Shown piece by piece: positions 1 through 52,364 of a stretch of DNA of 52,364 nt. A model generated the notes under the pieces. That model made no database searches. It saw nothing but the letters and a program-made list of their open reading frames with translations, and had not been told where the DNA came from. The translations under genes were made by a program, and so were the position numbers. Each line of letters begins with the position of its first letter. The first letter of the stretch is position 1. The stretch is from Coriobacteriales bacterium (GTDB lineage Bacteria > Actinomycetota > Coriobacteriia > Coriobacteriales > UBA8131): the NCBI GenBank assembly GCA_031290175.1, contig JAITOC010000101.1, forward strand, positions 1 to 52,364. The letters are read 5' to 3'.

Positions 1-78
1 ATCCCAGGAATAATTGCGATTCTGCATAGCAATTTCAACAAGTTCAGTGTTCTCGCGGACAAATCGTGCATCGAGCAT
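1..78 (-). CDS. serS: seryl-tRNA synthetase, first 26 codons only (gene runs off the left edge)
   Basis: ATG at 78 on the minus strand is preceded by GAGGAG. The translation MLDARFVRENTELVEIAMQNRNYSWD matches the conserved MLD..(L/F)(L/V)R.N start of bacterial SerRS. It is absent from the ORF track because it is truncated. Confidence 0.6.
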   Translation of the reverse strand, partial: MLDARFVRENTELVEIAMQNRNYSWD

Positions 79-148
79 GGGTACTCCTCGTCTCCAAGTT
101 GGTTACTTACAGTATAATCTATGGTAATGGTTACTTTAAGGAGCACCT

Positions 149-364
149 ATGACTGAAATCATTAATTGGTTTACGACGAATCTTTGGGGTCTTGGGGCGC
201 TTGTCGTCGGTCTTATCGTGCTGTTCCTGCTTATCGCATTCATGCTGGAGCACAGAACCCGTCGCCTCTACCCCGACCGTAACCGACGGGGCACCAAGGC
301 CGCAAACGCAGCCAAGAAGAAAAAGAAAGCGGCACAAGCAAAAGTAAAGGACTCAGAGGACTGA
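149..364 (+). CDS. small single-pass membrane protein with a Lys-rich C-terminal tail (hypothetical)
   Basis: Strong RBS AAGGAG lies 6 nt before the ATG. There is one hydrophobic helix (LWGLGALVVGLIVLFLLIAFML) followed by the basic tail KAANAAKKKKKAAQAKVK. Confidence 0.55.
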   Translation: MTEIINWFTTNLWGLGALVVGLIVLFLLIAFMLEHRTRRLYPDRNRRGTKAANAAKKKKKAAQAKVKDSED

Positions 365-369
365 GGGGT

Positions 370-1056
370 CTACCCTCCCGCTGCCAGCTCATCTGCCAGC
401 AGCTCCTCGAGTATCCCGCGATCAGTAAGCAGGAATCCGTGGGTCAGGAGAGCGAGCGCTCGATAGAAGTCAGTGCGGGCAAACTTTTCCATCTCAGTGA
501 ACAGCATCGGAGTCCACGAGATGAGATGGTCCAAGAGAAAGTTGTACTGTGTCATGAGGAGAGATGCGGCTTCTTCTTCGCAGCCCTCTCTGAGAGCCAC
601 AAGGGTACGCTGTGTCAATAGCTCCTCGAACTCAAGCTCAAGGGCGATATGATCCTCCCCAGCCTTCCATGAATCGAGCTTCTCGATGTTGTTTGCACGA
701 TAGATTGTCAGTATCTCATCGCGCGCATCCTGCATCAGAAGTCGCTTGCCTGAGGTATGCACGCTCTCAAAGGGGTATGCGGCTGAATAGGCATTCACGC
801 CGTTACCGAGGAATACCCGCGTGTAATCCACGCTGAGTTCGGTCAAAGTGCGCTCCCAGACGGCACTCAGGTAGGAATGAAACAGTCGGTTGCCCGCGTC
901 GACGTCTTCGTTGCCCGTGTTGACGGCATAGCGCATCGCGCACATCTCATCAAGCAGCGCCTGATCGACCTCTTCGCGATACAGGCGCGCGAGGAGCCTA
1001 TAGGTTGCGCCGCGCCCCTCCATGATGTCTGCAAGGTTGACCTCATCGACACTCAT
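370..1056 (-). CDS. TorD/DmsD-family redox-enzyme maturation chaperone
   Basis: 228 aa, with the typical TorD-like pattern (ATYRLLARLY..E.. ; DHIALELEF). The ATGA overlap with the upstream gene (1053-1056) indicates translational coupling. It is the last gene of the reductase operon. Confidence 0.75.
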   Translation of the reverse strand: MSVDEVNLADIMEGRGATYRLLARLYREEVDQALLDEMCAMRYAVNTGNEDVDAGNRLFHSYLSAVWERTLTELSVDYTRVFLGNGVNAYSAAYPFESVHTSGKRLLMQDARDEILTIYRANNIEKLDSWKAGEDHIALELEFEELLTQRTLVALREGCEEEAASLLMTQYNFLLDHLISWTPMLFTEMEKFARTDFYRALALLTHGFLLTDRGILEELLADELAAGG

Positions 1057-1871
1057 GCTGGTGCGCCTCCCTTCACAGATGACACGCCACTCTGTGTCTC
1101 AGCGAGTTGTGCCAAAAGATCGATCCCTATCTGCGTCGTCTGCCAGCCGGGCTTCCAGGCAAGCGCCGAGCAACCATCAAGCTTGTCGATGAAAAAACCA
1201 CTGTAACGTCTGGGCTGCTGCAGGAGGGGATCATCATCGACAAGCTCGTTGAGCTCCTGCTTGGTTCGGGGCTTCTCGACACAGAAATCGAGAATATGTG
1301 TGAAGATGCCGAAGTATTCAGGCTCTACGCCCAGGAGCTCCCTCAGCCGCAGAGCAGGATCCTCGGCATCGACAATTGTTAACGCGGCGGCCGTGGAGAG
1401 CCATGTGCCCTCTGGTCGCTTTGCTACGACGAGGTACTGAATCTCTTCACCCTCGACCTGTTCGACCTCAGGCTCAGGCTCAATGCCCGCTTCCTGCTCA
1501 TCGGGCTGCACCGCCTCGTTATAGACAAGGGCACCAGCTTCTTCAAGCATTTGGCGCAGAAGAACCGGCGTATAGACCGACTTGTTCGTTTTCTGCAATT
1601 CGAGGGTGACCTCGTCTACCTCACCGGGAGAACGCTCCTCACGACAGAAGTCCACGATGGCAAGGAGCACCTTGCGTTGTGCAGGCAGACTCTCAAGCAG
1701 CTTCTGTATCGACTCCTCAGGGCTGAGTTGAGGCTCACTGAGCACCTCGCCCTCATCCTCATCAGGACGCTCGACAAGTCCGATGAACTCGACATCCTCA
1801 TCATCTTCGTCTTTAACGTCAAGCGGATCAAAGGGCACATTGAAACCGAACAGCTCCTCATCACGTGACAT
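1053..1871 (-). CDS. hypothetical strongly acidic protein with an internal two-fold repeat (accessory gene of the reductase operon)
   Basis: Strong RBS AAGGAGGAG. 272 aa, rich in D/E. Two related segments each carry an (I/V)(V/L)DFC(R/V)E motif followed by Y...(L/F)...L...(G/S)AL. No family was recognised. Confidence 0.7.
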   Translation of the reverse strand: MSRDEELFGFNVPFDPLDVKDEDDEDVEFIGLVERPDEDEGEVLSEPQLSPEESIQKLLESLPAQRKVLLAIVDFCREERSPGEVDEVTLELQKTNKSVYTPVLLRQMLEEAGALVYNEAVQPDEQEAGIEPEPEVEQVEGEEIQYLVVAKRPEGTWLSTAAALTIVDAEDPALRLRELLGVEPEYFGIFTHILDFCVEKPRTKQELNELVDDDPLLQQPRRYSGFFIDKLDGCSALAWKPGWQTTQIGIDLLAQLAETQSGVSSVKGGAPA

Positions 1872-1898
1872 ACGCTCTCCTCCTTGAGCCGGTTTCGA

Positions 1899-2774
1899 TC
1901 AATAAAACGCGAAAACCGACACGCCCATCAGGTATAGGGCGGCACGGAAGGCAATCCCTCCGCCCAAGGCGCAGACAAGTGCAACCGCAGCAAACCCGAC
2001 CGTACTTTTAGGCTTGCTCCACTGGAGGATGCCGAGCACGGCAGCAACAGCTCCACCGATGATCACGGCAATCCAGAAATAAGCAGCTAGATCGCCCGAC
2101 AACAGCGTGCCCACAAAGCCGGAGGTATCAGCCATAGGCTTGGTTGGGTTGGTTGGGTCAAAGTAGTTACCCACCGTGGGGAAGCTGACCGAACCCACAT
2201 AGGCGACATACGCGAAAAGAGAGATGATGACCAGTATGCCACCTAAGGCAGTGATGCGTGTATTGATAATCTGCGCTCCATCTTCAACCTTCGTGATGAT
2301 GCCAAGGAGCCAGAGCATGGCTCCCCCAGAAACAACTGCCTGTGCGAGGTAGAACAGATGCAGCAGAGGAGTCGACCAGACGGGGCGAGCAGACATCATG
2401 TAGGATTGCGTCATCACGAGCACAAGCCCAAGGCCGGCGATGAGCGCGAGCACACCCGCCCACACCGGGGTCTTACCCCTGCATGCGACAACAAAGAAGA
2501 CAACGGCCAGGATAACAAATACGACGATACCAATGAGCTCTTGAGTGATCCCTGAGGTCGGATTCCCAAAGCCGTTGAAGAGTCGATCCCAATGCTGGAG
2601 ATGCGTGAATGACGCAAAGCCTCCGATTACCACTGCGATGACTGAGATTATGATTGCCGGCACCTGGAGCTTCTCGCCTTTACCGAGCACCGTGAGCAGG
2701 CCGGTTCCGGCAAAGGTGCCGGCGCCAAGACAGACAAAGAGTGTGAAGAGCACTAATGACCATTGCACTTCCAT
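1899..2774 (-). CDS. DmsC-like polytopic membrane anchor subunit
   Basis: 291 aa, about 8 hydrophobic helices, RBS GGAGGGGG, immediately downstream of the FeS subunit. Confidence 0.7.
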   Translation of the reverse strand: MEVQWSLVLFTLFVCLGAGTFAGTGLLTVLGKGEKLQVPAIIISVIAVVIGGFASFTHLQHWDRLFNGFGNPTSGITQELIGIVVFVILAVVFFVVACRGKTPVWAGVLALIAGLGLVLVMTQSYMMSARPVWSTPLLHLFYLAQAVVSGGAMLWLLGIITKVEDGAQIINTRITALGGILVIISLFAYVAYVGSVSFPTVGNYFDPTNPTKPMADTSGFVGTLLSGDLAAYFWIAVIIGGAVAAVLGILQWSKPKSTVGFAAVALVCALGGGIAFRAALYLMGVSVFAFY

Positions 2775-2777
2775 GGT

Positions 2778-3362
2778 TTACCCCCTCCACTTCATGTTAC
2801 GGAGAATGTACTTGAACCCCGGCTTATTGCCCACATCAGGCAGGGTGTAGACCTTTGCAGGGTCTTCTGCGGCCAGAATCTGCGCTACCTCAGAAGAAGC
2901 ATCCTCGAGGTCGCCAAAATAACGTGCACGGCCGCCGCACTGTGAGACGCATTGCGGCACACCGCCGTCAGCTAGCATCTGCTCGCAAAGGGTGCATTTT
3001 TCAACAACCTTCTGCTCCTCGTTGAGGTAGCGAACATTGTAGGGGCAGGCCATAACGCAGAACTGGCAGCCGATACACTTCTGCTTGTCGATCTGCACGG
3101 ATCCGTCGCTCAGCTTGTGCGAAGCTCCGGTCGGGCAGACCTCCACACATTGGGGCACGTCACAGTGCTGACACTGGACGGTGAGGTAGTACAGCTCAAT
3201 GTCCGGCCAGTTCCCGCCTTCTGCTTTGGGGTTGGGTCCTATGCGCAGGGTCTTGTTCCAGAACTGCCCGATGGGCACGGTGTTGACGATCTTGCAGGCG
3301 ACGGAGCACGCAAGGCATCCGACGCACCGATCGAGGTCAGTGACGATTGCATAGCGGGTCAT
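2778..3362 (-). CDS. 4Fe-4S ferredoxin-type electron-transfer subunit (DmsB-like)
   Basis: Four Cys clusters (CVGCLACSVACK, CQHCDVPQCVEVCP, CIGCQFCVMACP, CTLC..CV). 194 aa. RBS GGGAGGGAG. Confidence 0.9.
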   Translation of the reverse strand: MTRYAIVTDLDRCVGCLACSVACKIVNTVPIGQFWNKTLRIGPNPKAEGGNWPDIELYYLTVQCQHCDVPQCVEVCPTGASHKLSDGSVQIDKQKCIGCQFCVMACPYNVRYLNEEQKVVEKCTLCEQMLADGGVPQCVSQCGGRARYFGDLEDASSEVAQILAAEDPAKVYTLPDVGNKPGFKYILRNMKWRG

Positions 3363-3364
3363 GG

Positions 3365-6268
3365 CTACTCCCTCCCCTCATAGACGGGCTGCCACTCCTT
3401 GAGACGCGGGTCAGCGGCAGAGGTGATAATCTTCGTGCCATCCGCAGCAGCAGGAACAATCTCGCCATTGGGACAGTTCTCGGGCGTTGCCTTGTAGACC
3501 TTGCCGAGATAGGCACGCAGGTTGGTGGCACCACAGATTGGACATTGCGCGTAGCGGTCGTTGACACAGTTGATGCTCGAAAGGCGGAATCCATGGCCTG
3601 ATTCATTGAGTTCGGGATACCACCACTGGTGTTCGCAGTTAATGGTACCTTTCTTGATGCCGTAATACAGATCGGCGACCTGGCGAACCTTACCCCATTC
3701 GGTCTCTATCCAGAGCCAATCACCCTGAACGATGTCGAGTTCGGCTGCATCCTCGGGGTTGATCTCGCAACGCGGCGTAGGCCATAGTTCACGGCACCAC
3801 GGCAGCTGGCGATGCTCAGAGTGGAAGTAAACGGGGATACGGCGACCCGTTGTGACGATGAGCGGATAGTCCTTGTTGCGCTCGGGATCGCTGACTGGAG
3901 AGTGTGGTGGCTCTCGGTAATCCGGCAGGTCGAAGCCCTGACCAGGCATAAGCGATTCGACGATGGTCGACCAAAGTTCGTACTTCTTGGTGGGCGTGTT
4001 CCAACCAGGGGTCGGTGGGGTTGGAGGAGCCCCCATCATGCCCGCGCCACCGATAATGTAGCCGGTCTCGTAGCGACGATAGGTTCCCCAGCGATCCGGT
4101 TCCATGACCTTGGCATCCCACCAGCCATTCTTCTCGAATGTATCGGCATAGTCGTTCCAGCTCATCCCCGATCCTATGACAGCGTTGTTGAGGATGAACT
4201 GCTCACCCGGCTCCCAGTCTTCCGGCAGGTTCCCCGGCCAGTGATCCTCCGGGTCGGGACTATACCAAATGCCCATGGCCTTGCAGACGCCCATGATGAT
4301 CAGCGGATCCCAGAGCGTGTCTGCAGGCGGCTGGACGCAGCGCACGTTAGCGCCGTACGCCCCTGAGGAGCCCTGTGATACGCGTGAGCAGTTGATCTCG
4401 AGCCAATGCCAGGCCGGAAGAAGCAGGTCAGCGTAATCGCTCGAAGGCGCATGCCAGAGATTACATTCCATGATGAAGTCGAGCTTAACCAGCTGGTTCC
4501 AAGCATTGACGGCGTTTGTCATGTTCATGAAGTCACCGGACATGTTCACGCCGCCCTTGACCGGATACGGCTTGCCCGTCTCCATTGCGTCGTACAGTGT
4601 GTTGCCGTCTGACCAGCCTCCCCACCAGCGGTTGACGGGAAACTCATCATCCCCAATCTCCTTGGAACTATCAGGGAAGAAGCCTTGCATGATGGCACCA
4701 GGAATCATGAAGGCAAAGGGCGTGAAGCCGCCGTCAACCGGTGCCATGGTCGGTCCACGCTGACCAGCTGGCGTGTCATAATTGCCCGTGAGAGCGGCAA
4801 TGGCATCGATGGCGCGGCAGTTTTGCACAGCGGTGCCGCCGTGCTCTACAGCGAGCATATACTGGATGCCGCCGTTACCGTAGCCTGATTCAGGGTCGAG
4901 TCGCGTGGCATATGCTTTGGCCGCAGCCTCAAGCTGGTCGGCGGGGACGCCGGTGATCGCAGATGCCTTCTCCGGTGTGTAGTCTCGGCACATCTCGGCA
5001 TAGTGGTCGAGCACGGGTCGTACCTTGATGGATGCCCCATTGCGCAGCGTGACCTCAAACTCGCCGTACAGGGCGGGGTCGATTGCGGGGTTAAAGGGGG
5101 TCGGAGCGGGGACAAAGCCCTGCGCGACGCCTGGTGCGATGTTCGGTTGCCGGGCTTCTTTGCCTTCGGTCAAGGGAGTGAACGGCGGTTCGTTTTCCCA
5201 CAGAGCCGTCTCGGCGTCAAAGTAGGTGAGCCTGCTGGCGATGGTATCCCAGACCATGAAGCGCTGGCTTGAGCCGTCTTCGACAAGATCGCTCTCCTTA
5301 AGCAGCCTGGTCTTGAGCTCCCACATACGACCGGGACCATAGGCCTGCATGCTTGAAAGAGTCGCATCTCCCGGCATGACAAGGAAGGGTGCATTGGTCC
5401 AGCGCTTCACAAAGAGACTGTCAATAAGGTCATTTTCGAGGATGACATTGGTCCAGCAGAGCGCTACGGCACCGTCGGTGCCAGGACGCAGGTTCATCCA
5501 ATAGTCCGCCTGACGACCGATACCTGCCATGCGGGGATCAACAACGATATGCGTATCGGCGAGAACCGCAGTATCAACGGTTACGCGGCATGAATCGTCG
5601 TAGTTCGAGATCTCGGAGGCGCCGCCCCATTGCACGTAGACGCGCGGACGATCGACGGTCGCCATCCAGCTGAATGCGCGCTGGGAGACCAGGCGCGTCG
5701 CATAGTGGCGTGGACCCTTGCAGACCTGATACGCCTGGATGGTGTTTGGCGTGCCCAGAACCTGTGGCCAGGCCATGAGCCCACCCATAGACCAGACGCG
5801 GCTTGTGCCCACCATCGAATAGAAGGTCTCTCCGCCATATTTGTCTTTGAGCTCTTGGATCTTCTCTGCGGCTATCGTGAAGGCCTCATCCCAGGTGATA
5901 CGCTCCCAACCGGGGTCAGGGGCGTCTTTGGGTTGCGTGCGCTTCATCGGATACATGAGCCGATCAGGATGGTAGCAGGCCTGTAGCGAGGCCTGTGACT
6001 TGGAGCAGCAGTTGCCATCACTTTGGAACGCATCCGGATCGCCTTCGATCTTTACGGCTCTTCCGTTTCGAACTGTTACCAGGACGCCGCATTCCATCTT
6101 GCCGCAGCCCCTGCAACAGGTGCGCACCACCTTCACATCATCAGCGACCACATCGCCTTCGCCCTCTGCGAGAGCCTGACTCATGGCGGTAGCCGAGAGC
6201 GCGGTTGCCGCACCCACCACAGCGGCAGCCTTAACAAAACTGCGCCGCGTCATAGTCGACAATTTCAT
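3365..6268 (-). CDS. Tat-exported molybdopterin (bis-MGD, DMSO reductase family) oxidoreductase catalytic subunit
   Basis: Twin-arginine signal MTRRSFVKAAAVVGAATALSATAMSQALA. N-terminal FeS Cys motif CCRGCGKMEC...CC. 967 aa. RBS GAGAGGAG. Confidence 0.9.
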   Translation of the reverse strand: MKLSTMTRRSFVKAAAVVGAATALSATAMSQALAEGEGDVVADDVKVVRTCCRGCGKMECGVLVTVRNGRAVKIEGDPDAFQSDGNCCSKSQASLQACYHPDRLMYPMKRTQPKDAPDPGWERITWDEAFTIAAEKIQELKDKYGGETFYSMVGTSRVWSMGGLMAWPQVLGTPNTIQAYQVCKGPRHYATRLVSQRAFSWMATVDRPRVYVQWGGASEISNYDDSCRVTVDTAVLADTHIVVDPRMAGIGRQADYWMNLRPGTDGAVALCWTNVILENDLIDSLFVKRWTNAPFLVMPGDATLSSMQAYGPGRMWELKTRLLKESDLVEDGSSQRFMVWDTIASRLTYFDAETALWENEPPFTPLTEGKEARQPNIAPGVAQGFVPAPTPFNPAIDPALYGEFEVTLRNGASIKVRPVLDHYAEMCRDYTPEKASAITGVPADQLEAAAKAYATRLDPESGYGNGGIQYMLAVEHGGTAVQNCRAIDAIAALTGNYDTPAGQRGPTMAPVDGGFTPFAFMIPGAIMQGFFPDSSKEIGDDEFPVNRWWGGWSDGNTLYDAMETGKPYPVKGGVNMSGDFMNMTNAVNAWNQLVKLDFIMECNLWHAPSSDYADLLLPAWHWLEINCSRVSQGSSGAYGANVRCVQPPADTLWDPLIIMGVCKAMGIWYSPDPEDHWPGNLPEDWEPGEQFILNNAVIGSGMSWNDYADTFEKNGWWDAKVMEPDRWGTYRRYETGYIIGGAGMMGAPPTPPTPGWNTPTKKYELWSTIVESLMPGQGFDLPDYREPPHSPVSDPERNKDYPLIVTTGRRIPVYFHSEHRQLPWCRELWPTPRCEINPEDAAELDIVQGDWLWIETEWGKVRQVADLYYGIKKGTINCEHQWWYPELNESGHGFRLSSINCVNDRYAQCPICGATNLRAYLGKVYKATPENCPNGEIVPAAADGTKIITSAADPRLKEWQPVYEGRE

Positions 6269-6489
6269 AGATGCTCCTCTCTTTGTCGATGCTTAAAGGA
6301 CGAGCGCTCTCACTCCCCCTTCCCTCACGTTGAATTCCTGGATCAGTTTTCAATGCTGTCCATGCTACGCGGTGCCGTAAAAGAGGTCATCAGTTGCGGT
6401 ATATGATTCTTAAAAATGCTTGTCAACAGGAAACATGATAAACTTGCCTGTGGATGATGGGGTCATTCTCGTGTGGAGGCGGGTTCTTG

Positions 6490-7962
6490 ATGAGCAATCT
6501 GCGCACCTTCTTTACGTCGAGTTTCTCAGCCGTAACGAATCCGACGGTTCTGGGACTCACGCTGCATCGCGCTTGGATAGCGACCTTCTTCTTCTCCGCG
6601 AATATCTTTGTGGGAGCAGACCCGAGCAATACCTACGTCGGGCAAATCTACTCCATCTCGCTGCTATCGCTCGCCTGCATCCTGGTCGCAGGCGGTCTGG
6701 CTCCCAACGCGACCAAGAGGCTCATGGATCTGCGCTTCATGCGGATAGCCGCGCCCACACTCCTCTCCATCGGTTCGTTGTCGATGCTGCTCGTTTCATC
6801 GCCCGACGCCAGCGCACTCCTGCCTGTATCTGCAGGCGTTCTTACCGGAGTTGGGTCGGGCTTCCTGCTGTTGTATTGGGGCGAACTCTACGGAAGCTCG
6901 GAACCCACGACTGCGCAGATCCACTCCGCGCTTGCCTTCATGCTGGCTGCCTTTATCTACGCCCTGTTTCTGCTGTTGTCTTCGAGCATGCTCTACATCC
7001 TCGTAAGCGCCATCCTCCCGCTGCTCTCCGGCATTGCCCTCGCCAAAGCGCGCAAGGCCGATACGGGCGTGCCGCATGAAACACACGCTATTGTCCAAGG
7101 AGAGAGGAGCATGCTCCAGGTAGCCGCGGCGGCACTTATCATCAGCTTCGTACATGCGGGACTCATGGTGGTGACCCGCAACCTTCCGCAGGAAGCGAGC
7201 TCCACGGTCTCGTTCATCGCGTTTGAGATGACCTACACCTTGACCTTGCTCGTCTCAACAATCATCATCGCGTTGCTCATTTTTGTTACCATCTTCCTGT
7301 CAAAGAAGTCCGATATGGGGCTCATCTACCGCTTCGTGCTTCTGTTCCTCATCATCGGCGTGCTGTTCTCTCCCTTTGCCGGTACGATAGGCACCTTGTC
7401 CACCATCATCGTGAATGCTGGTTATACGTGCTTTGAATTGATATTTTGGATAGCACTTTCAAACATAAGTTTCCGCTACCACATCTCGCCTATCAGAGTG
7501 TTTGGGCTCGGCCGTGCCGGCTGGGTGTTCGGCGTGTTTCTCGGCGGCCTCTATCCCCCGCTTCCCTTCGTGGGAATTGCTCCACTCAGCCCGCTGACTT
7601 CGGCCTTCTTCATGATTTCAGTGCTGATTGTATGCACCGTCGTAACCTACACCTTCATCCTGCCCGAACGCACGATAGTTGCCATAACGACCGGTTATGG
7701 CGGACGCAGGGGCTCCCTGCAATCACGTTGCCAGAAACTCTCAAAGCAATTCGGGCTATCACAACGCGAGAACGAAGTGCTTGCTTGCATCGTCAGGGGA
7801 CGTGACACGTCCTACATCCAGCAGACTCTCAACATCTCCGCAGGCACCGTAAGCACACACCGCATGCGCATCTACCAGAAGATAGGCGTACATTCGCGCC
7901 AGGAACTTCTGGATATGCTTGAGCAGGTCCACTCTGACGAGCCTGTTTTGCCAAAGCTCTAG
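6490..7962 (+). CDS. membrane-embedded LuxR-family transcriptional regulator
   Basis: About 400 aa of polytopic hydrophobic N-terminal domain, then a C-terminal LuxR HTH (LSQRENEVLACIVRGRDTSYIQQTLNISAGTVSTHRMRIYQKIGV). The start is uncertain: the ORF opens at 6454, and the ATG at 6490 has GGAGG upstream. Confidence 0.8.
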   Translation: MSNLRTFFTSSFSAVTNPTVLGLTLHRAWIATFFFSANIFVGADPSNTYVGQIYSISLLSLACILVAGGLAPNATKRLMDLRFMRIAAPTLLSIGSLSMLLVSSPDASALLPVSAGVLTGVGSGFLLLYWGELYGSSEPTTAQIHSALAFMLAAFIYALFLLLSSSMLYILVSAILPLLSGIALAKARKADTGVPHETHAIVQGERSMLQVAAAALIISFVHAGLMVVTRNLPQEASSTVSFIAFEMTYTLTLLVSTIIIALLIFVTIFLSKKSDMGLIYRFVLLFLIIGVLFSPFAGTIGTLSTIIVNAGYTCFELIFWIALSNISFRYHISPIRVFGLGRAGWVFGVFLGGLYPPLPFVGIAPLSPLTSAFFMISVLIVCTVVTYTFILPERTIVAITTGYGGRRGSLQSRCQKLSKQFGLSQRENEVLACIVRGRDTSYIQQTLNISAGTVSTHRMRIYQKIGVHSRQELLDMLEQVHSDEPVLPKL

Positions 7963-8921
7963 GTTGACTTCTTCTTCGCTGCCTTGGGAGCAGCGCCTGT
8001 CGGCTTACTTTGCTTCTTGATTGCGCCTGCGGCTGGCTTCTCGACTTTCTTGGGAGCGGTTTTCTTGGACTCGGGCTTCTTGGGAGTGGATCCGGATTCA
8101 AGCTGATAGGCTTCCTTAAAATCCGAAAACATCGTCGTTGTTTTACGAATCTGCTTGCCGAGGGCTCTTGAGCCTTTGTTGACCGCTTTACCTGCGGTCT
8201 TGCCTGCTGAGCGGGACATCCTTCCTACAACCTTGCTTCCTTCAATGGTTGCGTCGCTTGCGGCTTTGCCCGCTTTTGCGGCGAGTTTCCCCGCTGCCTT
8301 ACTGGCCTTCGCGGTCACCTCGCTGGCTGCCTGCGCGACCTTGGCTGTCCCCTCCTTGATGTTTTCTGCGGCGATAGCCGCCTGCTCGCCCGCACGCTCG
8401 GCAAGACCGCCCTGCGTGGCGATATCCATCGCCTCGTTCTTGACGACAAGCCCACCGTCCTGATAGCGAACCAGAAGCTCGGCAGGAATGCTCGCTGATC
8501 CGATGAGAGCTTTTGCAGCCAGCCCATCCGTCATAAGAAAAGCGAGGGGCTTGCCGCTGCGCTCATCATACTCGACCGAATCGATGCTTCCCAGTTTTAA
8601 GCCATCCACAGTCACAAGCGGCATGCCCTCAAGCAGGAGAGCGGCATCCCAGTCCAAGCCCAGCCGCTCACAGGCAGGGATGTCCCAGGAGTCTCGGTCG
8701 ATGGTTGCCACAACACGCCCATCGATGATGCGGTAGGCGTCATAGGCAAGAAAGCGATCGGGGGGCTTATACATAAACGCGATTTCAGGGCGATCGACAA
8801 GATAACCCATAAGCCTGAATGTCTCCGGGTGGAAAACAGCGCGCAGAATCTTGCCGATTCTGCGCGTCCCTTTTCTACCGCCCGTTACACGGGCTCCACG
8901 GAGTTCTCGTGTGTTACGCAC
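7959..8921 (-). CDS. PRC-barrel domain protein with Ala/Lys amphipathic repeats and a histone-H1-like Lys-rich tail
   Basis: GTG start with AGGGGA upstream. The N-terminal about 170 aa resemble a tandem PRC barrel (G.KIG.I....FD......Y.V). The C-terminus is KKPESKKTAPKKVEKPAAGAIKKQSKPTGAAPKAAKKKST. The 3-prime end overlaps the LuxR gene by 4 nt. Confidence 0.6.
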   Translation of the reverse strand: MRNTRELRGARVTGGRKGTRRIGKILRAVFHPETFRLMGYLVDRPEIAFMYKPPDRFLAYDAYRIIDGRVVATIDRDSWDIPACERLGLDWDAALLLEGMPLVTVDGLKLGSIDSVEYDERSGKPLAFLMTDGLAAKALIGSASIPAELLVRYQDGGLVVKNEAMDIATQGGLAERAGEQAAIAAENIKEGTAKVAQAASEVTAKASKAAGKLAAKAGKAASDATIEGSKVVGRMSRSAGKTAGKAVNKGSRALGKQIRKTTTMFSDFKEAYQLESGSTPKKPESKKTAPKKVEKPAAGAIKKQSKPTGAAPKAAKKKST

Positions 8922-8956
8922 GAAGCATATCCCCTGTATATCTGCTTATCGACTGT

Positions 8957-9505
8957 CTAGTTGGCCACACCGGTTGCCGGGTCAACGCCTGCTTGCGTGC
9001 CTGCCACAACGTTGTCAACCGGTTTAGCTACTTGCTCGGGCACGCTCTTCTCCGGCACAGGCGCTGACTCGGTAGCAACGGCCGAGGCTATGTCCGCCCC
9101 TGATGCTTCTGCATCGGACTTAAACTTACTCGTTACGCTATCAATCTGCCCACGAACAGCCTCACTGGCGGTGCTTACCTTATCAACGACGACCGGCATC
9201 TTGTCATTGATGACATCGCGTGCAGCCGCTGCATTCTTGGCAACCTGCTCGGCGATGAGGGTGCGAGCACTGTCAATCTTGTCGCGCATCTCGTCGGTCT
9301 TCTGATTGATTGTCGGCTGGAAGTCAGTGATACCCTGCTGTATCTTGGTTCTACTTTCCGTGTACAGAGTCTGACCCTTTCCCCAATACTCGTCGACCTT
9401 CTCAGCAACGACGGCACGACTCTCCTCGCCCGTCCGTGGGGCAAACAGCAAGCCGAGGGTCGCCCCCACAACACCACCGAATACGAAAGACGCAAACTTA
9501 CCCAT
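8957..9505 (-). CDS. YtxH domain-containing protein
   Basis: ATG at 9505 is preceded by GAGGAGG. The N-terminus MGKFASFVFGGVVGATLGLLFAPRTGEESR is the typical YtxH motif. The ORF-track start at 9592 lacks an RBS. Confidence 0.75.
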   Translation of the reverse strand: MGKFASFVFGGVVGATLGLLFAPRTGEESRAVVAEKVDEYWGKGQTLYTESRTKIQQGITDFQPTINQKTDEMRDKIDSARTLIAEQVAKNAAAARDVINDKMPVVVDKVSTASEAVRGQIDSVTSKFKSDAEASGADIASAVATESAPVPEKSVPEQVAKPVDNVVAGTQAGVDPATGVAN

Positions 9506-9739
9506 GGTAAACCTCCTCTTGCTAAAACCCTTTTCTTGAGCCGACCCCAGCGAAGAGGCCGGCACGTTATCTACAGCTTCTGAGCATACCACATCTGCCC
9601 ATCCTGCGCTGAACCTGTCGCGAAACAGTTGCCATAGACAGGCGACCCGATGCAGAATTCAAGCGCACCACACCGCGCAAAACGGCTCATGTAATTTGGG
9701 CGTAGGGAAACGCTAGACGCCGATTACGTGCTACCCACC

Positions 9740-9795
9740 CCGTCATTGCGGGCTTGACCCGCAATCTCCCTGCGCCTTCAATCCCGCAATGACGG
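9740..9795. repeat. REP-like palindromic element (three copies of the CCCGCAAT/ATTGCGGG octamer)
   Basis: Hairpin ATTGCGGG-cttga-CCCGCAAT (9745-9765). The outer inverted repeat is CCGTCATTGCGGG (9740-9752) with CCCGCAATGACGG (9783-9795). Confidence 0.5.
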
Positions 9796-9807
9796 ATCCA
9801 CACTCTG

Positions 9808-10428
9808 TTACTCCTTGTTTCCGTATATCCAAAAATCGCAACAGGTACTACCCTCGGCTAAAGTGTGTTCTCGCTTTAATACGCCGTGCATCATGCCAAG
9901 CATTGGATAGTCCTGAGCGCAGAGCGCAGGTAGAGCTTCCAAATAACCATTTTCTTTGCAAAAGTCGTGTAGAGGGCATTTTGTGAACACATAGCAAATC
10001 CCCTTATCATGTGCCTTGCTATCAATATAGCCTTCCCATTTATTTGAATAAGCCGCTCCTTTTTCTGCCAGCCATTTCATGTAAGCATTTGTTTTGCGCT
10101 CCAGTTTTTTCTTTGTCCATGTCCGGTTCAAATCAACAATGCTGAAAAGCCATTTCAACCGTCCTAGAATTTCCCCACATATTCCGGTCAGTTCTTCCGT
10201 TGAGAATCTCTTGTCTGTACCAAGCCAAAGAGCCAAAAACACCATGCCCATATAGACCATGTCTGTTAGGGTGTGTTTCCCTACATCCGGAAACTGCTGT
10301 AACAGGATTTTGTAGTGTTGTTTTATGTTTGGCATTGCAGTTTTCGCATACACCTTGCCATATCGTTTTATAAGAATCTTGCTGATAGTACCGGAGAATA
10401 ACATCCAGTAGGCAGTGTTGTTCTTCAT
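9808..10428 (-). CDS. L-2-amino-thiazoline-4-carboxylic acid (ATC) hydrolase family protein
   Basis: C-terminal pattern KCPLHDFCKENGYLEALPALCAQDYPMLG....LKREHTLAEGSTCCDFWIY is typical of this family. ATG at 10428 (the track uses TTG at 10434). Markedly AT-rich relative to its flanks. Confidence 0.65.
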   Translation of the reverse strand: MKNNTAYWMLFSGTISKILIKRYGKVYAKTAMPNIKQHYKILLQQFPDVGKHTLTDMVYMGMVFLALWLGTDKRFSTEELTGICGEILGRLKWLFSIVDLNRTWTKKKLERKTNAYMKWLAEKGAAYSNKWEGYIDSKAHDKGICYVFTKCPLHDFCKENGYLEALPALCAQDYPMLGMMHGVLKREHTLAEGSTCCDFWIYGNKE

Positions 10429-10434
10429 CGACAA

Positions 10435-11625
10435 TCAGTCTCCAAACTCATCTTCGCCCCTGTTTGGGGTGGGCGGCTGGTCGCGGTTGGGGTTCCTATT
10501 GAGCGCACCCTCGGAGCCGTGGTTGGGGCTCCTGTCGAGCACGCCCTCGAGCACGCCCTCGTGCTCTTCCTCAGGCTCATGGCTTGCGAGGCGCTTGGTT
10601 CTATCGCTCGGGAGTTCTCTTTTCGAGAAGCTTTTGGTGCGGTGGATGAGCACGGCGCCGATGACAAAGGGCATCCAGAAGACGATACCCCGGTAGGTCA
10701 GCGCGATGGCGGTTGCCGTTGTGGCGCCAACCTTATAGGCTGCAAGCCCAAAGACGATCATCGCCTCCACAACGCCTACACCTTGCGGCGTGATGGCAAT
10801 CCAGGAGAAGAGGGTTGCGATAACATAGCCTCCAACGAGCGCGTGCGGCTCAGAGAGTCCAAACGCCACGCCCACGCAGCAGAAACAGGCAAGTTCGAAG
10901 GTGCTCGCCAGGATGGAGAACAGAAAGACGCGGGTCGATTGCCAGGGATGACTCCTGATGTTACCCGCTGCTTCAGAAAACGACTCCACCACGTTATCGA
11001 CCCAGGGTCTGACCTCTCTGCCCTTGCGAAAACGCTGAGAAAGGTGGTTCACCAGGCGCTCGAGCGGACGCAGCAGGCCCGTCAGGATATCGGGGTTCCT
11101 GCGCCCCATATACAGGATGGTCACCATGACACCGGCGAAGAAAACAACCACCATACCGAGCATGAACCAGAGCACGGAGAGTCGTCCTGCCAATTGCAGA
11201 ATGGTAAACCCGACACACATGATGACGATGAAGCCGGTGATGACCGATATCTGCATGAGGAGTGCGGCACTGGTGGCCCTGCCTGCCGGAACGCCGCGCT
11301 TGCGGGCGCTGTCGATAACGAGCATGACACCTGCGGTATTGAATGACGGGGCGATGACATTGACAAAGTAAGAGCCAAATACGAGTGGCAGCATGGTTCG
11401 CGCTCGCGTTGACTCGCCCACAACGGCAAAGGCCTCGGCATAGGCATAGGACTGGCTGATATATTTACCAAACTGCAAGGCAACGGCAAAAACAAGTGGA
11501 ATAAGGTCACCACCCTCCATCGTCTGGCCGAGTTCAAGGAGTTGATCTCCTCTGAGCCAGAGCACACTGAGTGCAACGATGATGACGATACCTATAGCGA
11601 GTGTGCGTAGATTCGCAAAACGCAC
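10435..11625 (-). CDS. flippase-like / lysylphosphatidylglycerol-synthase TM-region (UPF0104) family membrane protein
   Basis: 396 aa, about 8 TM helices with the typical N-terminal layout (..L.G.L..L.........P.........L...Y....Y), and a hydrophilic acidic C-terminal tail. Confidence 0.6.
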   Translation of the reverse strand: MRFANLRTLAIGIVIIVALSVLWLRGDQLLELGQTMEGGDLIPLVFAVALQFGKYISQSYAYAEAFAVVGESTRARTMLPLVFGSYFVNVIAPSFNTAGVMLVIDSARKRGVPAGRATSAALLMQISVITGFIVIMCVGFTILQLAGRLSVLWFMLGMVVVFFAGVMVTILYMGRRNPDILTGLLRPLERLVNHLSQRFRKGREVRPWVDNVVESFSEAAGNIRSHPWQSTRVFLFSILASTFELACFCCVGVAFGLSEPHALVGGYVIATLFSWIAITPQGVGVVEAMIVFGLAAYKVGATTATAIALTYRGIVFWMPFVIGAVLIHRTKSFSKRELPSDRTKRLASHEPEEEHEGVLEGVLDRSPNHGSEGALNRNPNRDQPPTPNRGEDEFGD

Positions 11626-11632
11626 CAGTCTG

Positions 11633-12415
11633 TTACCCCCTTATCAAGGGTGGTTCGGGATCCGCATGCTCCACAAGCTCAAGCTGCTCCACGTATTCCG
11701 CATGCTCCACGTATTCCTCGCGTTTTGGCTGCTCTATCTGTTCTGCGGGTTTCGCTGATTTCGCCTGTTCTGCACGCCTTGCTTGCTCTTCGCGTCTCGC
11801 CTGCTCGGCATACTCCGCATATTTTGCCTGCTCTGCGTCCTCCGCCTGCTCTGCCTCTTCCGCTTGCTTTGTAAGCGCATGAGCACGTTGTGTGCGGACT
11901 TCCTGCAAGCGATTTTGCCGTGTCTCAAACGAAGCCGCGAACATCGGTAAGAGAAGCATAAGAAAGACGGCAAGCGCAAACGATATCGAGAAGCCATCGA
12001 ACAAAGCCATAGGGGCATCGAACTCCGAGGTTAAGAATAGAACGAGCGATGTCTCTGCGACAATACAGATTGCCCCTAAAAATACCCAGTAGTTTACGTA
12101 CAAGGCCTTTTCTTTTGGAATGCGCTTCAGCTTCTCATCATATTTCCTGTCACGACGGTCGATGAAGAGCTTGATGAAGAGAATCACGAAGAGGATGGCC
12201 ACAAGGATGAAGCACAGCAGATTGATAAGCGACCAGCTGACCGTGTTTTCCGGCGCAACGAGCGGAATATCAGGACTGTTTAGCGTCGTGGTTCCATCAT
12301 CTGCAAAGACCCCCAGCGGCAGAATAAACAAAAACGACACATGCATGGCGACAATCGCAGCGAACACCTTGGACGATAGACCCATTGCTTTGCTGCTCCT
12401 CTTTCCCCTCTTCAT
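11633..12415 (-). CDS. hypothetical membrane protein with a charged AEQA-repeat cytoplasmic tail
   Basis: ATG at 12415 with GGGGAG upstream. Signal/anchor sequence MKRGKRSSKAMGLSSKVFAAIVAMHVSFLFILPLGVFA, 3 further TM helices, and a C-terminal low-complexity stretch (AEEAEQAEDAEQAKYAEYAEQARREEQARRAEQAK). Confidence 0.6.
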   Translation of the reverse strand: MKRGKRSSKAMGLSSKVFAAIVAMHVSFLFILPLGVFADDGTTTLNSPDIPLVAPENTVSWSLINLLCFILVAILFVILFIKLFIDRRDRKYDEKLKRIPKEKALYVNYWVFLGAICIVAETSLVLFLTSEFDAPMALFDGFSISFALAVFLMLLLPMFAASFETRQNRLQEVRTQRAHALTKQAEEAEQAEDAEQAKYAEYAEQARREEQARRAEQAKSAKPAEQIEQPKREEYVEHAEYVEQLELVEHADPEPPLIRG

Positions 12416-12609
12416 GTTTTCTCCCCACTTTCTTCCAAACACAAATGCCGAAGTTAACAAGTGCTTCCCCCTAAATCGCTCTTGATAGTATCCCGCTTTC
12501 TGGCAGAGAATGCCACCTTTCGTTCTACAATTGTTTCAGTTCACAGAGTCAGGAGGCTGTAACCTACATTTTCCCTGATTGCACTGAATCCGTGACACGG
12601 GCACCTTCC

Positions 12610-12803
12610 GTTTCTGTTCAGAGGGCCAGTGGGCTGGCAAGGAAGCTCCGCACCCGATGCTCATTTCTCTGCATTCAGCGCGAGAACCCCGAATAGCTAT
12701 GAGGGTTCAAGCTCTTATCCGGTCGGCTCGCGCTAGCGAATGCACAGCACTGAGCATCTGCTCCACGATTCCTTGCCAGCCCACTGGCCCTCTGAACAGA
12801 AAC
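12610..12803. mobile_element. MITE-like non-autonomous element (194 bp) with perfect 35-bp terminal inverted repeats
   Basis: IR-L GTTTCTGTTCAGAGGGCCAGTGGGCTGGCAAGGAA (12610-12644) is the exact reverse complement of 12769-12803. It is flanked by the direct repeat CACCTTCC at 12602-12609 and 12804-12811. The interior is also partly palindromic and has no credible ORF. Confidence 0.6.
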
Positions 12804-12840
12804 CACCTTCCACCCCGCCCACACACTCTGTGCCCGGCGT

Positions 12841-12868
12841 TTGACAAACGGATTTGGGCATCTATAAT
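12841..12868 (+). promoter_or_regulatory. sigma-70-type promoter of the trp operon
   Basis: TTGACA (12841-12846), 16-nt spacer, TATAAT (12863-12868); both hexamers are perfect consensus. Confidence 0.6.
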
Positions 12869-12894
12869 GGGCGACAACCGAATAATTTAAACCG

Positions 12895-13147
12895 TTGATG
12901 TGGAAGTAACGGCGGGAGATGCACTTACAGAGAGCCGGGGCGTTGAGAATCCGGCAGTACGCAGCCAGTCAAATGGGCCACGGAGGGCGCGACAAACGGC
13001 AGAAGCCCAGTAGTTTGCGACGTAGGACCAGCGTAAAGGGTCGGGGATATGATGGTATCCCGTAAGAGCGGGCGCAAGGCGCCCGAAACAAGGTGGCACC
13101 GCGGATGATGAGTCCGTCCTTGACAGCAGTCGAGGGCGGATTTTTTG
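12895..13147 (+). promoter_or_regulatory. T-box leader (tRNA-Trp specifier) controlling trpEGDCFBA
   Basis: K-turn-like UUGAUG; AGAGAG box (about 12929); AGUA after the distal stem; candidate specifier UGG (12974-12976) followed by a purine; T-box core AAGGTGGCACCGCGG (13090-13104); then the terminator hairpin. Confidence 0.75.
13113..13146 (+). terminator. intrinsic terminator (attenuator) of the T-box leader
   Basis: Stem TCCGTCCT (13113-13120) pairs with AGGGCGGA (13133-13140) and is followed by TTTTTT (13141-13146). Confidence 0.65.
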
Positions 13148-13224
13148 TTGGCACGTGAGATGCCTGCACACTACCTGCAATCGACCAAGTGCACAATCGC
13201 GCTCGTTGAAGAAAGGTGGAGAAC

Positions 13225-14700
13225 ATGCAATCTCACGATGAGTCAGGGTTTGATGAGCTACGCCGCTCTGCGCAGGGATTTAAAGCGGTGCCAGTGTATC
13301 GCACGTTACCCGAGGATACGCGCGACCCCCTGGAGTTGTTCAGGGTGCTCAAGCGCTTGAGCAGACATTGCTACCTCTTTGAGAGCTTAGAGGATCCCGA
13401 GCAATGGGGGCGCTACACCTTTCTCGGTTATGACCCCAAGACCGAAATCACCTGCACGGACGGACTCTTGCATATCAAGAATGGCGCGACCATAGAGGTG
13501 CAGACGCGTGAGCCAGGGCGCTACATCGCGCAGGTTCTGGCAGACTATACGACTTTGCAACTCCCCGACCTGCCGCCATTCACTGGTGGGCTCGTGGGGT
13601 ACTTCGGCTACGATTACATCAAATACATCGAGCCCTCCCTTGACCTTGATGCCCGCGACGAGGAGGGCTTCAAGGATGTTGACCTCATGCTTTTTGACAA
13701 GGTCATCGCCTACGACCACCTCAAACACTGCATCTATCTCATTGCAACGGTTCGCACCGATGCCCTGGAGGAGAACTACCACAAGGCGCAGCGCGAGCTC
13801 GACGCGATGGCACAGCTCGTCACGGAGGGCGAGGCGCTGACCGTTGAGCCCCTGCGCCTCACAGGTCCCTTTGAGGCGTTGTTCGACGAACCCCAGTACT
13901 GTGCGATGGTAAAGCGCGCCAAACACGCTATCTGCGAGGGTGACATCTTTCAGGTCGTGCTCTCCAACCGGCTGGTGGCGCCCGCAACGGGCAGCTTGTT
14001 CGACACCTACCGAGTGCTGCGTCGCATCAACCCCTCCCCCTATATGTTCTACTTCGCGAGCGACGATATCGAGATTGCCGGCGCCTCGCCCGAGACCCTT
14101 GCCCGGCTGGTCGATGGGGTGGCCTACACCTTTCCGCTGGCTGGCACCAGGCCCCGTGGCGCAACGCCCGAGGAGGATGCCACGCTCGAACGTGACCTGC
14201 TTGCCGACACCAAAGAGCTCGCCGAACATAACATGCTTGTAGACCTAGGACGCAACGACATCGGCAAAGTAAGCGCCTTTGGTACGGTGACAGTCGAGGA
14301 CTACCTCAGCATCGAGCGCTTCTCCCACGTCATGCACATCGGCTCCACGGTGCAGGGGACACTGGCTGCGGATAAGACCGCGCTCGACGTGATTGATGCC
14401 ATTCTGCCCGCCGGAACGTTGAGCGGTGCCCCCAAGATACGCGCCTGCGAGATCATCAACGAGCTTGAAGACAACAAGCGCGGCATCTACGGCGGCGCGA
14501 TTGGCTACCTCGCGTTTTCCGGCAACATGGACACCTGTATCGCGATACGCCTTGCGTTCAAGAAGAACGGGCGCGTCTTTGTGCGCTCGGGTGCCGGCAT
14601 TGTTGCCGACAGCGTGCCTGCAACCGAGTACGCCGAGTGCCGCAACAAGATGCAGGCCGTGATCGACGCGCTGCACGAGGCCGAAGGCGGCAAGCTATGA
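13225..14700 (+). CDS. trpE: anthranilate synthase component I
   Basis: Chorismate-binding signatures (GDIFQVVLS, SPSPYMFY, GAIGY). ATG at 13225 follows AAGGTGGAG; the track opens at GTG 13216. Confidence 0.95.
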   Translation: MQSHDESGFDELRRSAQGFKAVPVYRTLPEDTRDPLELFRVLKRLSRHCYLFESLEDPEQWGRYTFLGYDPKTEITCTDGLLHIKNGATIEVQTREPGRYIAQVLADYTTLQLPDLPPFTGGLVGYFGYDYIKYIEPSLDLDARDEEGFKDVDLMLFDKVIAYDHLKHCIYLIATVRTDALEENYHKAQRELDAMAQLVTEGEALTVEPLRLTGPFEALFDEPQYCAMVKRAKHAICEGDIFQVVLSNRLVAPATGSLFDTYRVLRRINPSPYMFYFASDDIEIAGASPETLARLVDGVAYTFPLAGTRPRGATPEEDATLERDLLADTKELAEHNMLVDLGRNDIGKVSAFGTVTVEDYLSIERFSHVMHIGSTVQGTLAADKTALDVIDAILPAGTLSGAPKIRACEIINELEDNKRGIYGGAIGYLAFSGNMDTCIAIRLAFKKNGRVFVRSGAGIVADSVPATEYAECRNKMQAVIDALHEAEGGKL

Positions 14701-14802
14701 ACGCCTGCTGCGTCGATGCTTGTCATAGCAGTGCCCGTTACATAGACACCAGTTGCGTCGGTGCCCACCACGCCGCAACCAGACGTGAAGAAGGGAGTCA
14801 CG

Positions 14803-15381
14803 ATGATACTGTTGGTTGATAACTATGACAGCTTCTCCTACAACCTTTACCAGATGGTTGGGGTGCTGGATCCACACATCATGGTGCTGCGCAACAACGA
14901 AGCCACCGTCGAGCGCGTGGAGGAACTCCAGCCGTCACACCTCATCCTGTCGCCTGGACCCGGGAGACCGGAGAATGCGGGGTGCTGCCCTGAGCTTATC
15001 CGCAGCTTCGCAGGGCGGGTGCCGCTGCTGGGCGTATGCCTGGGGCATCAGGCGATCTGCCAGGTATTTGGGGCACAGATTACGTATGCACGCGAGCTCA
15101 TGCACGGCAAGACCTCCCAGGTGGAGCTCGACACCAGCTCGACTCTGTTTCGCGGACTGCCGGAGCACATCACAGGGGGGCGCTATCATTCGCTGGTTGC
15201 AGAGGCTTCCACCATTCCCGCCTGTCTACGCGTGACGGCGCGGGCAGACGATGGCACCGTCATGGCCGTTGAGCATGTGCACGACCCTGTGTACGGCCTG
15301 CAGTTCCATCCCGAGTCGATACTAACACCACAGGGCAACAGCATCCTATCTAATTTTCTGGGAGAAAGAAGCGAGCGATGA
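14803..15381 (+). CDS. trpG: anthranilate synthase component II (glutamine amidotransferase)
   Basis: MILLVDNYDSFSYNLYQ, catalytic GVCLGHQ, and the HPES motif. RBS AAGGGAG before the ATG at 14803. Confidence 0.9.
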   Translation: MILLVDNYDSFSYNLYQMVGVLDPHIMVLRNNEATVERVEELQPSHLILSPGPGRPENAGCCPELIRSFAGRVPLLGVCLGHQAICQVFGAQITYARELMHGKTSQVELDTSSTLFRGLPEHITGGRYHSLVAEASTIPACLRVTARADDGTVMAVEHVHDPVYGLQFHPESILTPQGNSILSNFLGERSER

Positions 15382-16385
15382 TAAAAGAAGCGATTGTGCG
15401 GGCGGCAAGGCGGGAGAATATCGGATATGAACTGGCCGAGGAGGTGATGGATGAGATCATGGGGGGCAGCGCGACCGATATCCAGATGGCAGCATATCTC
15501 ACCGCCATGGCGGTCAAAGGTGAGACAATCGAAGAGATCACCGGCTCGGCAGCAGGGATGCGTACCCACTGCATACGACTGCTGCACGACATGGATGTAC
15601 TCGAGATCGTGGGAACGGGAGGCGACCGGTCCTTCTCGTTTAACATCTCGACCACCTCGGCGCTGGTCATCAGCGCAGCGGGAATCCCCGTGGCAAAACA
15701 CGGCAACCGTGCGGCAACCTCGAAGAGCGGTGCTGCCGACGTACTGGAAGCGCTAGGCGTCGATATCGCGGTGCCTCCGGAGAAGAGTCTGGAGTTGCTC
15801 CAATCAATAAACCTTTGCTTCCTGTTTGCCCAGAACTACCACATTGCCATGAAATATGTGGCACCGGTGCGCAAAGAGCTGGGAATACGCACAATCTTCA
15901 ACATTCTGGGACCACTGGTAAACCCCGCCGGCGCCAACCGCGAGTTGCTGGGCGTCTATGAAGAGGCTATGGTCGAGCCTCTGGCTCAGGTGCTGTGTAA
16001 CCTGGGTGTTACCGATGCGCTCGTGGTCTTTGGGCAAGACGGACTCGATGAGATTTCGATGAGCGCACCCACCAGCGTGTGCGAGGTGCGAAAGGGAAGC
16101 TTCAGTTCATATGAGATCGCGCCGGAGGATTTTGGGTTGACGCGCTGCCAGAAGGAGGATCTCGTGGGCGGTACACCGCAGGAGAACGCGGCTATCACGC
16201 GTGCCATACTCGCAGGTGAACAAGGTGCACGGCGCGATGCCGTCTTGCTCAACTCGGCGGCAGCCATCTACATCGCACGCCCCGAGTTCACCCTGGCGCA
16301 GGCTCTGGGTGTCGCACGAGAGACCATCGACAGCGGTGCCGCTTCAGAACAGCTTGACCGTTTTGTAAGACTGTCGAATAAGTAA
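15378..16385 (+). CDS. trpD: anthranilate phosphoribosyltransferase
   Basis: GTGGD, NISTTSA and KHGNRA motifs. ATGA overlap with trpG. Confidence 0.95.
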   Translation: MIKEAIVRAARRENIGYELAEEVMDEIMGGSATDIQMAAYLTAMAVKGETIEEITGSAAGMRTHCIRLLHDMDVLEIVGTGGDRSFSFNISTTSALVISAAGIPVAKHGNRAATSKSGAADVLEALGVDIAVPPEKSLELLQSINLCFLFAQNYHIAMKYVAPVRKELGIRTIFNILGPLVNPAGANRELLGVYEEAMVEPLAQVLCNLGVTDALVVFGQDGLDEISMSAPTSVCEVRKGSFSSYEIAPEDFGLTRCQKEDLVGGTPQENAAITRAILAGEQGARRDAVLLNSAAAIYIARPEFTLAQALGVARETIDSGAASEQLDRFVRLSNK

Positions 16386-16394
16386 GGAGCGACC

Positions 16395-17240
16395 ATGACG
16401 ATTCTGGACAAGATCGTGCGCGCCACACATAAACGCGTTGAGCTCCGCAAAGAAGAGGTGCTGCTCGACGTATTGCAGCAGAGGCTCGAAGCGCTTGCTA
16501 CCACCAGCGGGTATCCCTTTGAACGCGCGCTCGCAGCAGATGATGACATCGCGTTTATCTGCGAAGTCAAGAAGGCGTCCCCCTCCAAAGGAGTCATCGT
16601 GGAGGACTTTCCGTATCTTGCAATCGCCCGCGCCTATGAGCAGGCGGGAGCGGCGGCGATCTCGGTGCTCACCGAGCCGCAGTTCTTCCAAGGGTCGCCG
16701 CACTACCTGCAAGAGATTGCCGCAGCCGTGGACGTGCCACTGCTCTGCAAAGACTTCATCGTGGATCTCTATCAGGTGTATGAGGCAAAAACGCTGGGTG
16801 CACAGGCGGTGTTGCTTATTGCAAGCCTTTTTGAAGAGCAGGAGCTCGCCAGCTTTGTGGCACACACGCATGACCTTGGCATGAGCGCGCTTGTTGAGGT
16901 GCATACGGGCGCCGAGGTGCAGTACGCTCTGGCTGCGGGTGCACGCGTCATCGGCGTCAATAACCGCGACCTTGCGACCTTTGAGGTCGATCTCAACACG
17001 AGCCTGCGGCTGCGCGAGCAGGTTCCTCCCCCGGTGCTCTTTGTGAGCGAGAGCGGCATCCACTCCCCCGCCGACGTACAACGCCTGCGCGACCACGGGG
17101 TCGATGCCGTCCTCGTAGGCGAAAGCCTCATGCGTGCTGCGGATAAACGCAGGTTCCTGGCGGAGCTGCGCGGTGAGGTTGCAGGGCTCACAGGGGTTGT
17201 GTCTGCTGAACCCAGTGAACAGAAACGAGGTGAGGCGTGA
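16395..17240 (+). CDS. trpC: indole-3-glycerol-phosphate synthase
   Basis: ICEVKKASPSKG, LTEPQFFQG, NNRDL and ESGI motifs. Confidence 0.95.
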   Translation: MTILDKIVRATHKRVELRKEEVLLDVLQQRLEALATTSGYPFERALAADDDIAFICEVKKASPSKGVIVEDFPYLAIARAYEQAGAAAISVLTEPQFFQGSPHYLQEIAAAVDVPLLCKDFIVDLYQVYEAKTLGAQAVLLIASLFEEQELASFVAHTHDLGMSALVEVHTGAEVQYALAAGARVIGVNNRDLATFEVDLNTSLRLREQVPPPVLFVSESGIHSPADVQRLRDHGVDAVLVGESLMRAADKRRFLAELRGEVAGLTGVVSAEPSEQKRGEA

Positions 17241-17872
17241 GTAGTATAAAGCTCTGCGGCTTGTCGCGTTTTGAAGACGTGGCGGCGGTCAACGCGGCAT
17301 TGCCTGATTATGCGGGCTTCGTGTTCGCGTCCAGCAGGCGGCAGGTTGATGCGACACGAGCACGCCGCTTGCGAGCGAAACTCGATGAGAGAATCGTACC
17401 CGTGGGCGTATTCGTTGACGCCCCCGTTGCCGAGGTCGTTGCACTCTGCCGGGAGGGAGTCATCGCAATGGTGCAGCTGCATGGCAAGGAGTCAGAGGCG
17501 TATATCGATGAGCTCAAAGCTGCCTGCAAGGTGCCGGTTATCAAAGCCCTGCGTGTTGGGGGTGGCGAGCAGGGTGCTTGCGGGCTGAGCAGCTACGAGC
17601 AGGGCGCTTATGCACAGGCGGACTTCCTGCTCTTTGACGGGGCAAAGCCGGGGAGCGGGCAGAGCTTTGATTGGAGTGGACTTGGGCGTATCCACAGACC
17701 GTACTTTTTGGCGGGTGGGATAAACCTGCATACCATCGAGGCTGCGTTGGCACTTGAGCCCTATGGCATAGATGTGAGCAGCGGGATTGAGACAGAAGGA
17801 CGAAAGGATTGCGAGAAGATGCTTAAAATTGTTAGTTTAGTTCACAATTATAGCGAAAGGAAAGGTGCCTGA
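17237..17872 (+). CDS. trpF: phosphoribosylanthranilate isomerase
   Basis: GTG start overlaps the trpC stop. KLCGLSR...A...GADY.GFVF pattern; LAGGIN near the C-terminus. Confidence 0.9.
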
Positions 17873-19056
17873 TGACACGCGGAAGATTCGGCGTCTTTGG
17901 AGGGCAGTACATTCCCGAGACGCTCATGAACGAGCTTATCGACCTTGAAACGGCATACGAGCACTACAAGCAGGATGCGACATTCCGCGCTGAGCTCAAA
18001 GGTCTGCTCGACAACTATGCCGGTCGGCCTTCGTTGCTGTACTTTGCAAAGCACATGACAGAGGATCTAGGGGGTGCAAAGGTCTACCTGAAGCGGGAAG
18101 ACCTTAATCACACGGGTTCACACAAGATAAACAATGTGCTGGGGCAGACCCTGCTTGCCCAAAAACGTGGCAAGACCCGTGTGATCGCTGAGACCGGTGC
18201 CGGGCAACACGGTGTTGCAGCGGCTACCGCAGCAGCCTTGCTCGGGATGGAGTGTGAGGTTTTCATGGGGCGCGAAGACACCGAGCGACAGGCGCTTAAC
18301 GTGTATCGCATGGAGCTTCTGGGGGCGCGCGTGCATACGGTAACGAGCGGCACGCAGACGCTCAAGGATGCCGTGAACGAGGCCATGCGTGAATGGGTGA
18401 GCCGCGTGGAGGATACCCATTATGTGCTGGGGTCGGTCATGGGGCCACATCCCTTCCCAACCATGGTGCGGGATTTTCAGGCAGTCATAGGCGCGGAGGC
18501 GCGCGAGCAAATCCTTGCGGCTGAGGGCGCGCTGCCTGCAGCAGTGCTGGCCTGCGTGGGCGGTGGCAGCAATGCGATAGGGCTGTTCTACAACTTTATC
18601 GACGACGCTGGGGTACAGCTCATAGGGTGCGAAGCAGCGGGGCTGGGGCTTGACACCCCTCAACATGCGGCGACCATCGCAAAAGGTGAGGTGGGCGTGT
18701 TCCACGGCATGAAATCGTACTTCTGCCAGGACGAGCATGGACAGATCGCACCAGTCTACTCTATATCCGCCGGCTTGGATTATCCGGGCATCGGACCGGA
18801 ACACGCACAGCTGCACGCTACGGGTCGCGCGACCTACGTACCCGTCACCGACGATGAAGCCGTGGATGCCTTCGAGTATCTGGCGCGCTGCGAGGGCATC
18901 ATCGCCGCTATCGAAAGCGCCCACGCCGTGGCTCACGCCCGCGTGTTGGCACCCACGCTGCCCCGCGAGAGCAGCATCATCGTGTGCCTGAGCGGTCGCG
19001 GCGATAAAGACGTCGCGGCTATCGCACGGTATACCGGGAGGGAGATCAATGAGTAG
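17872..19056 (+). CDS. trpB: tryptophan synthase beta chain
   Basis: [16 protein letters not shown] (PLP lysine), GAGQHG and GGGSNA motifs. TGATG overlap with trpF. Confidence 0.97.
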
Positions 19057-19822
19057 AATCGCAGAGGCTTTTGAGCAGGGTTCGACATTTGTGGGCTTCG
19101 TAACAGGAGGGGATCCTTCCATCGCACGGAGCGAGGAGTACATCCTCGCGATGATCGATGCCGGGGCAGACCTTATCGAGATCGGCATACCCTTCTCCGA
19201 TCCCGTTGCAGAAGGTCCGGTGATCCAGGAGGCAAACCTGCGTGCCCTGGCGGCAGGCACCACCGTTGATACCCTGTTTGACCTGGTGCGTTCGCTCAGG
19301 GAGAAAACCGAGGTTCCTCTCGTCTTTCTCACCTACCTCAACCCGGTGCATCACTACGGGTACGAGAGGTTCTTTGCCGCCTGCCAGGAAGCCGGGGTGG
19401 ATGGGATCATCATCCCTGACCTGCCCTATGACGAGAAGGACGAGCTCGCGGGGGTTGCTGCCACGCACGAAGTTGCCCTGATCTCACTGATCGCGCCAAC
19501 CTCGGAAGGGCGCATACGAGCCATCGCCCGCGACGCGACCGGCTTTATCTACCTGGTCTCATCCCTAGGTGTCACGGGCGTGCGCACCAACATCAGCACC
19601 GACCTGGAAGCTATTGTGAAGACGATACGCGAGGTGACCGAAGTACCCGTCGCCATAGGTTTCGGCGTGCACACACCCGAGCAGGCGCAGACTCTCGCGC
19701 AGGTTGCCGATGGCGTCATCGTAGGAAGCGCCATCGTGAAGATCATCGCCGCAGACCCCGACACCGCAAGCAGCAAGCTGCATCGTTACGTGAGCGAGCT
19801 GAAGCGAGCAATGATGCGCTGA
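19049..19822 (+). CDS. trpA: tryptophan synthase alpha chain
   Basis: [22 protein letters not shown] and [10 protein letters not shown] motifs. Overlaps the trpB end by 8 nt. Confidence 0.95.
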
Positions 19823-19878
19823 GGGGAGGGTCGCGGGGGTTGAACTGAACCATGGGCTTCTGGCCTGCCGGTCTACAA

Positions 19879-19909
19879 AAAGATAGCTCCCTTCGTGGGA
19901 GCTATCTTT
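19879..19909. terminator. bidirectional intrinsic terminator between the convergent trpA and lipoprotein genes
   Basis: Perfect 13-bp stem AAAGATAGCTCCC / GGGAGCTATCTTT with loop TTCGT. The A/T runs at both stem ends give U-tracts on either strand. Confidence 0.6.
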
Positions 19910-19974
19910 GTAGCTGCGGGTTAAAGTACAGGTCGAACAAGGTCATCCACGGGGGGATAACAGGTCAAACGCGG

Positions 19975-20397
19975 TTATTCAAGGGCGTAGGGTATCTCTA
20001 TCCTCTCCCCGTTTTTGTATAGGACAATCGTTGCGTTGTTGCGATCGTACTGGAACAACGCCCCTGCTGAATCCTCTGCTCCGTCCTCAACTGCTATGAT
20101 ATTGTAGTTAAAGATGCCTGCTTCCTTTGCCATGCTGGCGACCTTGCTCGCTGCATACTCAGCGAGAGCCTGACGCTTGTCATCGGCTGCGTTTGCCCAA
20201 TCAAAGCTCGGATTCACATAGATAGTGTAGTTCTTGAAATCGACTCCGTTACTGTTCTGCGCAGTTTCACCGACACGAACGATATACTTCTCGTTGGGAT
20301 CAGCGCCATCGCCACAACCGGACAGTGCTACCAAAGAACCCAGCGACATCGCCACCATAAGCACTGTCAAGATAACAGCTACAATCCTTTTTTTCAT
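19975..20397 (-). CDS. small lipoprotein (hypothetical)
   Basis: ATG at 20397 is preceded by GAGGAG. Lipobox signal MKKRIVAVILTVLMVAMSLGSLVALSGC. The longer track ORF (to 20640) overlaps the upstream gene and lacks an RBS. Confidence 0.6.
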   Translation of the reverse strand: MKKRIVAVILTVLMVAMSLGSLVALSGCGDGADPNEKYIVRVGETAQNSNGVDFKNYTIYVNPSFDWANAADDKRQALAEYAASKVASMAKEAGIFNYNIIAVEDGAEDSAGALFQYDRNNATIVLYKNGERIEIPYALE

Positions 20398-20449
20398 GTT
20401 TAACTCCTCATCATAATTAATCCACCACGTTATAAAATTATACCACTCA

Positions 20450-21604
20450 TTATGCGCCATCTTCGGCCTGGGACTCCTCGCCCCCTTCTGCGCCCTCATT
20501 TGACCCGTCTTCAGATTGATCCGGTTGCTCATAATCAGGAGACGCTCCCTCTGGCTCCCCCTCCGGCAAATCAGTACCAGCGGGCTGCTCCGGAGCCAGT
20601 TGTTCCTGCGCCGGCGCAACAGCAGGTGGAGTAGTCGCATCGTTGGTTGGAGCAGCTGAGGGAAGAGTGACTACCTCAAAATCGCTCACAACGAGGGTGC
20701 TTCCCAAACGCACCAGCTTGTAGAGGAAGACGACATCGTGTGTCGTGTTCCCACTGGGCAAGTTGATGATGTAGCGCGCATGCACGAGTGCGTAGACCGT
20801 TGCACCATCACGATATATCGTGCCAAAAGCGAGCTGATTGAATGAAATCTGACCACCCTCAGCAAGGCTCTTGTAATAGGCCTCTGCCTTGCTGCCCGGC
20901 CGCGTATTATCAAAGACGGTCTCATCGGCCTTGTTGGCGTAATTAACCCAATCGCTGTTGAGTTTGATGATGCGCCCAACCGTCACTTCGTCATACAGCA
21001 GCTTAACCTTCTGCGATTCCGTTGTGGTTGTCCCGTCAGGGTTTGTGACGGTCTTCTCATCCAACGCCTCTCTGAAAAAGTTGTTCAGGTACTTGCTCTC
21101 ATCCGCCGGATTGAGAGGATCAAACAGGGGCTTGAGCTTATCGGCATCCACGATGGTAAAGCTTGCGCCATAATTCTCCTTGGTGAGCGCTGAGTCATAA
21201 CCAATCTTGCCGATACCCTCGTTCCAGCCGAGCTGAGACTGAATGAGTGCTATCGGATTAGTGTTCGGTGCAATTTTCTCCCGGAAGGGACTGGCATCCC
21301 CTAGTGAGAGGGCCAATCCGACTATCAGGATATCAAAGACGAGAATGATTACGATGAGAAGCATCACGCGCTTACGCGAGAAGAAGTTCCCCTGTGCCTC
21401 TGCTGCCTTTGCCTGCGCTCGGGCTCGGCTGTTGGCTGTCGCCGGACGAGCAGTTGCTGCACGACGGCGCTTCATCCCAGCCTTCGCTGTAGCCTTTGCT
21501 TCCTTCTCCGCAGTTTTTGCATCTTCTTGGGCACGCCGAGCCGCTATATCATTCGACGACGTGGCTTTTCGGTTCTGACCATCTGTTGCCATTCCAAATA
21601 TCAT
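20450..21604 (-). CDS. type-II membrane protein with a basic cytoplasmic N-tail and acidic C-tail (hypothetical)
   Basis: ATG at 21604 with AAGGTGGA upstream. The Arg/Lys/Ala-rich N-terminal about 75 aa are followed by one TM helix (VMLLIVIILVFDILIVGLALSL), a globular external domain and an acidic Pro/Glu C-terminus. Confidence 0.6.
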   Translation of the reverse strand: MIFGMATDGQNRKATSSNDIAARRAQEDAKTAEKEAKATAKAGMKRRRAATARPATANSRARAQAKAAEAQGNFFSRKRVMLLIVIILVFDILIVGLALSLGDASPFREKIAPNTNPIALIQSQLGWNEGIGKIGYDSALTKENYGASFTIVDADKLKPLFDPLNPADESKYLNNFFREALDEKTVTNPDGTTTTESQKVKLLYDEVTVGRIIKLNSDWVNYANKADETVFDNTRPGSKAEAYYKSLAEGGQISFNQLAFGTIYRDGATVYALVHARYIINLPSGNTTHDVVFLYKLVRLGSTLVVSDFEVVTLPSAAPTNDATTPPAVAPAQEQLAPEQPAGTDLPEGEPEGASPDYEQPDQSEDGSNEGAEGGEESQAEDGA

Positions 21605-21684
21605 CAATCCACCTTACTATTCGCCCTACATCCTTGCCACAGCAAAGGTCTGTTCTCCCCGCGATCTAGCCCCTAGGTCTTGAA

Positions 21685-23898
21685 TCAAAGGAGATTGTTA
21701 AAGCATCCACCCACAGATTCTATATCGATTATCCCAACATTCACCAACAACATCAAAAGAAAAACCTGAACAACGAGAATCAGGAACACAATGAGTATGA
21801 ATCCAATCCTGCTGATCGGTCGATCTGCGATCACGGCATCATCCTCATCAAGCAGCTCTGAGTCATCAATATCAAGTGAGACATCAACGGTAAGATCCTT
21901 GTCGCTGGGATCAGAGGGTTCTGGGGGTTGTAACTCGGCGCGCGTCTCATGGATGAAGCCTGGCTCAAGGGCAACCTCCTTAATAGTATCATGTCCAAAA
22001 TAGAAATCTGATGCAGGCTCAAGAGACAACGCGGGGTCTGAGCCGACCTCGAACCCGGGCTGAGCAGAGGCAGATGCTTCGTATAGAGGCTCCGTGTATT
22101 CACCTGCCGCTACAGACCCCTGCATATCGGATGTCCGTGATATCTCGGGCGTCTGCTGCAGAATGGTCGGCTCTGGTGTGTATGTTGGTGATGGTGTATA
22201 CACCTGCTCGATTGAAGGAACCACATCCACAGCCTGGGAAAAGGCATGCTCATAAGCCGGCTCGACGGTGGTGAGGGGCAGGTATACCGACGCCTCCAGA
22301 GCGGCCGCCTGATCCGCGCTCTCAAGCTCGGGTACCAAGGGCGCAATCTGCGCAAGAAAGTCATCGATCTCGTGCGTGCGCTCAAAAATCGGTGTTATTG
22401 TCGCTGGCTGCGGAACATCTATCGTCTGCGGCTCTGCGAAAGCCGAGGACTCGCGGGATTCCTCCGACCCCGTCGTGTAGACTTGGGGAAGAACGGGATC
22501 CTCAAGTATCGGCTCAACAGCATCATAAAGCTGCTCGACAACCGGCGTGACCTCGATCTCAACACTATCCACGGGCACATCGATTGTTACATGTTCATGG
22601 ACAACAGTCGCAGATGGCTCAAAGTCCGGTATCACATCAGGAACCATGAGAGGCTCGAGGAAGGCCTCCCCTCCCTCTTCACCCGATGGTGATGGCAGAG
22701 CCTCATATTCCGGAGACACAGCGGATTTGGACGACGGTTCGATTTCCGACTCAAAATCGGGAGCATACACGGGCCACGGAACCTGGAGGGGAGCCGGAAT
22801 GGTCGGCGGGGAAGGCTCAGGGCTGAATGCATGCGTGGCCTCAAGCGAAGGTTCGATGATCGGCGCAAGTTCGAGATCAAGCTCGAGCTCGGGCACGAGC
22901 CCGGACGCGGCGGTAGTCGCGACGGGAGGCTCGGCGATAGTCGCTCTTGGGGGCTCGATAACAGCCTGATCGTCTGGCTTGAAGTCCAGATCAAGCTCTT
23001 GGATGATGGTTACAGCCGAATCCGGCTCATCAGGGAATAAGCCGAAAAGACTCGAAAGCTGTTCTTCTGGTTCGATCTCGGGCACGGGCTCGATCTCGGG
23101 CACGGGTTCGATCTCGGGCACGATCTCGGGCGCAAGCGCAGGCGCGGGTGCAAATGTCTTTGCCCTAGGTTCGGGCACCTTCGGTGCCGGGGGTACCCTT
23201 AAGCCTGGTGCGGGCTCGACAGGAGCGGGCTCGAATACGACGGGCTCAAACACTGGTTCAAACACTGACTCGGACTCAGGCTCTGGTTCAGGTTCAAGCA
23301 CTGGCTTAGGTTCAAACACTGGTTCGACCTCAGGCTCAAGCACTGGCTCAGGCACTGGTTCAGGTTCAAACACTGGCTCGGACTCTACCTTGAGTAGCTC
23401 GCGCATCGATACAGGCGACACCGGCGGTGGAGCAATGGAGGGTTCCGGCCTGTCTCCAAAGATGGGGTCAAGCGATGAAACCAGCCCCGCAGCTAGAAAG
23501 GGGTCGAACTCAGGCTCTGGCTCGGGTTCGGGCATGACAGAGCGGAACGAGAGATCAAAGGGCAACTCTTGCTCAGAATCTGGAACGTCCTGGGGGGTTG
23601 TCTTTGGAACAGGGATTTCTGGTGCAAGAGAAATCCGCTCACTACCAAGAAACTCAGCAAGCAGCTCTCGTTTCAGTTCTTCCTTGAGCTCAGTCTTTAT
23701 CTCTTGTTTTACAGAGCTCGAAGTCACCAAGACAGAAGGAGCAACACCGAGGTCAGGGGTGACATCGGATACCAGAGATGCTATTTTGACCGCGATGACA
23801 TCCTCGGCTCCTGCAAAGGAGCCGAGAGAGAAAGCCTCTAAGCCAAAGAGCCCCGAATCGAGGCTCTCGTCCGCATGATCGTTCTGATCGACGCCCAT
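21685..23898 (-). CDS. very acidic Pro/Glu/Val-rich repeat protein with a C-terminal transmembrane anchor (hypothetical)
   Basis: 737 aa uninterrupted ORF starting 32 nt downstream of the bactofilin gene. EPVFEP / PEIEPV repeats. The single hydrophobic helix sits at the extreme C-terminus (IGFILIVFLILVVQVFLLMLLVNVGII). Confidence 0.65.
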   Translation of the reverse strand: MGVDQNDHADESLDSGLFGLEAFSLGSFAGAEDVIAVKIASLVSDVTPDLGVAPSVLVTSSSVKQEIKTELKEELKRELLAEFLGSERISLAPEIPVPKTTPQDVPDSEQELPFDLSFRSVMPEPEPEPEFDPFLAAGLVSSLDPIFGDRPEPSIAPPPVSPVSMRELLKVESEPVFEPEPVPEPVLEPEVEPVFEPKPVLEPEPEPESESVFEPVFEPVVFEPAPVEPAPGLRVPPAPKVPEPRAKTFAPAPALAPEIVPEIEPVPEIEPVPEIEPEEQLSSLFGLFPDEPDSAVTIIQELDLDFKPDDQAVIEPPRATIAEPPVATTAASGLVPELELDLELAPIIEPSLEATHAFSPEPSPPTIPAPLQVPWPVYAPDFESEIEPSSKSAVSPEYEALPSPSGEEGGEAFLEPLMVPDVIPDFEPSATVVHEHVTIDVPVDSVEIEVTPVVEQLYDAVEPILEDPVLPQVYTTGSEESRESSAFAEPQTIDVPQPATITPIFERTHEIDDFLAQIAPLVPELESADQAAALEASVYLPLTTVEPAYEHAFSQAVDVVPSIEQVYTPSPTYTPEPTILQQTPEISRTSDMQGSVAAGEYTEPLYEASASAQPGFEVGSDPALSLEPASDFYFGHDTIKEVALEPGFIHETRAELQPPEPSDPSDKDLTVDVSLDIDDSELLDEDDAVIADRPISRIGFILIVFLILVVQVFLLMLLVNVGIIDIESVGGCFNNLL
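23059..23541. repeat. in-frame short tandem/low-complexity repeats (PEPE, EPVFEP, PEIEPV x3) inside the 737-aa CDS
   Basis: The repeated DNA units are visible (e.g. CGGGCACGGG(C/T)TCGATCT x3 near 23085-23130) and correspond to aa about 120-280. Confidence 0.7.
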
Positions 23899-23930
23899 CA
23901 GTTTTATCTCTCATCCAAACGCTGCACAGA

Positions 23931-25907
23931 TTATAGGACCTCTTCAAACGGCGCTTCCAGATTCCCTTCCACGAGGGTTCTGACATTACCGTTAAGGACA
24001 GCTCCTGGCTCCACTGCAAGCGAAGCGGCAGAAACATCACCGAGGCAATAGGAGTGACTTCTCAGCACTACAACATTCTCCGCATTGATGCTTCCCTTGA
24101 CCTTACCATCGAAGATGATATTTTTGGTTGAAATATTGCCACCAACAACTGACCCATCATTAACGATTACGCCAGCAGCCGCAGCAAGGTTACCCTTGAC
24201 TCGACAGGTGTATAAGCCGATTTTCTCGCCACCCACATCTCCATGCACAACACCGTGTATGGCAACATCACCCTTTGCTTCGATATTACCACGGACACGA
24301 CCAACGATGTCTATATGACCATCGGTGATGATGTTGCCAAGCACCGTGGCCTCGCGAGTGATAATGGAAACGCCCTTCTCAACCGGCTCTTCCTCTATGA
24401 CCTCAGCTTCGGTGGAATCCTCATCGGGCTCCGCACTGAGCTCACTTGCGGGAACCGCCAGGGAGGTTACATCATCATAGGGGAGCTCGGCTGCAGATTC
24501 GGGCGCTACAGCGGACACAGGAGCGGGCTCGACTGACACCGGTGCATCGGGGGCAGGAGCAGGCGACACGGGTAGGGGCACTACGACATCCTCGACCTCA
24601 GGTGTGGACTCAAGTGCGACAGGAACATCCGTGTCTTCAGGAGCGGCCTCATCAGCCACTGCTTCCTGTATTTCAGCAACTTCAGGAGCAACCTCATCAA
24701 GCGCAACCTCTAGTGTTTCAGCAACTTCAGGAGCGGCCTCTTCAGCCACTGCTTCCTGTATTTCAGCAATCTCAGGAGCAGCCTCTTCAAACGCAACCTC
24801 AGCCTGAGCTTCAACAACCTCAGGAGCGACCTCTTCAGCCACTGCTTCCTGCGTTTCAGCAACTTCAGGAGCGGCCTCATCAAGCGCAACTTCAGCCTGA
24901 GCTTCAACAGCCTCAGAAGCAGCCTCTTCAGCCACTGCTTCCTGTATTTCAGCAATCTCAGGAGCAGCCTCTTCAAACGCAACCTCAGCCTGAGCTTCTA
25001 TTTCAATGGGCGGTGCAATAGCGGGGGCATCAACAGCAATAGCCTCTGCTGGAGTTTCAGCGAAGATTTCTGCAACGAAAGTTTCCCCCTCAACAGGAGC
25101 CTCTTGTGCTGCTGCATCGATTCCTTCTTCGATTTCTGCAACCGGGGCGGGAACATCCGCTTCCTCGAAAACCGCTACGGGCTCTACCGGCTCCACGACT
25201 TCCAGAACGTCCAGTGTCTCCAGGGGTTCTACAGGCTCGTCTACCTCTGCCTCTTCATCTACCTCCCTGAATGCCTCTACAGGGATGGTCTCCTCAAAGG
25301 CCTCTACAGGCTCTGCAGATGCGTACTCGTCTGCCTCCCTGAATGCCTCCGCAGGGATGCTCTCCTCAAAGGCCTCTGCGGGCTCAACGACCTCAAAGGT
25401 CTCTACGGGCGCGTACTCGTCTGCCTCCCTGAAAGCTTCTGTGGGTACACTCTCCTCAAAAGCCTCTACGACCTCTACAGGTGCATACTCATCTGCTTCC
25501 CTGAATGCCTCTGTAACTTCCAGAGGTGCATCTGCTTCCACGAAAATTTTTGCTCCCTGAGCAAGCTCCTCGGCGATGGTTCCATCAACTTCTGGAAATG
25601 TCTCGACCTTGACGGACACAAACCTCACGGTTGAATCGGCATCGAAAGGCAGGGCTTCTTCTGCTTCCCCATAGAGCGAAGCGGGGATTGCGTCGGGGAT
25701 ATCAGCACTGAAGGCTGTGGATTCTTCTTCCGCGCCCGCAAAGAGCGAGGCAGGGATTGCGTCGGGGATAACGGGAACGGGCGAATCGACATAGGCCGAA
25801 GTCGCTTGGGGTACGTCGGGCGGAACAGGAAACGTCCCCGGCGTCTCTGGAACCGGCTCGAATGCCGAATCACTAGGAAATATATTCACATTGTTATCCT
25901 CTGCCAC
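23931..25907 (-). CDS. bactofilin-domain cytoskeletal protein with an approximately 500-aa acidic repeat N-terminal extension
   Basis: The C-terminal about 125 aa match the bactofilin/DUF583 beta-helix pattern (VLGNIITDGHIDIVGRVRGNIEAKGDVAIHGVVHGDV..., ...GNLAAAAGVIVNDGSVVGGNIS..., GKVKGSINAENVVVL...GDVSAASLAVEPGAVLNGNV). GTG start with AGAGGTG upstream. Confidence 0.8.
   Translation of the reverse strand: MAEDNNVNIFPSDSAFEPVPETPGTFPVPPDVPQATSAYVDSPVPVIPDAIPASLFAGAEEESTAFSADIPDAIPASLYGEAEEALPFDADSTVRFVSVKVETFPEVDGTIAEELAQGAKIFVEADAPLEVTEAFREADEYAPVEVVEAFEESVPTEAFREADEYAPVETFEVVEPAEAFEESIPAEAFREADEYASAEPVEAFEETIPVEAFREVDEEAEVDEPVEPLETLDVLEVVEPVEPVAVFEEADVPAPVAEIEEGIDAAAQEAPVEGETFVAEIFAETPAEAIAVDAPAIAPPIEIEAQAEVAFEEAAPEIAEIQEAVAEEAASEAVEAQAEVALDEAAPEVAETQEAVAEEVAPEVVEAQAEVAFEEAAPEIAEIQEAVAEEAAPEVAETLEVALDEVAPEVAEIQEAVADEAAPEDTDVPVALESTPEVEDVVVPLPVSPAPAPDAPVSVEPAPVSAVAPESAAELPYDDVTSLAVPASELSAEPDEDSTEAEVIEEEPVEKGVSIITREATVLGNIITDGHIDIVGRVRGNIEAKGDVAIHGVVHGDVGGEKIGLYTCRVKGNLAAAAGVIVNDGSVVGGNISTKNIIFDGKVKGSINAENVVVLRSHSYCLGDVSAASLAVEPGAVLNGNVRTLVEGNLEAPFEEVL
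24636..24995. repeat. about 4 tandem copies of a 93-bp (31-aa) unit AQAEVAFEEAAPEIAEIQEAVAEEAA(S/P)E(A/V)VE inside the bactofilin CDS
   Basis: Near-identical 93-bp units can be read directly in the sequence; they are in frame and cover aa about 305-424. Confidence 0.8.
25242..25511. repeat. about 4 degenerate tandem copies of an EAFREADEYAPVE...EAFEE(S/T)(V/I)P.E unit inside the bactofilin CDS
   Basis: The protein-level repeat covers aa about 133-222, and the underlying DNA is visibly reiterated. Confidence 0.7.
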
Positions 25908-25953
25908 GTCACACCTCTAAATCGATTCTCGGTAGAGCAACCCTCAATGCCAT

Positions 25954-25981
25954 ATTGTACGAAAAATACAAGCGGCCACAA
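25954..25981 (-). promoter_or_regulatory. candidate promoter of the bactofilin cluster
   Basis: On the minus strand: TTGTGG (25981-25976), 16-nt spacer, TACAAT (25959-25954). It lies about 45 nt upstream of the GTG start. Confidence 0.3.
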
Positions 25982-26075
25982 GTACCTTGGACCACAACGG
26001 ACTACATTCTACCTTACTCAAGCCCTCACAAACAGGAGATACCGCAAAAAAGCTGTGCAAAAATCCAAAATATCG

Positions 26076-26100
26076 ACACGCCGCACCTATACGGCGGTGT
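26076..26100 (-). terminator. possible ribF terminator
   Basis: Imperfect GC hairpin (ACACGCCG...CGGCGGTGT), followed on the minus strand by a T-rich tract (ATATTTTGGATTTTTG...CTTTTTTG). Confidence 0.3.
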
Positions 26101-26170
26101 GTGACCTTGTGTTGCCAAACCGTGGACTCCAAACGCGGATCCGTAGCGTTGCATATGCACGGGTAAGACG

Positions 26171-27133
26171 TCACACGAGGAGCTGTCGCACATAGGCGAT
26201 GTTGGACTGCACCGTCTGCACAAGCTCCTCAACGCTGGAGAAGGCATACATAGGGCGCAGGTATTCGATAAAAGCTACTTTAACCTCGCGACCATAGAGT
26301 GCACCCTCGAAGTCAATCAGGTGTGCCTCGATTGTTGCCTCGACACCCATGAAGGTGGCAGGCACGCCTATGGAGATGGCCGCCTTGCAGGGGAGATCGT
26401 CTAAGAACACATAGCCCGCGTAGACGCCGTCTGCCGGACGTACGAGCGAATCCTCGATGACGATATTGGCGGTTGGAAATCCGAGTTCATGCCCGACTCG
26501 ACGCCCCGGAACCACATGCGCACGCACGTAATACGGTCGTGTGAGCAGGTGGTTTGCCTCTTCCAGTTGTGCCGCCTGCAGAGCATTGCGCACCCGGGTT
26601 GCGGTAACCGGCGTATCGTCGTCTGCGAGCAATGCCTGGGGAGAGACGTCACAACCAACACCTGCGCCCCAGGTGTGCAGGTCATCGACTGTGCCGATGG
26701 CGCGATGCCCAAAGCGGAAATCCTCGCCAACGAAGATGGCGCGCGGCGTGCAGCAACTACCGAAGACATGATCGAGGAAGTCAGCAGGCTCACGCATGGC
26801 TAACACCTCGTCAAAGGGCAGGACGAGCACAGCATCCACAGGCGCAGTGGCGAGATAGGCAAGCCGCTCGGCGTTCGTAAGCAATTTGCGCCAACGCTCC
26901 TGAGGGAGAAAGAACTCGTCCGGATCGCGATCAAAGGTAACAACGATATGCGCTGTGCCCCGACGCTGCGCCTCGGCACACGCTTGCTCGATGAGAAACT
27001 GGTGCCCCCGGTGAAAACCATCAAAGACACCGAAGGTACAGACGACCTCACCAAGGCCTTCTGCCTGTGAAAAGGGCACGATGCGTGCGCGCTGTGCCGC
27101 TTTCAGATGCCGATCAGTCAACAGGTCTACCAC
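26171..27133 (-). CDS. ribF: bifunctional riboflavin kinase / FMN adenylyltransferase
   Basis: GVFDGFHRGHQ nucleotidyltransferase motif and a C-terminal riboflavin kinase region (GFPTANI, ...EAHLIDF). GTG at 27133 is preceded by GGAGG at 5 nt. The track ORF extends to 27388, but only inside truB. Confidence 0.9.
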   Translation of the reverse strand: MVDLLTDRHLKAAQRARIVPFSQAEGLGEVVCTFGVFDGFHRGHQFLIEQACAEAQRRGTAHIVVTFDRDPDEFFLPQERWRKLLTNAERLAYLATAPVDAVLVLPFDEVLAMREPADFLDHVFGSCCTPRAIFVGEDFRFGHRAIGTVDDLHTWGAGVGCDVSPQALLADDDTPVTATRVRNALQAAQLEEANHLLTRPYYVRAHVVPGRRVGHELGFPTANIVIEDSLVRPADGVYAGYVFLDDLPCKAAISIGVPATFMGVEATIEAHLIDFEGALYGREVKVAFIEYLRPMYAFSSVEELVQTVQSNIAYVRQLLV

Positions 27134-28073
27134 TGATGCCTCCAGGGATGATGGTTCGCGGAATGAGGACACGCCCCTGTGCCCGGGCTTCAAACACGGC
27201 AACAAGCCGCCTATCATACACCAAAGATACGGGTGCGCCTTCTGCGAGTCCGTCAGCCCTGCCGACGAGCGTGCGACCATGGGTGACATCACGATACTCT
27301 GCGGCAGTAAGTGCCAATGCGGGATACCCGAGCGCATCAAAGGGGTCAAGCCAGTACGGTTCGACACCCTCAGTTTCCAGCTCTTCAAGGGTAACGGCCT
27401 CGTTCGGCGCGTCTTTGATGCTTATGGTGCCGATGCGGGTTCGGCGCAGGGCGGCGAGGTGTGCGTGGGATCCGATGCCTTCACCGAGGTCGCGGGCAAG
27501 CGCGCGCACATAGGCACCCTTTGAGCAGACAAGCTCGATACGCCAACTGTCCGCTGTGGTCTCAAGCAGCTGTATCGAGTGGATAGTGACCTCGCGGGGC
27601 TCAAGCTCAGGCTCCTTTCCTGCACGTGCCAGCTTGTAGGCAGCAACACCATCGCGTTTGATGGCGGCGTAACGGGGCGGCAGTTGCAGGAAGCTTCCCG
27701 TGAAGCGAGAAAGGATGTCGCACGCAAAATCAGCGTCCGCCACCTTGGAAGGAATAGGAGCTTGCGCAATGGGCGCACCCTCAGCGTCGTCGGTGTCTGT
27801 CGCCACGCCGAAGCATATGCGTGCCTCGTAGGCCTTGTCCCTGTGCATGAGATAATCGGAGAGCCGGGTCGCAGGGCCAACGCAGACAAGCAACAACCCT
27901 GTTGCCGCCGGGTCGAGCGTGCCGGCATGACCGACTCTGCCCTCTCCTGAGGTACGGCGGATGCGATCCACCACGTCGTGCGAGGTCAAACCTGCGGGTT
28001 TATCCACTGCAAGCAGGCCAGAGAGGGTAGTGTTTCCGCGCCGCTTGTTACCCAAGGGTCTTCTCTGTGGCAC
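27114..28073 (-). CDS. truB: tRNA pseudouridine(55) synthase
   Basis: GLLAVDKPAGLTSHD and GHAGTLDPAATGLL (catalytic Asp) motifs. Confidence 0.95.
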   Translation of the reverse strand: MPQRRPLGNKRRGNTTLSGLLAVDKPAGLTSHDVVDRIRRTSGEGRVGHAGTLDPAATGLLLVCVGPATRLSDYLMHRDKAYEARICFGVATDTDDAEGAPIAQAPIPSKVADADFACDILSRFTGSFLQLPPRYAAIKRDGVAAYKLARAGKEPELEPREVTIHSIQLLETTADSWRIELVCSKGAYVRALARDLGEGIGSHAHLAALRRTRIGTISIKDAPNEAVTLEELETEGVEPYWLDPFDALGYPALALTAAEYRDVTHGRTLVGRADGLAEGAPVSLVYDRRLVAVFEARAQGRVLIPRTIIPGGISGRPVD

Positions 28074-29094
28074 TCAGGATGACCTCGATAGCCTCTGGTA
28101 AAGGCAACGCGAGGGTAATACCAGCAGCCGCCCTGTGACCACCGCCGCCAAATGCACGGGCAACAGCACCTACGTCGCAGCTCCCCTTCGCACGCAAGTT
28201 CACACGGGTACCGTCCTCTTCTTCCCGGAGCAGGATGGCAACCTCCACATCCCTGATAGATCGCAACAAGGTGGGTAGTCCCTCGGTCTCATCGCGGGTG
28301 ACCTTGAGCTCTGAGAGGTCAGCAGCGTTGACCCAGGAGTAGACGATGCGTCCATCTCCGCTGAAGCGGATGCGCGAAACCAGACGCGCATCGAGCATGA
28401 GCGAGGAGAGCGAGCGGCTCTCATAGACGTTCTTGCTCATTTCTGCCGGATTGACACCCGCCGCGATCATCTCACCTGCGGCCTCAAAGGCCTCGGATGA
28501 GGTGTTCTGGAAGGAGAAGCGTCCCGTGTCTGTCATGATCGCAACGTAGCAATACTCAGCGATGTCACGGGTAATGGGGGTTTCAGTCGCACTAAGGAGA
28601 TCCCAGATGAGCAGCCCTGTGGCGGCTGCCCGAGCGTCACCAAAGTAGTTGGGCGAGTAGCCCTCATAGTCAGGATGGTGATCGATGACGAGGGTGTTTT
28701 TCGCGCGGTCAAAAATCTCAGCCGCCTTGCCAAGACGCACCTTGGTGGAGGTATCGACTGCGATAAAGAGATCGGGGGTGCCAGCATACTCGGCAGCCGG
28801 AACGAACTCGTAGCCAGGCATGAAGGCGTAGAGGTTGGGAGCCGTGGGGTATTGAGCCAGCAGGCTGGTTACCGTATGGCCTCGCTCACGCAGAAAGGCG
28901 GAGAGCGCTAGGTTCGAGCCGACCGCATCCCCATCGGGATTAACATGACCGCAGACAACGATCTCCTGTGCAACATCGATGATCTCAAACACGCGTGCCT
29001 GGGAGAGTGACGTTTGCTTTGTGACCTCAGGCGTAAGGTGAAGTGCCTCGGGCGCAGGTGCCTCGGCGTCTTCACTGCTCTGTATCTCACTCAT
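28048..29094 (-). CDS. nrnA: DHH-family phosphoesterase (NrnA-type oligoribonuclease / pAp phosphatase)
   Basis: GHVNPDGDAVGS, VIDHHP and GGGGHRAAAG motifs. ATGA overlap with the rbfA stop. Confidence 0.85.
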   Translation of the reverse strand: MSEIQSSEDAEAPAPEALHLTPEVTKQTSLSQARVFEIIDVAQEIVVCGHVNPDGDAVGSNLALSAFLRERGHTVTSLLAQYPTAPNLYAFMPGYEFVPAAEYAGTPDLFIAVDTSTKVRLGKAAEIFDRAKNTLVIDHHPDYEGYSPNYFGDARAAATGLLIWDLLSATETPITRDIAEYCYVAIMTDTGRFSFQNTSSEAFEAAGEMIAAGVNPAEMSKNVYESRSLSSLMLDARLVSRIRFSGDGRIVYSWVNAADLSELKVTRDETEGLPTLLRSIRDVEVAILLREEEDGTRVNLRAKGSCDVGAVARAFGGGGHRAAAGITLALPLPEAIEVILSATEKTLG

Positions 29095-29468
29095 AGAGGG
29101 TAGCCCTCCTCATCTTTTTCAATAGAAAGTGTCTTAGGGGCATCGATCAGGGCAGTGGAGATGCGCGCTACCGCATCGATGCTTGTATCGAGAAAGAAGC
29201 GTAACTCGGGAGTGACACGCCAGTTGAGTTCGCTGCCAAGTAGGCTGCGAATGCGTCCTTTTGCGCTCTCGAGTCCTGCGATCACCTCGTCATACTGTTG
29301 CTCTTCAGCCGCGACATAGACATGCGCCACGCGGCGGTCCTTTGATACCTCGACACCGGTAACCGTGACAAAGGCAAGCCGTGGATCAGACACCTGCAAA
29401 AGCAGGATGTTTGCCAAGGCCTCGCGTGTTGCCTCGTTCAATCGCCGTGATTGTGGTGTCTGTTTCAT
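29091..29468 (-). CDS. rbfA: ribosome-binding factor A
   Basis: R.NE..RE.LA.IL...V.DPRL..VT...V.VS.D...A.VY pattern. The ATG at 29468 lies 7 nt after the infB stop; the track start at 29528 would overlap infB. Confidence 0.85.
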   Translation of the reverse strand: MKQTPQSRRLNEATREALANILLLQVSDPRLAFVTVTGVEVSKDRRVAHVYVAAEEQQYDEVIAGLESAKGRIRSLLGSELNWRVTPELRFFLDTSIDAVARISTALIDAPKTLSIEKDEEGYPL

Positions 29469-29475
29469 CGTCCCA

Positions 29476-32367
29476 CTAGCCTTCTCGGGCGACTTCCCTG
29501 ATACGGAAGCCTTCAAAGCTGTCGCCAACCTTGACGTCCTGGAAGCCGGTGATACCTATGCCACACTCAAAGCCGGCGCGCACGCTCTTGACGTCCTCCT
29601 TGAAGTGGCGAAGCGATGCGATGTTGCCTTCGAAGACGATAGTGCCATCGCGCACGACACGCAGTTTGTCATCCCGGAACAGCTCGCCCTCGGTGATGAG
29701 GCAACCAGCGATCGTGCCCACCTTTGGCACTTTGAACAGTTCGCGCACCTCGGCGACACCCGAATCCTCCTCGATGATCTCCGGCTTGAGCAGACCGACG
29801 CGAGCAGCGTTGATATCCTCGATTGCCTGGTAGATAACGCGGTAGAGCTTGATCTCGACTTTTTCTTTCTCAGCAGCCACCTTTGCCTTGGGCTGAGGCC
29901 GCACATTGAAGCCGATAATGATGGCATCGGAGGCCGCCGCCAGCGTGACGTCGGTTTCTGTAACACCACCAACGGCGGAGTGTATGACATTGATGCGAAC
30001 CTCGCTTTGATCCATCTTGTCAAGCGCATCCTGCAGCGCCTCAATAGAACCCTGGACGTCCGCCTTGACCACAAGATTGAGCTCACTTATACGGCCTTCT
30101 TCAATACGGGCAAAGAGGTCTTCGAGCGAGACGTGGCCTTGTTTCTGCTGTTCAGCGAGGCGTCTTCTCAGCGCACGATCTTCTGCGAGGTTACGTGCAT
30201 CGCGTTCATCTGCAAAGACCCTGAACTCATCACCAGCTGCCGGCACGCTATCCAGACCGAGCACCTCGACGGGATCCGCCGGCTTGGCACTCTCGACATT
30301 GTCGCCTTTGGGGCTGACGAGCGCACGCACGCGTCCATAGGAACTTCCGACAACCACTGCGTCGCCCAGTTTCAGGGTTCCGCGCTGGACGACAACCGTG
30401 GCAACCGGGCCGCGCCCCTTGTCGAGCTTGGCCTCGATGACGAAGCCAGAAGCAAGCGCACGGGTGTTCGCCTTCAATTCGAGCACATCTGCCTGCAGAA
30501 GTATGGTCTCAAGCAGTTCGTCGATGCCGAGACGCTGCTTCGCGCTGACGTTGACAAACATATTCTGGCCGCCCCACTCCTCAGGGACGATGCTGTGCTC
30601 GGTGAGCTCTTGGCGGACGCGCTCAGGGTTGGCGCCGGCCTTGTCTATTTTGTTGACTGCAACGATTATGGGCACCTGAGCCGCCTCGGCATGGTGGATT
30701 GCCTCAATGGTCTGCGGCATAACGCCATCGTCAGCGGCAACGACGAGGACGACGACGTCGGTGACCTTAGCTCCGCGTGCGCGCATCGCTGTGAACGCCT
30801 CGTGGCCAGGCGTATCGATGAAGGTGATCTGGCGATCCTTGATCTCAACGACAGAAGCACCGATATGCTGTGTAATACCGCCCGCCTCAGTCGCAACAAC
30901 ACCGGTTTCGCGGATGGCATCGAGCAAGGAAGTCTTCCCGTGGTCGACGTGTCCCATGACCGTGACGACGGGCGGTCGCGGCAGAAGGTCTTCAGGCGCG
31001 TCAACGATCTGAGCGGCGTATTCTTCTTCAGGGGAGATGAAGCGCACCTTGCGACCCATGTCATCCGAGATAAGCTCGACGAGCTCGTCGCTCATCGTCT
31101 GGGTGACTGTCAGAGGCGTACCCAGCAGGAACAGGCGCTTGACGATGTCGTTGGGCGGCACCTTCAGGACATCAGCGAACTCCTGCACGGTGATACCGGT
31201 AGTGACCTGGGCGACCGAATCGTCAAGGAGCTCGAGATCCATGCCTTTCTCGATATATTCGAGCTCAAGCTTCTCCTTGGCCTCAGCAACGCGCTTCTCC
31301 TTGCGCTTACGTCGCCGCCCTTCACCTTCGCTGGATGCGGCTTCGACGGCCGCCCGAGCATCGGCAAGCACGCGGTCGCGCTGGAACTGCTCGGCCTGCG
31401 CCGCCATGCGACGATAGCGATCGTCGTCCGCCTCGGCTCCTTCAGCAGCATAGGCCTCATCCACGAGATAGTCCTGCGTGCGACGTACGTCTTTGACTTC
31501 TTTTTCGCGCGCGCTCTTGCCTTTGCCCCGGTTCTTGCCGCGGCTCTCGCCCTCGCCTTCTGTGGCGGCACCCTTACGGTGGGATTTATCCGATGCTCTC
31601 TCACCCGTTGCCTCGGCAGCACGTGACGATGTTTCAGCAGCAGGCGTGTCGCTCCCTCCAGCTTCAGGGGCATCGACGGCTGTGGCTTTGGCGCCCTTGG
31701 CGGCAGTCCTTTTTCCTCCTGCGCTGGGTGCCTCGTCGGTTGCAGGCTCTGCTCCAGTTGCTCCATCTGTGCCAGCCCTAGGCGCTTTTGCTCCAACCGC
31801 GTTTGCCTTGGTACCGGGTACCCGCTCGCCACCAGCGGCGTCGTTGTCACCCTCCTGAGGAGCTGGCGCTCCTTTGCGGGTGTTCGTCTCAGCTTCAAGA
31901 CGGTTTTTCTCGGCTTCAATCTGCGAGAGCAGCCCGCTGAAGCGTGGTATCTTCTGCTTCTTGGAGGTCTTTTCTTCGTTGAAGACGAGCGGCTGACCCT
32001 CATCTTCCTCTATTTCCTGCTCGGCATCCTCTTTAAGCTTTGCATCGCGCTCCGTACGTTCCTGCTCCCGCAGGGCACGCTCCTTATCGACGGCAGCCTT
32101 GCGCACCGCCTCTTCGGCCTCCAGTTTCTTCTGCTCCTTGGCCTCCCTGCGCGTTTCCTCCTCAACCCGTGCGGCTTCTGCCGCAGCGGCGCGCTCTGCC
32201 ATCTCAGGGCCAAGCTTCTTCCGGATTCGGTCGATATAGGCGCTTTCGAGGGTCGAAGCGTGGTTCTTTACCGGGATCTTCATCTCGATAAGGCGCTCGA
32301 GGAACTCCTTCGTGTCTACCCCGAACTCTTTTGCCAGCTCATGAACTCGCATCTTTGCCATACGCAC
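29476..32367 (-). CDS. infB: translation initiation factor IF-2
   Basis: [15 protein letters not shown] start, a long charged linker, and G-domain motifs [20 protein letters not shown] and NKID. Confidence 0.97.
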
Positions 32368-32373
32368 CAGCTC

Positions 32374-32685
32374 CTAAACCTCAAACGCTTTCGCGTCTGC
32401 ACTACCACAGTCAATCCCCGCGAACGCCTCTTTCAGGCCCGCATAGTCACGTGCGTCAAGCTTCACGCGCAGCGCCCGTTCAAGCAGATGTCCCTTGCAA
32501 ACCTTCTCAAAACACGCCCCCGCCACGCAGACATAGGCACCACGCCCAGCGCGTCGACCCGTCGCATCAACCAGCACGGCACCGTCTGGCGTACGCACGA
32601 AGCGAACGAGCGTGCGCTTATCCGCTGTCTGCCTACAGGCGATACAGGATCTAAGTGGCTTACGTATGTCCTTCACCGGGATCAA
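32374..32685 (-). CDS. ylxR: YlxR/DUF448 family RNA-binding protein
   Basis: R.CI.CR...DK..L.R.V....G....D..G...GRGAY.C pattern. Sits between nusA and infB, as is canonical. Confidence 0.8.
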   Translation of the reverse strand: MIPVKDIRKPLRSCIACRQTADKRTLVRFVRTPDGAVLVDATGRRAGRGAYVCVAGACFEKVCKGHLLERALRVKLDARDYAGLKEAFAGIDCGSADAKAFEV

Positions 32686-33984
32686 CTAGATTAACGCTCC
32701 TTCTTCTTCCCTCAGCTCCTGTGCGGCAGCATCCTCGTCAACCCCCGTGCGCTCCTCAGATGCCGATTCTCCCAGCGCAACGCTCTCGTGAATACCACAG
32801 AAATGCGAGCCAGATCGCGCATGATTACGGCAACGGATACCGTCGGGGGAGACGTGCTCGCAGCGCCCGTCTTCATTGCCCTCATGCTCGTCATCCTCAT
32901 CGATAAGCGAGTTGACGACCGACGAATGGTCAGAAAGCAACGAAGCTGACTTGATATCGATATGCCACCCGGTCAGATGCGCCGCGAGACGAGCGTTCTG
33001 GCCCTCTTTGCCGATAGCGAGGGAAAGTTGATCGTCGGGTACGATGACGGTCGCATAGTGCGTGTCCTCGTCGACAAGGACATTGGTCACTTTGGCCGGC
33101 GAAAGCGCATTGGCCACATAGGTTCTGGGGTTCTCATCCCACTGAATAACATCGACCCGCTCGTTACGCAGCTCCTCGACGACCATACGCACACGCGAGC
33201 CCTTAGGTCCAACACAGGCACCGACCGGGTCAAGGTTGTTCTCGCGTGACGAGACGGCGATCTTTGAGCGCGCCCCCGCTTCACGGGCGATCGACTTGAT
33301 CTCCACGATGCCATCGTAGATCTCGGGCACCTCAATCTCGAAGAGACGTCGGATGAGATCGGGATGTGTGCGGCTCACGACGATGGACGGACGCGTATTC
33401 TCACTGCGTCCACCGGACTCGACGATGTTCGGGTCACGCACCTCGATGATAAGCGACTTGAGCCGCTGGTTGTGGCGATAATGCTCGTTCGTCGGCTTCT
33501 CGTTTCGCTCTGACTGAAAGCGCTTGGTATCGAAGTGCGGGAGCTCGGCTTCTACGCCGTCGCGGATCTTGATGATGGTGAAGTCCGGGGTGCTCTGCAA
33601 AACCGTACCCGTCACGAGCTCGCCCTTGCGGTCGGAGAACTCAGCAAATATCTGTTGCCGTCCGGCATCGCGCACGATGGAAAGGATGACGTTCTTGGCG
33701 TTTTGCGCTGCAATACGGCTAACATCTTTTGGCGTGACGTCGTGCTCCTCAAAGGCGCTGTACTCACCTGTCTCCTCGTCGGGCTCACCGATAGGTACCA
33801 GCTCATACACATATATCTCGCCGCTCTCGCGGTCGATGGTGACCTTGGCATCCCATTCGAGATTAAGGACGTTCTCATAACTTTTTGCCAGAGACTGCTC
33901 AAGGCGTTCAAGAAGGTATATCTCGTCGATATTCTTCTCCTGAGCAAGGGCTTCCAGCGCTGCTACCAAATCAGATGCCATCAT
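32686..33984 (-). CDS. nusA: transcription termination/antitermination factor NusA (with an unusual Cys/His-containing acidic C-terminal extension)
   Basis: The ATGATG at 33984 is preceded by GGAAAGGA and overlaps the rimP stop. N-terminus MMASDLVAALEALAQEKNIDEIYLLERLEQSL, then S1 and two KH regions (GACVGPKGSRV, AIGKEGQNARLA). The track ORF start at 34305 lies inside rimP. Confidence 0.95.
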   Translation of the reverse strand: MMASDLVAALEALAQEKNIDEIYLLERLEQSLAKSYENVLNLEWDAKVTIDRESGEIYVYELVPIGEPDEETGEYSAFEEHDVTPKDVSRIAAQNAKNVILSIVRDAGRQQIFAEFSDRKGELVTGTVLQSTPDFTIIKIRDGVEAELPHFDTKRFQSERNEKPTNEHYRHNQRLKSLIIEVRDPNIVESGGRSENTRPSIVVSRTHPDLIRRLFEIEVPEIYDGIVEIKSIAREAGARSKIAVSSRENNLDPVGACVGPKGSRVRMVVEELRNERVDVIQWDENPRTYVANALSPAKVTNVLVDEDTHYATVIVPDDQLSLAIGKEGQNARLAAHLTGWHIDIKSASLLSDHSSVVNSLIDEDDEHEGNEDGRCEHVSPDGIRCRNHARSGSHFCGIHESVALGESASEERTGVDEDAAAQELREEEGALI

Positions 33985-34498
33985 CGATCCTTTCCGTCTT
34001 CTTGAAATCAACCCGCCCAATAAGATGCGCTTTCTTGATGTCCGCAAAAGGGAGACGATGCGTCTCCCCCTCGATGTCGAGGAGTATGACGAGGGTCTCC
34101 ACTCTGGGCTCCTCTCCGGATTCAGCTTCGGTCTCCACGCCAGCCAGAATGCCGGTCCAGTTGCTGCGCCCGCCCAGTGGCTCCGTCTTGAGCACCGCTC
34201 GCTCGCCTTTGAAACGCTCAAAGTGCTCGCTTGAACGCAGTGGCCGATCGATACCAGGTGAGGAGACCTCGAGACAATAGGAGCCACCCACCGGCTCGAC
34301 CTCATCGATGACGGGGTCTATCCAGCTGTTGGCCGCAGCAAGGTCATCGATGCCGAGCCCTCCCTCTTTGTCGAGGTAAACCCGTATGACACGTGCCTTG
34401 TTCGCGCCTGTGATCTCAAGATCGACCAAGGCAAGGCCGTGCGTGACCGCAGCAGCCTCAAGCGCTTCGATAAGTTTCTGTTCCTTCTTGTTCCGCAC
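33971..34498 (-). CDS. rimP: ribosome maturation factor RimP
   Basis: Canonical position upstream of nusA, LEVSSPGIDRPL motif, GTG start. Confidence 0.9.
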   Translation of the reverse strand: MRNKKEQKLIEALEAAAVTHGLALVDLEITGANKARVIRVYLDKEGGLGIDDLAAANSWIDPVIDEVEPVGGSYCLEVSSPGIDRPLRSSEHFERFKGERAVLKTEPLGGRSNWTGILAGVETEAESGEEPRVETLVILLDIEGETHRLPFADIKKAHLIGRVDFKKTERIDDGI

Positions 34499-34711
34499 GC
34501 AAAACTTCCCGGTTTAACAAAAGAAAGCGGGACAAAGCCCACTTCCTCGACAACAATTACCTGTCCTTAAACCGCGCTCAACCCCTGCCTTCTCAGCATG
34601 TGAAGAAGCGCAACACTTACTTATACCATACTATGCCATGCTTTACCAGAGGAACTTGCGCGTCATTGTCGCAATAACTGCGTGTCGGTTACAGTTCAGG
34701 CTGCGTTGCCA

Positions 34712-34743
34712 GGCGGCACATCGCCCAACGGCGCTGTGCCGCC
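34712..34743 (-). terminator. strong GC hairpin immediately after the beta-helix lipoprotein stop (no U-tract)
   Basis: GGCGGCACA-t-CGCC-caac-GGCG-c-TGTGCCGCC, starting 5 nt beyond the stop codon at 34748-34750. Confidence 0.4.
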
Positions 34744-34747
34744 TCCG

Positions 34748-36448
34748 TCATAACGGTTGTTGACCGCGACCACCGGTGGGTGGGGTGCCACCGCCGAAGC
34801 CACCTTGAGGGGGCGTGCCGCCAAAGTCGCCATCGGTTGGCATATCGCCGCTGGGTGCCGTACCGCCGCCGGGGGCAGCGCCGCCGCCGGGCATGGTGCC
34901 ACCACGACCGCCTCCCATGCCACCAAAGCCCTCGCCGCCTGCATAGGCATTTACGGTGCCGTCGGCTGCCACACTGGCAGGGCTTTCGCTCAGCGTGAAG
35001 CTGGTGACATCCACGCCGTCCACAGAGAAGGTGTAACTTCCCCCGAGTGTAAGTTCAGGAGCGCTGAGCGCCACGGAGCTGAACTGTTTTTTTGCCGTCA
35101 GAGAGAACAACTCATTGCCGTTGGCATCACGCAGGCTGAGTACGCTGCCAGCTGCGAAGGTTTGCTGCGCATTGTAGAGCAACGCTGCCTGTGTCGAACC
35201 GCTGCCGTAGCCCTCGTCCATGCCCGCTGCGCAAAGTGCGATGAGGCTGCCACCGCTGATGCTCGCCCCCTGCCCTGAGTCGATGGCTCCGTTCCCGGAG
35301 CGCGTGGGGCCAAAGACCACGACTTCACCGCCGCTTTGCGTGATGATACCGTTGGAGTCGATACCGTCACCCTCGGCATCTATTTCCAGATAGCCACCGG
35401 TGATGTCAAGCAGGTAGTCAGTGCGTGCGTCACCTGCTGCGTTGACACCATCGTCGCTGGCGGTAATGTAATGCGAGCCGCCCTGAATCCATATCTGCGC
35501 ACCCTCATAGCCTTCCTCGCAGCGACTGACCGTGACATCGCCTCCTGCCGCACGCAGGATAGTCTCAGCATGCACGGCGTCATCTGTGGCTGCGATGGTA
35601 ATGGTGCCACCGTCAAGGGAGACAAAGCCGGCGGTATCGGGCTCAGTGGCATTGTTCGAGACAATGGCGTCGTCTCCGGATACGATGTCGAGCGTGCCGT
35701 CGGCTATCTTGACGCAATCCTTACCCTGTAGTCCGTCGCCTGCTGCCTCGATGCTGTATTCGCCACCCGTTATCACGAGGTCATCCTTGGATACGATGGC
35801 ATGCGTGGAGGCCGCCGTGACTTTCAGGCTACCCGAACCGTTGATTGTCAGGTCATCATGGGAGAAGATCACACCATCGTGGGTGGCGTGATCGTCCTCT
35901 GTTTCGGTTGTCTCCGCGTCCCCTGCCGCCAGGGTGGCAAGGTCGCTGCGGCCGCTGCCGTCGCTCAGCACGTTGCTGGAGCCCTCCGCCAGCGTGATGA
36001 ATACCTTGTCGGCCTGCTCCACAAGGATGGCGGGTGCAGCGGTAGAGGTAATCTCCACACCGTCGAGCACGAGTTGTACCTTGGCATCCTCATCGAGCGC
36101 CTCAACGACAATCGAGCCGTTGCTGAGTTTGCCGCTGACGATGTAGGTGCCCTCTGCAGAGATGGTGACGATACTGCCATCCACCTGGGCACCTTCGCCT
36201 TCCACGTTGACAGACGTGCCGGAAAGTGTGATTCGCGTCGCAGTAGCCTCATCATAGGAGGGGTCAAGGTCGCGGTCGGAGTACGAGAAGTCAAAGCCGC
36301 TCTCATCCGCCGGCTCCACTGTCACAGGAGTGGTCGCGGATGTATCCGGGCTGCCAACGGCAGGCTCCTCTCCCGCCTGTTTTGAACAGCCGAAGCTGAA
36401 GACAATCAGAGCACCTGTCAGGAGCAGGGTAATGAATCTTTTCATCAT
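34748..36448 (-). CDS. Cthe_2159-like carbohydrate-binding beta-helix lipoprotein with a Gly-rich C-terminal tail
   Basis: Lipobox MMKRFITLLLTGALIVFSFGC. Family-typical block FSYSDRDLDPSYDEATATRITLSG...VTISAEGTYIVSGKLSNGSIVVEA..DAKVQLVLDGVEITS..APAILVEQADKVFITLAEGS.N.LSDG. The C-terminus is GGMGGGRGGTMPGGGAAPGGG... Confidence 0.8.
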   Translation of the reverse strand: MMKRFITLLLTGALIVFSFGCSKQAGEEPAVGSPDTSATTPVTVEPADESGFDFSYSDRDLDPSYDEATATRITLSGTSVNVEGEGAQVDGSIVTISAEGTYIVSGKLSNGSIVVEALDEDAKVQLVLDGVEITSTAAPAILVEQADKVFITLAEGSSNVLSDGSGRSDLATLAAGDAETTETEDDHATHDGVIFSHDDLTINGSGSLKVTAASTHAIVSKDDLVITGGEYSIEAAGDGLQGKDCVKIADGTLDIVSGDDAIVSNNATEPDTAGFVSLDGGTITIAATDDAVHAETILRAAGGDVTVSRCEEGYEGAQIWIQGGSHYITASDDGVNAAGDARTDYLLDITGGYLEIDAEGDGIDSNGIITQSGGEVVVFGPTRSGNGAIDSGQGASISGGSLIALCAAGMDEGYGSGSTQAALLYNAQQTFAAGSVLSLRDANGNELFSLTAKKQFSSVALSAPELTLGGSYTFSVDGVDVTSFTLSESPASVAADGTVNAYAGGEGFGGMGGGRGGTMPGGGAAPGGGTAPSGDMPTDGDFGGTPPQGGFGGGTPPTGGRGQQPL

Positions 36449-36457
36449 GCTTCTTCC

Positions 36458-37153
36458 TTACAGCTCGTAGCTGCCGGTAGTTGGGCGTCCAAGAGCGATC
36501 TCAAGGTTGCCGTTACGGGTACGAAGCTCGTCGATGAACGCCTTTTGCTCAACGCCGTGCTTGAGGCTGACTGTGTAGGTGAGTTTGTAGAGGCTGCCCA
36601 TGTTGACAGTCTTGACCCGTGTGAGCTCATGCTTGTGGGTATAGTGCTCAAACACGGGAGTAAAGATGTCCTCGTAATCGAGAGTCTCGGGAATGGTGAC
36701 CTTGAGCTGGTGTTCACCCTGCTGCGGCTCACCAAAGGGCACGACCTGGTAGAGGGCGGTTACCGCTCCAATGACGAGGGTGAATATCACGGCAATGGCA
36801 AGGAAGCCCATACCCGTCGCAAGCCCGATAGCCATCGAGAAGAACACGGCAGCAATGTCTTTGGCGCTGCCCGGTATGGACCGGAACCGCACGAGTGCAA
36901 AGGCACCCATCACCGCCAACCCTGCGCCGAGATTGCCGTTTACCAGCATAATCACGAGTTGTACCACCGCGGGCAGCAACGCAAGGGTAACAACAAAGCC
37001 CTTGTTGTGGCTATTGCGGAACATATAGATAAGCGCTGCTGCCAATCCCAGCACGAGCGACACCGCCGTGCAGAGCAAAAAATCCGTGACTGGCAGCTCG
37101 GTGATCCCTTGTGCCGAGGTGAGTACACTACTGAAGATCTCGTCCGTGGTCAT
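36458..37153 (-). CDS. DUF4956 domain-containing membrane protein
   Basis: Typical core VVTLALLPAVVQLVIMLVNGNLGAGLAVMGAFALVRFRSIPGSAKDIAAVFFSMAIGLATGMG. ATGA overlap with the upstream VTC gene. Confidence 0.8.
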   Translation of the reverse strand: MTTDEIFSSVLTSAQGITELPVTDFLLCTAVSLVLGLAAALIYMFRNSHNKGFVVTLALLPAVVQLVIMLVNGNLGAGLAVMGAFALVRFRSIPGSAKDIAAVFFSMAIGLATGMGFLAIAVIFTLVIGAVTALYQVVPFGEPQQGEHQLKVTIPETLDYEDIFTPVFEHYTHKHELTRVKTVNMGSLYKLTYTVSLKHGVEQKAFIDELRTRNGNLEIALGRPTTGSYEL

Positions 37154-38052
37154 GTGGTCCCCTCCTCGTTGGTGATGAATTGCCTGTATGCCGTGCCTAT
37201 CTTCGAGAAGCTGCGGGGGAAGACCCCCGCTTCAGCGAGCGTACGGGTGAGCTCGAGTGGCAGTGCGTTGGATGCCTTGATCTCCATAACGCCAGTATCC
37301 GCAGGTAAAAGAGGGCATGTTTCCTTGCCCTCCCACCACTCCCACGAGCCGGGGGCAAAGCCGATCCTGCGGTCGAACGTGATGCGGAGTGGGCTTGCCC
37401 CATCTGACGACACATACTCGTAGGCCTGACGCTCATAGGTCAAAAGCAGCAGAGGCTCCAGACCGCCATACAGAAAACGCGCCTGCTCCAACTCGCGCAT
37501 TATCTGGCGGTTGAATACAGCCTTCTGAGTATCGGCATCGCGATAGAGCGACAGGGGCAAGACGCCCTGCTCGATGAACTGCCGCGCTTCACGCAGGCTC
37601 ATACCCACACGTCGCTTGTAGACTATGCCGAGGAACTTCTTCTTGATTTCGAGGAACGCCTTGTGTGTGCCCATATGTACGGAGCCGTAGGTACGCACAC
37701 GTAGCTTCTCCTTGTAGTCCGGCTTCTCGATAGAACGTCTGATAAGCACGTGCTCGGGAGTGTCAAGATAGAGGCTGCTGACGAGCGCAGAGCCTCTGTC
37801 GTCGGGAATCAGGGCAGATCCGAGACCGGCGATGAGGCGCTTGCCTGTGTCCTCATCGAGCAGGTATTTCTCCTCCTGGCGTGCAAAAACATTGGGAGAA
37901 TGTTGTTCAGATGCGCTGAGCGCAGGGTTGCTGTCCGTTGCGTGCTCCCGACGTGCTAATTCATCGCGGGATTCGGGGGGCTCGTACAGCATGACGGGCT
38001 TACTCTGTGTAAAGACCCGGGGAGGTGCGGATAGGGCTGAAGCAGTTTGCAT
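37150..38052 (-). CDS. VTC-domain (polyphosphate polymerase-like, triphosphate-tunnel fold) protein
   Basis: Pattern RQEEKYLL......L...L......D......V.SLYLDTPE......S.EKP.YKEKLRVRTYG....FLEIKKKF.G.VYKRR. The ATG at 38052 follows AAAGGAG; the track start at 38088 has no RBS. Confidence 0.8.
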   Translation of the reverse strand: MQTASALSAPPRVFTQSKPVMLYEPPESRDELARREHATDSNPALSASEQHSPNVFARQEEKYLLDEDTGKRLIAGLGSALIPDDRGSALVSSLYLDTPEHVLIRRSIEKPDYKEKLRVRTYGSVHMGTHKAFLEIKKKFLGIVYKRRVGMSLREARQFIEQGVLPLSLYRDADTQKAVFNRQIMRELEQARFLYGGLEPLLLLTYERQAYEYVSSDGASPLRITFDRRIGFAPGSWEWWEGKETCPLLPADTGVMEIKASNALPLELTRTLAEAGVFPRSFSKIGTAYRQFITNEEGTT

Positions 38053-38115
38053 GGATACTCCTTTGGTTCTTCCGGTGCTTGACTCCATCGGCAGATTTCA
38101 GTCTAGCGAAACACC

Positions 38116-38176
38116 CTGAAAACAGCCTGAAAGCAAAACCTTGACATAAAGCGGCAGGTTTTCAGCATACTTTCAG
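38116..38176. promoter_or_regulatory. candidate response-regulator operator: two inverted pairs of 11-bp-spaced CTGAAA(A/G) repeats
   Basis: CTGAAAAC (38116-38123) and CTGAAAGC (38127-38134) on the plus strand. GTTTTCAG (38158-38165) and ACTTTCAG (38169-38176) are the same motif on the minus strand. They flank a TTGACA hexamer (38141-38146) in the divergent intergenic region. Confidence 0.4.
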
Positions 38177-38278
38177 TGAGATTGCCTACAATGTACGCGT
38201 GGCAGCTTGCCATACGACGAGATAAACTGGATTTGAAGATCAAGCCCGGGGATGAGGATAACGCATGAAGGACGTGGT

Positions 38279-38992
38279 ATGAACATCCTGCTCGTGGAGG
38301 ATCAACAACGGCTGGCGCAGGCACTTGCCGCCATCCTTGAGGACGCACGCTACCATGTTGACGTGGTGGGCGATGGCGTGAGCGCAGTGGAGTATGCGCT
38401 CAGCGCGAACGAAGCGGGCAGCCCGTACGACGCCCTCGTGCTTGATGTGATGCTGCCGCGAATGGACGGCTTTGAGGCGATGCGCCAGATACGCGCTGGT
38501 GGCAGCAGCACTCCTGTTATCATGCTGACCGCCCGCGACACCCTGCATGACAAGGTGACCGGCCTGGATGCCGGTGCCGACGACTATCTTACCAAGCCCT
38601 TCCAGCCCCAGGAGTTGCTTGCCCGCCTGCGCGCCCTCACCCGCCGGAGCGGCAACGTGCATGTGGAAGACATCGTGCTCGCCGATACTCGCCTCAATCT
38701 CACAAACGGCGATTTAAGCCTCGTGGGAGCCGAGGGCACCGTCCACCTCACGCAACGAGAGTTCGAGGTCTGCACCTACTTCATGACCAATCCTGAACAG
38801 GTTATCACCAAAGCCCAGCTGCTTATGCGCGTCTGGGGCATGGACAACGACGCCGACAAGAACAGTGTTGAAGCCTACGTGTCCTTCCTGCGCAAGAAGC
38901 TCGGGTATCTCGGCAGCAGCCTGCGCGTGGTCACCGTGCGCGGCATGGGCTACCGCCTGGAGACTTCAGAACTTGAGGCGTCGGATGCTTAA
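38279..38992 (+). CDS. OmpR/PhoB-family response regulator
   Basis: MNILLVEDQ, a receiver Asp in LVLDVMLPRMDG, KP, and a winged-helix C-terminus (VEAYVSFLRKKL...VRGMGYRL). RBS GAAGGA. Confidence 0.9.
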   Translation: MNILLVEDQQRLAQALAAILEDARYHVDVVGDGVSAVEYALSANEAGSPYDALVLDVMLPRMDGFEAMRQIRAGGSSTPVIMLTARDTLHDKVTGLDAGADDYLTKPFQPQELLARLRALTRRSGNVHVEDIVLADTRLNLTNGDLSLVGAEGTVHLTQREFEVCTYFMTNPEQVITKAQLLMRVWGMDNDADKNSVEAYVSFLRKKLGYLGSSLRVVTVRGMGYRLETSELEASDA

Positions 38993-40358
38993 GGAACTAC
39001 GACAACGTTTCATTGTCATCATGATGGGACTCGTGGGAGCGGTTCTGCTCGTCATGCTCACCGTGAGTGTGGTGAGCAGCTATCGGACGGAAGTTACAAG
39101 CATCGAGGATGCTTTGAGCGCGGAGGTAACGCGTGAACCGAGCGATCCGGGGCACCCCTGGATTGGTGGACGACCCGGCGCACAGATGGGCACCTCGGGT
39201 CTTGGAGACAGGGGCGATCCGCTCACCCTCGGCAACCGCACAGGAGAGATGTTCACCCCCGTCTATCTCGTCACCATCGACCGCAGCAGCGGGAGCGTGC
39301 TCGCTCGGAGCGAATTCGTGAATATGGATGAGACCTTGCTCGCGCAGACGTTCGAGCGCATCGAGGCACTCGGTCCACTTGCTGATGGCACCACGCGCCA
39401 TGGGCGCTTCGGCGACCTCAAACTTTTCTACCACATCGAGATTACCGGCACCGCCAACAACGGAACCGTCATCATCGCGCTGGCGGACGCCTCACCCCTC
39501 AACGAGAGAACCATGCGCTCCGTCATCACGGCACTCGCCATCTGGCTAGGTGCGATGGTCGCGCTGTTTTTCGTAAGCCTTCTGCTCTCCCGCATCGCCC
39601 TGCGCCCGGTGGCTCAAGCGTGGGAGAACCAACGCCGCTTTGTCGCCGACGCCTCACACGAGCTGAAGACGCCTTTGACCGTGATTCTCGCAAACAGCAG
39701 CCTGCTCGCAGCCCACCCCGAAAAGACAGTCGCGGAGCAGACACAGTGGCTGGAGAGCACCCAGGTGGAGGCGCAACGCATGGACGGTCTCGTGCACGAC
39801 CTCCTGTTGCTCGCGCAGACTGATGATGAAGAACCGGCGCTGGCTTATGGCGGGGCGAGCGGGGCGGCGGATGAGCGCGCGGTTGACCTCAGCGCACTCG
39901 TGAACCGTAACGTGCTCCAGTTTGAGGCGGTGTTCTTTGAGCGCGCCATCACCTTGGTGAGTACGGTTGCCCCGGGCGTGCAGATACGTGGCAACGAGCC
40001 CCAACTCGACCGCCTGCTCCAGATACTTCTCGACAACGCCAGCAAGTATGCTGACAAGCCCGACGCGCCCGACGCCGACGCCGACGCCACGGCTCCTCTC
40101 GTGACGGTGACGCTTGCCAAAGCTGCGTCAGGCAAACAGCAGACGGTGCTCTGTGTCCACAGCACGGGCAAGCCCATCGCACCTGAAGCACTCCCCCGCC
40201 TCTTCGATCGCTTCTACCGTGGAGACAGCTCGCACAACGATACCGAGGGTTATGGGCTGGGCTTGAGCCTTGCGAAGAACATCGTGGCTGCGCATGGTGG
40301 CAGCATCGAGGTCACGAGCGCCCTGGAGCAGGGCACCACGTTCACGGTACGACTGTAG
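38985..40358 (+). CDS. sensor histidine kinase (two TM helices, HisKA + HATPase_c)
   Basis: The ATG at 38985 overlaps the regulator stop. H-box FVADASHELKTPLT; N and G boxes (LLDNASKYA, GYGLGLSLAKNIV..HGG). Confidence 0.9.
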   Translation: MLKELRQRFIVIMMGLVGAVLLVMLTVSVVSSYRTEVTSIEDALSAEVTREPSDPGHPWIGGRPGAQMGTSGLGDRGDPLTLGNRTGEMFTPVYLVTIDRSSGSVLARSEFVNMDETLLAQTFERIEALGPLADGTTRHGRFGDLKLFYHIEITGTANNGTVIIALADASPLNERTMRSVITALAIWLGAMVALFFVSLLLSRIALRPVAQAWENQRRFVADASHELKTPLTVILANSSLLAAHPEKTVAEQTQWLESTQVEAQRMDGLVHDLLLLAQTDDEEPALAYGGASGAADERAVDLSALVNRNVLQFEAVFFERAITLVSTVAPGVQIRGNEPQLDRLLQILLDNASKYADKPDAPDADADATAPLVTVTLAKAASGKQQTVLCVHSTGKPIAPEALPRLFDRFYRGDSSHNDTEGYGLGLSLAKNIVAAHGGSIEVTSALEQGTTFTVRL

Positions 40359-40365
40359 CGCGGAT

Positions 40366-42435
40366 CTACCTGCCTCCGCGCGAGAGATTCTGCTGGAGTT
40401 TCTCCAGAACCACGTCGTAGTTGATAGGTTTTCCAACGTGGTCGTTCATGCCGGCGGCGAGACAGGACTCTATGTCCTCCCTGAACACATTGGCAGTCAT
40501 TGCGATAATAGGGATTGTCTGCGCCTTCTTGGTGCCGAGCGCACGGATGCGGCGTGTAGCCTCAAGCCCATCCATCTCAGGCATCTGCATATCCATAAGA
40601 ATAGCGTCAAAGCGGTCGGGCTCCGTCATAAAGAGGTCGAGAGCCTGTGCCCCATTCTCAGCACTCACAAGGGTGATGCCCGTTGGCTCCAACAAGGCGA
40701 TGACGATGTCGCGATTGATATCCACATCGTCAACAAGCAGAACGGTCTTGCTGCTGAAGTCAACCGCAGGGTCTTCTTCTGGCGCAGCAGAGGCGCAAGA
40801 GGCGTCGTCTGAAGTCTGGCAAACGTTTTTAAGGCGCACAATACATCCAAAAACCGACCCTTTACCTGGCTCGCTCTCAAGCCAGATGCTACCGCCCATC
40901 ATCTCGACGATGCGCTTGCTGATGGCAAGGCCAAGACCGGTGCCACCATAGGTTCGAGAGGTGGAACTCTCCGCCTGCTGGAATGACTTGAACAGCAGTT
41001 TCTGCTGTTCGGGGGTGATGCCTATGCCATTGTCGATCACCTGTATCTCAAGCGTGCTGCTTGTGTCATCCTGAGAGAGAAGCTTCGCAGCCAACGTGAT
41101 TGAGCCATTCTCGGGTGTAAACTTAACCGCATTGGAGAGCAGGTTAGCGATTACCTGCGAGAGGCGCTGGTCATCGCCGATAAAACGCTCTGGTATCGTG
41201 TCGTCCAACCTGAATGCGAGCTGCTGATTCTTCTCGACTGCTTTAAGTCGTATGACACTGTGGACCCGATTGAGCATCTCTTTGAAATCGAACTCCAGAT
41301 AGGAGAGCTCAAGCTTGTTGGCTTCGATCTTTGACATATCGAGCACATCATTGATCACGCCCAGCAAATGGGTAGAAGCATCGCTGATAACATCGAGAGC
41401 CTCGTCTTTATGCGCGAGATCCTGCCCCCGCTTGCCGATGGTCGTCATTCCGATAATGGCGTTCATGGGAGTGCGCATTTCATGGCTCATATTTGAGAGG
41501 AACTCGCTCTTTGCCTGGGTGGCGGCCTCAGCCTCGAGCTTTGCCTTCATCACCGCTGTAATATCAGTGATGTCGATGTAGGCTCCTCCCGCGCTGCCAA
41601 CGAGCTTGTCCGAGGTAATCTTGAACCAACGCATCTGGCCATCAATGAGCATCTCTCGGGTATCCTCGAAATACCCCTTACTTGAGAGCGCGTCAATGAT
41701 CAAGCGCTTTGTGTTGATGTCGCGGAACAGGTCGACGATGGGGCGGCCTATCACGATTGACTGCTCTTCAAAGTTGGCCAGCTTCATGAGAGGTTCGCTC
41801 ACGTAGGTCACGCGCATGTTCTCGTCCATGAGCGCTGTTATGTTAGGGGTCGCTTCAAAAAGCTTGGCAAAAGCCGCCTCGGCACTGGCCGCTTGACGGT
41901 TGCGGTTGAAGGCAAAGCGGGTGAGCTGGTAGGTCAGTATACTGAGGATGCCTGTCTGTATCCAACAAACCGCAGTCTCGGTCAGGATGAAGGGCACCTC
42001 AAGTCTGCTGGGGAACATCGTGAGCTGGTATCCCATAACCACCAGCACAAAGGTAACCGCGTGGGTCATCACAATGAAAATGATTAGCTTGCGCGTGTTA
42101 CAGTACAGAGCAGCCAGACACACCAATACCATGAGTGACGTAAAATAGTAGGAATAGTCCGAGATGTAGACGCTGTTCACGGTCAAGCCGACATAGAGCA
42201 CGCTGGGCATAAGGAAGGCGTTATTCTCGCTGTGTACAAAGACGAGGAATACGATAAGAAGAATCACCACGACGCCACCGTCAATGAGGATGAAGCTCAA
42301 GTGATCGGAGGGAATCTGCTTGGCAATCCCTTCAAAGAAGCGAACCACGATAAAACCGATACTGATAACAAAGGCAAAGATGTTCGCGATGCGAAAATAG
42401 CGATTCTGCGTCTTATGAACAGTCCTTTCGGTCAT
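40366..42435 (-). CDS. hybrid sensor histidine kinase / response regulator (polytopic N-terminus, PAS, HisKA, HATPase_c, REC)
   Basis: SEFLSNMSHEMRTPMNAIIG H-box, GGTGLGLAISKRIVEMMGG, and a C-terminal receiver VLLVDDVDINR...ILMDMQMPEMDG...K. Confidence 0.9.
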   Translation of the reverse strand: MTERTVHKTQNRYFRIANIFAFVISIGFIVVRFFEGIAKQIPSDHLSFILIDGGVVVILLIVFLVFVHSENNAFLMPSVLYVGLTVNSVYISDYSYYFTSLMVLVCLAALYCNTRKLIIFIVMTHAVTFVLVVMGYQLTMFPSRLEVPFILTETAVCWIQTGILSILTYQLTRFAFNRNRQAASAEAAFAKLFEATPNITALMDENMRVTYVSEPLMKLANFEEQSIVIGRPIVDLFRDINTKRLIIDALSSKGYFEDTREMLIDGQMRWFKITSDKLVGSAGGAYIDITDITAVMKAKLEAEAATQAKSEFLSNMSHEMRTPMNAIIGMTTIGKRGQDLAHKDEALDVISDASTHLLGVINDVLDMSKIEANKLELSYLEFDFKEMLNRVHSVIRLKAVEKNQQLAFRLDDTIPERFIGDDQRLSQVIANLLSNAVKFTPENGSITLAAKLLSQDDTSSTLEIQVIDNGIGITPEQQKLLFKSFQQAESSTSRTYGGTGLGLAISKRIVEMMGGSIWLESEPGKGSVFGCIVRLKNVCQTSDDASCASAAPEEDPAVDFSSKTVLLVDDVDINRDIVIALLEPTGITLVSAENGAQALDLFMTEPDRFDAILMDMQMPEMDGLEATRRIRALGTKKAQTIPIIAMTANVFREDIESCLAAGMNDHVGKPINYDVVLEKLQQNLSRGGR

Positions 42436-43523
42436 GAGCGCGGAACCCCTCTCTTGAAATCAACGCCATCGGGCGTGACGAACTGGATGGCGTGCGGGAC
42501 AACCTCAAACGTGACCTCTGTGTCAGAGAAAGTCTCACCGTCAATGACAACGAGGAGATGGCGATTGGATTTTATCTCGACCTTTTTTACCTTGCGGTAG
42601 ATGAAATGCTTGGTGTCCTCATAGGCCTTGCCCTTTATATACGAGGGAATGAGCGAGAGATCCGCGAGCAAGCCGGACTCACGCAGGAAGAGGAAGTCCA
42701 TAAGCGTGTCGTCGGGCACCGCCCGGTAGTTCGGAGCCTTGTCGCCCGCATAGCAGGGGCCATTTGCAAGATTAATACTGCCGTTTCCTTTGATGACCTC
42801 GTTGTCGTCAAGGATTATCTCGTAATACTGATTGCACACGCGTCTGTTGAACATCACGAGCACGGAGCTGATACTGTAGTACAGGCTCGTCAAAAGAGGA
42901 GACACCCGCAGGCCCTCTCCAGACCATTGTGCCATGTTGGTGTAGTTGTGATACACCTGTGACTCTATCCCTATCGCCGCAAAATTAAGGAGAGCATACC
43001 TGTCCTTGCAGGTAAAGATATCCGTGGGGATAGTTGGCGCGATTGCTTGTTTGGCGATGTTCTTGAACAGGGGCTCCATCCCCTCTCCAAAAGCCCGCAC
43101 AAAATCATTGGAACCACCATGGGGTATGGCTGCAAGCTCAGCATTAGGCACACCAACCATCCCATTCAGACAGTCGAAAAGGATGCCATCCCCTCCCACC
43201 GCATAGATGCGCACGATAACCGTACTGGGAACTCCCTCAAGGTAGTGTCGAATAACACCTATTGCCTCGCGTGGATAGGCGGATACATGGATGGTATACG
43301 TCTCGCCCAGACCTTCAAGGTCGCGCGTGATCTCGGCGCGTATCTGATCAAGTTCGCGCGGCAAAGGGAATGAACGAGGATTGACGATGAAGAGGTGGTG
43401 TCGCCCTTCCTTCTTTGACAGAGCAGGTGTGCTGCTCTCAGCGGTAGTGCCCGTGACCATCGCGCTGCCATCCCTTTGCCTTCGTGTGCCGCACTGTTGA
43501 GCCATCGCGGCAGCCTGTCTCAT
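42432..43523 (-). CDS. diacylglycerol/lipid kinase family protein (YegS/BmrU-like)
   Basis: HHLFIVNPRS ... IYAVGGDGILFDCLNGM ... IPHGGSNDF pattern. The stop overlaps the hybrid kinase ATG (ATGA). The start is uncertain (ATGs at 43523, 43505 and 43460; only the last has a purine-rich upstream stretch). Confidence 0.8.
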   Translation of the reverse strand: MRQAAAMAQQCGTRRQRDGSAMVTGTTAESSTPALSKKEGRHHLFIVNPRSFPLPRELDQIRAEITRDLEGLGETYTIHVSAYPREAIGVIRHYLEGVPSTVIVRIYAVGGDGILFDCLNGMVGVPNAELAAIPHGGSNDFVRAFGEGMEPLFKNIAKQAIAPTIPTDIFTCKDRYALLNFAAIGIESQVYHNYTNMAQWSGEGLRVSPLLTSLYYSISSVLVMFNRRVCNQYYEIILDDNEVIKGNGSINLANGPCYAGDKAPNYRAVPDDTLMDFLFLRESGLLADLSLIPSYIKGKAYEDTKHFIYRKVKKVEIKSNRHLLVVIDGETFSDTEVTFEVVPHAIQFVTPDGVDFKRGVPRS

Positions 43524-43613
43524 GCGTATACGTAAAGTAAAATGATAACACTGCAGGGGGATAACTCAAAAGCGATTGATACCGCCGAAAGGCTGTCTCA
43601 CGAAAATTGCTGG

Positions 43614-43643
43614 TTGACAGGAAACTCGGTAATCAGATAAGAT
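43614..43643 (+). promoter_or_regulatory. candidate promoter of the metY-metA operon
   Basis: TTGACA (43614-43619), 18-nt spacer, TAAGAT (43638-43643). Confidence 0.4.
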
Positions 43644-43649
43644 TGCCAC

Positions 43650-43860
43650 CGTTATTCTTTTCTGCGCTAAGGAGATTTGTGCCTACTGCTTTTGAACAAC
43701 TTCAGGTGGTCAACACCATGAGCGGGCGAATGCCTCGCTGACGCCTTCTATCTTCGGGCTCTGCCTTCGGGGAGCCAAGGCGTCTGATTGTTCGCAATTG
43801 AAGCAGTTACCTAGTTCCAACCTCGATAATTAAATCATGTTGTAGAAAAGGAGTCCCACC
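43650..43860 (+). promoter_or_regulatory. structured approximately 210-nt leader of metY (riboswitch or leader-peptide attenuator; class not assignable)
   Basis: Long 5-prime UTR. Nested hairpin GACGCCTT...[GGCTC-tgccttcggg-GAGCC]...AAGGCGTC (43740-43784). A possible 20-codon leader ORF (43679-43741, RBS AAGGAG) contains two Met codons and ends at the foot of that hairpin. Confidence 0.3.
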
Positions 43861-45156
43861 ATGGCTATTGATGCCTCACAGTGGTCTTTTGAGACCAAGC
43901 AGATCCACGTCGGACAAGAAGCACCCGACCCGGCAACCGATGCACGCGCCGTACCCATTTATCAAACAACCTCCTATGTCTTCCCCTCCTCGAAGTCTGC
44001 AGCTGACCGCTTTGGCCTCGCAGAATCGGGAAACATCTATTCAAGGATCATGAACCCCACGTCCGATGTCTTTGAGAAGCGCATAGCCGCTCTTGAGGGC
44101 GGCGTTGGTGCCCTCGCCGTTGCGTCAGGGGCGGCAGCTGTCACCTATGCCGTGCAGAACATCGCACGCTCCGGTGACCATATCGTATCCGACAAATTCA
44201 TCTACGGCGGCACCTATAACCTCTTTGCCAACACCTTTGCAGACAACGGTATCGATGTCTCGCTGGTGGACGCGTCTTCACTTGAAGAGATTAAGGCCGC
44301 TATTCGCCCAAATACCAAGCTCATCTTCATTGAGACCCTCGGCAATCCCAACTCCACGATCGTTGATATCGAGGCGATAGCCAACCTTGCCCACGCGGCT
44401 GGTCTCCCGCTCATCGTCGATAACACCTTTGCGACACCGTATCTTGTGCGTCCCTTTGAGTATGGTGCCGACATCGTCGTCCACTCTGCCACAAAGTTCA
44501 TCGGTGGCCACGGCACCTCTATTGGCGGCGTTATCGTTGATGGCGGCAACTTTGACTGGGCTGCTGGCGACAAATACCCCGGACTCTCCCAGCCCAACCC
44601 GAGCTATCATGGTGTGGTCTTTACCGAGGCCGTCGGCAACATCGCCTACATCATCAAGGCGCGCGTTACCCTCCTGCGTGACACCGGTGCAGCACTTGCG
44701 CCGCTCAACGCCTTCCTCTTTCTGCAGGGGCTCGAAACGCTCTCCCTCCGCGTTGAGCGCCATGTGGAAAATACTCTCAAGGTTGTGGACTGGCTTGTCA
44801 AGCACCCCCGCGTCAAGCTGGTCAATCACCCCTCCTTGCCAAGCCACCGCGACTATGAACTCTACAAGAAGTACTTCCCCAATGGCGGCGGCACAATCTT
44901 CACCTTCGAGCTCGACGGTACGGCTGACCAGGCGCGCGCTTATACCGAGAAGCTCGAACTATTCTCCCTGCTCGCCAATGTAGCGGATGTGAAATCCCTC
45001 GTCATCCATCCTGCCTCTACGACACACTCGCAGTTGTCTGAGGCAGAGTTGCTCGATGCGGGCATCACGCCCACGACTGTTCGCCTCTCCATCGGCACAG
45101 AGAATGTGAAGGACATCATCGCCGATCTCGAGCAAGCGTTCGAAGCGATCTCGTAG
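43861..45156 (+). CDS. metY: O-acetylhomoserine aminocarboxypropyltransferase (sulfhydrylase)
   Basis: FETKQIHVGQ, YSRIMNPT and the PLP-lysine motif HSATKFIGGHG. RBS AAAGGAG. Confidence 0.95.
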   Translation: MAIDASQWSFETKQIHVGQEAPDPATDARAVPIYQTTSYVFPSSKSAADRFGLAESGNIYSRIMNPTSDVFEKRIAALEGGVGALAVASGAAAVTYAVQNIARSGDHIVSDKFIYGGTYNLFANTFADNGIDVSLVDASSLEEIKAAIRPNTKLIFIETLGNPNSTIVDIEAIANLAHAAGLPLIVDNTFATPYLVRPFEYGADIVVHSATKFIGGHGTSIGGVIVDGGNFDWAAGDKYPGLSQPNPSYHGVVFTEAVGNIAYIIKARVTLLRDTGAALAPLNAFLFLQGLETLSLRVERHVENTLKVVDWLVKHPRVKLVNHPSLPSHRDYELYKKYFPNGGGTIFTFELDGTADQARAYTEKLELFSLLANVADVKSLVIHPASTTHSQLSEAELLDAGITPTTVRLSIGTENVKDIIADLEQAFEAIS

Positions 45157-45195
45157 TATCCTGCAATTATTCGCGTCGTATGGAGTTGACCAGCA

Positions 45196-46116
45196 ATGCC
45201 GGTGAATGTGCCTGATGGCCTGCCTGCCATAGATACCCTGCATGAGGAGAACATCTTTCTCATGACGGAACAGCGTGCCACGATGCAGGACATCCGACCA
45301 CTTGAGATTGCCATCGTCAACCTCATGCCCGCAAAGATTGTGACGGAAGCACAGCTTCTGCGCTTGCTCTCAAACACACCGTTGCAGGTTCACATCACGC
45401 TCGTTTCCATGGGTCGGCACATCACGAAGCATACGGCAGCTGCACACATGGAGGCTTTCTACCAGGACTCGGACACCATACTCGGCAAACGTTTCGACGG
45501 GCTCATCATAACCGGTGCGCCTGTCGAGACGCTGCTGTTTGACGACGTGGATTACTGGAGTGAGCTCGCTCGGCTTTTTGAGTGGTCAAGAACAAACGTC
45601 TACCGCAGTCTGTTCATCTGTTGGGGAGTGAACGCTGCGCTGCACCACTTCTACGGTGTGGAAAAGCGCATTCTCGACAAGAAGATCTCCGGCATCTACC
45701 CGCTTGACGTATACGACTCGTCTTCGCGCCTATTGCTCGGCCTCGATGACCCTTTTTATATGCCACAATCGCGCTATGCAACCGTCTTTCCCGAGGATCT
45801 TGAGGGAACCGGACTAAAGGTGCTCGCTGGCTCTGAGGACACAGGTGCGGTCATCATCGCGACGCCCGAGCACCGACAGGTCTTCGTCACCGGACATCTC
45901 GAGTACGATATCGACACCCTCGATTACGAGTACAAACGTGACATCGCGGCGGGGTTGCCTGTGGACATCCCACTCAACTATTATCCTGATGATGACCCCG
46001 CTAAGGCTCCCCTGGTGCGCTGGCGCACCTATGCTTTCCAATTCTTCTCCAACTGGCTAAACCATTACGTCTATCAGGAAACCCCCTTTGACCTCTCCCG
46101 CATTGACGACCGATAG
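45196..46116 (+). CDS. metA: homoserine O-acyltransferase, MetA type
   Basis: MPVNVPDGLPAIDTLHEENIF, NLMP.K..TE.QLLRLL, ICWG and GHLEYD motifs. Confidence 0.95.
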   Translation: MPVNVPDGLPAIDTLHEENIFLMTEQRATMQDIRPLEIAIVNLMPAKIVTEAQLLRLLSNTPLQVHITLVSMGRHITKHTAAAHMEAFYQDSDTILGKRFDGLIITGAPVETLLFDDVDYWSELARLFEWSRTNVYRSLFICWGVNAALHHFYGVEKRILDKKISGIYPLDVYDSSSRLLLGLDDPFYMPQSRYATVFPEDLEGTGLKVLAGSEDTGAVIIATPEHRQVFVTGHLEYDIDTLDYEYKRDIAAGLPVDIPLNYYPDDDPAKAPLVRWRTYAFQFFSNWLNHYVYQETPFDLSRIDDR

Positions 46117-46159
46117 GGTACAATTACCCTGCAGTACGTAAATATCGGGAGGATACTGA

Positions 46160-47689
46160 ATGGCGAACGACCAACCAAAACGACGCTCTATCAAGAGTTC
46201 AGGAGAAAAGGATGACTCCAGTCTTGACTCCTTCCTTGCTGAGCACAACCTTCTCCCCAACAAAGGAGCCCCCAAGCAGTCGTCTTTCTTCCCCTCTGAT
46301 TCACCGACTGAGAAGGCAGAGAGGGCCGAGAAAGCCAAAGAGGACGAGCAGTCGCCCTTTGACCCCAACGCAACCGTATCCTACGAATCCCTTGGTGAAG
46401 AGAAGCCTGAGTTTCCCTTCGCAGATGAGAGCGTTGCAGAATCGCCCACGGACAAACCAAAGACCGACAAAGCGGTGGACGCTGTGAGTAAGACCCCTGC
46501 CCGCTCGACAGCCCAGCGAAAGTCTCAACGTGAGAAGAAATTAGTCAAAACTGATTCTCCACAAAAAGCAGAACAAAACCCCGAACAAATCCAGGCACGA
46601 TCCTCTAAGCCAAGCGCTCAGTTATCCTCCGATCTCTCCTCGGGAAGCTCTTCTAAGCGCCCCGCTAAGTCGAGTTCGAAATCACGCTCGTCCACGGGGG
46701 CTTCTGGCGCTTCGCAAAAACAGGCTCCCAAGGAGCCTTCGAGGGCGCCTAAGCGAGAGTTGCTCCCCGAGGCAAACCCTGAATCCTATCACCAGACACT
46801 GATGCACGAGAGCGGTTACCGCATTCGTGGTGGAGGCGGCGGGAGACTCTCGAGTAGCCCCATTATCACCATCATCGCGACGGTTATCGCCCTCGCGGCC
46901 GTTGTGATCATAGCCTGGTTTGGCTTTGGGGCTGCCAAGGATTTTGTCACCGGCAAACCTCCTGAGCAGATTATCCTCGTGACAAGTGCCGAAACGCGCA
47001 CGGCTCTTGACTCTGAGCTTCCCTTGCTCCCCGCTGCCCTCTGGCAGGATCCTGACGACTATTACAATAGCTGCATCGAAGCCGGTTGGAATATCGTGCT
47101 TGTCGATCGCAAAACCGCAAAGAACCCTGACCCAACAGCCCTCGGCAAAGAGATCGTGCACCTGAAGGCAGGCGTGAGCCAAGATATACTCAAGGGCTAT
47201 TACGAAAGCGAATTTAACACCTATGACTTCGATGAGATGCAGGAATACTTCGTTGGTTCATGGATGCTTGACCTTCAGACCGGGAACAGTGGTAGGTTCT
47301 GCGAGGTCAAGTATGTCAACCTCGCAGCCGATGGGGTGCTTCCCGAGATGGAGCACCTACTCGCGATCCAGGGTCTGACGTTTCAGGGCTTGCCCGATAC
47401 AAATGCAGAGAACTATAAGGTGTATGTGAACGGCACTGATGACCATGGGAACACCGTCATGCGCGGCAGCTTCACCAATGGGGACGTCACCTATTACTGG
47501 GAGACGATTGGCTGCCCCTTTGAGGACTATTACGGCGGCAAAGACAAAAGGACATTGCCCGATACGGCAGTTTTTGTCAGACTTCGCGTGGCTACCTTCG
47601 ACTTCTACGGAGTGCCCGCCACATCCGACTACGCCGGAGAACTCCCCACTTCAGAGGATCCCGAGACCGACGCCACTCCTGAAGAGTAG
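46160..47689 (+). CDS. type-II membrane protein with a long disordered Ser/Lys-rich cytoplasmic N-terminus (hypothetical)
   Basis: RBS GGGAGGA. About 230 aa of low complexity, one TM helix (IITIIATVIALAAVVIIAWFGF), then an approximately 250-aa external domain. No family was recognised. Confidence 0.65.
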   Translation: MANDQPKRRSIKSSGEKDDSSLDSFLAEHNLLPNKGAPKQSSFFPSDSPTEKAERAEKAKEDEQSPFDPNATVSYESLGEEKPEFPFADESVAESPTDKPKTDKAVDAVSKTPARSTAQRKSQREKKLVKTDSPQKAEQNPEQIQARSSKPSAQLSSDLSSGSSSKRPAKSSSKSRSSTGASGASQKQAPKEPSRAPKRELLPEANPESYHQTLMHESGYRIRGGGGGRLSSSPIITIIATVIALAAVVIIAWFGFGAAKDFVTGKPPEQIILVTSAETRTALDSELPLLPAALWQDPDDYYNSCIEAGWNIVLVDRKTAKNPDPTALGKEIVHLKAGVSQDILKGYYESEFNTYDFDEMQEYFVGSWMLDLQTGNSGRFCEVKYVNLAADGVLPEMEHLLAIQGLTFQGLPDTNAENYKVYVNGTDDHGNTVMRGSFTNGDVTYYWETIGCPFEDYYGGKDKRTLPDTAVFVRLRVATFDFYGVPATSDYAGELPTSEDPETDATPEE

Positions 47690-47721
47690 CCTAAGGAACT
47701 GTAAAGAAATAAACTGCACAA

Positions 47722-47763
47722 GTCTTGCGGCCAATTTGCCCCAGCTCTGCGTTGGCGCAAGAC
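47722..47763. terminator. hairpin between convergent genes (possible paaK terminator)
   Basis: A 12-bp stem GTCTTGCG(g)CCAA / TTGGCGCAAGAC with one bulge. It is followed on the minus strand by a T-rich tract. Confidence 0.35.
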
Positions 47764-47788
47764 GGAATTATCGGTGTCTCCTTAGAGC

Positions 47789-49105
47789 CTATCCGCGTAG
47801 GTCTTCGACGTGTTTGGTCTTTCCCATGACGCGTTCTATGCTGGCGGGTTCTACGAGTTTGACGGTGACACCTACTTGCAACGCACCCTTTAGTTTCTCA
47901 GCTACGAGCCTGCGGAAGCCCTCCATCTCGGCGAGCGAATCGGTGAAGACCTGGGGCTCGACCTCGAGTGAGAGCTGGAGACGGTCGAGTCCGTCCACTG
48001 TTTCAACGACGAGGCGGTAGTAGGCGCTGGCGCCGGGGATACCGGCGAGCACGTCTTCGATCTGGCTCGGATAGACATTGGTGCCTCGGATGATGAGCAT
48101 GTCATCGGAGCGGTGCCGCACCTTGTCCATGCGTGCAGTCGTGCGGCCGCAACCGCAGGGTTCGGTAATCACGCGCGTGAGGTCGCGGGTACGATAGCGC
48201 AAAAGCGGGATGGCCTGCTTCTTGAGCGGCGTCAGAATAAGCTCGCCAACCGAGCCCTCCGGCAGTGGTTCGAGGGTATCCGGATCGACTACCTCCCAAT
48301 AGAAGCGATCCTCCATGATGTGCTGCTGGTCGCGGCTGACGAGGCATTCGCCCGACACGCCCGGCCCCATGACCTCGGTCAGGCCATAGTTGTCGGTACA
48401 GATGATGTGCATACGGCTTTCGATCTCCGACTTGAGCTTGGGCGGGCAGGGCTCGCCGCCAAACAGGCCAACGCGCAAACTCGACTTTGACCAGTCGTAC
48501 CCAAGCTTCTCCCCTACCTCACAGATATGTAGGGCGTAAGAGGGCGTGGCGATAAGCACGGTCGTGCCGTAATCCTCGATCATCATGATATGACGTTCGG
48601 TATTGCCCGCAGCTGCCGGGATCATCATACAGCCGAGGCCCTCAAGGCCGTAATGAAGCCCGAAGCCGCCAGTGAACATCCCGTAGCCAAATGCCATCTG
48701 TGCACGGTCGCCCGGGACAACGCCCGCCATCTGCGCCATCGCCATGATGCAATAGCGCCATTCCTCGATGTCCTGCTTCGTATAACCGACGACAATTGGC
48801 TTGCCCGTCGTGCCCGATGAGGCATGGAGCCTGACCACCTGATCGAGCGGCACCGCAAAGAGCCCATAGGGATAGGTGTCGCGCAGGGCGTTTTTTTCAG
48901 TGAAAGGTATCTTGTTCACATCCTCGCGCGCCTTGATGTCGCCCGGCTTGAGGCCAAGGGCGTCAAAGCGCTCGCGATAGAAGGGGACGCGCTCGTAGGT
49001 CCAAGCGACCTGCTCCTGCAGCAGCTTGAACTGAGCTGCGTTAATCTCTTCGCGCGATGCACACTCGAACTGCGGATTGAGAATGGGATGCGCCTGAGCC
49101 GTCAT
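47789..49105 (-). CDS. paaK: phenylacetate--CoA ligase family protein
   Basis: Adenylate-forming motif SSGTTGKP, YGLTE, and family-typical length and ends (FY.E.F...G.KP.DI). Confidence 0.9.
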   Translation of the reverse strand: MTAQAHPILNPQFECASREEINAAQFKLLQEQVAWTYERVPFYRERFDALGLKPGDIKAREDVNKIPFTEKNALRDTYPYGLFAVPLDQVVRLHASSGTTGKPIVVGYTKQDIEEWRYCIMAMAQMAGVVPGDRAQMAFGYGMFTGGFGLHYGLEGLGCMMIPAAAGNTERHIMMIEDYGTTVLIATPSYALHICEVGEKLGYDWSKSSLRVGLFGGEPCPPKLKSEIESRMHIICTDNYGLTEVMGPGVSGECLVSRDQQHIMEDRFYWEVVDPDTLEPLPEGSVGELILTPLKKQAIPLLRYRTRDLTRVITEPCGCGRTTARMDKVRHRSDDMLIIRGTNVYPSQIEDVLAGIPGASAYYRLVVETVDGLDRLQLSLEVEPQVFTDSLAEMEGFRRLVAEKLKGALQVGVTVKLVEPASIERVMGKTKHVEDLRG

Positions 49106-49536
49106 TACCTTCCTCCTCCGACTACGCGTGCTATCTCCTCTTGACTGACGAGACGGATGGGCTGACCTACGAGCTGCTGCTCAGCAACTGCGATGTCGGC
49201 AACCTTGAACGCAACATAGGTGGACACCAGCGAATAGGCGTATTCGATATTGATGTCCGCCGCTCCCACTGAGGTAAGTACGGTGCCGAGCGCGCCGGGC
49301 GTATCCGGCAACTCGATACAGAGCAACTCGCTTGAGCGCACCAGGAAACCTGCCTCAGAGAGCGCCGCCTCGGCGGCTTCGGGCAGGTCAACTACGAGCC
49401 GCGCGATACCGTAATCGGCTGTATCGGCCAACTGGAAACCGCGGATGCTGATGCCATTGCGCTCAAGCACGTGAGTGACACGCCCGACATGACCAGCTTG
49501 ATTCTCTAGAAAGACGCTGATTTGCTTGATGCTCAT
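49105..49536 (-). CDS. ACT domain-containing (amino-acid-binding) protein
   Basis: MSIKQISVFLENQAGHVGRVT..L...GI.I is a tandem ACT pattern. The stop overlaps the paaK ATG. Confidence 0.8.
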   Translation of the reverse strand: MSIKQISVFLENQAGHVGRVTHVLERNGISIRGFQLADTADYGIARLVVDLPEAAEAALSEAGFLVRSSELLCIELPDTPGALGTVLTSVGAADINIEYAYSLVSTYVAFKVADIAVAEQQLVGQPIRLVSQEEIARVVGGGR

Positions 49537-49560
49537 GAGTATTCCTTTGTCCAGCTTGCC

Positions 49561-50004
49561 TTATATACAGGAGAAACGCATCGAGAAGGTGCCTACTTGC
49601 AACAGCGCATCATCGAGCAGTTCAGCCTCCTCAACGATCCTACCATCAACCCACGTGCCGTTGAGGGAATTATTGTCACGCACGACAACCTTATCGCCAA
49701 GGCGCTCGATAATGGCATGCGTGCGTGAAACCGTCATGTTGTTCAGGAAGATGTCGCAGTTCGGGTCACGGCCGATGGTCACAGGAAAGCTTTCAAGGTA
49801 GAATACCTCGCCCTTGAGAGGGCCTTTCGTCAGAGTCAGATGTGCCTTGCCACAGCGCTTGTCGTCGATGACACCGCTTCCGGCTGGCCCCGGACTTGCC
49901 ATCTCCTCGGTCAGACCGACGAGATTAAAACCGCAACGCTCACATTCATGCACGTCCGCTGCGGCCTCTGTGCCACATACGGGGCATATCCTTGCTTCGT
50001 CCAT
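49561..50004 (-). CDS. zinc-ribbon + FHA domain protein
   Basis: N-terminal CPVCG...C.RCG. C-terminal FHA pattern (FPVTIGRDPNCDIFLNN.TVSRTHA.I......V.D.NSLNGT.V.G). Confidence 0.8.
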   Translation of the reverse strand: MDEARICPVCGTEAAADVHECERCGFNLVGLTEEMASPGPAGSGVIDDKRCGKAHLTLTKGPLKGEVFYLESFPVTIGRDPNCDIFLNNMTVSRTHAIIERLGDKVVVRDNNSLNGTWVDGRIVEEAELLDDALLQVGTFSMRFSCI

Positions 50005-50154
50005 GGTGACTCCAAATTACCCGCATTTTACCCAGCGATTACCCTATCACTTCCCATGATACCAGATGATGCAAGCGGCGGGGGATTGAATGCTTCAACC
50101 ACATGCCCCTCAACGACGGATAGGACAATCGTACCGTCCCCAATTGTCCAACTA

Positions 50155-50898
50155 CTATGCCTCTGGTTGGCTGCCGTTTCGATGCCGCAAAGCCTGGGCT
50201 CCTACGAAGTCGTTTGAGAGACGCAGGAGGTGTTCGAGCCCGGCCTCTGCGGGGAACGTATACTCCGCGCTGTCTGCTGCGGCAAACCAGGTTTGCGCTT
50301 GTATGCGCTGCTCGACATACTCGGCAAAAGACGCAGGCTGTACCTCGGGAAAGCTCATGAACGCATACTGCAATCCCTCGGCAGCGGCGGGCTGACAGAA
50401 GAGCTCATAGTTCTCGCCCGGCAGAACGGGTGAAGCAAGGATAAGGGCGGCAACTGTGTCGAGCTGAGCCATTGTCAGGGCACCCGAGTGCGGGAAGGCC
50501 AGCAACTCCGCACCCGCTAGCTCCTCAAGTACCGCCTGGCTCCCCTCCCCAAAAAGCGCGACGCAGGCAAGTTGTGAGCTTTCATCGGTTATCGCAAGAT
50601 CCTCAAAGAGTGCTCCTGCTTCATCGCTGAGCGTGCTGTGTGCCGTGAGCCACTCGTAAACCTCCTGTCTACACGCCTCGTTGGTGCTCACCATATACTC
50701 TCTATCCCCTGTACGGATGAGCAGCACGAGGTCGATAATCTCGCCTTCTCCATTGAGCAGGAGTGATGCTGTCGCGCCGCCCATCGCATCGAGTGATGTC
50801 ATGTCCGCCGTGAACAGGGTAGAGATGAAGCGCGCTGCGGCTTCTCCGCTGATGCGGAGTTTGCCCAGAGCGCTTATGTCGGTAAAGTTCAGAGGCAT
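50155..50898 (-). CDS. GcvT/YgfZ-like aminomethyltransferase folate-binding domain protein
   Basis: L.D.S..GKLRISGE.A..F...L.T.D...L......AS.LLN..G.I.D pattern. The start is uncertain: ATG 50898 lies just past the upstream stop, and ATG 50952 / GTG 50976 would overlap the carboxypeptidase gene. Confidence 0.6.
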   Translation of the reverse strand: MPLNFTDISALGKLRISGEAAARFISTLFTADMTSLDAMGGATASLLLNGEGEIIDLVLLIRTGDREYMVSTNEACRQEVYEWLTAHSTLSDEAGALFEDLAITDESSQLACVALFGEGSQAVLEELAGAELLAFPHSGALTMAQLDTVAALILASPVLPGENYELFCQPAAAEGLQYAFMSFPEVQPASFAEYVEQRIQAQTWFAAADSAEYTFPAEAGLEHLLRLSNDFVGAQALRHRNGSQPEA

Positions 50899-50908
50899 CG
50901 GTGTTGAA

Positions 50909-52165
50909 TCAGTAGGCAAAGGTTGTTGGCAGAAAGACTTCTGTGGTGGCATGATCGGGGACTCCAGAGAAGCCACCCCAGAGACGACTCCACCATATCT
51001 TGATGCCCTCCCAGAACCCGGGCGCGTTCACAGTCTCAGCAGCAATGAGGTCGAGTGTGACAAGAACCTCTCCGTTCTGGCTCCAGATCACCGTTCCCAC
51101 GCGCGCTCCTTTCTGCAGGGCGCCGCCCCAGTCTTCGAGCTTGACTTCCTGGGTTATCTCACCTGAATAGTCAAAGATGGTGATGGTTGCCGGGTTTGCC
51201 GCGTAGACATCCACTGTTTTATCGGGCCAGTCGGTCAGTGCGAGCCTGCCCACGGGAATCGTCGCGTTAATGAGTTCGATTTGTCGGTAGTGGGTGAATC
51301 CCCACTCAAGCAGAGTCTGTGCGTCATCAAAACGAGCCTCGGGTGTCGAGGCACCAAAGATGATGGCGTAGAGCTCGATACCGTTGTGCTTTACGCTTGC
51401 GATAAGGCAGTAGCCCGCCGCATCTGTTGTGCCCGTCTTGATCCCGGTCACACCATCCATGTAGTCAAACAACACGTTGGTTGACTCAAACTCCTCCACA
51501 CGCCCCCCGATGGTTGCCGTCGCCGTGGGCTTGCCAACAATCTCACGGAAGAGGGGCAGCCCCATGGCATAGCGCACGAGTTTGTAGTAGTCATCGACGG
51601 TCGTGTAGTGGTTATCCTCGTCGAGGCCGGAGGCGTTGACAAAATGTGTATTCGTCATACCGAGATCCAGTGCTTTGGCGTTCATCATGTCGACAAAGGC
51701 AAACTGGTTGCCCGCAACATTCTCTGCTATTGCCACTGCGGCGTCGTTGCCAGAGGGAACAAGCAGACCGAGGAGCAGGTCACGCATGGTGGCCGTGTCA
51801 CCTTCCTGGAGATTGGCGCTGGTGCCGTCGGTGGTTGCCGCGCCATAGGTCACGTACATCGACGTTTCTGGAGCACAGTTTTCGATGGCGACAACAGCCG
51901 TCATCACCTTGGTACATGATGCCATGGCGGTCGGCGTCATGCCATTGCGCTCCCAGAGCACCAGGCCGTCCTCTGTGCAAAGGCCAGCATACTCGGCATC
52001 GATATCGGGGGCGTCTGTGATGGGCGCGCGCGCAAGTGGCGTGCCCTTGACGCTGTCTGTCGCACGTACATCTGCAAAGGACTGCTGCGGGATCGAAAAG
52101 CTACAGGCGCATGCAAGGACAAACGCCAACAACAGGCATACGAATTGGGAGGGGCGCCTACGCAT
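50909..52165 (-). CDS. D-alanyl-D-alanine carboxypeptidase (peptidase S11, low-MW PBP)
   Basis: Signal peptide, SxxK (ASCTKVMT), SxN (PSGND) and KTG (IKTGTT) motifs. Confidence 0.9.
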   Translation of the reverse strand: MRRRPSQFVCLLLAFVLACACSFSIPQQSFADVRATDSVKGTPLARAPITDAPDIDAEYAGLCTEDGLVLWERNGMTPTAMASCTKVMTAVVAIENCAPETSMYVTYGAATTDGTSANLQEGDTATMRDLLLGLLVPSGNDAAVAIAENVAGNQFAFVDMMNAKALDLGMTNTHFVNASGLDEDNHYTTVDDYYKLVRYAMGLPLFREIVGKPTATATIGGRVEEFESTNVLFDYMDGVTGIKTGTTDAAGYCLIASVKHNGIELYAIIFGASTPEARFDDAQTLLEWGFTHYRQIELINATIPVGRLALTDWPDKTVDVYAANPATITIFDYSGEITQEVKLEDWGGALQKGARVGTVIWSQNGEVLVTLDLIAAETVNAPGFWEGIKIWWSRLWGGFSGVPDHATTEVFLPTTFAY

Positions 52166-52364
52166 AGAGCTCTTCCGGTTTGACTACGCGGTAACCCGCT
52201 GCCGCAATGACCTGCTCCGCCTCATCAAGTGCATCGATACGGAGCACATCGATAGCCTTGCCGCCCTCGACAACAAAACAATACGCATATTCGACATTGA
52301 TGCCCGCCGCGTCAAAGGCCTCAAGCAGCGCGGCAAGACCTCCGGCGCTATCGGGCACCTCGAT
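52158..52364 (-). CDS. ACT domain-containing protein, C-terminal part (gene runs off the right edge)
   Basis: The frame stays open to the window end. ..GGLAALLEAFDAAGINVEYAY.. parallels the ACT protein at 49105-49536 (GALGTVLTSVGAADINIEYAY). Confidence 0.7.
   Translation of the reverse strand: MEVPDSAGGLAALLEAFDAAGINVEYAYCFVVEGGKAIDVLRIDALDEAEQVIAAAGYRVVKPEELYA

Follow-up and report, generated by a model that had tools for sequence, protein, structure and literature searches.

Gene organization of the locus

The window, i.e. the whole 52,364-nt stretch of the Coriobacteriales contig JAITOC010000101.1 that was analysed, carries four co-directional minus-strand genes, here P1 to P4, all present in its list of open reading frames. 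P1 lies directly downstream of ribF, with nusA and infB further up, and a convergent trp operon terminates at 19822. The intergenic gaps measure 32 nt (P1-P2), 77-80 nt (P2-P3) and 52 nt (P3-P4), and no terminator-like sites were found between the genes. The short-gapped arrangement and its position next to ribF, both described in an earlier sequence-only reading, are borne out. The promoter that the same reading assigned to the genes finds no support: a consensus scan gave 6 sites versus 3.7 +/- 2.2 expected, and the only one in the ribF-P1 spacer overlaps the start codon. The features are as follows.

19975..20397, minus strand: P4, lipoprotein of 140 aa with lipobox LSGC, member of a small family
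20450..21604/21607, minus strand: P3, bitopic membrane protein of 384/385 aa; basic cytoplasmic N-tail, transmembrane (TM) helix, NTF2-like ectodomain and acidic C-terminal tail
21685..23898, minus strand: P2, acidic P/E/V-rich tail-anchored protein of 737 aa, the conserved bactofilin partner
21727..21807, minus strand: C-terminal TM helix of P2, aa ~698-724, from hydropathy; followed by a 13-aa tail beginning D-I
23072..23385, minus strand: short tandem repeats (18, 36 and 54 nt) in the P2 linker, coding for PEPEPV/EPVFEP-type repeats
23743..23859, minus strand: conserved N-terminal motif of P2, aa 14-52 (DSGLFGLEAFSLGSFAGAEDVIAVKIASLVSDV...), from orthologue alignments; candidate bactofilin-binding peptide
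23931..25907, minus strand: P1, acidic bactofilin (PF04519) of 658 aa; GTG start with AGAGGTG upstream (RBS), no TM helix
23934..24392, minus strand: beta-helix domain and C-terminal tail (G)NLEAPFEEVL of P1, aa 506-658; 71-85% identity in 21 other distinct close lineages
24393..25907, minus strand: polyanionic low-complexity N-terminal extension of P1, aa 1-505; 141 D/E versus 7 K/R, length varying among relatives
24637..24998, minus strand: tandem repeat in P1, 93-nt unit x 3.9 copies with 87% matches, coding for roughly 31-aa A/E/V-rich repeats
25908..26170, minus strand: ribF-P1 spacer of 263 nt, without Rfam family or convincing promoter consensus

The acidic bactofilin and its tail-anchored neighbour

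The sole Pfam match in P1 is Bactofilin (PF04519, E 8e-18, aa 567-642), and its domain profile matches the bactofilin structures 6RIA (TtBac, 1e-7) and 2N3D (BacA, 6e-5), confirming the C-terminal beta-helix as the only recognizable fold of this protein. P1 has a pI of 4.05 and no hydrophobic segment, and its N-extension carries a net charge per residue of -0.265. The N-terminus itself is acidic (MAEDNNVNIFPSDSAFEP...); a membrane-targeting peptide is absent from P1 as well as from the Coriobacteriia-clade bactofilins, whose N-termini are likewise acidic (MDE.., MAEDNN..). Of the sequence-only description of a giant acidic bactofilin, the acidity and the 658 residues stand, whereas the giant size is not conserved: whole bactofilins of relatives comprise 219-553 aa, and the size of P1 is due to local tandem repeats such as the 93-nt unit. 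The domain is 85% identical to that of lineage L006, compared with 56% for RibF, 58% for TruB and 65% for NrnA, and the tail ..LEAPFEEV(L/I/M) is kept across the clade. Judging from these identities, the bactofilin core is under strong constraint, stronger than that on its housekeeping neighbours.

P2 also has a pI of 4.05, and the helix at aa ~698-724 is its only hydrophobic segment, with 13 residues beyond it, as expected from the sequence-only account of an extremely acidic protein with a single helix at its extreme C-terminus. P2 has no match in Pfam, NCBIfam or PADLOC, and phmmer against 1.84e9 representatives returned a single match, a C-terminal fragment. Two alignments of 18-20 non-redundant orthologues yield the N-terminal consensus GLF....FS.D.F...DEQIQ.SIS..L (in fuller form, GLFGsDAFS.D.F...DEqIqsSI..lL). 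The second half of this motif is amphipathic, with a muH of 0.40 for the consensus and 0.22 for the window sequence, whose own amphipathicity is thus modest. At the other end, the window, L008, L011 and L029 have in common the TM helix and, behind it, a 'G.I/L-D' motif; variants occur in L036 and L040. The six intact orthologues span 730-1700 aa with pI values of 4.05-4.47, and all of them end in one TM helix. The proline content of the linker ranges from 2 to 19%, so that its composition is not conserved; its acidity is constant. That P1 and P2 are exceptionally long in this genome would reflect recent repeat expansions of disordered regions.

P2 and the N-extension of the bactofilin are both polyanionic; their association is therefore not obviously favoured, which counts against a tether.

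The short motifs that P1 and P2 were said to share, FAGAE among them, were rejected as a link between the two proteins. They have four five-residue words in common, which is at chance level: shuffles that preserve composition gave 2.5 +/- 1.7 (p = 0.24). An HMM built on the N-terminal motif of P2 scores -0.2 bits on P1 and up to 6.9 bits on shuffled P1.

Conservation of the neighbourhood

Each of the 22 distinct close lineages (the window and 21 further ones with domain identities of 71-85%) has a P2-like gene that begins 15-42 nt downstream of the bactofilin gene, and these genes keep the N-terminal motif, the acidic low-complexity linker and the C-terminal TM helix. The pair follows ribF in the window and L006, the recR region in L007, L008, L010, L016, L036 and L040, rplL in L009, and a YkuD L,D-transpeptidase gene in L011, L012, L028 and L038. 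Since the upstream genes differ among lineages, the P1-P2 adjacency survives rearrangement. This comparison of gene neighbourhoods gives strong support to a functional tie of the bactofilin with its tail-anchored neighbour.

The adjacency could also be inherited synteny within a narrow clade, P2 being a fast-evolving, possibly dispensable low-complexity reading frame with no specific tie to bactofilin. Close relatives indeed appear confined to a single narrow group of uncultured genomes and metagenomes of gut type; those of Coriobacteriia type come without exception from uncultured genomes or from metagenome contigs, many of the contigs being short. A single-sequence search leaves P2 an orphan, and repeat slippage is evident. 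However, the pair is kept in at least four upstream and several downstream contexts at a constant spacing, both ends of P2 are conserved over the whole range of bactofilin identities, and the same architecture recurs in a more distant Clostridia tier. We regard this as the least probable of the readings considered.

In that tier, bactofilins at 56-60% identity are followed by genes for tail-anchored partners of 204 and 128 aa, with overlapping stop and start codons. The layout of the partners is P2-like: an N-terminal motif comes first, then a P/A/E linker spanning just about 60-130 residues, and a TM helix closes the protein at its extreme C-terminus. Compared with the P2 motif of Coriobacteriia, these mini-partners show no significant homology (HMM 1-2 bits; hhalign P = 0.03, probability 1.7%). 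The bactofilin N-terminus is basic there (MINLKDLLRSGK) and may bind the membrane directly, so that the partner in these organisms cannot serve solely as an anchor.

P3 shows a different distribution. Its predicted architecture agrees with the sequence-only description of a single-pass protein with a strongly basic cytoplasmic N-tail and an external globular domain: one TM helix at aa ~81-103, an N-tail with 18 K/R versus 7 D/E (net charge per residue +0.14), and an AF2 model with pLDDT 80-88 across aa 210-310 whose Foldseek matches are NTF2-like folds (best E 1.7e-3). Only six homologues were found, the distant ones in other contexts; those at 33-37% identity adjoin lexA-mscL, nrdR or degV, with a bactofilin nearby in none, and they too have basic tails. 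No other bactofilin locus contains P3, not even those whose flanks are complete (L007, L011, L036 and L040). P3 therefore probably lies outside the bactofilin unit; presumably this NTF2-like membrane protein is unrelated to it and came to sit between P2 and P4 in the present lineage.

P4, a small lipoprotein by its lipobox, has no fold match. Its family occurs near the bactofilin pair in four lineages. A homologue of 64% identity follows the P3 orthologue in L004, one follows the P2-like gene in L007, two tandem copies do so in L040, and in L036/L037 homologues lie upstream of the bactofilin gene. This recurrence suggests that P4 may be a loosely associated, possibly extracytoplasmic accessory of the pair. 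Other recurrent neighbours are also envelope-linked, namely YkuD, S26 signal peptidase and polysaccharide deacetylase.

These distributions bear on the proposal that P1-P4 form one trans-envelope module, in which a P2-tethered brush is coupled by charge to the basic tail of P3, with P4 outside. The co-directional genes without intervening terminator-like sites, the positive P3 tail, the adjacency of P3 and P4 orthologues in L004 and the recurrence of the P4 family are all consistent with it. Nevertheless, P3 is missing at every other bactofilin locus, and its basic-tailed homologues occur without bactofilin, leaving the charge-complementary link without comparative support; moreover, basic juxtamembrane tails are generic under the positive-inside rule. 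The four-gene module is thus very unlikely. Conservation of the four-gene neighbourhood, which had been proposed as a check, holds for P1-P2 and fails for P3, found beside bactofilin in the window alone; likewise, of the scaffold-tether-basic tail scheme, the link between bactofilin and tail-anchored protein stands and the connection across the membrane through P3 falls.

Proposed mechanism and known systems

The pairing in every relative examined suggests a membrane tethering of bactofilin filaments that has not been described; no P2-like bactofilin partner was found in the literature searched, in keeping with the novelty claimed in the sequence-only reading. We lean towards a two-gene cassette in which P2 tethers the acidic bactofilin polymer to the membrane. 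P1 would polymerise via its beta-helix, and alone it should not bind anionic membranes because its strongly acidic N-terminus lacks the basic/hydrophobic targeting peptide of canonical bactofilins. P2 would insert as a tail-anchored protein with its N-terminus in the cytoplasm, its conserved ~35-residue aromatic/acidic N-terminal peptide docking onto the polymer and its C-terminal helix holding the complex at the membrane. The linker, acidic and in many cases rich in proline, would serve as a flexible spacer or tether; in relatives its length runs from about 60 to about 1600 residues. The most likely role of the scaffold is the organisation of envelope or peptidoglycan-modifying enzymes.

It is also conceivable, though unlikely, that P2 is an effector positioned by bactofilin rather than its anchor, acting as a brush, diffusion barrier, condensate, nucleoid/ribosome exclusion zone, or polymerisation regulator or cap. 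P2 has neither an ectodomain nor a recognizable fold, so that the disordered region is almost the entire protein; its linker is hypervariable in length yet always acidic, and the Clostridia-tier bactofilins keep a targeting-peptide-like N-terminus and still have a partner. On the other hand, the linker composition is not conserved, the short Clostridia linkers argue against a brush as the conserved function, and experimental precedent for such a bactofilin role was not found in the literature examined.

The favoured tether finds its closest parallels in BacA-PbpC of Caulobacter crescentus and BacA-LmdC of Hyphomonas neptunium and Rhodospirillum rubrum, where, as in P1-P2, a bactofilin gene adjoins that of a single-pass membrane protein. 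PbpC binds BacA via a conserved N-terminal peptide, after which come a Pro-rich region and a TM helix; when overproduced, PbpC can replace the bactofilin's targeting sequence, canonically MFSKQAKS in BacA (PMC12448750). Residues 1-38 of LmdC bind BacA with a KD of about 15 uM, and bacA-lmdC are arranged as operons (PMC10945521). P2 shares with both proteins a cytoplasmic N-terminus bearing a short conserved peptide, which in PbpC and LmdC is the bactofilin-binding determinant, and with PbpC the Pro-rich linker preceding the TM helix. P2 is most likely a membrane tether or adaptor for bactofilin, comparable in this to the cytoplasmic tails by which PbpC and LmdC bind. Unlike these two proteins, it lacks a catalytic domain beyond the membrane and exposes just about 13 residues there, which makes it a tail-anchored protein and not a bitopic enzyme; in the cytoplasm it is polyanionic and extends over hundreds to about 1600 residues, and its sequence showed no similarity to PBP or M23 families. 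P1, for its part, has the PF04519 beta-helical polymerisation domain between disordered tails of canonical bactofilins (BacA, Thermus TtBac), and differs in its acidic N-terminus without a membrane-targeting sequence, its 505-aa N-extension and its clade-conserved C-terminal tail.

In ZipA, an N-terminal TM helix is joined by a long, flexible P/Q-rich linker to a globular domain at the C-terminus that binds FtsZ. ZipA-FtsZ resembles P2 by functional analogy, in that a TM helix, a flexible linker and a small filament-binding element tether a polymer, whereas the topology is inverted, the filament is different and there is no homology. Finally, the CcmA-type bactofilins of Proteus mirabilis carry N-terminal TM helices of their own (PMC12448750). 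They resemble the P1-P2 pair in achieving stable membrane attachment by an alternative to the targeting peptide; in the pair, however, P1 has no hydrophobic segment, and the TM helix resides on a separate polypeptide encoded downstream.

Four genes downstream of ribF

All four open reading frames proposed in the sequence-only reading are present on the minus strand, with ribF upstream and the surrounding genes as that reading described them.

The four genes in the window
23931-25907, minus strand: P1, bactofilin, 658 aa, GTG start with AGAGGTG upstream
21685-23898, minus strand: P2, tail-anchored acidic protein, 737 aa
20450-21604/21607, minus strand: P3, basic-tailed bitopic protein, 384/385 aa
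19975-20397, minus strand: P4, lipoprotein, 140 aa

The intergenic gaps are 32 nt (P1-P2), 77-80 nt (P2-P3) and 52 nt (P3-P4). The upstream side of P1 carries ribF, truB, a DHH phosphoesterase gene (labelled nrnA from its sequence and position), infB and nusA, and the convergent trp operon downstream of P4 ends at 19822. As called mechanically, the ribF frame (26171-27388, minus strand) opens with a TTG codon, encodes 405 aa and overlaps with truB. Its RibF homology starts only at about aa 106-118; the true start is probably some 100 codons further downstream. A cluster directly upstream of nusA (34748-38088, minus strand) encodes Cthe_2159 carbohydrate-binding-domain, DUF4956 and VTC-domain proteins. 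Three antisense frames of 184-299 aa opposite P1 and P2 (22979-23878, 24446-25021 and 25006-25560, plus strand) have low-complexity translations, S/G/T-rich or Q/P/L-rich, and are by-products of repeats, not genes.

A promoter of their own had been suggested for the four genes. However, scans of the region for promoters and terminators gave no excess over the shuffled expectation, and the ribF-P1 spacer holds no convincing site. No Rfam family or tRNA was found in the window. Membership of P1-P4 in a defence system was rejected, as PADLOC models matched with 0 families at E <= 0.01.

The sole family match of P1 is PF04519 (Bactofilin / DUF583), which covers aa 567-642 and scores 64.9 bits where 27.9 are required (E 8e-18), and a profile of the P1 domain (aa 506-658) also matches the solved bactofilins 6RIA (1e-7) and 2N3D (6e-5). 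Judging from the homology of its domain, P1 would form filaments by nucleotide-independent polymerisation. The protein has a pI of 4.05 and no hydrophobic segment; of its first 505 residues, 141 are D/E and 7 are K/R. Its N-terminus is MAEDNNVNIFPSDSAFEP, and clade relatives begin MDE.. or MPEFNADG..; the canonical targeting peptide, with a hydrophobic residue 2 plus basic residues, is not found in P1. The sequence-only reading had called P1 giant. The relatives' bactofilins, however, measure 219-553 aa, P1 carries a 93-nt tandem repeat (3.9 copies), and P2 contains short tandem repeats of 18 and 54 nt, so that the size is a local expansion of disordered regions rather than a family trait.

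The tail-anchored partner and its conservation

P2 has a pI of 4.05, with 14.7% Pro and 20% D/E. A hydropathy scan finds its sole hydrophobic helix at aa ~698-724 of 737, followed by ~13 residues; with no N-terminal signal or TM segment and a single TM within ~30-40 residues of the C-terminus, P2 has the tail-anchor topology first read from it. A single C-terminal hydrophobic segment also occurs in the partners at loci L008, L011, L036, L040, L032 and L034, and the L029 partner shows one extra weak internal segment (aa 204-223). P2 has no Pfam, NCBIfam or PADLOC match, and its orthologues likewise lack any Pfam or NCBIfam domain. A phmmer search with full-length P2 against 1.84e9 representatives returned one match, a C-terminal fragment. 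The conserved N-terminal motif (aa 14-52) is too short for single-sequence detection.

The motifs FAGAE and LFGL, thought to be shared by P1 and P2, turned out to be at chance level and were rejected: the two proteins have 4 five-residue words in common, where shuffled sequences give 2.5 +/- 1.7 (p = 0.24), and a P2-motif HMM scores P1 at -0.2 bits.

To collect relatives (L006-L040), GTDB genomes and JGI metagenomes were scanned with the bactofilin domain, followed by profile-match look-ups; the domain profile was used for P1 homologues, since low-complexity words swamp a full-length P1 search. The de-replicated set comprises the window and 21 further distinct lineages at 71-85% domain identity. 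Where titled, their records are Coriobacteriia-type metagenome-assembled genomes, all from uncultured organisms, and the others are metagenome contigs. In 22/22 distinct lineages a co-directional P2-like gene lies 15-42 nt past the bactofilin stop codon, and its product opens with a conserved motif of consensus DSGLFGSDAFSLDAFNNLDEQIQSSISSVLESV (motif alignments A1 and A6). Six orthologues are intact: 730 aa in L029, 737 in the window, 827 in L036, 871 in L008, 1189 in L040 and 1700 in L011. All six have a pI of 4.05-4.47 and end in one TM helix with a short tail; the remaining loci are broken by contig ends or assembly frameshifts.

Upstream context of the bactofilin/P2-like pair
ribF: window, L006
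recR region: L007, L008, L010, L016, L036, L040
rplL: L009
YkuD L,D-transpeptidase gene: L011, L012, L028, L038

The downstream side is also variable, with rplM-rpsI, DUF1015, feoAB or P4-type lipoproteins. Between the window and L006, the relative that shares the ribF context, the bactofilin core is 85% identical, compared with 56-65% for RibF, TruB and the DHH protein (nrnA). The four genes had been read as one module, of which only P1-P2 is retained across the lineages. On the evidence of gene order, the two-gene core is P1 plus P2.

A second tier of bactofilins, at 56-62% identity, is made up of ~45 clusters whose names read Clostridiales or Family XIII. At the two loci examined, the bactofilin stop overlaps the start codon of a partner of 204 or 128 aa. 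Both partners carry a motif at the N-terminus (..FDTDDFIAPDTLSVVNGSVR..) and, after a linker rich in P, A and E, finish with a TM helix at the very C-terminus. These mini-partners share the layout of P2, but homology is not established: the HMM gives 1-2 bits, and hhalign against the P2 motif gives P = 0.03 and a probability of 1.7%, in the expected register. The Clostridia-tier bactofilins retain a basic N-terminus (MINLKDLLRSGK). In a comparison of proteins P0035-P0059, those of the Clostridia tier have the basic start M(I/V)NLKDLLRSGK in common, together with a further motif, ELVPDF..A.DYI.DVEE, and Coriobacteriia-tier bactofilins start with acidic sequences of the MDE.. or the MPEFNADG..FEP type. 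These starts suggest that a membrane-targeting-like peptide was lost or replaced in the Coriobacteriia tier.

More distant bactofilins, at L035 (49% identity), L013 and L014, have no P2-type partner beside them. Those at L035 and L013 adjoin membrane-anchored polysaccharide deacetylases, and L014 has no envelope-enzyme neighbour either. The deacetylase loci (L013 9294-11310; L035 9022-10660) hold distant Clostridiales bactofilins, two in tandem at one of them, and are a further case of a bactofilin encoded beside a cell-wall enzyme.

Variable neighbours: P3, P4 and envelope enzymes

P3 has a basic tail at its N-terminus and a single TM helix; a globular part follows, and the C-tail is acidic. 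Only six homologues were found in 5.8e9 proteins, and no other bactofilin locus examined encodes one. Homologues at 33-37% identity adjoin lexA-mscL, nrdR or degV with no bactofilin there, and they too have basic N-tails. The four-gene model with its charge-complementary link through P3 is not supported. P3-family proteins, bitopic with a putative NTF2-like ectodomain, usually lie beside lexA-mscL or nrdR in apparently related genomes (L002 7149-8946; L003 4715-6769; L005 350-2573), and the window P3 may be a relocated paralogue. The AF2 model of P3 has a pLDDT of 80-88 over aa 210-310 and 58 overall. The top 50 Foldseek matches of its ectodomain are mostly NTF2-like, SnoaL or VirB8-like, though weak (best E 1.7e-3; target-normalised TM-scores mostly 0.4-0.6), and a sequence-level PDB search gave no match. 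Assignment of P3 to MacP (NF038277), a cell-wall synthase accessory phosphoprotein, was rejected, since P3 scores 14 bits (E 0.054) where 45 are required.

P4 is indeed a small lipoprotein, as first read, and has a small family of relatives: its signal peptide ends in a lipobox, MKKRIVAVILTVLMVAMSLGSLVALSGC (LSGC; pattern [LVI][ASTG][GAS]C), the cysteine of which is invariant in four family members. A single-sequence AF2 model of P4 reached a pLDDT of 62, with Foldseek matches no better than E 0.1, and a PDB profile search found nothing credible.

P4-family members in other loci
L004: after a 69%-identity P3 orthologue
L007: directly after the P2-like gene
L040 10293-11204: two tandem paralogues (129 and 149 aa) after the P2-like gene
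L036/L037: between recR and the bactofilin gene, upstream of the latter

In L040, the genes that come right after the pair and its P4-type lipoproteins encode LPG_synthase_TM, YtxH and PRC proteins, which are 70, 58 and 48% identical to those of window genes at 10435-11625, 8957-9592 and 7959-8921 (minus strand). L007 11640-14782 has the same gene order and sizes as L040 10293-14024, and in the window the oppositely oriented trp operon (13216-19822, plus strand) parts these orthologues from P4, a sign that an insertion or an inversion took place in the window lineage. Set against the L040 order, the window carries two insertions: P3, which separates P2 from P4, and the trp operon, which follows P4.

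Genes for envelope enzymes recur beside the bactofilin gene. In one sub-branch of the clade, a membrane-anchored L,D-transpeptidase (YkuD + PG_binding_4) is encoded co-directionally and immediately upstream; S26 signal-peptidase genes adjoin the bactofilin gene in both the Coriobacteriia and the Clostridia tiers.

Envelope-enzyme genes adjoining the bactofilin gene
L011 7751-9541: L,D-transpeptidase
L012 5330-6814: L,D-transpeptidase
L028 6249-7751: L,D-transpeptidase
L038 8170-9750: L,D-transpeptidase
L016 3429-4853, minus strand: S26 peptidase
L040 2899-4872, minus strand: S26 peptidase
L032 9256-9912: S26 peptidase
L034 5477-6073: S26 peptidase

The transpeptidases have a cytoplasmic N-tail of 20-130 aa with no likeness to the P2 motif, and are candidate bactofilin clients. 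The Coriobacteriia-tier S26 peptidases are encoded divergently and are unusually long (474 and 657 aa), with cytoplasmic extensions of ~310-490 residues before the catalytic domain; those of the Clostridia tier are of usual size, co-directional and immediately upstream. The P2-motif HMM gave no signal in the N-tails of either enzyme. The recurrence of YkuD, S26 peptidase, deacetylase and P4 lipoprotein neighbours suggests that the bactofilin scaffold organises cell-wall or envelope processes; these neighbours give no more than a hint of which process it would be.

Proposed role of the pair and known bactofilin systems

We propose that P2 could serve as a tail-anchored tether or adaptor for the bactofilin. 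Its N-terminal peptide would bind the bactofilin polymer, its C-terminal helix would anchor the complex in the membrane, and the acidic linker would act as a flexible spacer. Binding, anchoring and cellular role are inferences, and the acidic N-termini of the Coriobacteriia-clade bactofilins make the tether the best-supported reading. Since the Clostridia-tier bactofilins have a basic N-terminus, anchoring may not be the sole role of the partner.

A broader proposal, which we hold to be rather doubtful at present, is that P2 founds a class of dedicated, domain-less tail-anchored bactofilin adaptors. Their conserved parts would be confined to a docking peptide at the N-terminus and a TM helix at the C-terminus, and the tether in between would be polyanionic, disordered and hypervariable in length (~60 to ~1600 residues). 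Such adaptors would replace or supplement the targeting peptide in Gram-positive anaerobes, namely Coriobacteriia and probably Family XIII Clostridia, and together with the acidic bactofilin extension would set the filament-membrane distance or form a charged brush. The P1-P2 pair bears on how bactofilins without a canonical targeting peptide attach to the membrane. A tail-anchored partner that lacks domains and is strictly co-conserved would add a third way of attachment to the two given by the targeting peptide and by TM helices of the bactofilin itself, and its natural ~25-fold variation in tether length would help to probe the role of disordered flanks in bactofilins and their partners.

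In searches of a paper library, neither a description of a bactofilin partner like P2 nor anything on Coriobacteriia bactofilins came up. Canonical bactofilins bind the membrane via an N-terminal peptide, e.g. MFSKQAKS (PMC12448750), which is absent from P1. A 2025 eLife study reported that some bactofilin lineages have different N-terminal motifs, and showed the targeting sequence to be replaceable by a client. PbpC docks on BacA by means of a conserved peptide at its N-terminus, beyond which lie a Pro-rich linker and the TM helix, and overproduced PbpC can stand in for the targeting peptide (PMC12448750). LmdC(1-38) binds BacA with a KD of ~15 uM, and operons that combine bacA with lmdC occur widely (PMC10945521). 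P2 resembles PbpC and LmdC in that its gene adjoins the bactofilin gene and its product has a conserved N-terminal peptide that a linker connects to the only TM helix; unlike them, it carries no extracytoplasmic PBP or M23 enzyme domain, having no domain match and only ~13 residues past the TM helix. Bactofilins paired with a membrane protein that bears an N-terminal docking peptide are a known pattern, and the P1-P2 pair is a variant of it.

Follow-up and report, generated by a model that had tools for sequence, protein, structure and literature searches.

A bacterial VTC-DUF4956-lipoprotein cassette with a dedicated two-component system as a candidate unit for membrane-coupled polyphosphate synthesis

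What might be the function of a bacterial operon that combines a Vtc4-like enzyme with a polytopic DUF4956 membrane protein and a beta-helix lipoprotein, and that is transcribed divergently from a two-component system? Such a cassette was found on a contig of a Coriobacteriales bacterium (JAITOC010000101.1; the whole stretch of 52,364 nucleotides that was analyzed is called the window). The host of the cassette is a gut actinobacterium. A literature search for biochemical or genetic work on bacterial VTC/DUF4956 proteins did not yield any study. An initial annotation, made from the DNA letters alone, had suggested that the tunnel enzyme docks on a DUF4956 channel and hands a polymer over to the lipoprotein, and that a dedicated two-component system controls the genes.

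A direct reading of the sequence agreed with the initial annotation in all gene coordinates, in the Gly-rich tail of the lipoprotein and in the divergent region of 226 nt (Table 1). The start and stop codons along the cassette overlap or almost touch. The VTC stop codon and the DUF4956 start codon share an ATGA overlap, read as ACATGACC, and the TAA of the DUF4956 gene is followed after 9 nt by the ATGATG of the lipoprotein gene. The open reading frame of the VTC gene extends further upstream (37150-38088(-)), and the start at 38052 was preferred because AAGGAG is located 6 nt upstream and the 300-aa product matches the protein of the gene caller. The regulator frame opens at 38252 (38252-38992(+)); its likely start is 38279, as GAAGGA is present upstream and both the receiver domain and the NCBIfam models set in only at residues 10-12. 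For the kinase (open reading frame 38865-40358(+)) the likely start is the ATG at 38985, which overlaps the regulator stop codon, as read from the junction sequence.

Table 1. Features of the cassette and its control region in the window.
Feature	Position	Strand	Size	Basis
Cthe_2159-family beta-helix lipoprotein, acidic, extracytoplasmic	34748..36448	-	566 aa	
C-terminal tail of the lipoprotein, Gly/Pro/Met-rich, low-complexity	34751..34942	-		translation
DUF4956 membrane subunit	36458..37153	-	231 aa	
VTC-domain (Vtc4-like triphosphate-tunnel) enzyme	37150..38052	-	300 aa	
Divergent control region between VTC gene and response regulator gene	38053..38278	.	226 nt	sequence
Fifth CTGAAA hexamer, single	38096-38101	-		motif search
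Tandem box CTGAAA-N5-CTGAAA, 11-bp periodicity, candidate regulator binding site	38116..38132	+		motif search
Second tandem box CTGAAA-N5-CTGAAA, inverted relative to the first	38160..38176	-		motif search
OmpR/PhoB-type response regulator	38279..38992	+		Pfam Response_reg and Trans_reg_C
Sensor histidine kinase	38985..40358	+	~457 aa	Pfam HisKA and HATPase_c

The gene order was surveyed in 80 related genomic loci, with only the resolvable loci taken as denominators. The DUF4956 gene directly followed the VTC gene in 78 of 79 loci, and the lipoprotein gene came next in 52 of 75, which bore out the expected co-conservation of the three genes. In the other 23 of the 75 loci only the two-gene core was present, followed by unrelated housekeeping genes. 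Dozens of unrelated genomes have the same gene order, showing that the arrangement is not due to chance. An adjacent two-component system was found in 37 of the related loci, and it was more common with the three-gene form (31/48) than with the two-gene form (6/25; Fisher p=0.0013). Beyond these five families no recurrent neighbours were detected in the neighbourhoods of the 80 loci. The cassette is widespread, self-contained and bacterial. Its most conserved component is DUF4956 (median identity to the window protein 50%); VTC and the lipoprotein reach 39% and 35%, respectively.

The control region contains five of the 30 CTGAAA hexamers of the window, clustered within 81 bp. A search for CTKAAA-N4-6-CTKAAA across 1.33 Mb of related loci yielded 43 matches, 28 of which were located between -350 and +60 of a VTC start, and nine others, all in co-directional operons, preceded the regulator gene; the spacer was exactly 5 nt in 36 of the 43. 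The candidate operator CTKAAA-N5-CTKAAA is thus almost confined to these promoters. This links regulator and operon and strengthens the proposal of a dedicated two-component system. The arrangement follows the "pho box" logic of PhoB/OmpR proteins, i.e., a winged-helix regulator and tandem hexamers at 11-bp spacing. The hexamers precede the start of the VTC ORF by about 45-85 bp, consistent with a position near a -35 region. In contrast to "pho box" systems the box is CTKAAA, and the two tandem pairs form an inverted pair that would serve two divergent promoters. The best NCBIfam matches of the regulator were RppA, CopR/CusR-type and PhoB, all below the cut-offs, as were the matches of the kinase. 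From its translation the kinase has two transmembrane segments on either side of an extracytoplasmic domain of about 150 aa, for which no family match was obtained.

The VTC protein was matched by the Pfam VTC model (E=1.2e-28), and a profile comparison with Vtc4 in the PDB gave E=1.5e-10. An AF2 model was obtained with a pLDDT of 84.6, in which the first ~55 residues are disordered, and its best Foldseek match was Vtc4 (3g3q, E=4.8e-13; Vtc4 chains with TM 0.61-0.64). The enzyme shares the family (PF09359) and the tunnel fold with the eukaryotic VTC complex (Vtc4, Vtc1 and Vtc2/3; 3G3Q, 7YTJ, 8I6V). The residues of Vtc4 that are needed for polyphosphate synthesis have been determined by mutation (10.1101/2023.01.27.525886). 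Judged by alignment, all of them are present in the window protein (K200→K62, R264→R118, R266→R120, K281→K137, Y359→Y206, R361→R208, E426→E257), as the initial interpretation had required, and in 200 bacterial homologues each is at least 98% conserved, with the exception of the Tyr (88%). The counterpart of S457/K458 is an invariant FSK motif, and K458 is the residue that sets the active Vtc4 apart from the inactive Vtc2/Vtc3 (10.1101/2023.01.27.525886). In both systems the soluble tunnel domain has an obligatory partner in the membrane. There are also clear differences. The bacterial form lacks the SPX domain, and thus inositol-pyrophosphate control, and is regulated transcriptionally via the two-component system. 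It also lacks the fused three-helix DUF202 domain; its membrane partner is a separate protein of an unrelated family with five helices and an ACT-like domain, and an extracytoplasmic lipoprotein is added as a third component.

The membrane partner was recognized by Pfam DUF4956 (E=1.1e-16), and its AF2 model comprised five predicted transmembrane helices and a C-terminal ferredoxin/ACT-like domain. Foldseek did not yield a significant structural match for the membrane part, and the model shows no resemblance to a Vtc1/DUF202-like channel. The C-terminal domain of MgtC (2lqj) was among the structural matches, weak Pfam MgtC matches were found over the membrane region in 25 of 40 members, and homologues carry the JGI label YhiD. 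The predicted architecture, in which a small polytopic domain with about five helices precedes a cytoplasmic ACT-like domain, thus resembles MgtC/SapB/YhiD (PF02308), but homology is unproven, because the sequence similarity does not reach any threshold (best Pfam E=0.034; hhalign probability 0.3 against E. coli YhiD). To our knowledge, neither a channel activity of the MgtC family nor a pairing of MgtC proteins with a tunnel enzyme has been described. Because the model is unlike the Vtc1/DUF202 channel and MgtC-like in architecture, a DUF4956 channel that docks the tunnel enzyme can be put forward only as a proposal. Polyphosphate metabolism might instead be intracellular, and the cassette might not be an exporter but serve homeostasis with respect to phosphate, divalent cations or envelope stress. 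DUF4956 would then be an MgtC-like anchor or regulator, its ACT-like domain would sense a small molecule and tether or gate the VTC enzyme, and the lipoprotein would be co-regulated but have a separate surface role, e.g., cation or glycan binding. The similarities to MgtC, the loci with only the two-gene core, and the metal- and phosphate-type nearest named relatives of the two-component system would fit. However, apart from the unestablished kinship to MgtC, an unrelated role is hard to square with a closely spaced and co-conserved lipoprotein gene, and the very strong conservation of the membrane helices points to a function beyond anchoring, so that this explanation appears unlikely.

Triphosphate-tunnel enzymes have varied chemistries, including triphosphatases, cyclases, RNA triphosphatases and polymerases, and the direction of the reaction is not fixed by the conserved phosphate-binding residues. 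The VTC protein might be a hydrolase or transferase and not a polymerase, e.g., a tripolyphosphatase, a polyphosphatase or an enzyme acting on a nucleotide or another organic triphosphate, with its product or the release of Pi coupled to the membrane protein. With CYTH/tunnel hydrolases (E. coli YgiF, S. acidocaldarius TTM, AtTTM3, thiamine triphosphatase) it shares the eight-stranded tunnel fold with a basic lining; CYTH tripolyphosphatases, class IV cyclases and thiamine triphosphatase were recovered by Foldseek at E=1e-5 to 1e-7. T198 of Vtc4 corresponds to a Glu that is invariant in the bacterial family, E60. This residue is at the place of the second Glu of the CYTH motif ExExK, and the bacterial motif RxExK is thus half of the hydrolase motif. 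In addition, isolated Vtc4 itself has been described as a slow enzyme (PMC9911596). However, where ExExK has its first Glu, the bacterial family shares an invariant Arg with Vtc4 (R196→R58), and the Lys that marks active Vtc4 is retained. Both sequence and structure place the protein clearly nearer to Vtc4, Vtc2 and Vtc3 than to the CYTH enzymes, whose scores are weaker than that of Vtc4 by five to six orders of magnitude, and the hydrolase or transferase reading is quite improbable.

The identity of the lipoprotein was confirmed by its lipobox FSFGC (Cys at residue 21, encoded at ~36386-36388) and by Pfam Cthe_2159 (E=6.6e-70; 4e-30 against PDB 4peu/4phb). A lipobox was present in nearly all homologues, indicating that these proteins are extracytoplasmic. 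The Gly-rich tail comprises the ~60-64 C-terminal residues, and similar G/M/P-rich tails were judged by eye to be present in about 30 of 49 homologues; Met was 4.4-fold enriched in the tail versus the body, with script-defined segments that run into the beta-helix in several proteins. The homology to Cthe_2159 of C. thermocellum (4PEU/4PHB), a polysaccharide-lyase-like beta-helix of the same Pfam family, is clear over ~240 residues, while the window protein is twice as long, lipid-anchored and Gly-tailed. Its gene is preceded by VTC-DUF4956; that of the type member comes after a secreted CotH gene and has no VTC gene nearby. Moreover, the lipoprotein is strongly acidic (pI ~4.05), and thus cations would be required for it to bind a polyanion. 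For these two reasons its role as polymer receiver is likewise advanced only as a suggestion.

The relatives of the lipoprotein might also point to a cassette that modifies or cross-links an envelope polymer. At the outer face, polyphosphate or phosphoryl groups delivered by VTC-DUF4956 would act as phosphoryl donor, or as anionic partner of a polymer of the wall or exopolysaccharide type that the beta-helix protein handles; in other lineages, the role of this protein would be filled by secreted CotH kinases. Cthe_2159 orthologues directly follow a large secreted CotH gene and adjoin an exopolysaccharide cluster. A gene of C. perfringens NELoc-2 annotated as "tubulin/FtsZ, GTPase" is presumably DUF4956. 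This NELoc-2 gene is accompanied by VTC and CotH genes beside a glycosyltransferase (PMC2879425), and cotH, "poly-phosphate polymerase", DUF4956 and DUF4832 are accessory genes at Gram-positive pel operons (10.1101/768473); in both reports the genes were named, but no explanation was given. Cthe_2159 was reported to bind cellulose and polygalacturonate (10.1101/401869). The VTC-DUF4956 core in Gram-positive anaerobes and its proximity to genes for extracytoplasmic proteins are thus common to these loci and the window. However, the third gene encodes CotH or DUF4832 there and a Cthe_2159 lipoprotein here, and the window has a dedicated two-component system with a conserved candidate operator and neither pel nor other exopolysaccharide genes nearby. 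A CotH gene was absent within 10 kb of the module in all 80 loci and in the window, and glycosyltransferase or exopolysaccharide genes did not recur near the module in the 80 loci, which makes a role in polymer modification doubtful at best.

The best reading of the cassette is membrane-coupled polyphosphate synthesis, to which we would assign a probability of roughly 0.4. The initial interpretation has gained from the co-conservation, the catalytic residues and the link to the two-component system; the channel with its docking, the polymer hand-over and a putative independence of PPK are parts that we infer. The polyphosphate reading envisages a self-contained envelope cassette governed by its own two-component system, in which a cytosolic Vtc4-like enzyme would be produced in fixed proportion with its polytopic DUF4956 partner, and the two probably work as a complex. 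Upon a signal perceived by the kinase, the phosphorylated regulator would bind to the tandem boxes and switch on both the VTC-DUF4956-lipoprotein operon and its own operon. At the inner face of the membrane, the enzyme would polymerize the gamma-phosphate of ATP to polyphosphate. A DUF4956 oligomer would receive the chain at the tunnel exit and pass it to the outer face. The DUF4956 family has invariant polar and basic residues, and its conserved basic loops on the cytoplasmic side, FRNxxxK and RFRSxPGSAKD, are the proposed contact. Topologically, such an export would equal the transfer from the cytosol into the vacuole lumen in yeast, and the inside-negative membrane potential would be favourable. 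Outside the membrane, the acidic anchored lipoprotein would hold or organize the polyanion, probably via bridging divalent cations. Taken together, the cassette may represent a bacterial, so far unstudied way of making and exporting polyphosphate.

Open reading frames were found where the initial annotation had placed the genes of the cassette, and their junctions were confirmed. The stop codon of the VTC gene overlaps the start codon of the DUF4956 gene as ACATGACC, and the TAA stop of the DUF4956 gene is followed, after 9 nt, by the ATGATG of the 566-aa lipoprotein ORF. The favoured VTC start yields the same protein that the public gene caller had predicted (P0001), and, given the likely regulator start, the divergent control region indeed comprises 226 nt. 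Pfam analysis identified the VTC (E = 1.2e-28), DUF4956 (1.1e-16) and Cthe_2159 (6.6e-70) domains in the three core proteins, for which NCBIfam offered no model. The two-component system consists of an OmpR-type regulator with receiver and winged-helix domains and of a kinase with HisKA and HATPase_c domains and two membrane segments. The closest homologues were from Coriobacteriales genomes, which assigns the window to a genome of the Coriobacteriia.

Coordinates of the cassette and of further features of the window
Feature	Position	Strand	Remarks
ORF, 737 aa	21685-23898	(-)	no Pfam match at E<=1e-5
Bactofilin-domain gene	23931-25907	(-)	658-aa protein, C-terminal bactofilin domain (E=8e-18)
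Repeat in bactofilin-domain gene	24637-24998		in-frame tandem repeat, period 45/93 nt, about 4-7 copies
Cassette	34748-40358		
Lipoprotein tail	34751-34942	(-)	low-complexity
VTC gene	37150-38052	(-)	favoured start 38052, AAGGAG 6 nt upstream; 300-aa product
Divergent control region	38053-38278		
CTGAAA cluster	38096-38176		five copies within 81 bp
Response regulator gene	38279 (likely start)	(+)	
Sensor kinase gene	38985 (ATG)	(+)	ATG overlaps stop codon of regulator gene
Hybrid histidine kinase and DAGK/YegS-type lipid kinase genes	40366-43523	(-)	overlapping; hybrid kinase with HisKA, HATPase_c and receiver domains; adjoin the cassette
ORF, 509 aa	46160-47689	(+)	no Pfam match at E<=1e-5

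The conservation of the gene order was analyzed with 80 genomic loci encoding the nearest VTC relatives, the ORFs of which were searched with the five cassette proteins of the window. DUF4956 immediately follows VTC in 78 of the 79 resolvable loci, and a Cthe_2159 protein comes next in 52 of 75, and thus the co-conservation on which the initial annotation had made its proposal depend was found. A regulator-kinase pair adjoins the module in 37 loci, of which 20 have it upstream in the same direction, 13 in divergent orientation and 4 downstream, and it is more common with the three-gene form (31/48) than with the two-gene form (6/25, p=0.0013). All-against-all clustering of the neighbouring ORFs revealed no further family in more than 13 loci, and in loci that lack Cthe_2159, DUF4956 is followed by unrelated housekeeping genes. 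The hybrid kinase and lipid kinase genes that adjoin the cassette in the window were not found again beside the module in other loci. The median identity to the window protein was highest for DUF4956 (50%), the most conserved part, followed by VTC (39%) and the lipoprotein (35%). At 50% clustering, the DUF4956 profile retrieved 5,320 representatives, which with few exceptions have a length of 220-230 aa. For VTC and for DUF4956, the number of clusters at 90% identity exceeds 6,000 each, and the majority of the homologues stem from Clostridia and Coriobacteriia of the gut and rumen. Two seemingly natural VTC-DUF4956 fusions (proteins P0425 and P0406) were discarded, as both domains are truncated and the chimeras are probably assembly or gene-calling artefacts. 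An anti-phage defence module was rejected after zero matches to PADLOC models, and a typically plasmid-borne module after only three weak matches, two of which were on megabase-sized replicons. Taken together, the cassette is conserved and self-contained.

A literature search revealed neither functional work on VTC or DUF4956 proteins from bacteria nor a published polyphosphate-synthesis assay of a bacterial VTC member. The genes were mentioned only in gene lists or in lists of differentially expressed transcripts or proteins, and VTC4 is tabulated as "Eukarya" (PMC13318637). In Clostridium thermocellum, the VTC domain gene Clo1313_1989 is listed among genes with signs of convergent mutation in ethanol-adapted lineages, with a signal weaker than that of the main hits (PMC10503014), which hints at a role tied to the envelope or to stress. 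The cassette is real, widespread and uncharacterised.

The control region contains five of the 30 CTGAAA hexamers of the window, arranged as two tandem pairs with 11-bp spacing, which are mutually inverted, and one single copy. The pattern CTKAAA-N4-6-CTKAAA had 43 matches in 1.33 Mb of related loci. As many as 28 of them lie within -350 to +60 of a VTC start, where their density is about 74 times that of the background, and 9 further matches are located about 2.1 kb upstream, before the regulator gene in the order regulator-kinase-VTC. The spacer is exactly 5 nt in 36 of the 43 matches, and the CTKAAA-N5-CTKAAA tandem, which is often doubled as an inverted pair of tandems, occurs, in Clostridia and Coriobacteriia alike (loci L003-L080), almost exclusively at promoters of this cassette. 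It is also present upstream of VTC genes with no two-component system next to them (loci L003, L027, L030, L034 and L058). The layout of the predicted site resembles the direct repeats to which regulators of the OmpR/PhoB type bind, and this conserved candidate operator ties the two-component system to the operon. No NCBIfam equivalog reached its cut-off for the two-component system (RppA 224 versus 250, RppB 149 versus 400); the nearest relatives below the cut-off were RppA/B, CopR/S-type proteins and PhoB/R.

A PDB search with the single VTC protein sequence yielded nothing relevant, and a profile was needed: with 32 VTC homologues, the tunnel domain of yeast Vtc4 was retrieved (E=1.5e-10). 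The AF2 model of the VTC protein (pLDDT 84.6) has the triphosphate-tunnel beta-barrel, and with Foldseek its best match was Vtc4 (3g3q, E=4.8e-13, TM 0.61/0.64), followed by Vtc3 and Vtc2. Mutation of K200, R264, R266, K281, R361, K458, S457 or Y359 of Vtc4 lowers polyphosphate, E426 binds Mn2+ in the cryo-EM study, and of the listed residues only K458 is changed in Vtc2 and Vtc3, which are inactive (10.1101/2023.01.27.525886). Vtc4 192-481 was reassembled from alignments (423-481 via a probe query) and aligned to the family model. K200, R264, R266, K281, Y359, R361 and E426 correspond to K62, R118, R120, K137, Y206, R208 and E257 of the window protein, and conservation among 200 homologues is 98% or more at each of these positions, save the tyrosine Y206 (88%). 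The catalytic tunnel residues, the absence of which the initial annotation had regarded as fatal for its proposal, are thus present and near-invariant at the seven mapped positions. S457 and K458 were assigned by motif and position, comparing PKFSKF of Vtc4 (P454-K-F-S-K458) with PRSFSKI of the window protein (F282-S283-K284); FSK is invariant in the VTC family alignment A1 and present in 187 of the 200 homologues. HMMER left the last segment with FSK unaligned to Vtc4, and Vtc4 was not retrieved with a profile restricted to the last 55 residues. Local pairwise alignment of the two C-termini gave a score of 25, no better than shuffled controls (18.9±3.8), and the equivalence is therefore based on the motif. 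The enzyme is Vtc4-like and, judged from its residues, looks catalytically competent. In contrast to yeast Vtc4, an SPX domain is absent, and Pfam detected only VTC behind about 55 disordered N-terminal residues; the fused C-terminal three-helix membrane domain of the yeast protein is also missing, as the window protein stops after the tunnel domain.

The initial annotation had proposed that the VTC enzyme feeds a polymer through a DUF4956 channel to the beta-helix lipoprotein. A regulated membrane-coupled polyphosphate polymerase, the product of which would be passed to the outer face, is the best-supported mechanism, with a probability of roughly 0.4. The AF2 model of the putative membrane partner DUF4956 (pLDDT 75) contains helices at 22-46, 51-71, 75-90, 97-114 and 118-137 and a C-terminal domain (148-222) with the order beta-alpha-beta-beta-alpha-beta. 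Foldseek revealed no significant match for the membrane part. A channel of the Vtc1 type was rejected, as there was no Foldseek match to VTC membrane chains, and the proposed channel differs in fold family from that of yeast. The cassette pairs a Vtc4-type enzyme with a membrane partner other than that of the yeast system and is regulated in another way. The positive-inside rule places the N-terminus of DUF4956 outside and its ACT-like domain inside. With this predicted orientation the FRNxxxK and RFRSxPGSAKD loops, both invariant in DUF4956, would be on the cytoplasmic face, where the tunnel enzyme could dock.

It is unlikely that polyphosphate metabolism is wholly intracellular, with DUF4956 as an MgtC-like regulator. 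The DUF4956 model shares the architecture of MgtC/SapB/YhiD proteins, about five transmembrane helices and a cytoplasmic ACT-like domain, and JGI labels DUF4956 homologues as YhiD. The C-terminal domain matched S6, ACT, NikR-C and MgtC-C (2lqj) with Foldseek (E about 0.006-0.03). The Pfam model MgtC (PF02308) scored 9.2 bits with the window protein (E=2.1; gathering cut-off 31.4 bits) and gave weak matches in 25 of 40 DUF4956 members (best E=0.034), and hhalign of the DUF4956 alignment A2 with Escherichia coli YhiD yielded a probability of 0.3, and thus no support. Membership in the MgtC/SapB/YhiD family was therefore rejected, the similarity being one of architecture alone.

A different triphosphate-tunnel chemistry is improbable compared with polyphosphate synthesis. 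The bacterial VTC family carries an invariant glutamate (E60) where Vtc4 has T198, and the resulting R58-x-E60-x-K62 is half of the ExExK motif of CYTH enzymes, standing between RxTxK of Vtc4 and ExExK. However, the complete motif of CYTH hydrolases is not present, as the first Glu is Arg in the bacterial family, as in Vtc4, and CYTH enzymes reached merely 1e-5 to 1e-7 in the Foldseek search.

The window lipoprotein matched the Cthe_2159 structure 4peu_A (E=4e-30) over residues 72-308. Ca2+-dependent binding of cellulose or polygalacturonate is reported for the Cthe_2159 type protein alone, as cited in 10.1101/401869. Most lipoprotein homologues of the related loci carry their lipobox Cys around residue 20-25; their pI is about 4.0-4.9, and Asp and Glu together make up 11-20%. 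A Gly/Met/Pro-rich tail was recognised by eye in roughly 30 of the 49 long homologues. In tail segments defined by script, Met is 4.4-fold enriched, but in several proteins these segments reach too far into the beta-helix. Many of the lipoproteins have low-complexity tails in which Gly, Met, Pro and Gln abound, with motifs such as GGMGG, GMPGG and GGMHGGG; the tails resemble the GGM tails of GroEL or Met-rich metal-binding motifs. In the Acetivibrio/C. thermocellum loci L081 (5553-8870), L082 and L083, the gene for the type protein or its orthologue is directly preceded by that for a large secreted CotH protein. This CotH protein has roughly 800 aa with LTD, Fn3_assoc, CHB_HEX_C and CotH domains, and in Acetivibrio clariflavus the pair lies beside an exopolysaccharide cluster. 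To our knowledge, this neighbourhood has not been used to interpret the binding data of the type protein. No VTC or DUF4956 gene was found close to this Cthe_2159 gene, and conversely none of the 80 loci has a CotH gene beside the module. Genes for cotH, a "poly-phosphate polymerase", DUF4956 and DUF4832 adjoin Gram-positive pel operons (10.1101/768473). The occurrence of Cthe_2159 after CotH without VTC, the absence of CotH here, the pel accessory genes and NELoc-2 of Clostridium perfringens together suggest that the VTC-DUF4956 core has a set of interchangeable extracytoplasmic partners. That the system instead supplies an envelope polymer with phosphoryl groups or with a polyanion has a low probability.

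In an extended form of the polymerase reading, the Vtc4-like enzyme would thread polyphosphate through a DUF4956 oligomer to the cell surface, where the acidic, cation-loaded beta-helix lipoprotein, or CotH or DUF4832 proteins in other lineages, would retain it. The surface polymer may serve as a cation buffer, matrix polyanion or extracytoplasmic phosphoryl donor. Such synthase-dependent polyphosphate secretion in Gram-positive gut anaerobes, with an MgtC-like DUF4956 oligomer between polymerase and surface, is regarded as doubtful. If true, it would add a prokaryotic polyphosphate route to the PPK families, and the catalytic domain of eukaryotic VTC would probably have originated from it. 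The question is directly testable because the cassette is small: besides its two-component system and a defined operator, it has only three genes.

Papers on polyphosphate still class VTC as eukaryotic and PPK1/PPK2 as prokaryotic, and the bacterial VTC-DUF4956 pair is very common. If this pair makes and exports polyphosphate, it would define a new biosynthetic and secretion route, provide a genetic handle on the surface or released polyphosphate of gut commensals, and make it easier to trace how the VTC complex of eukaryotes arose.
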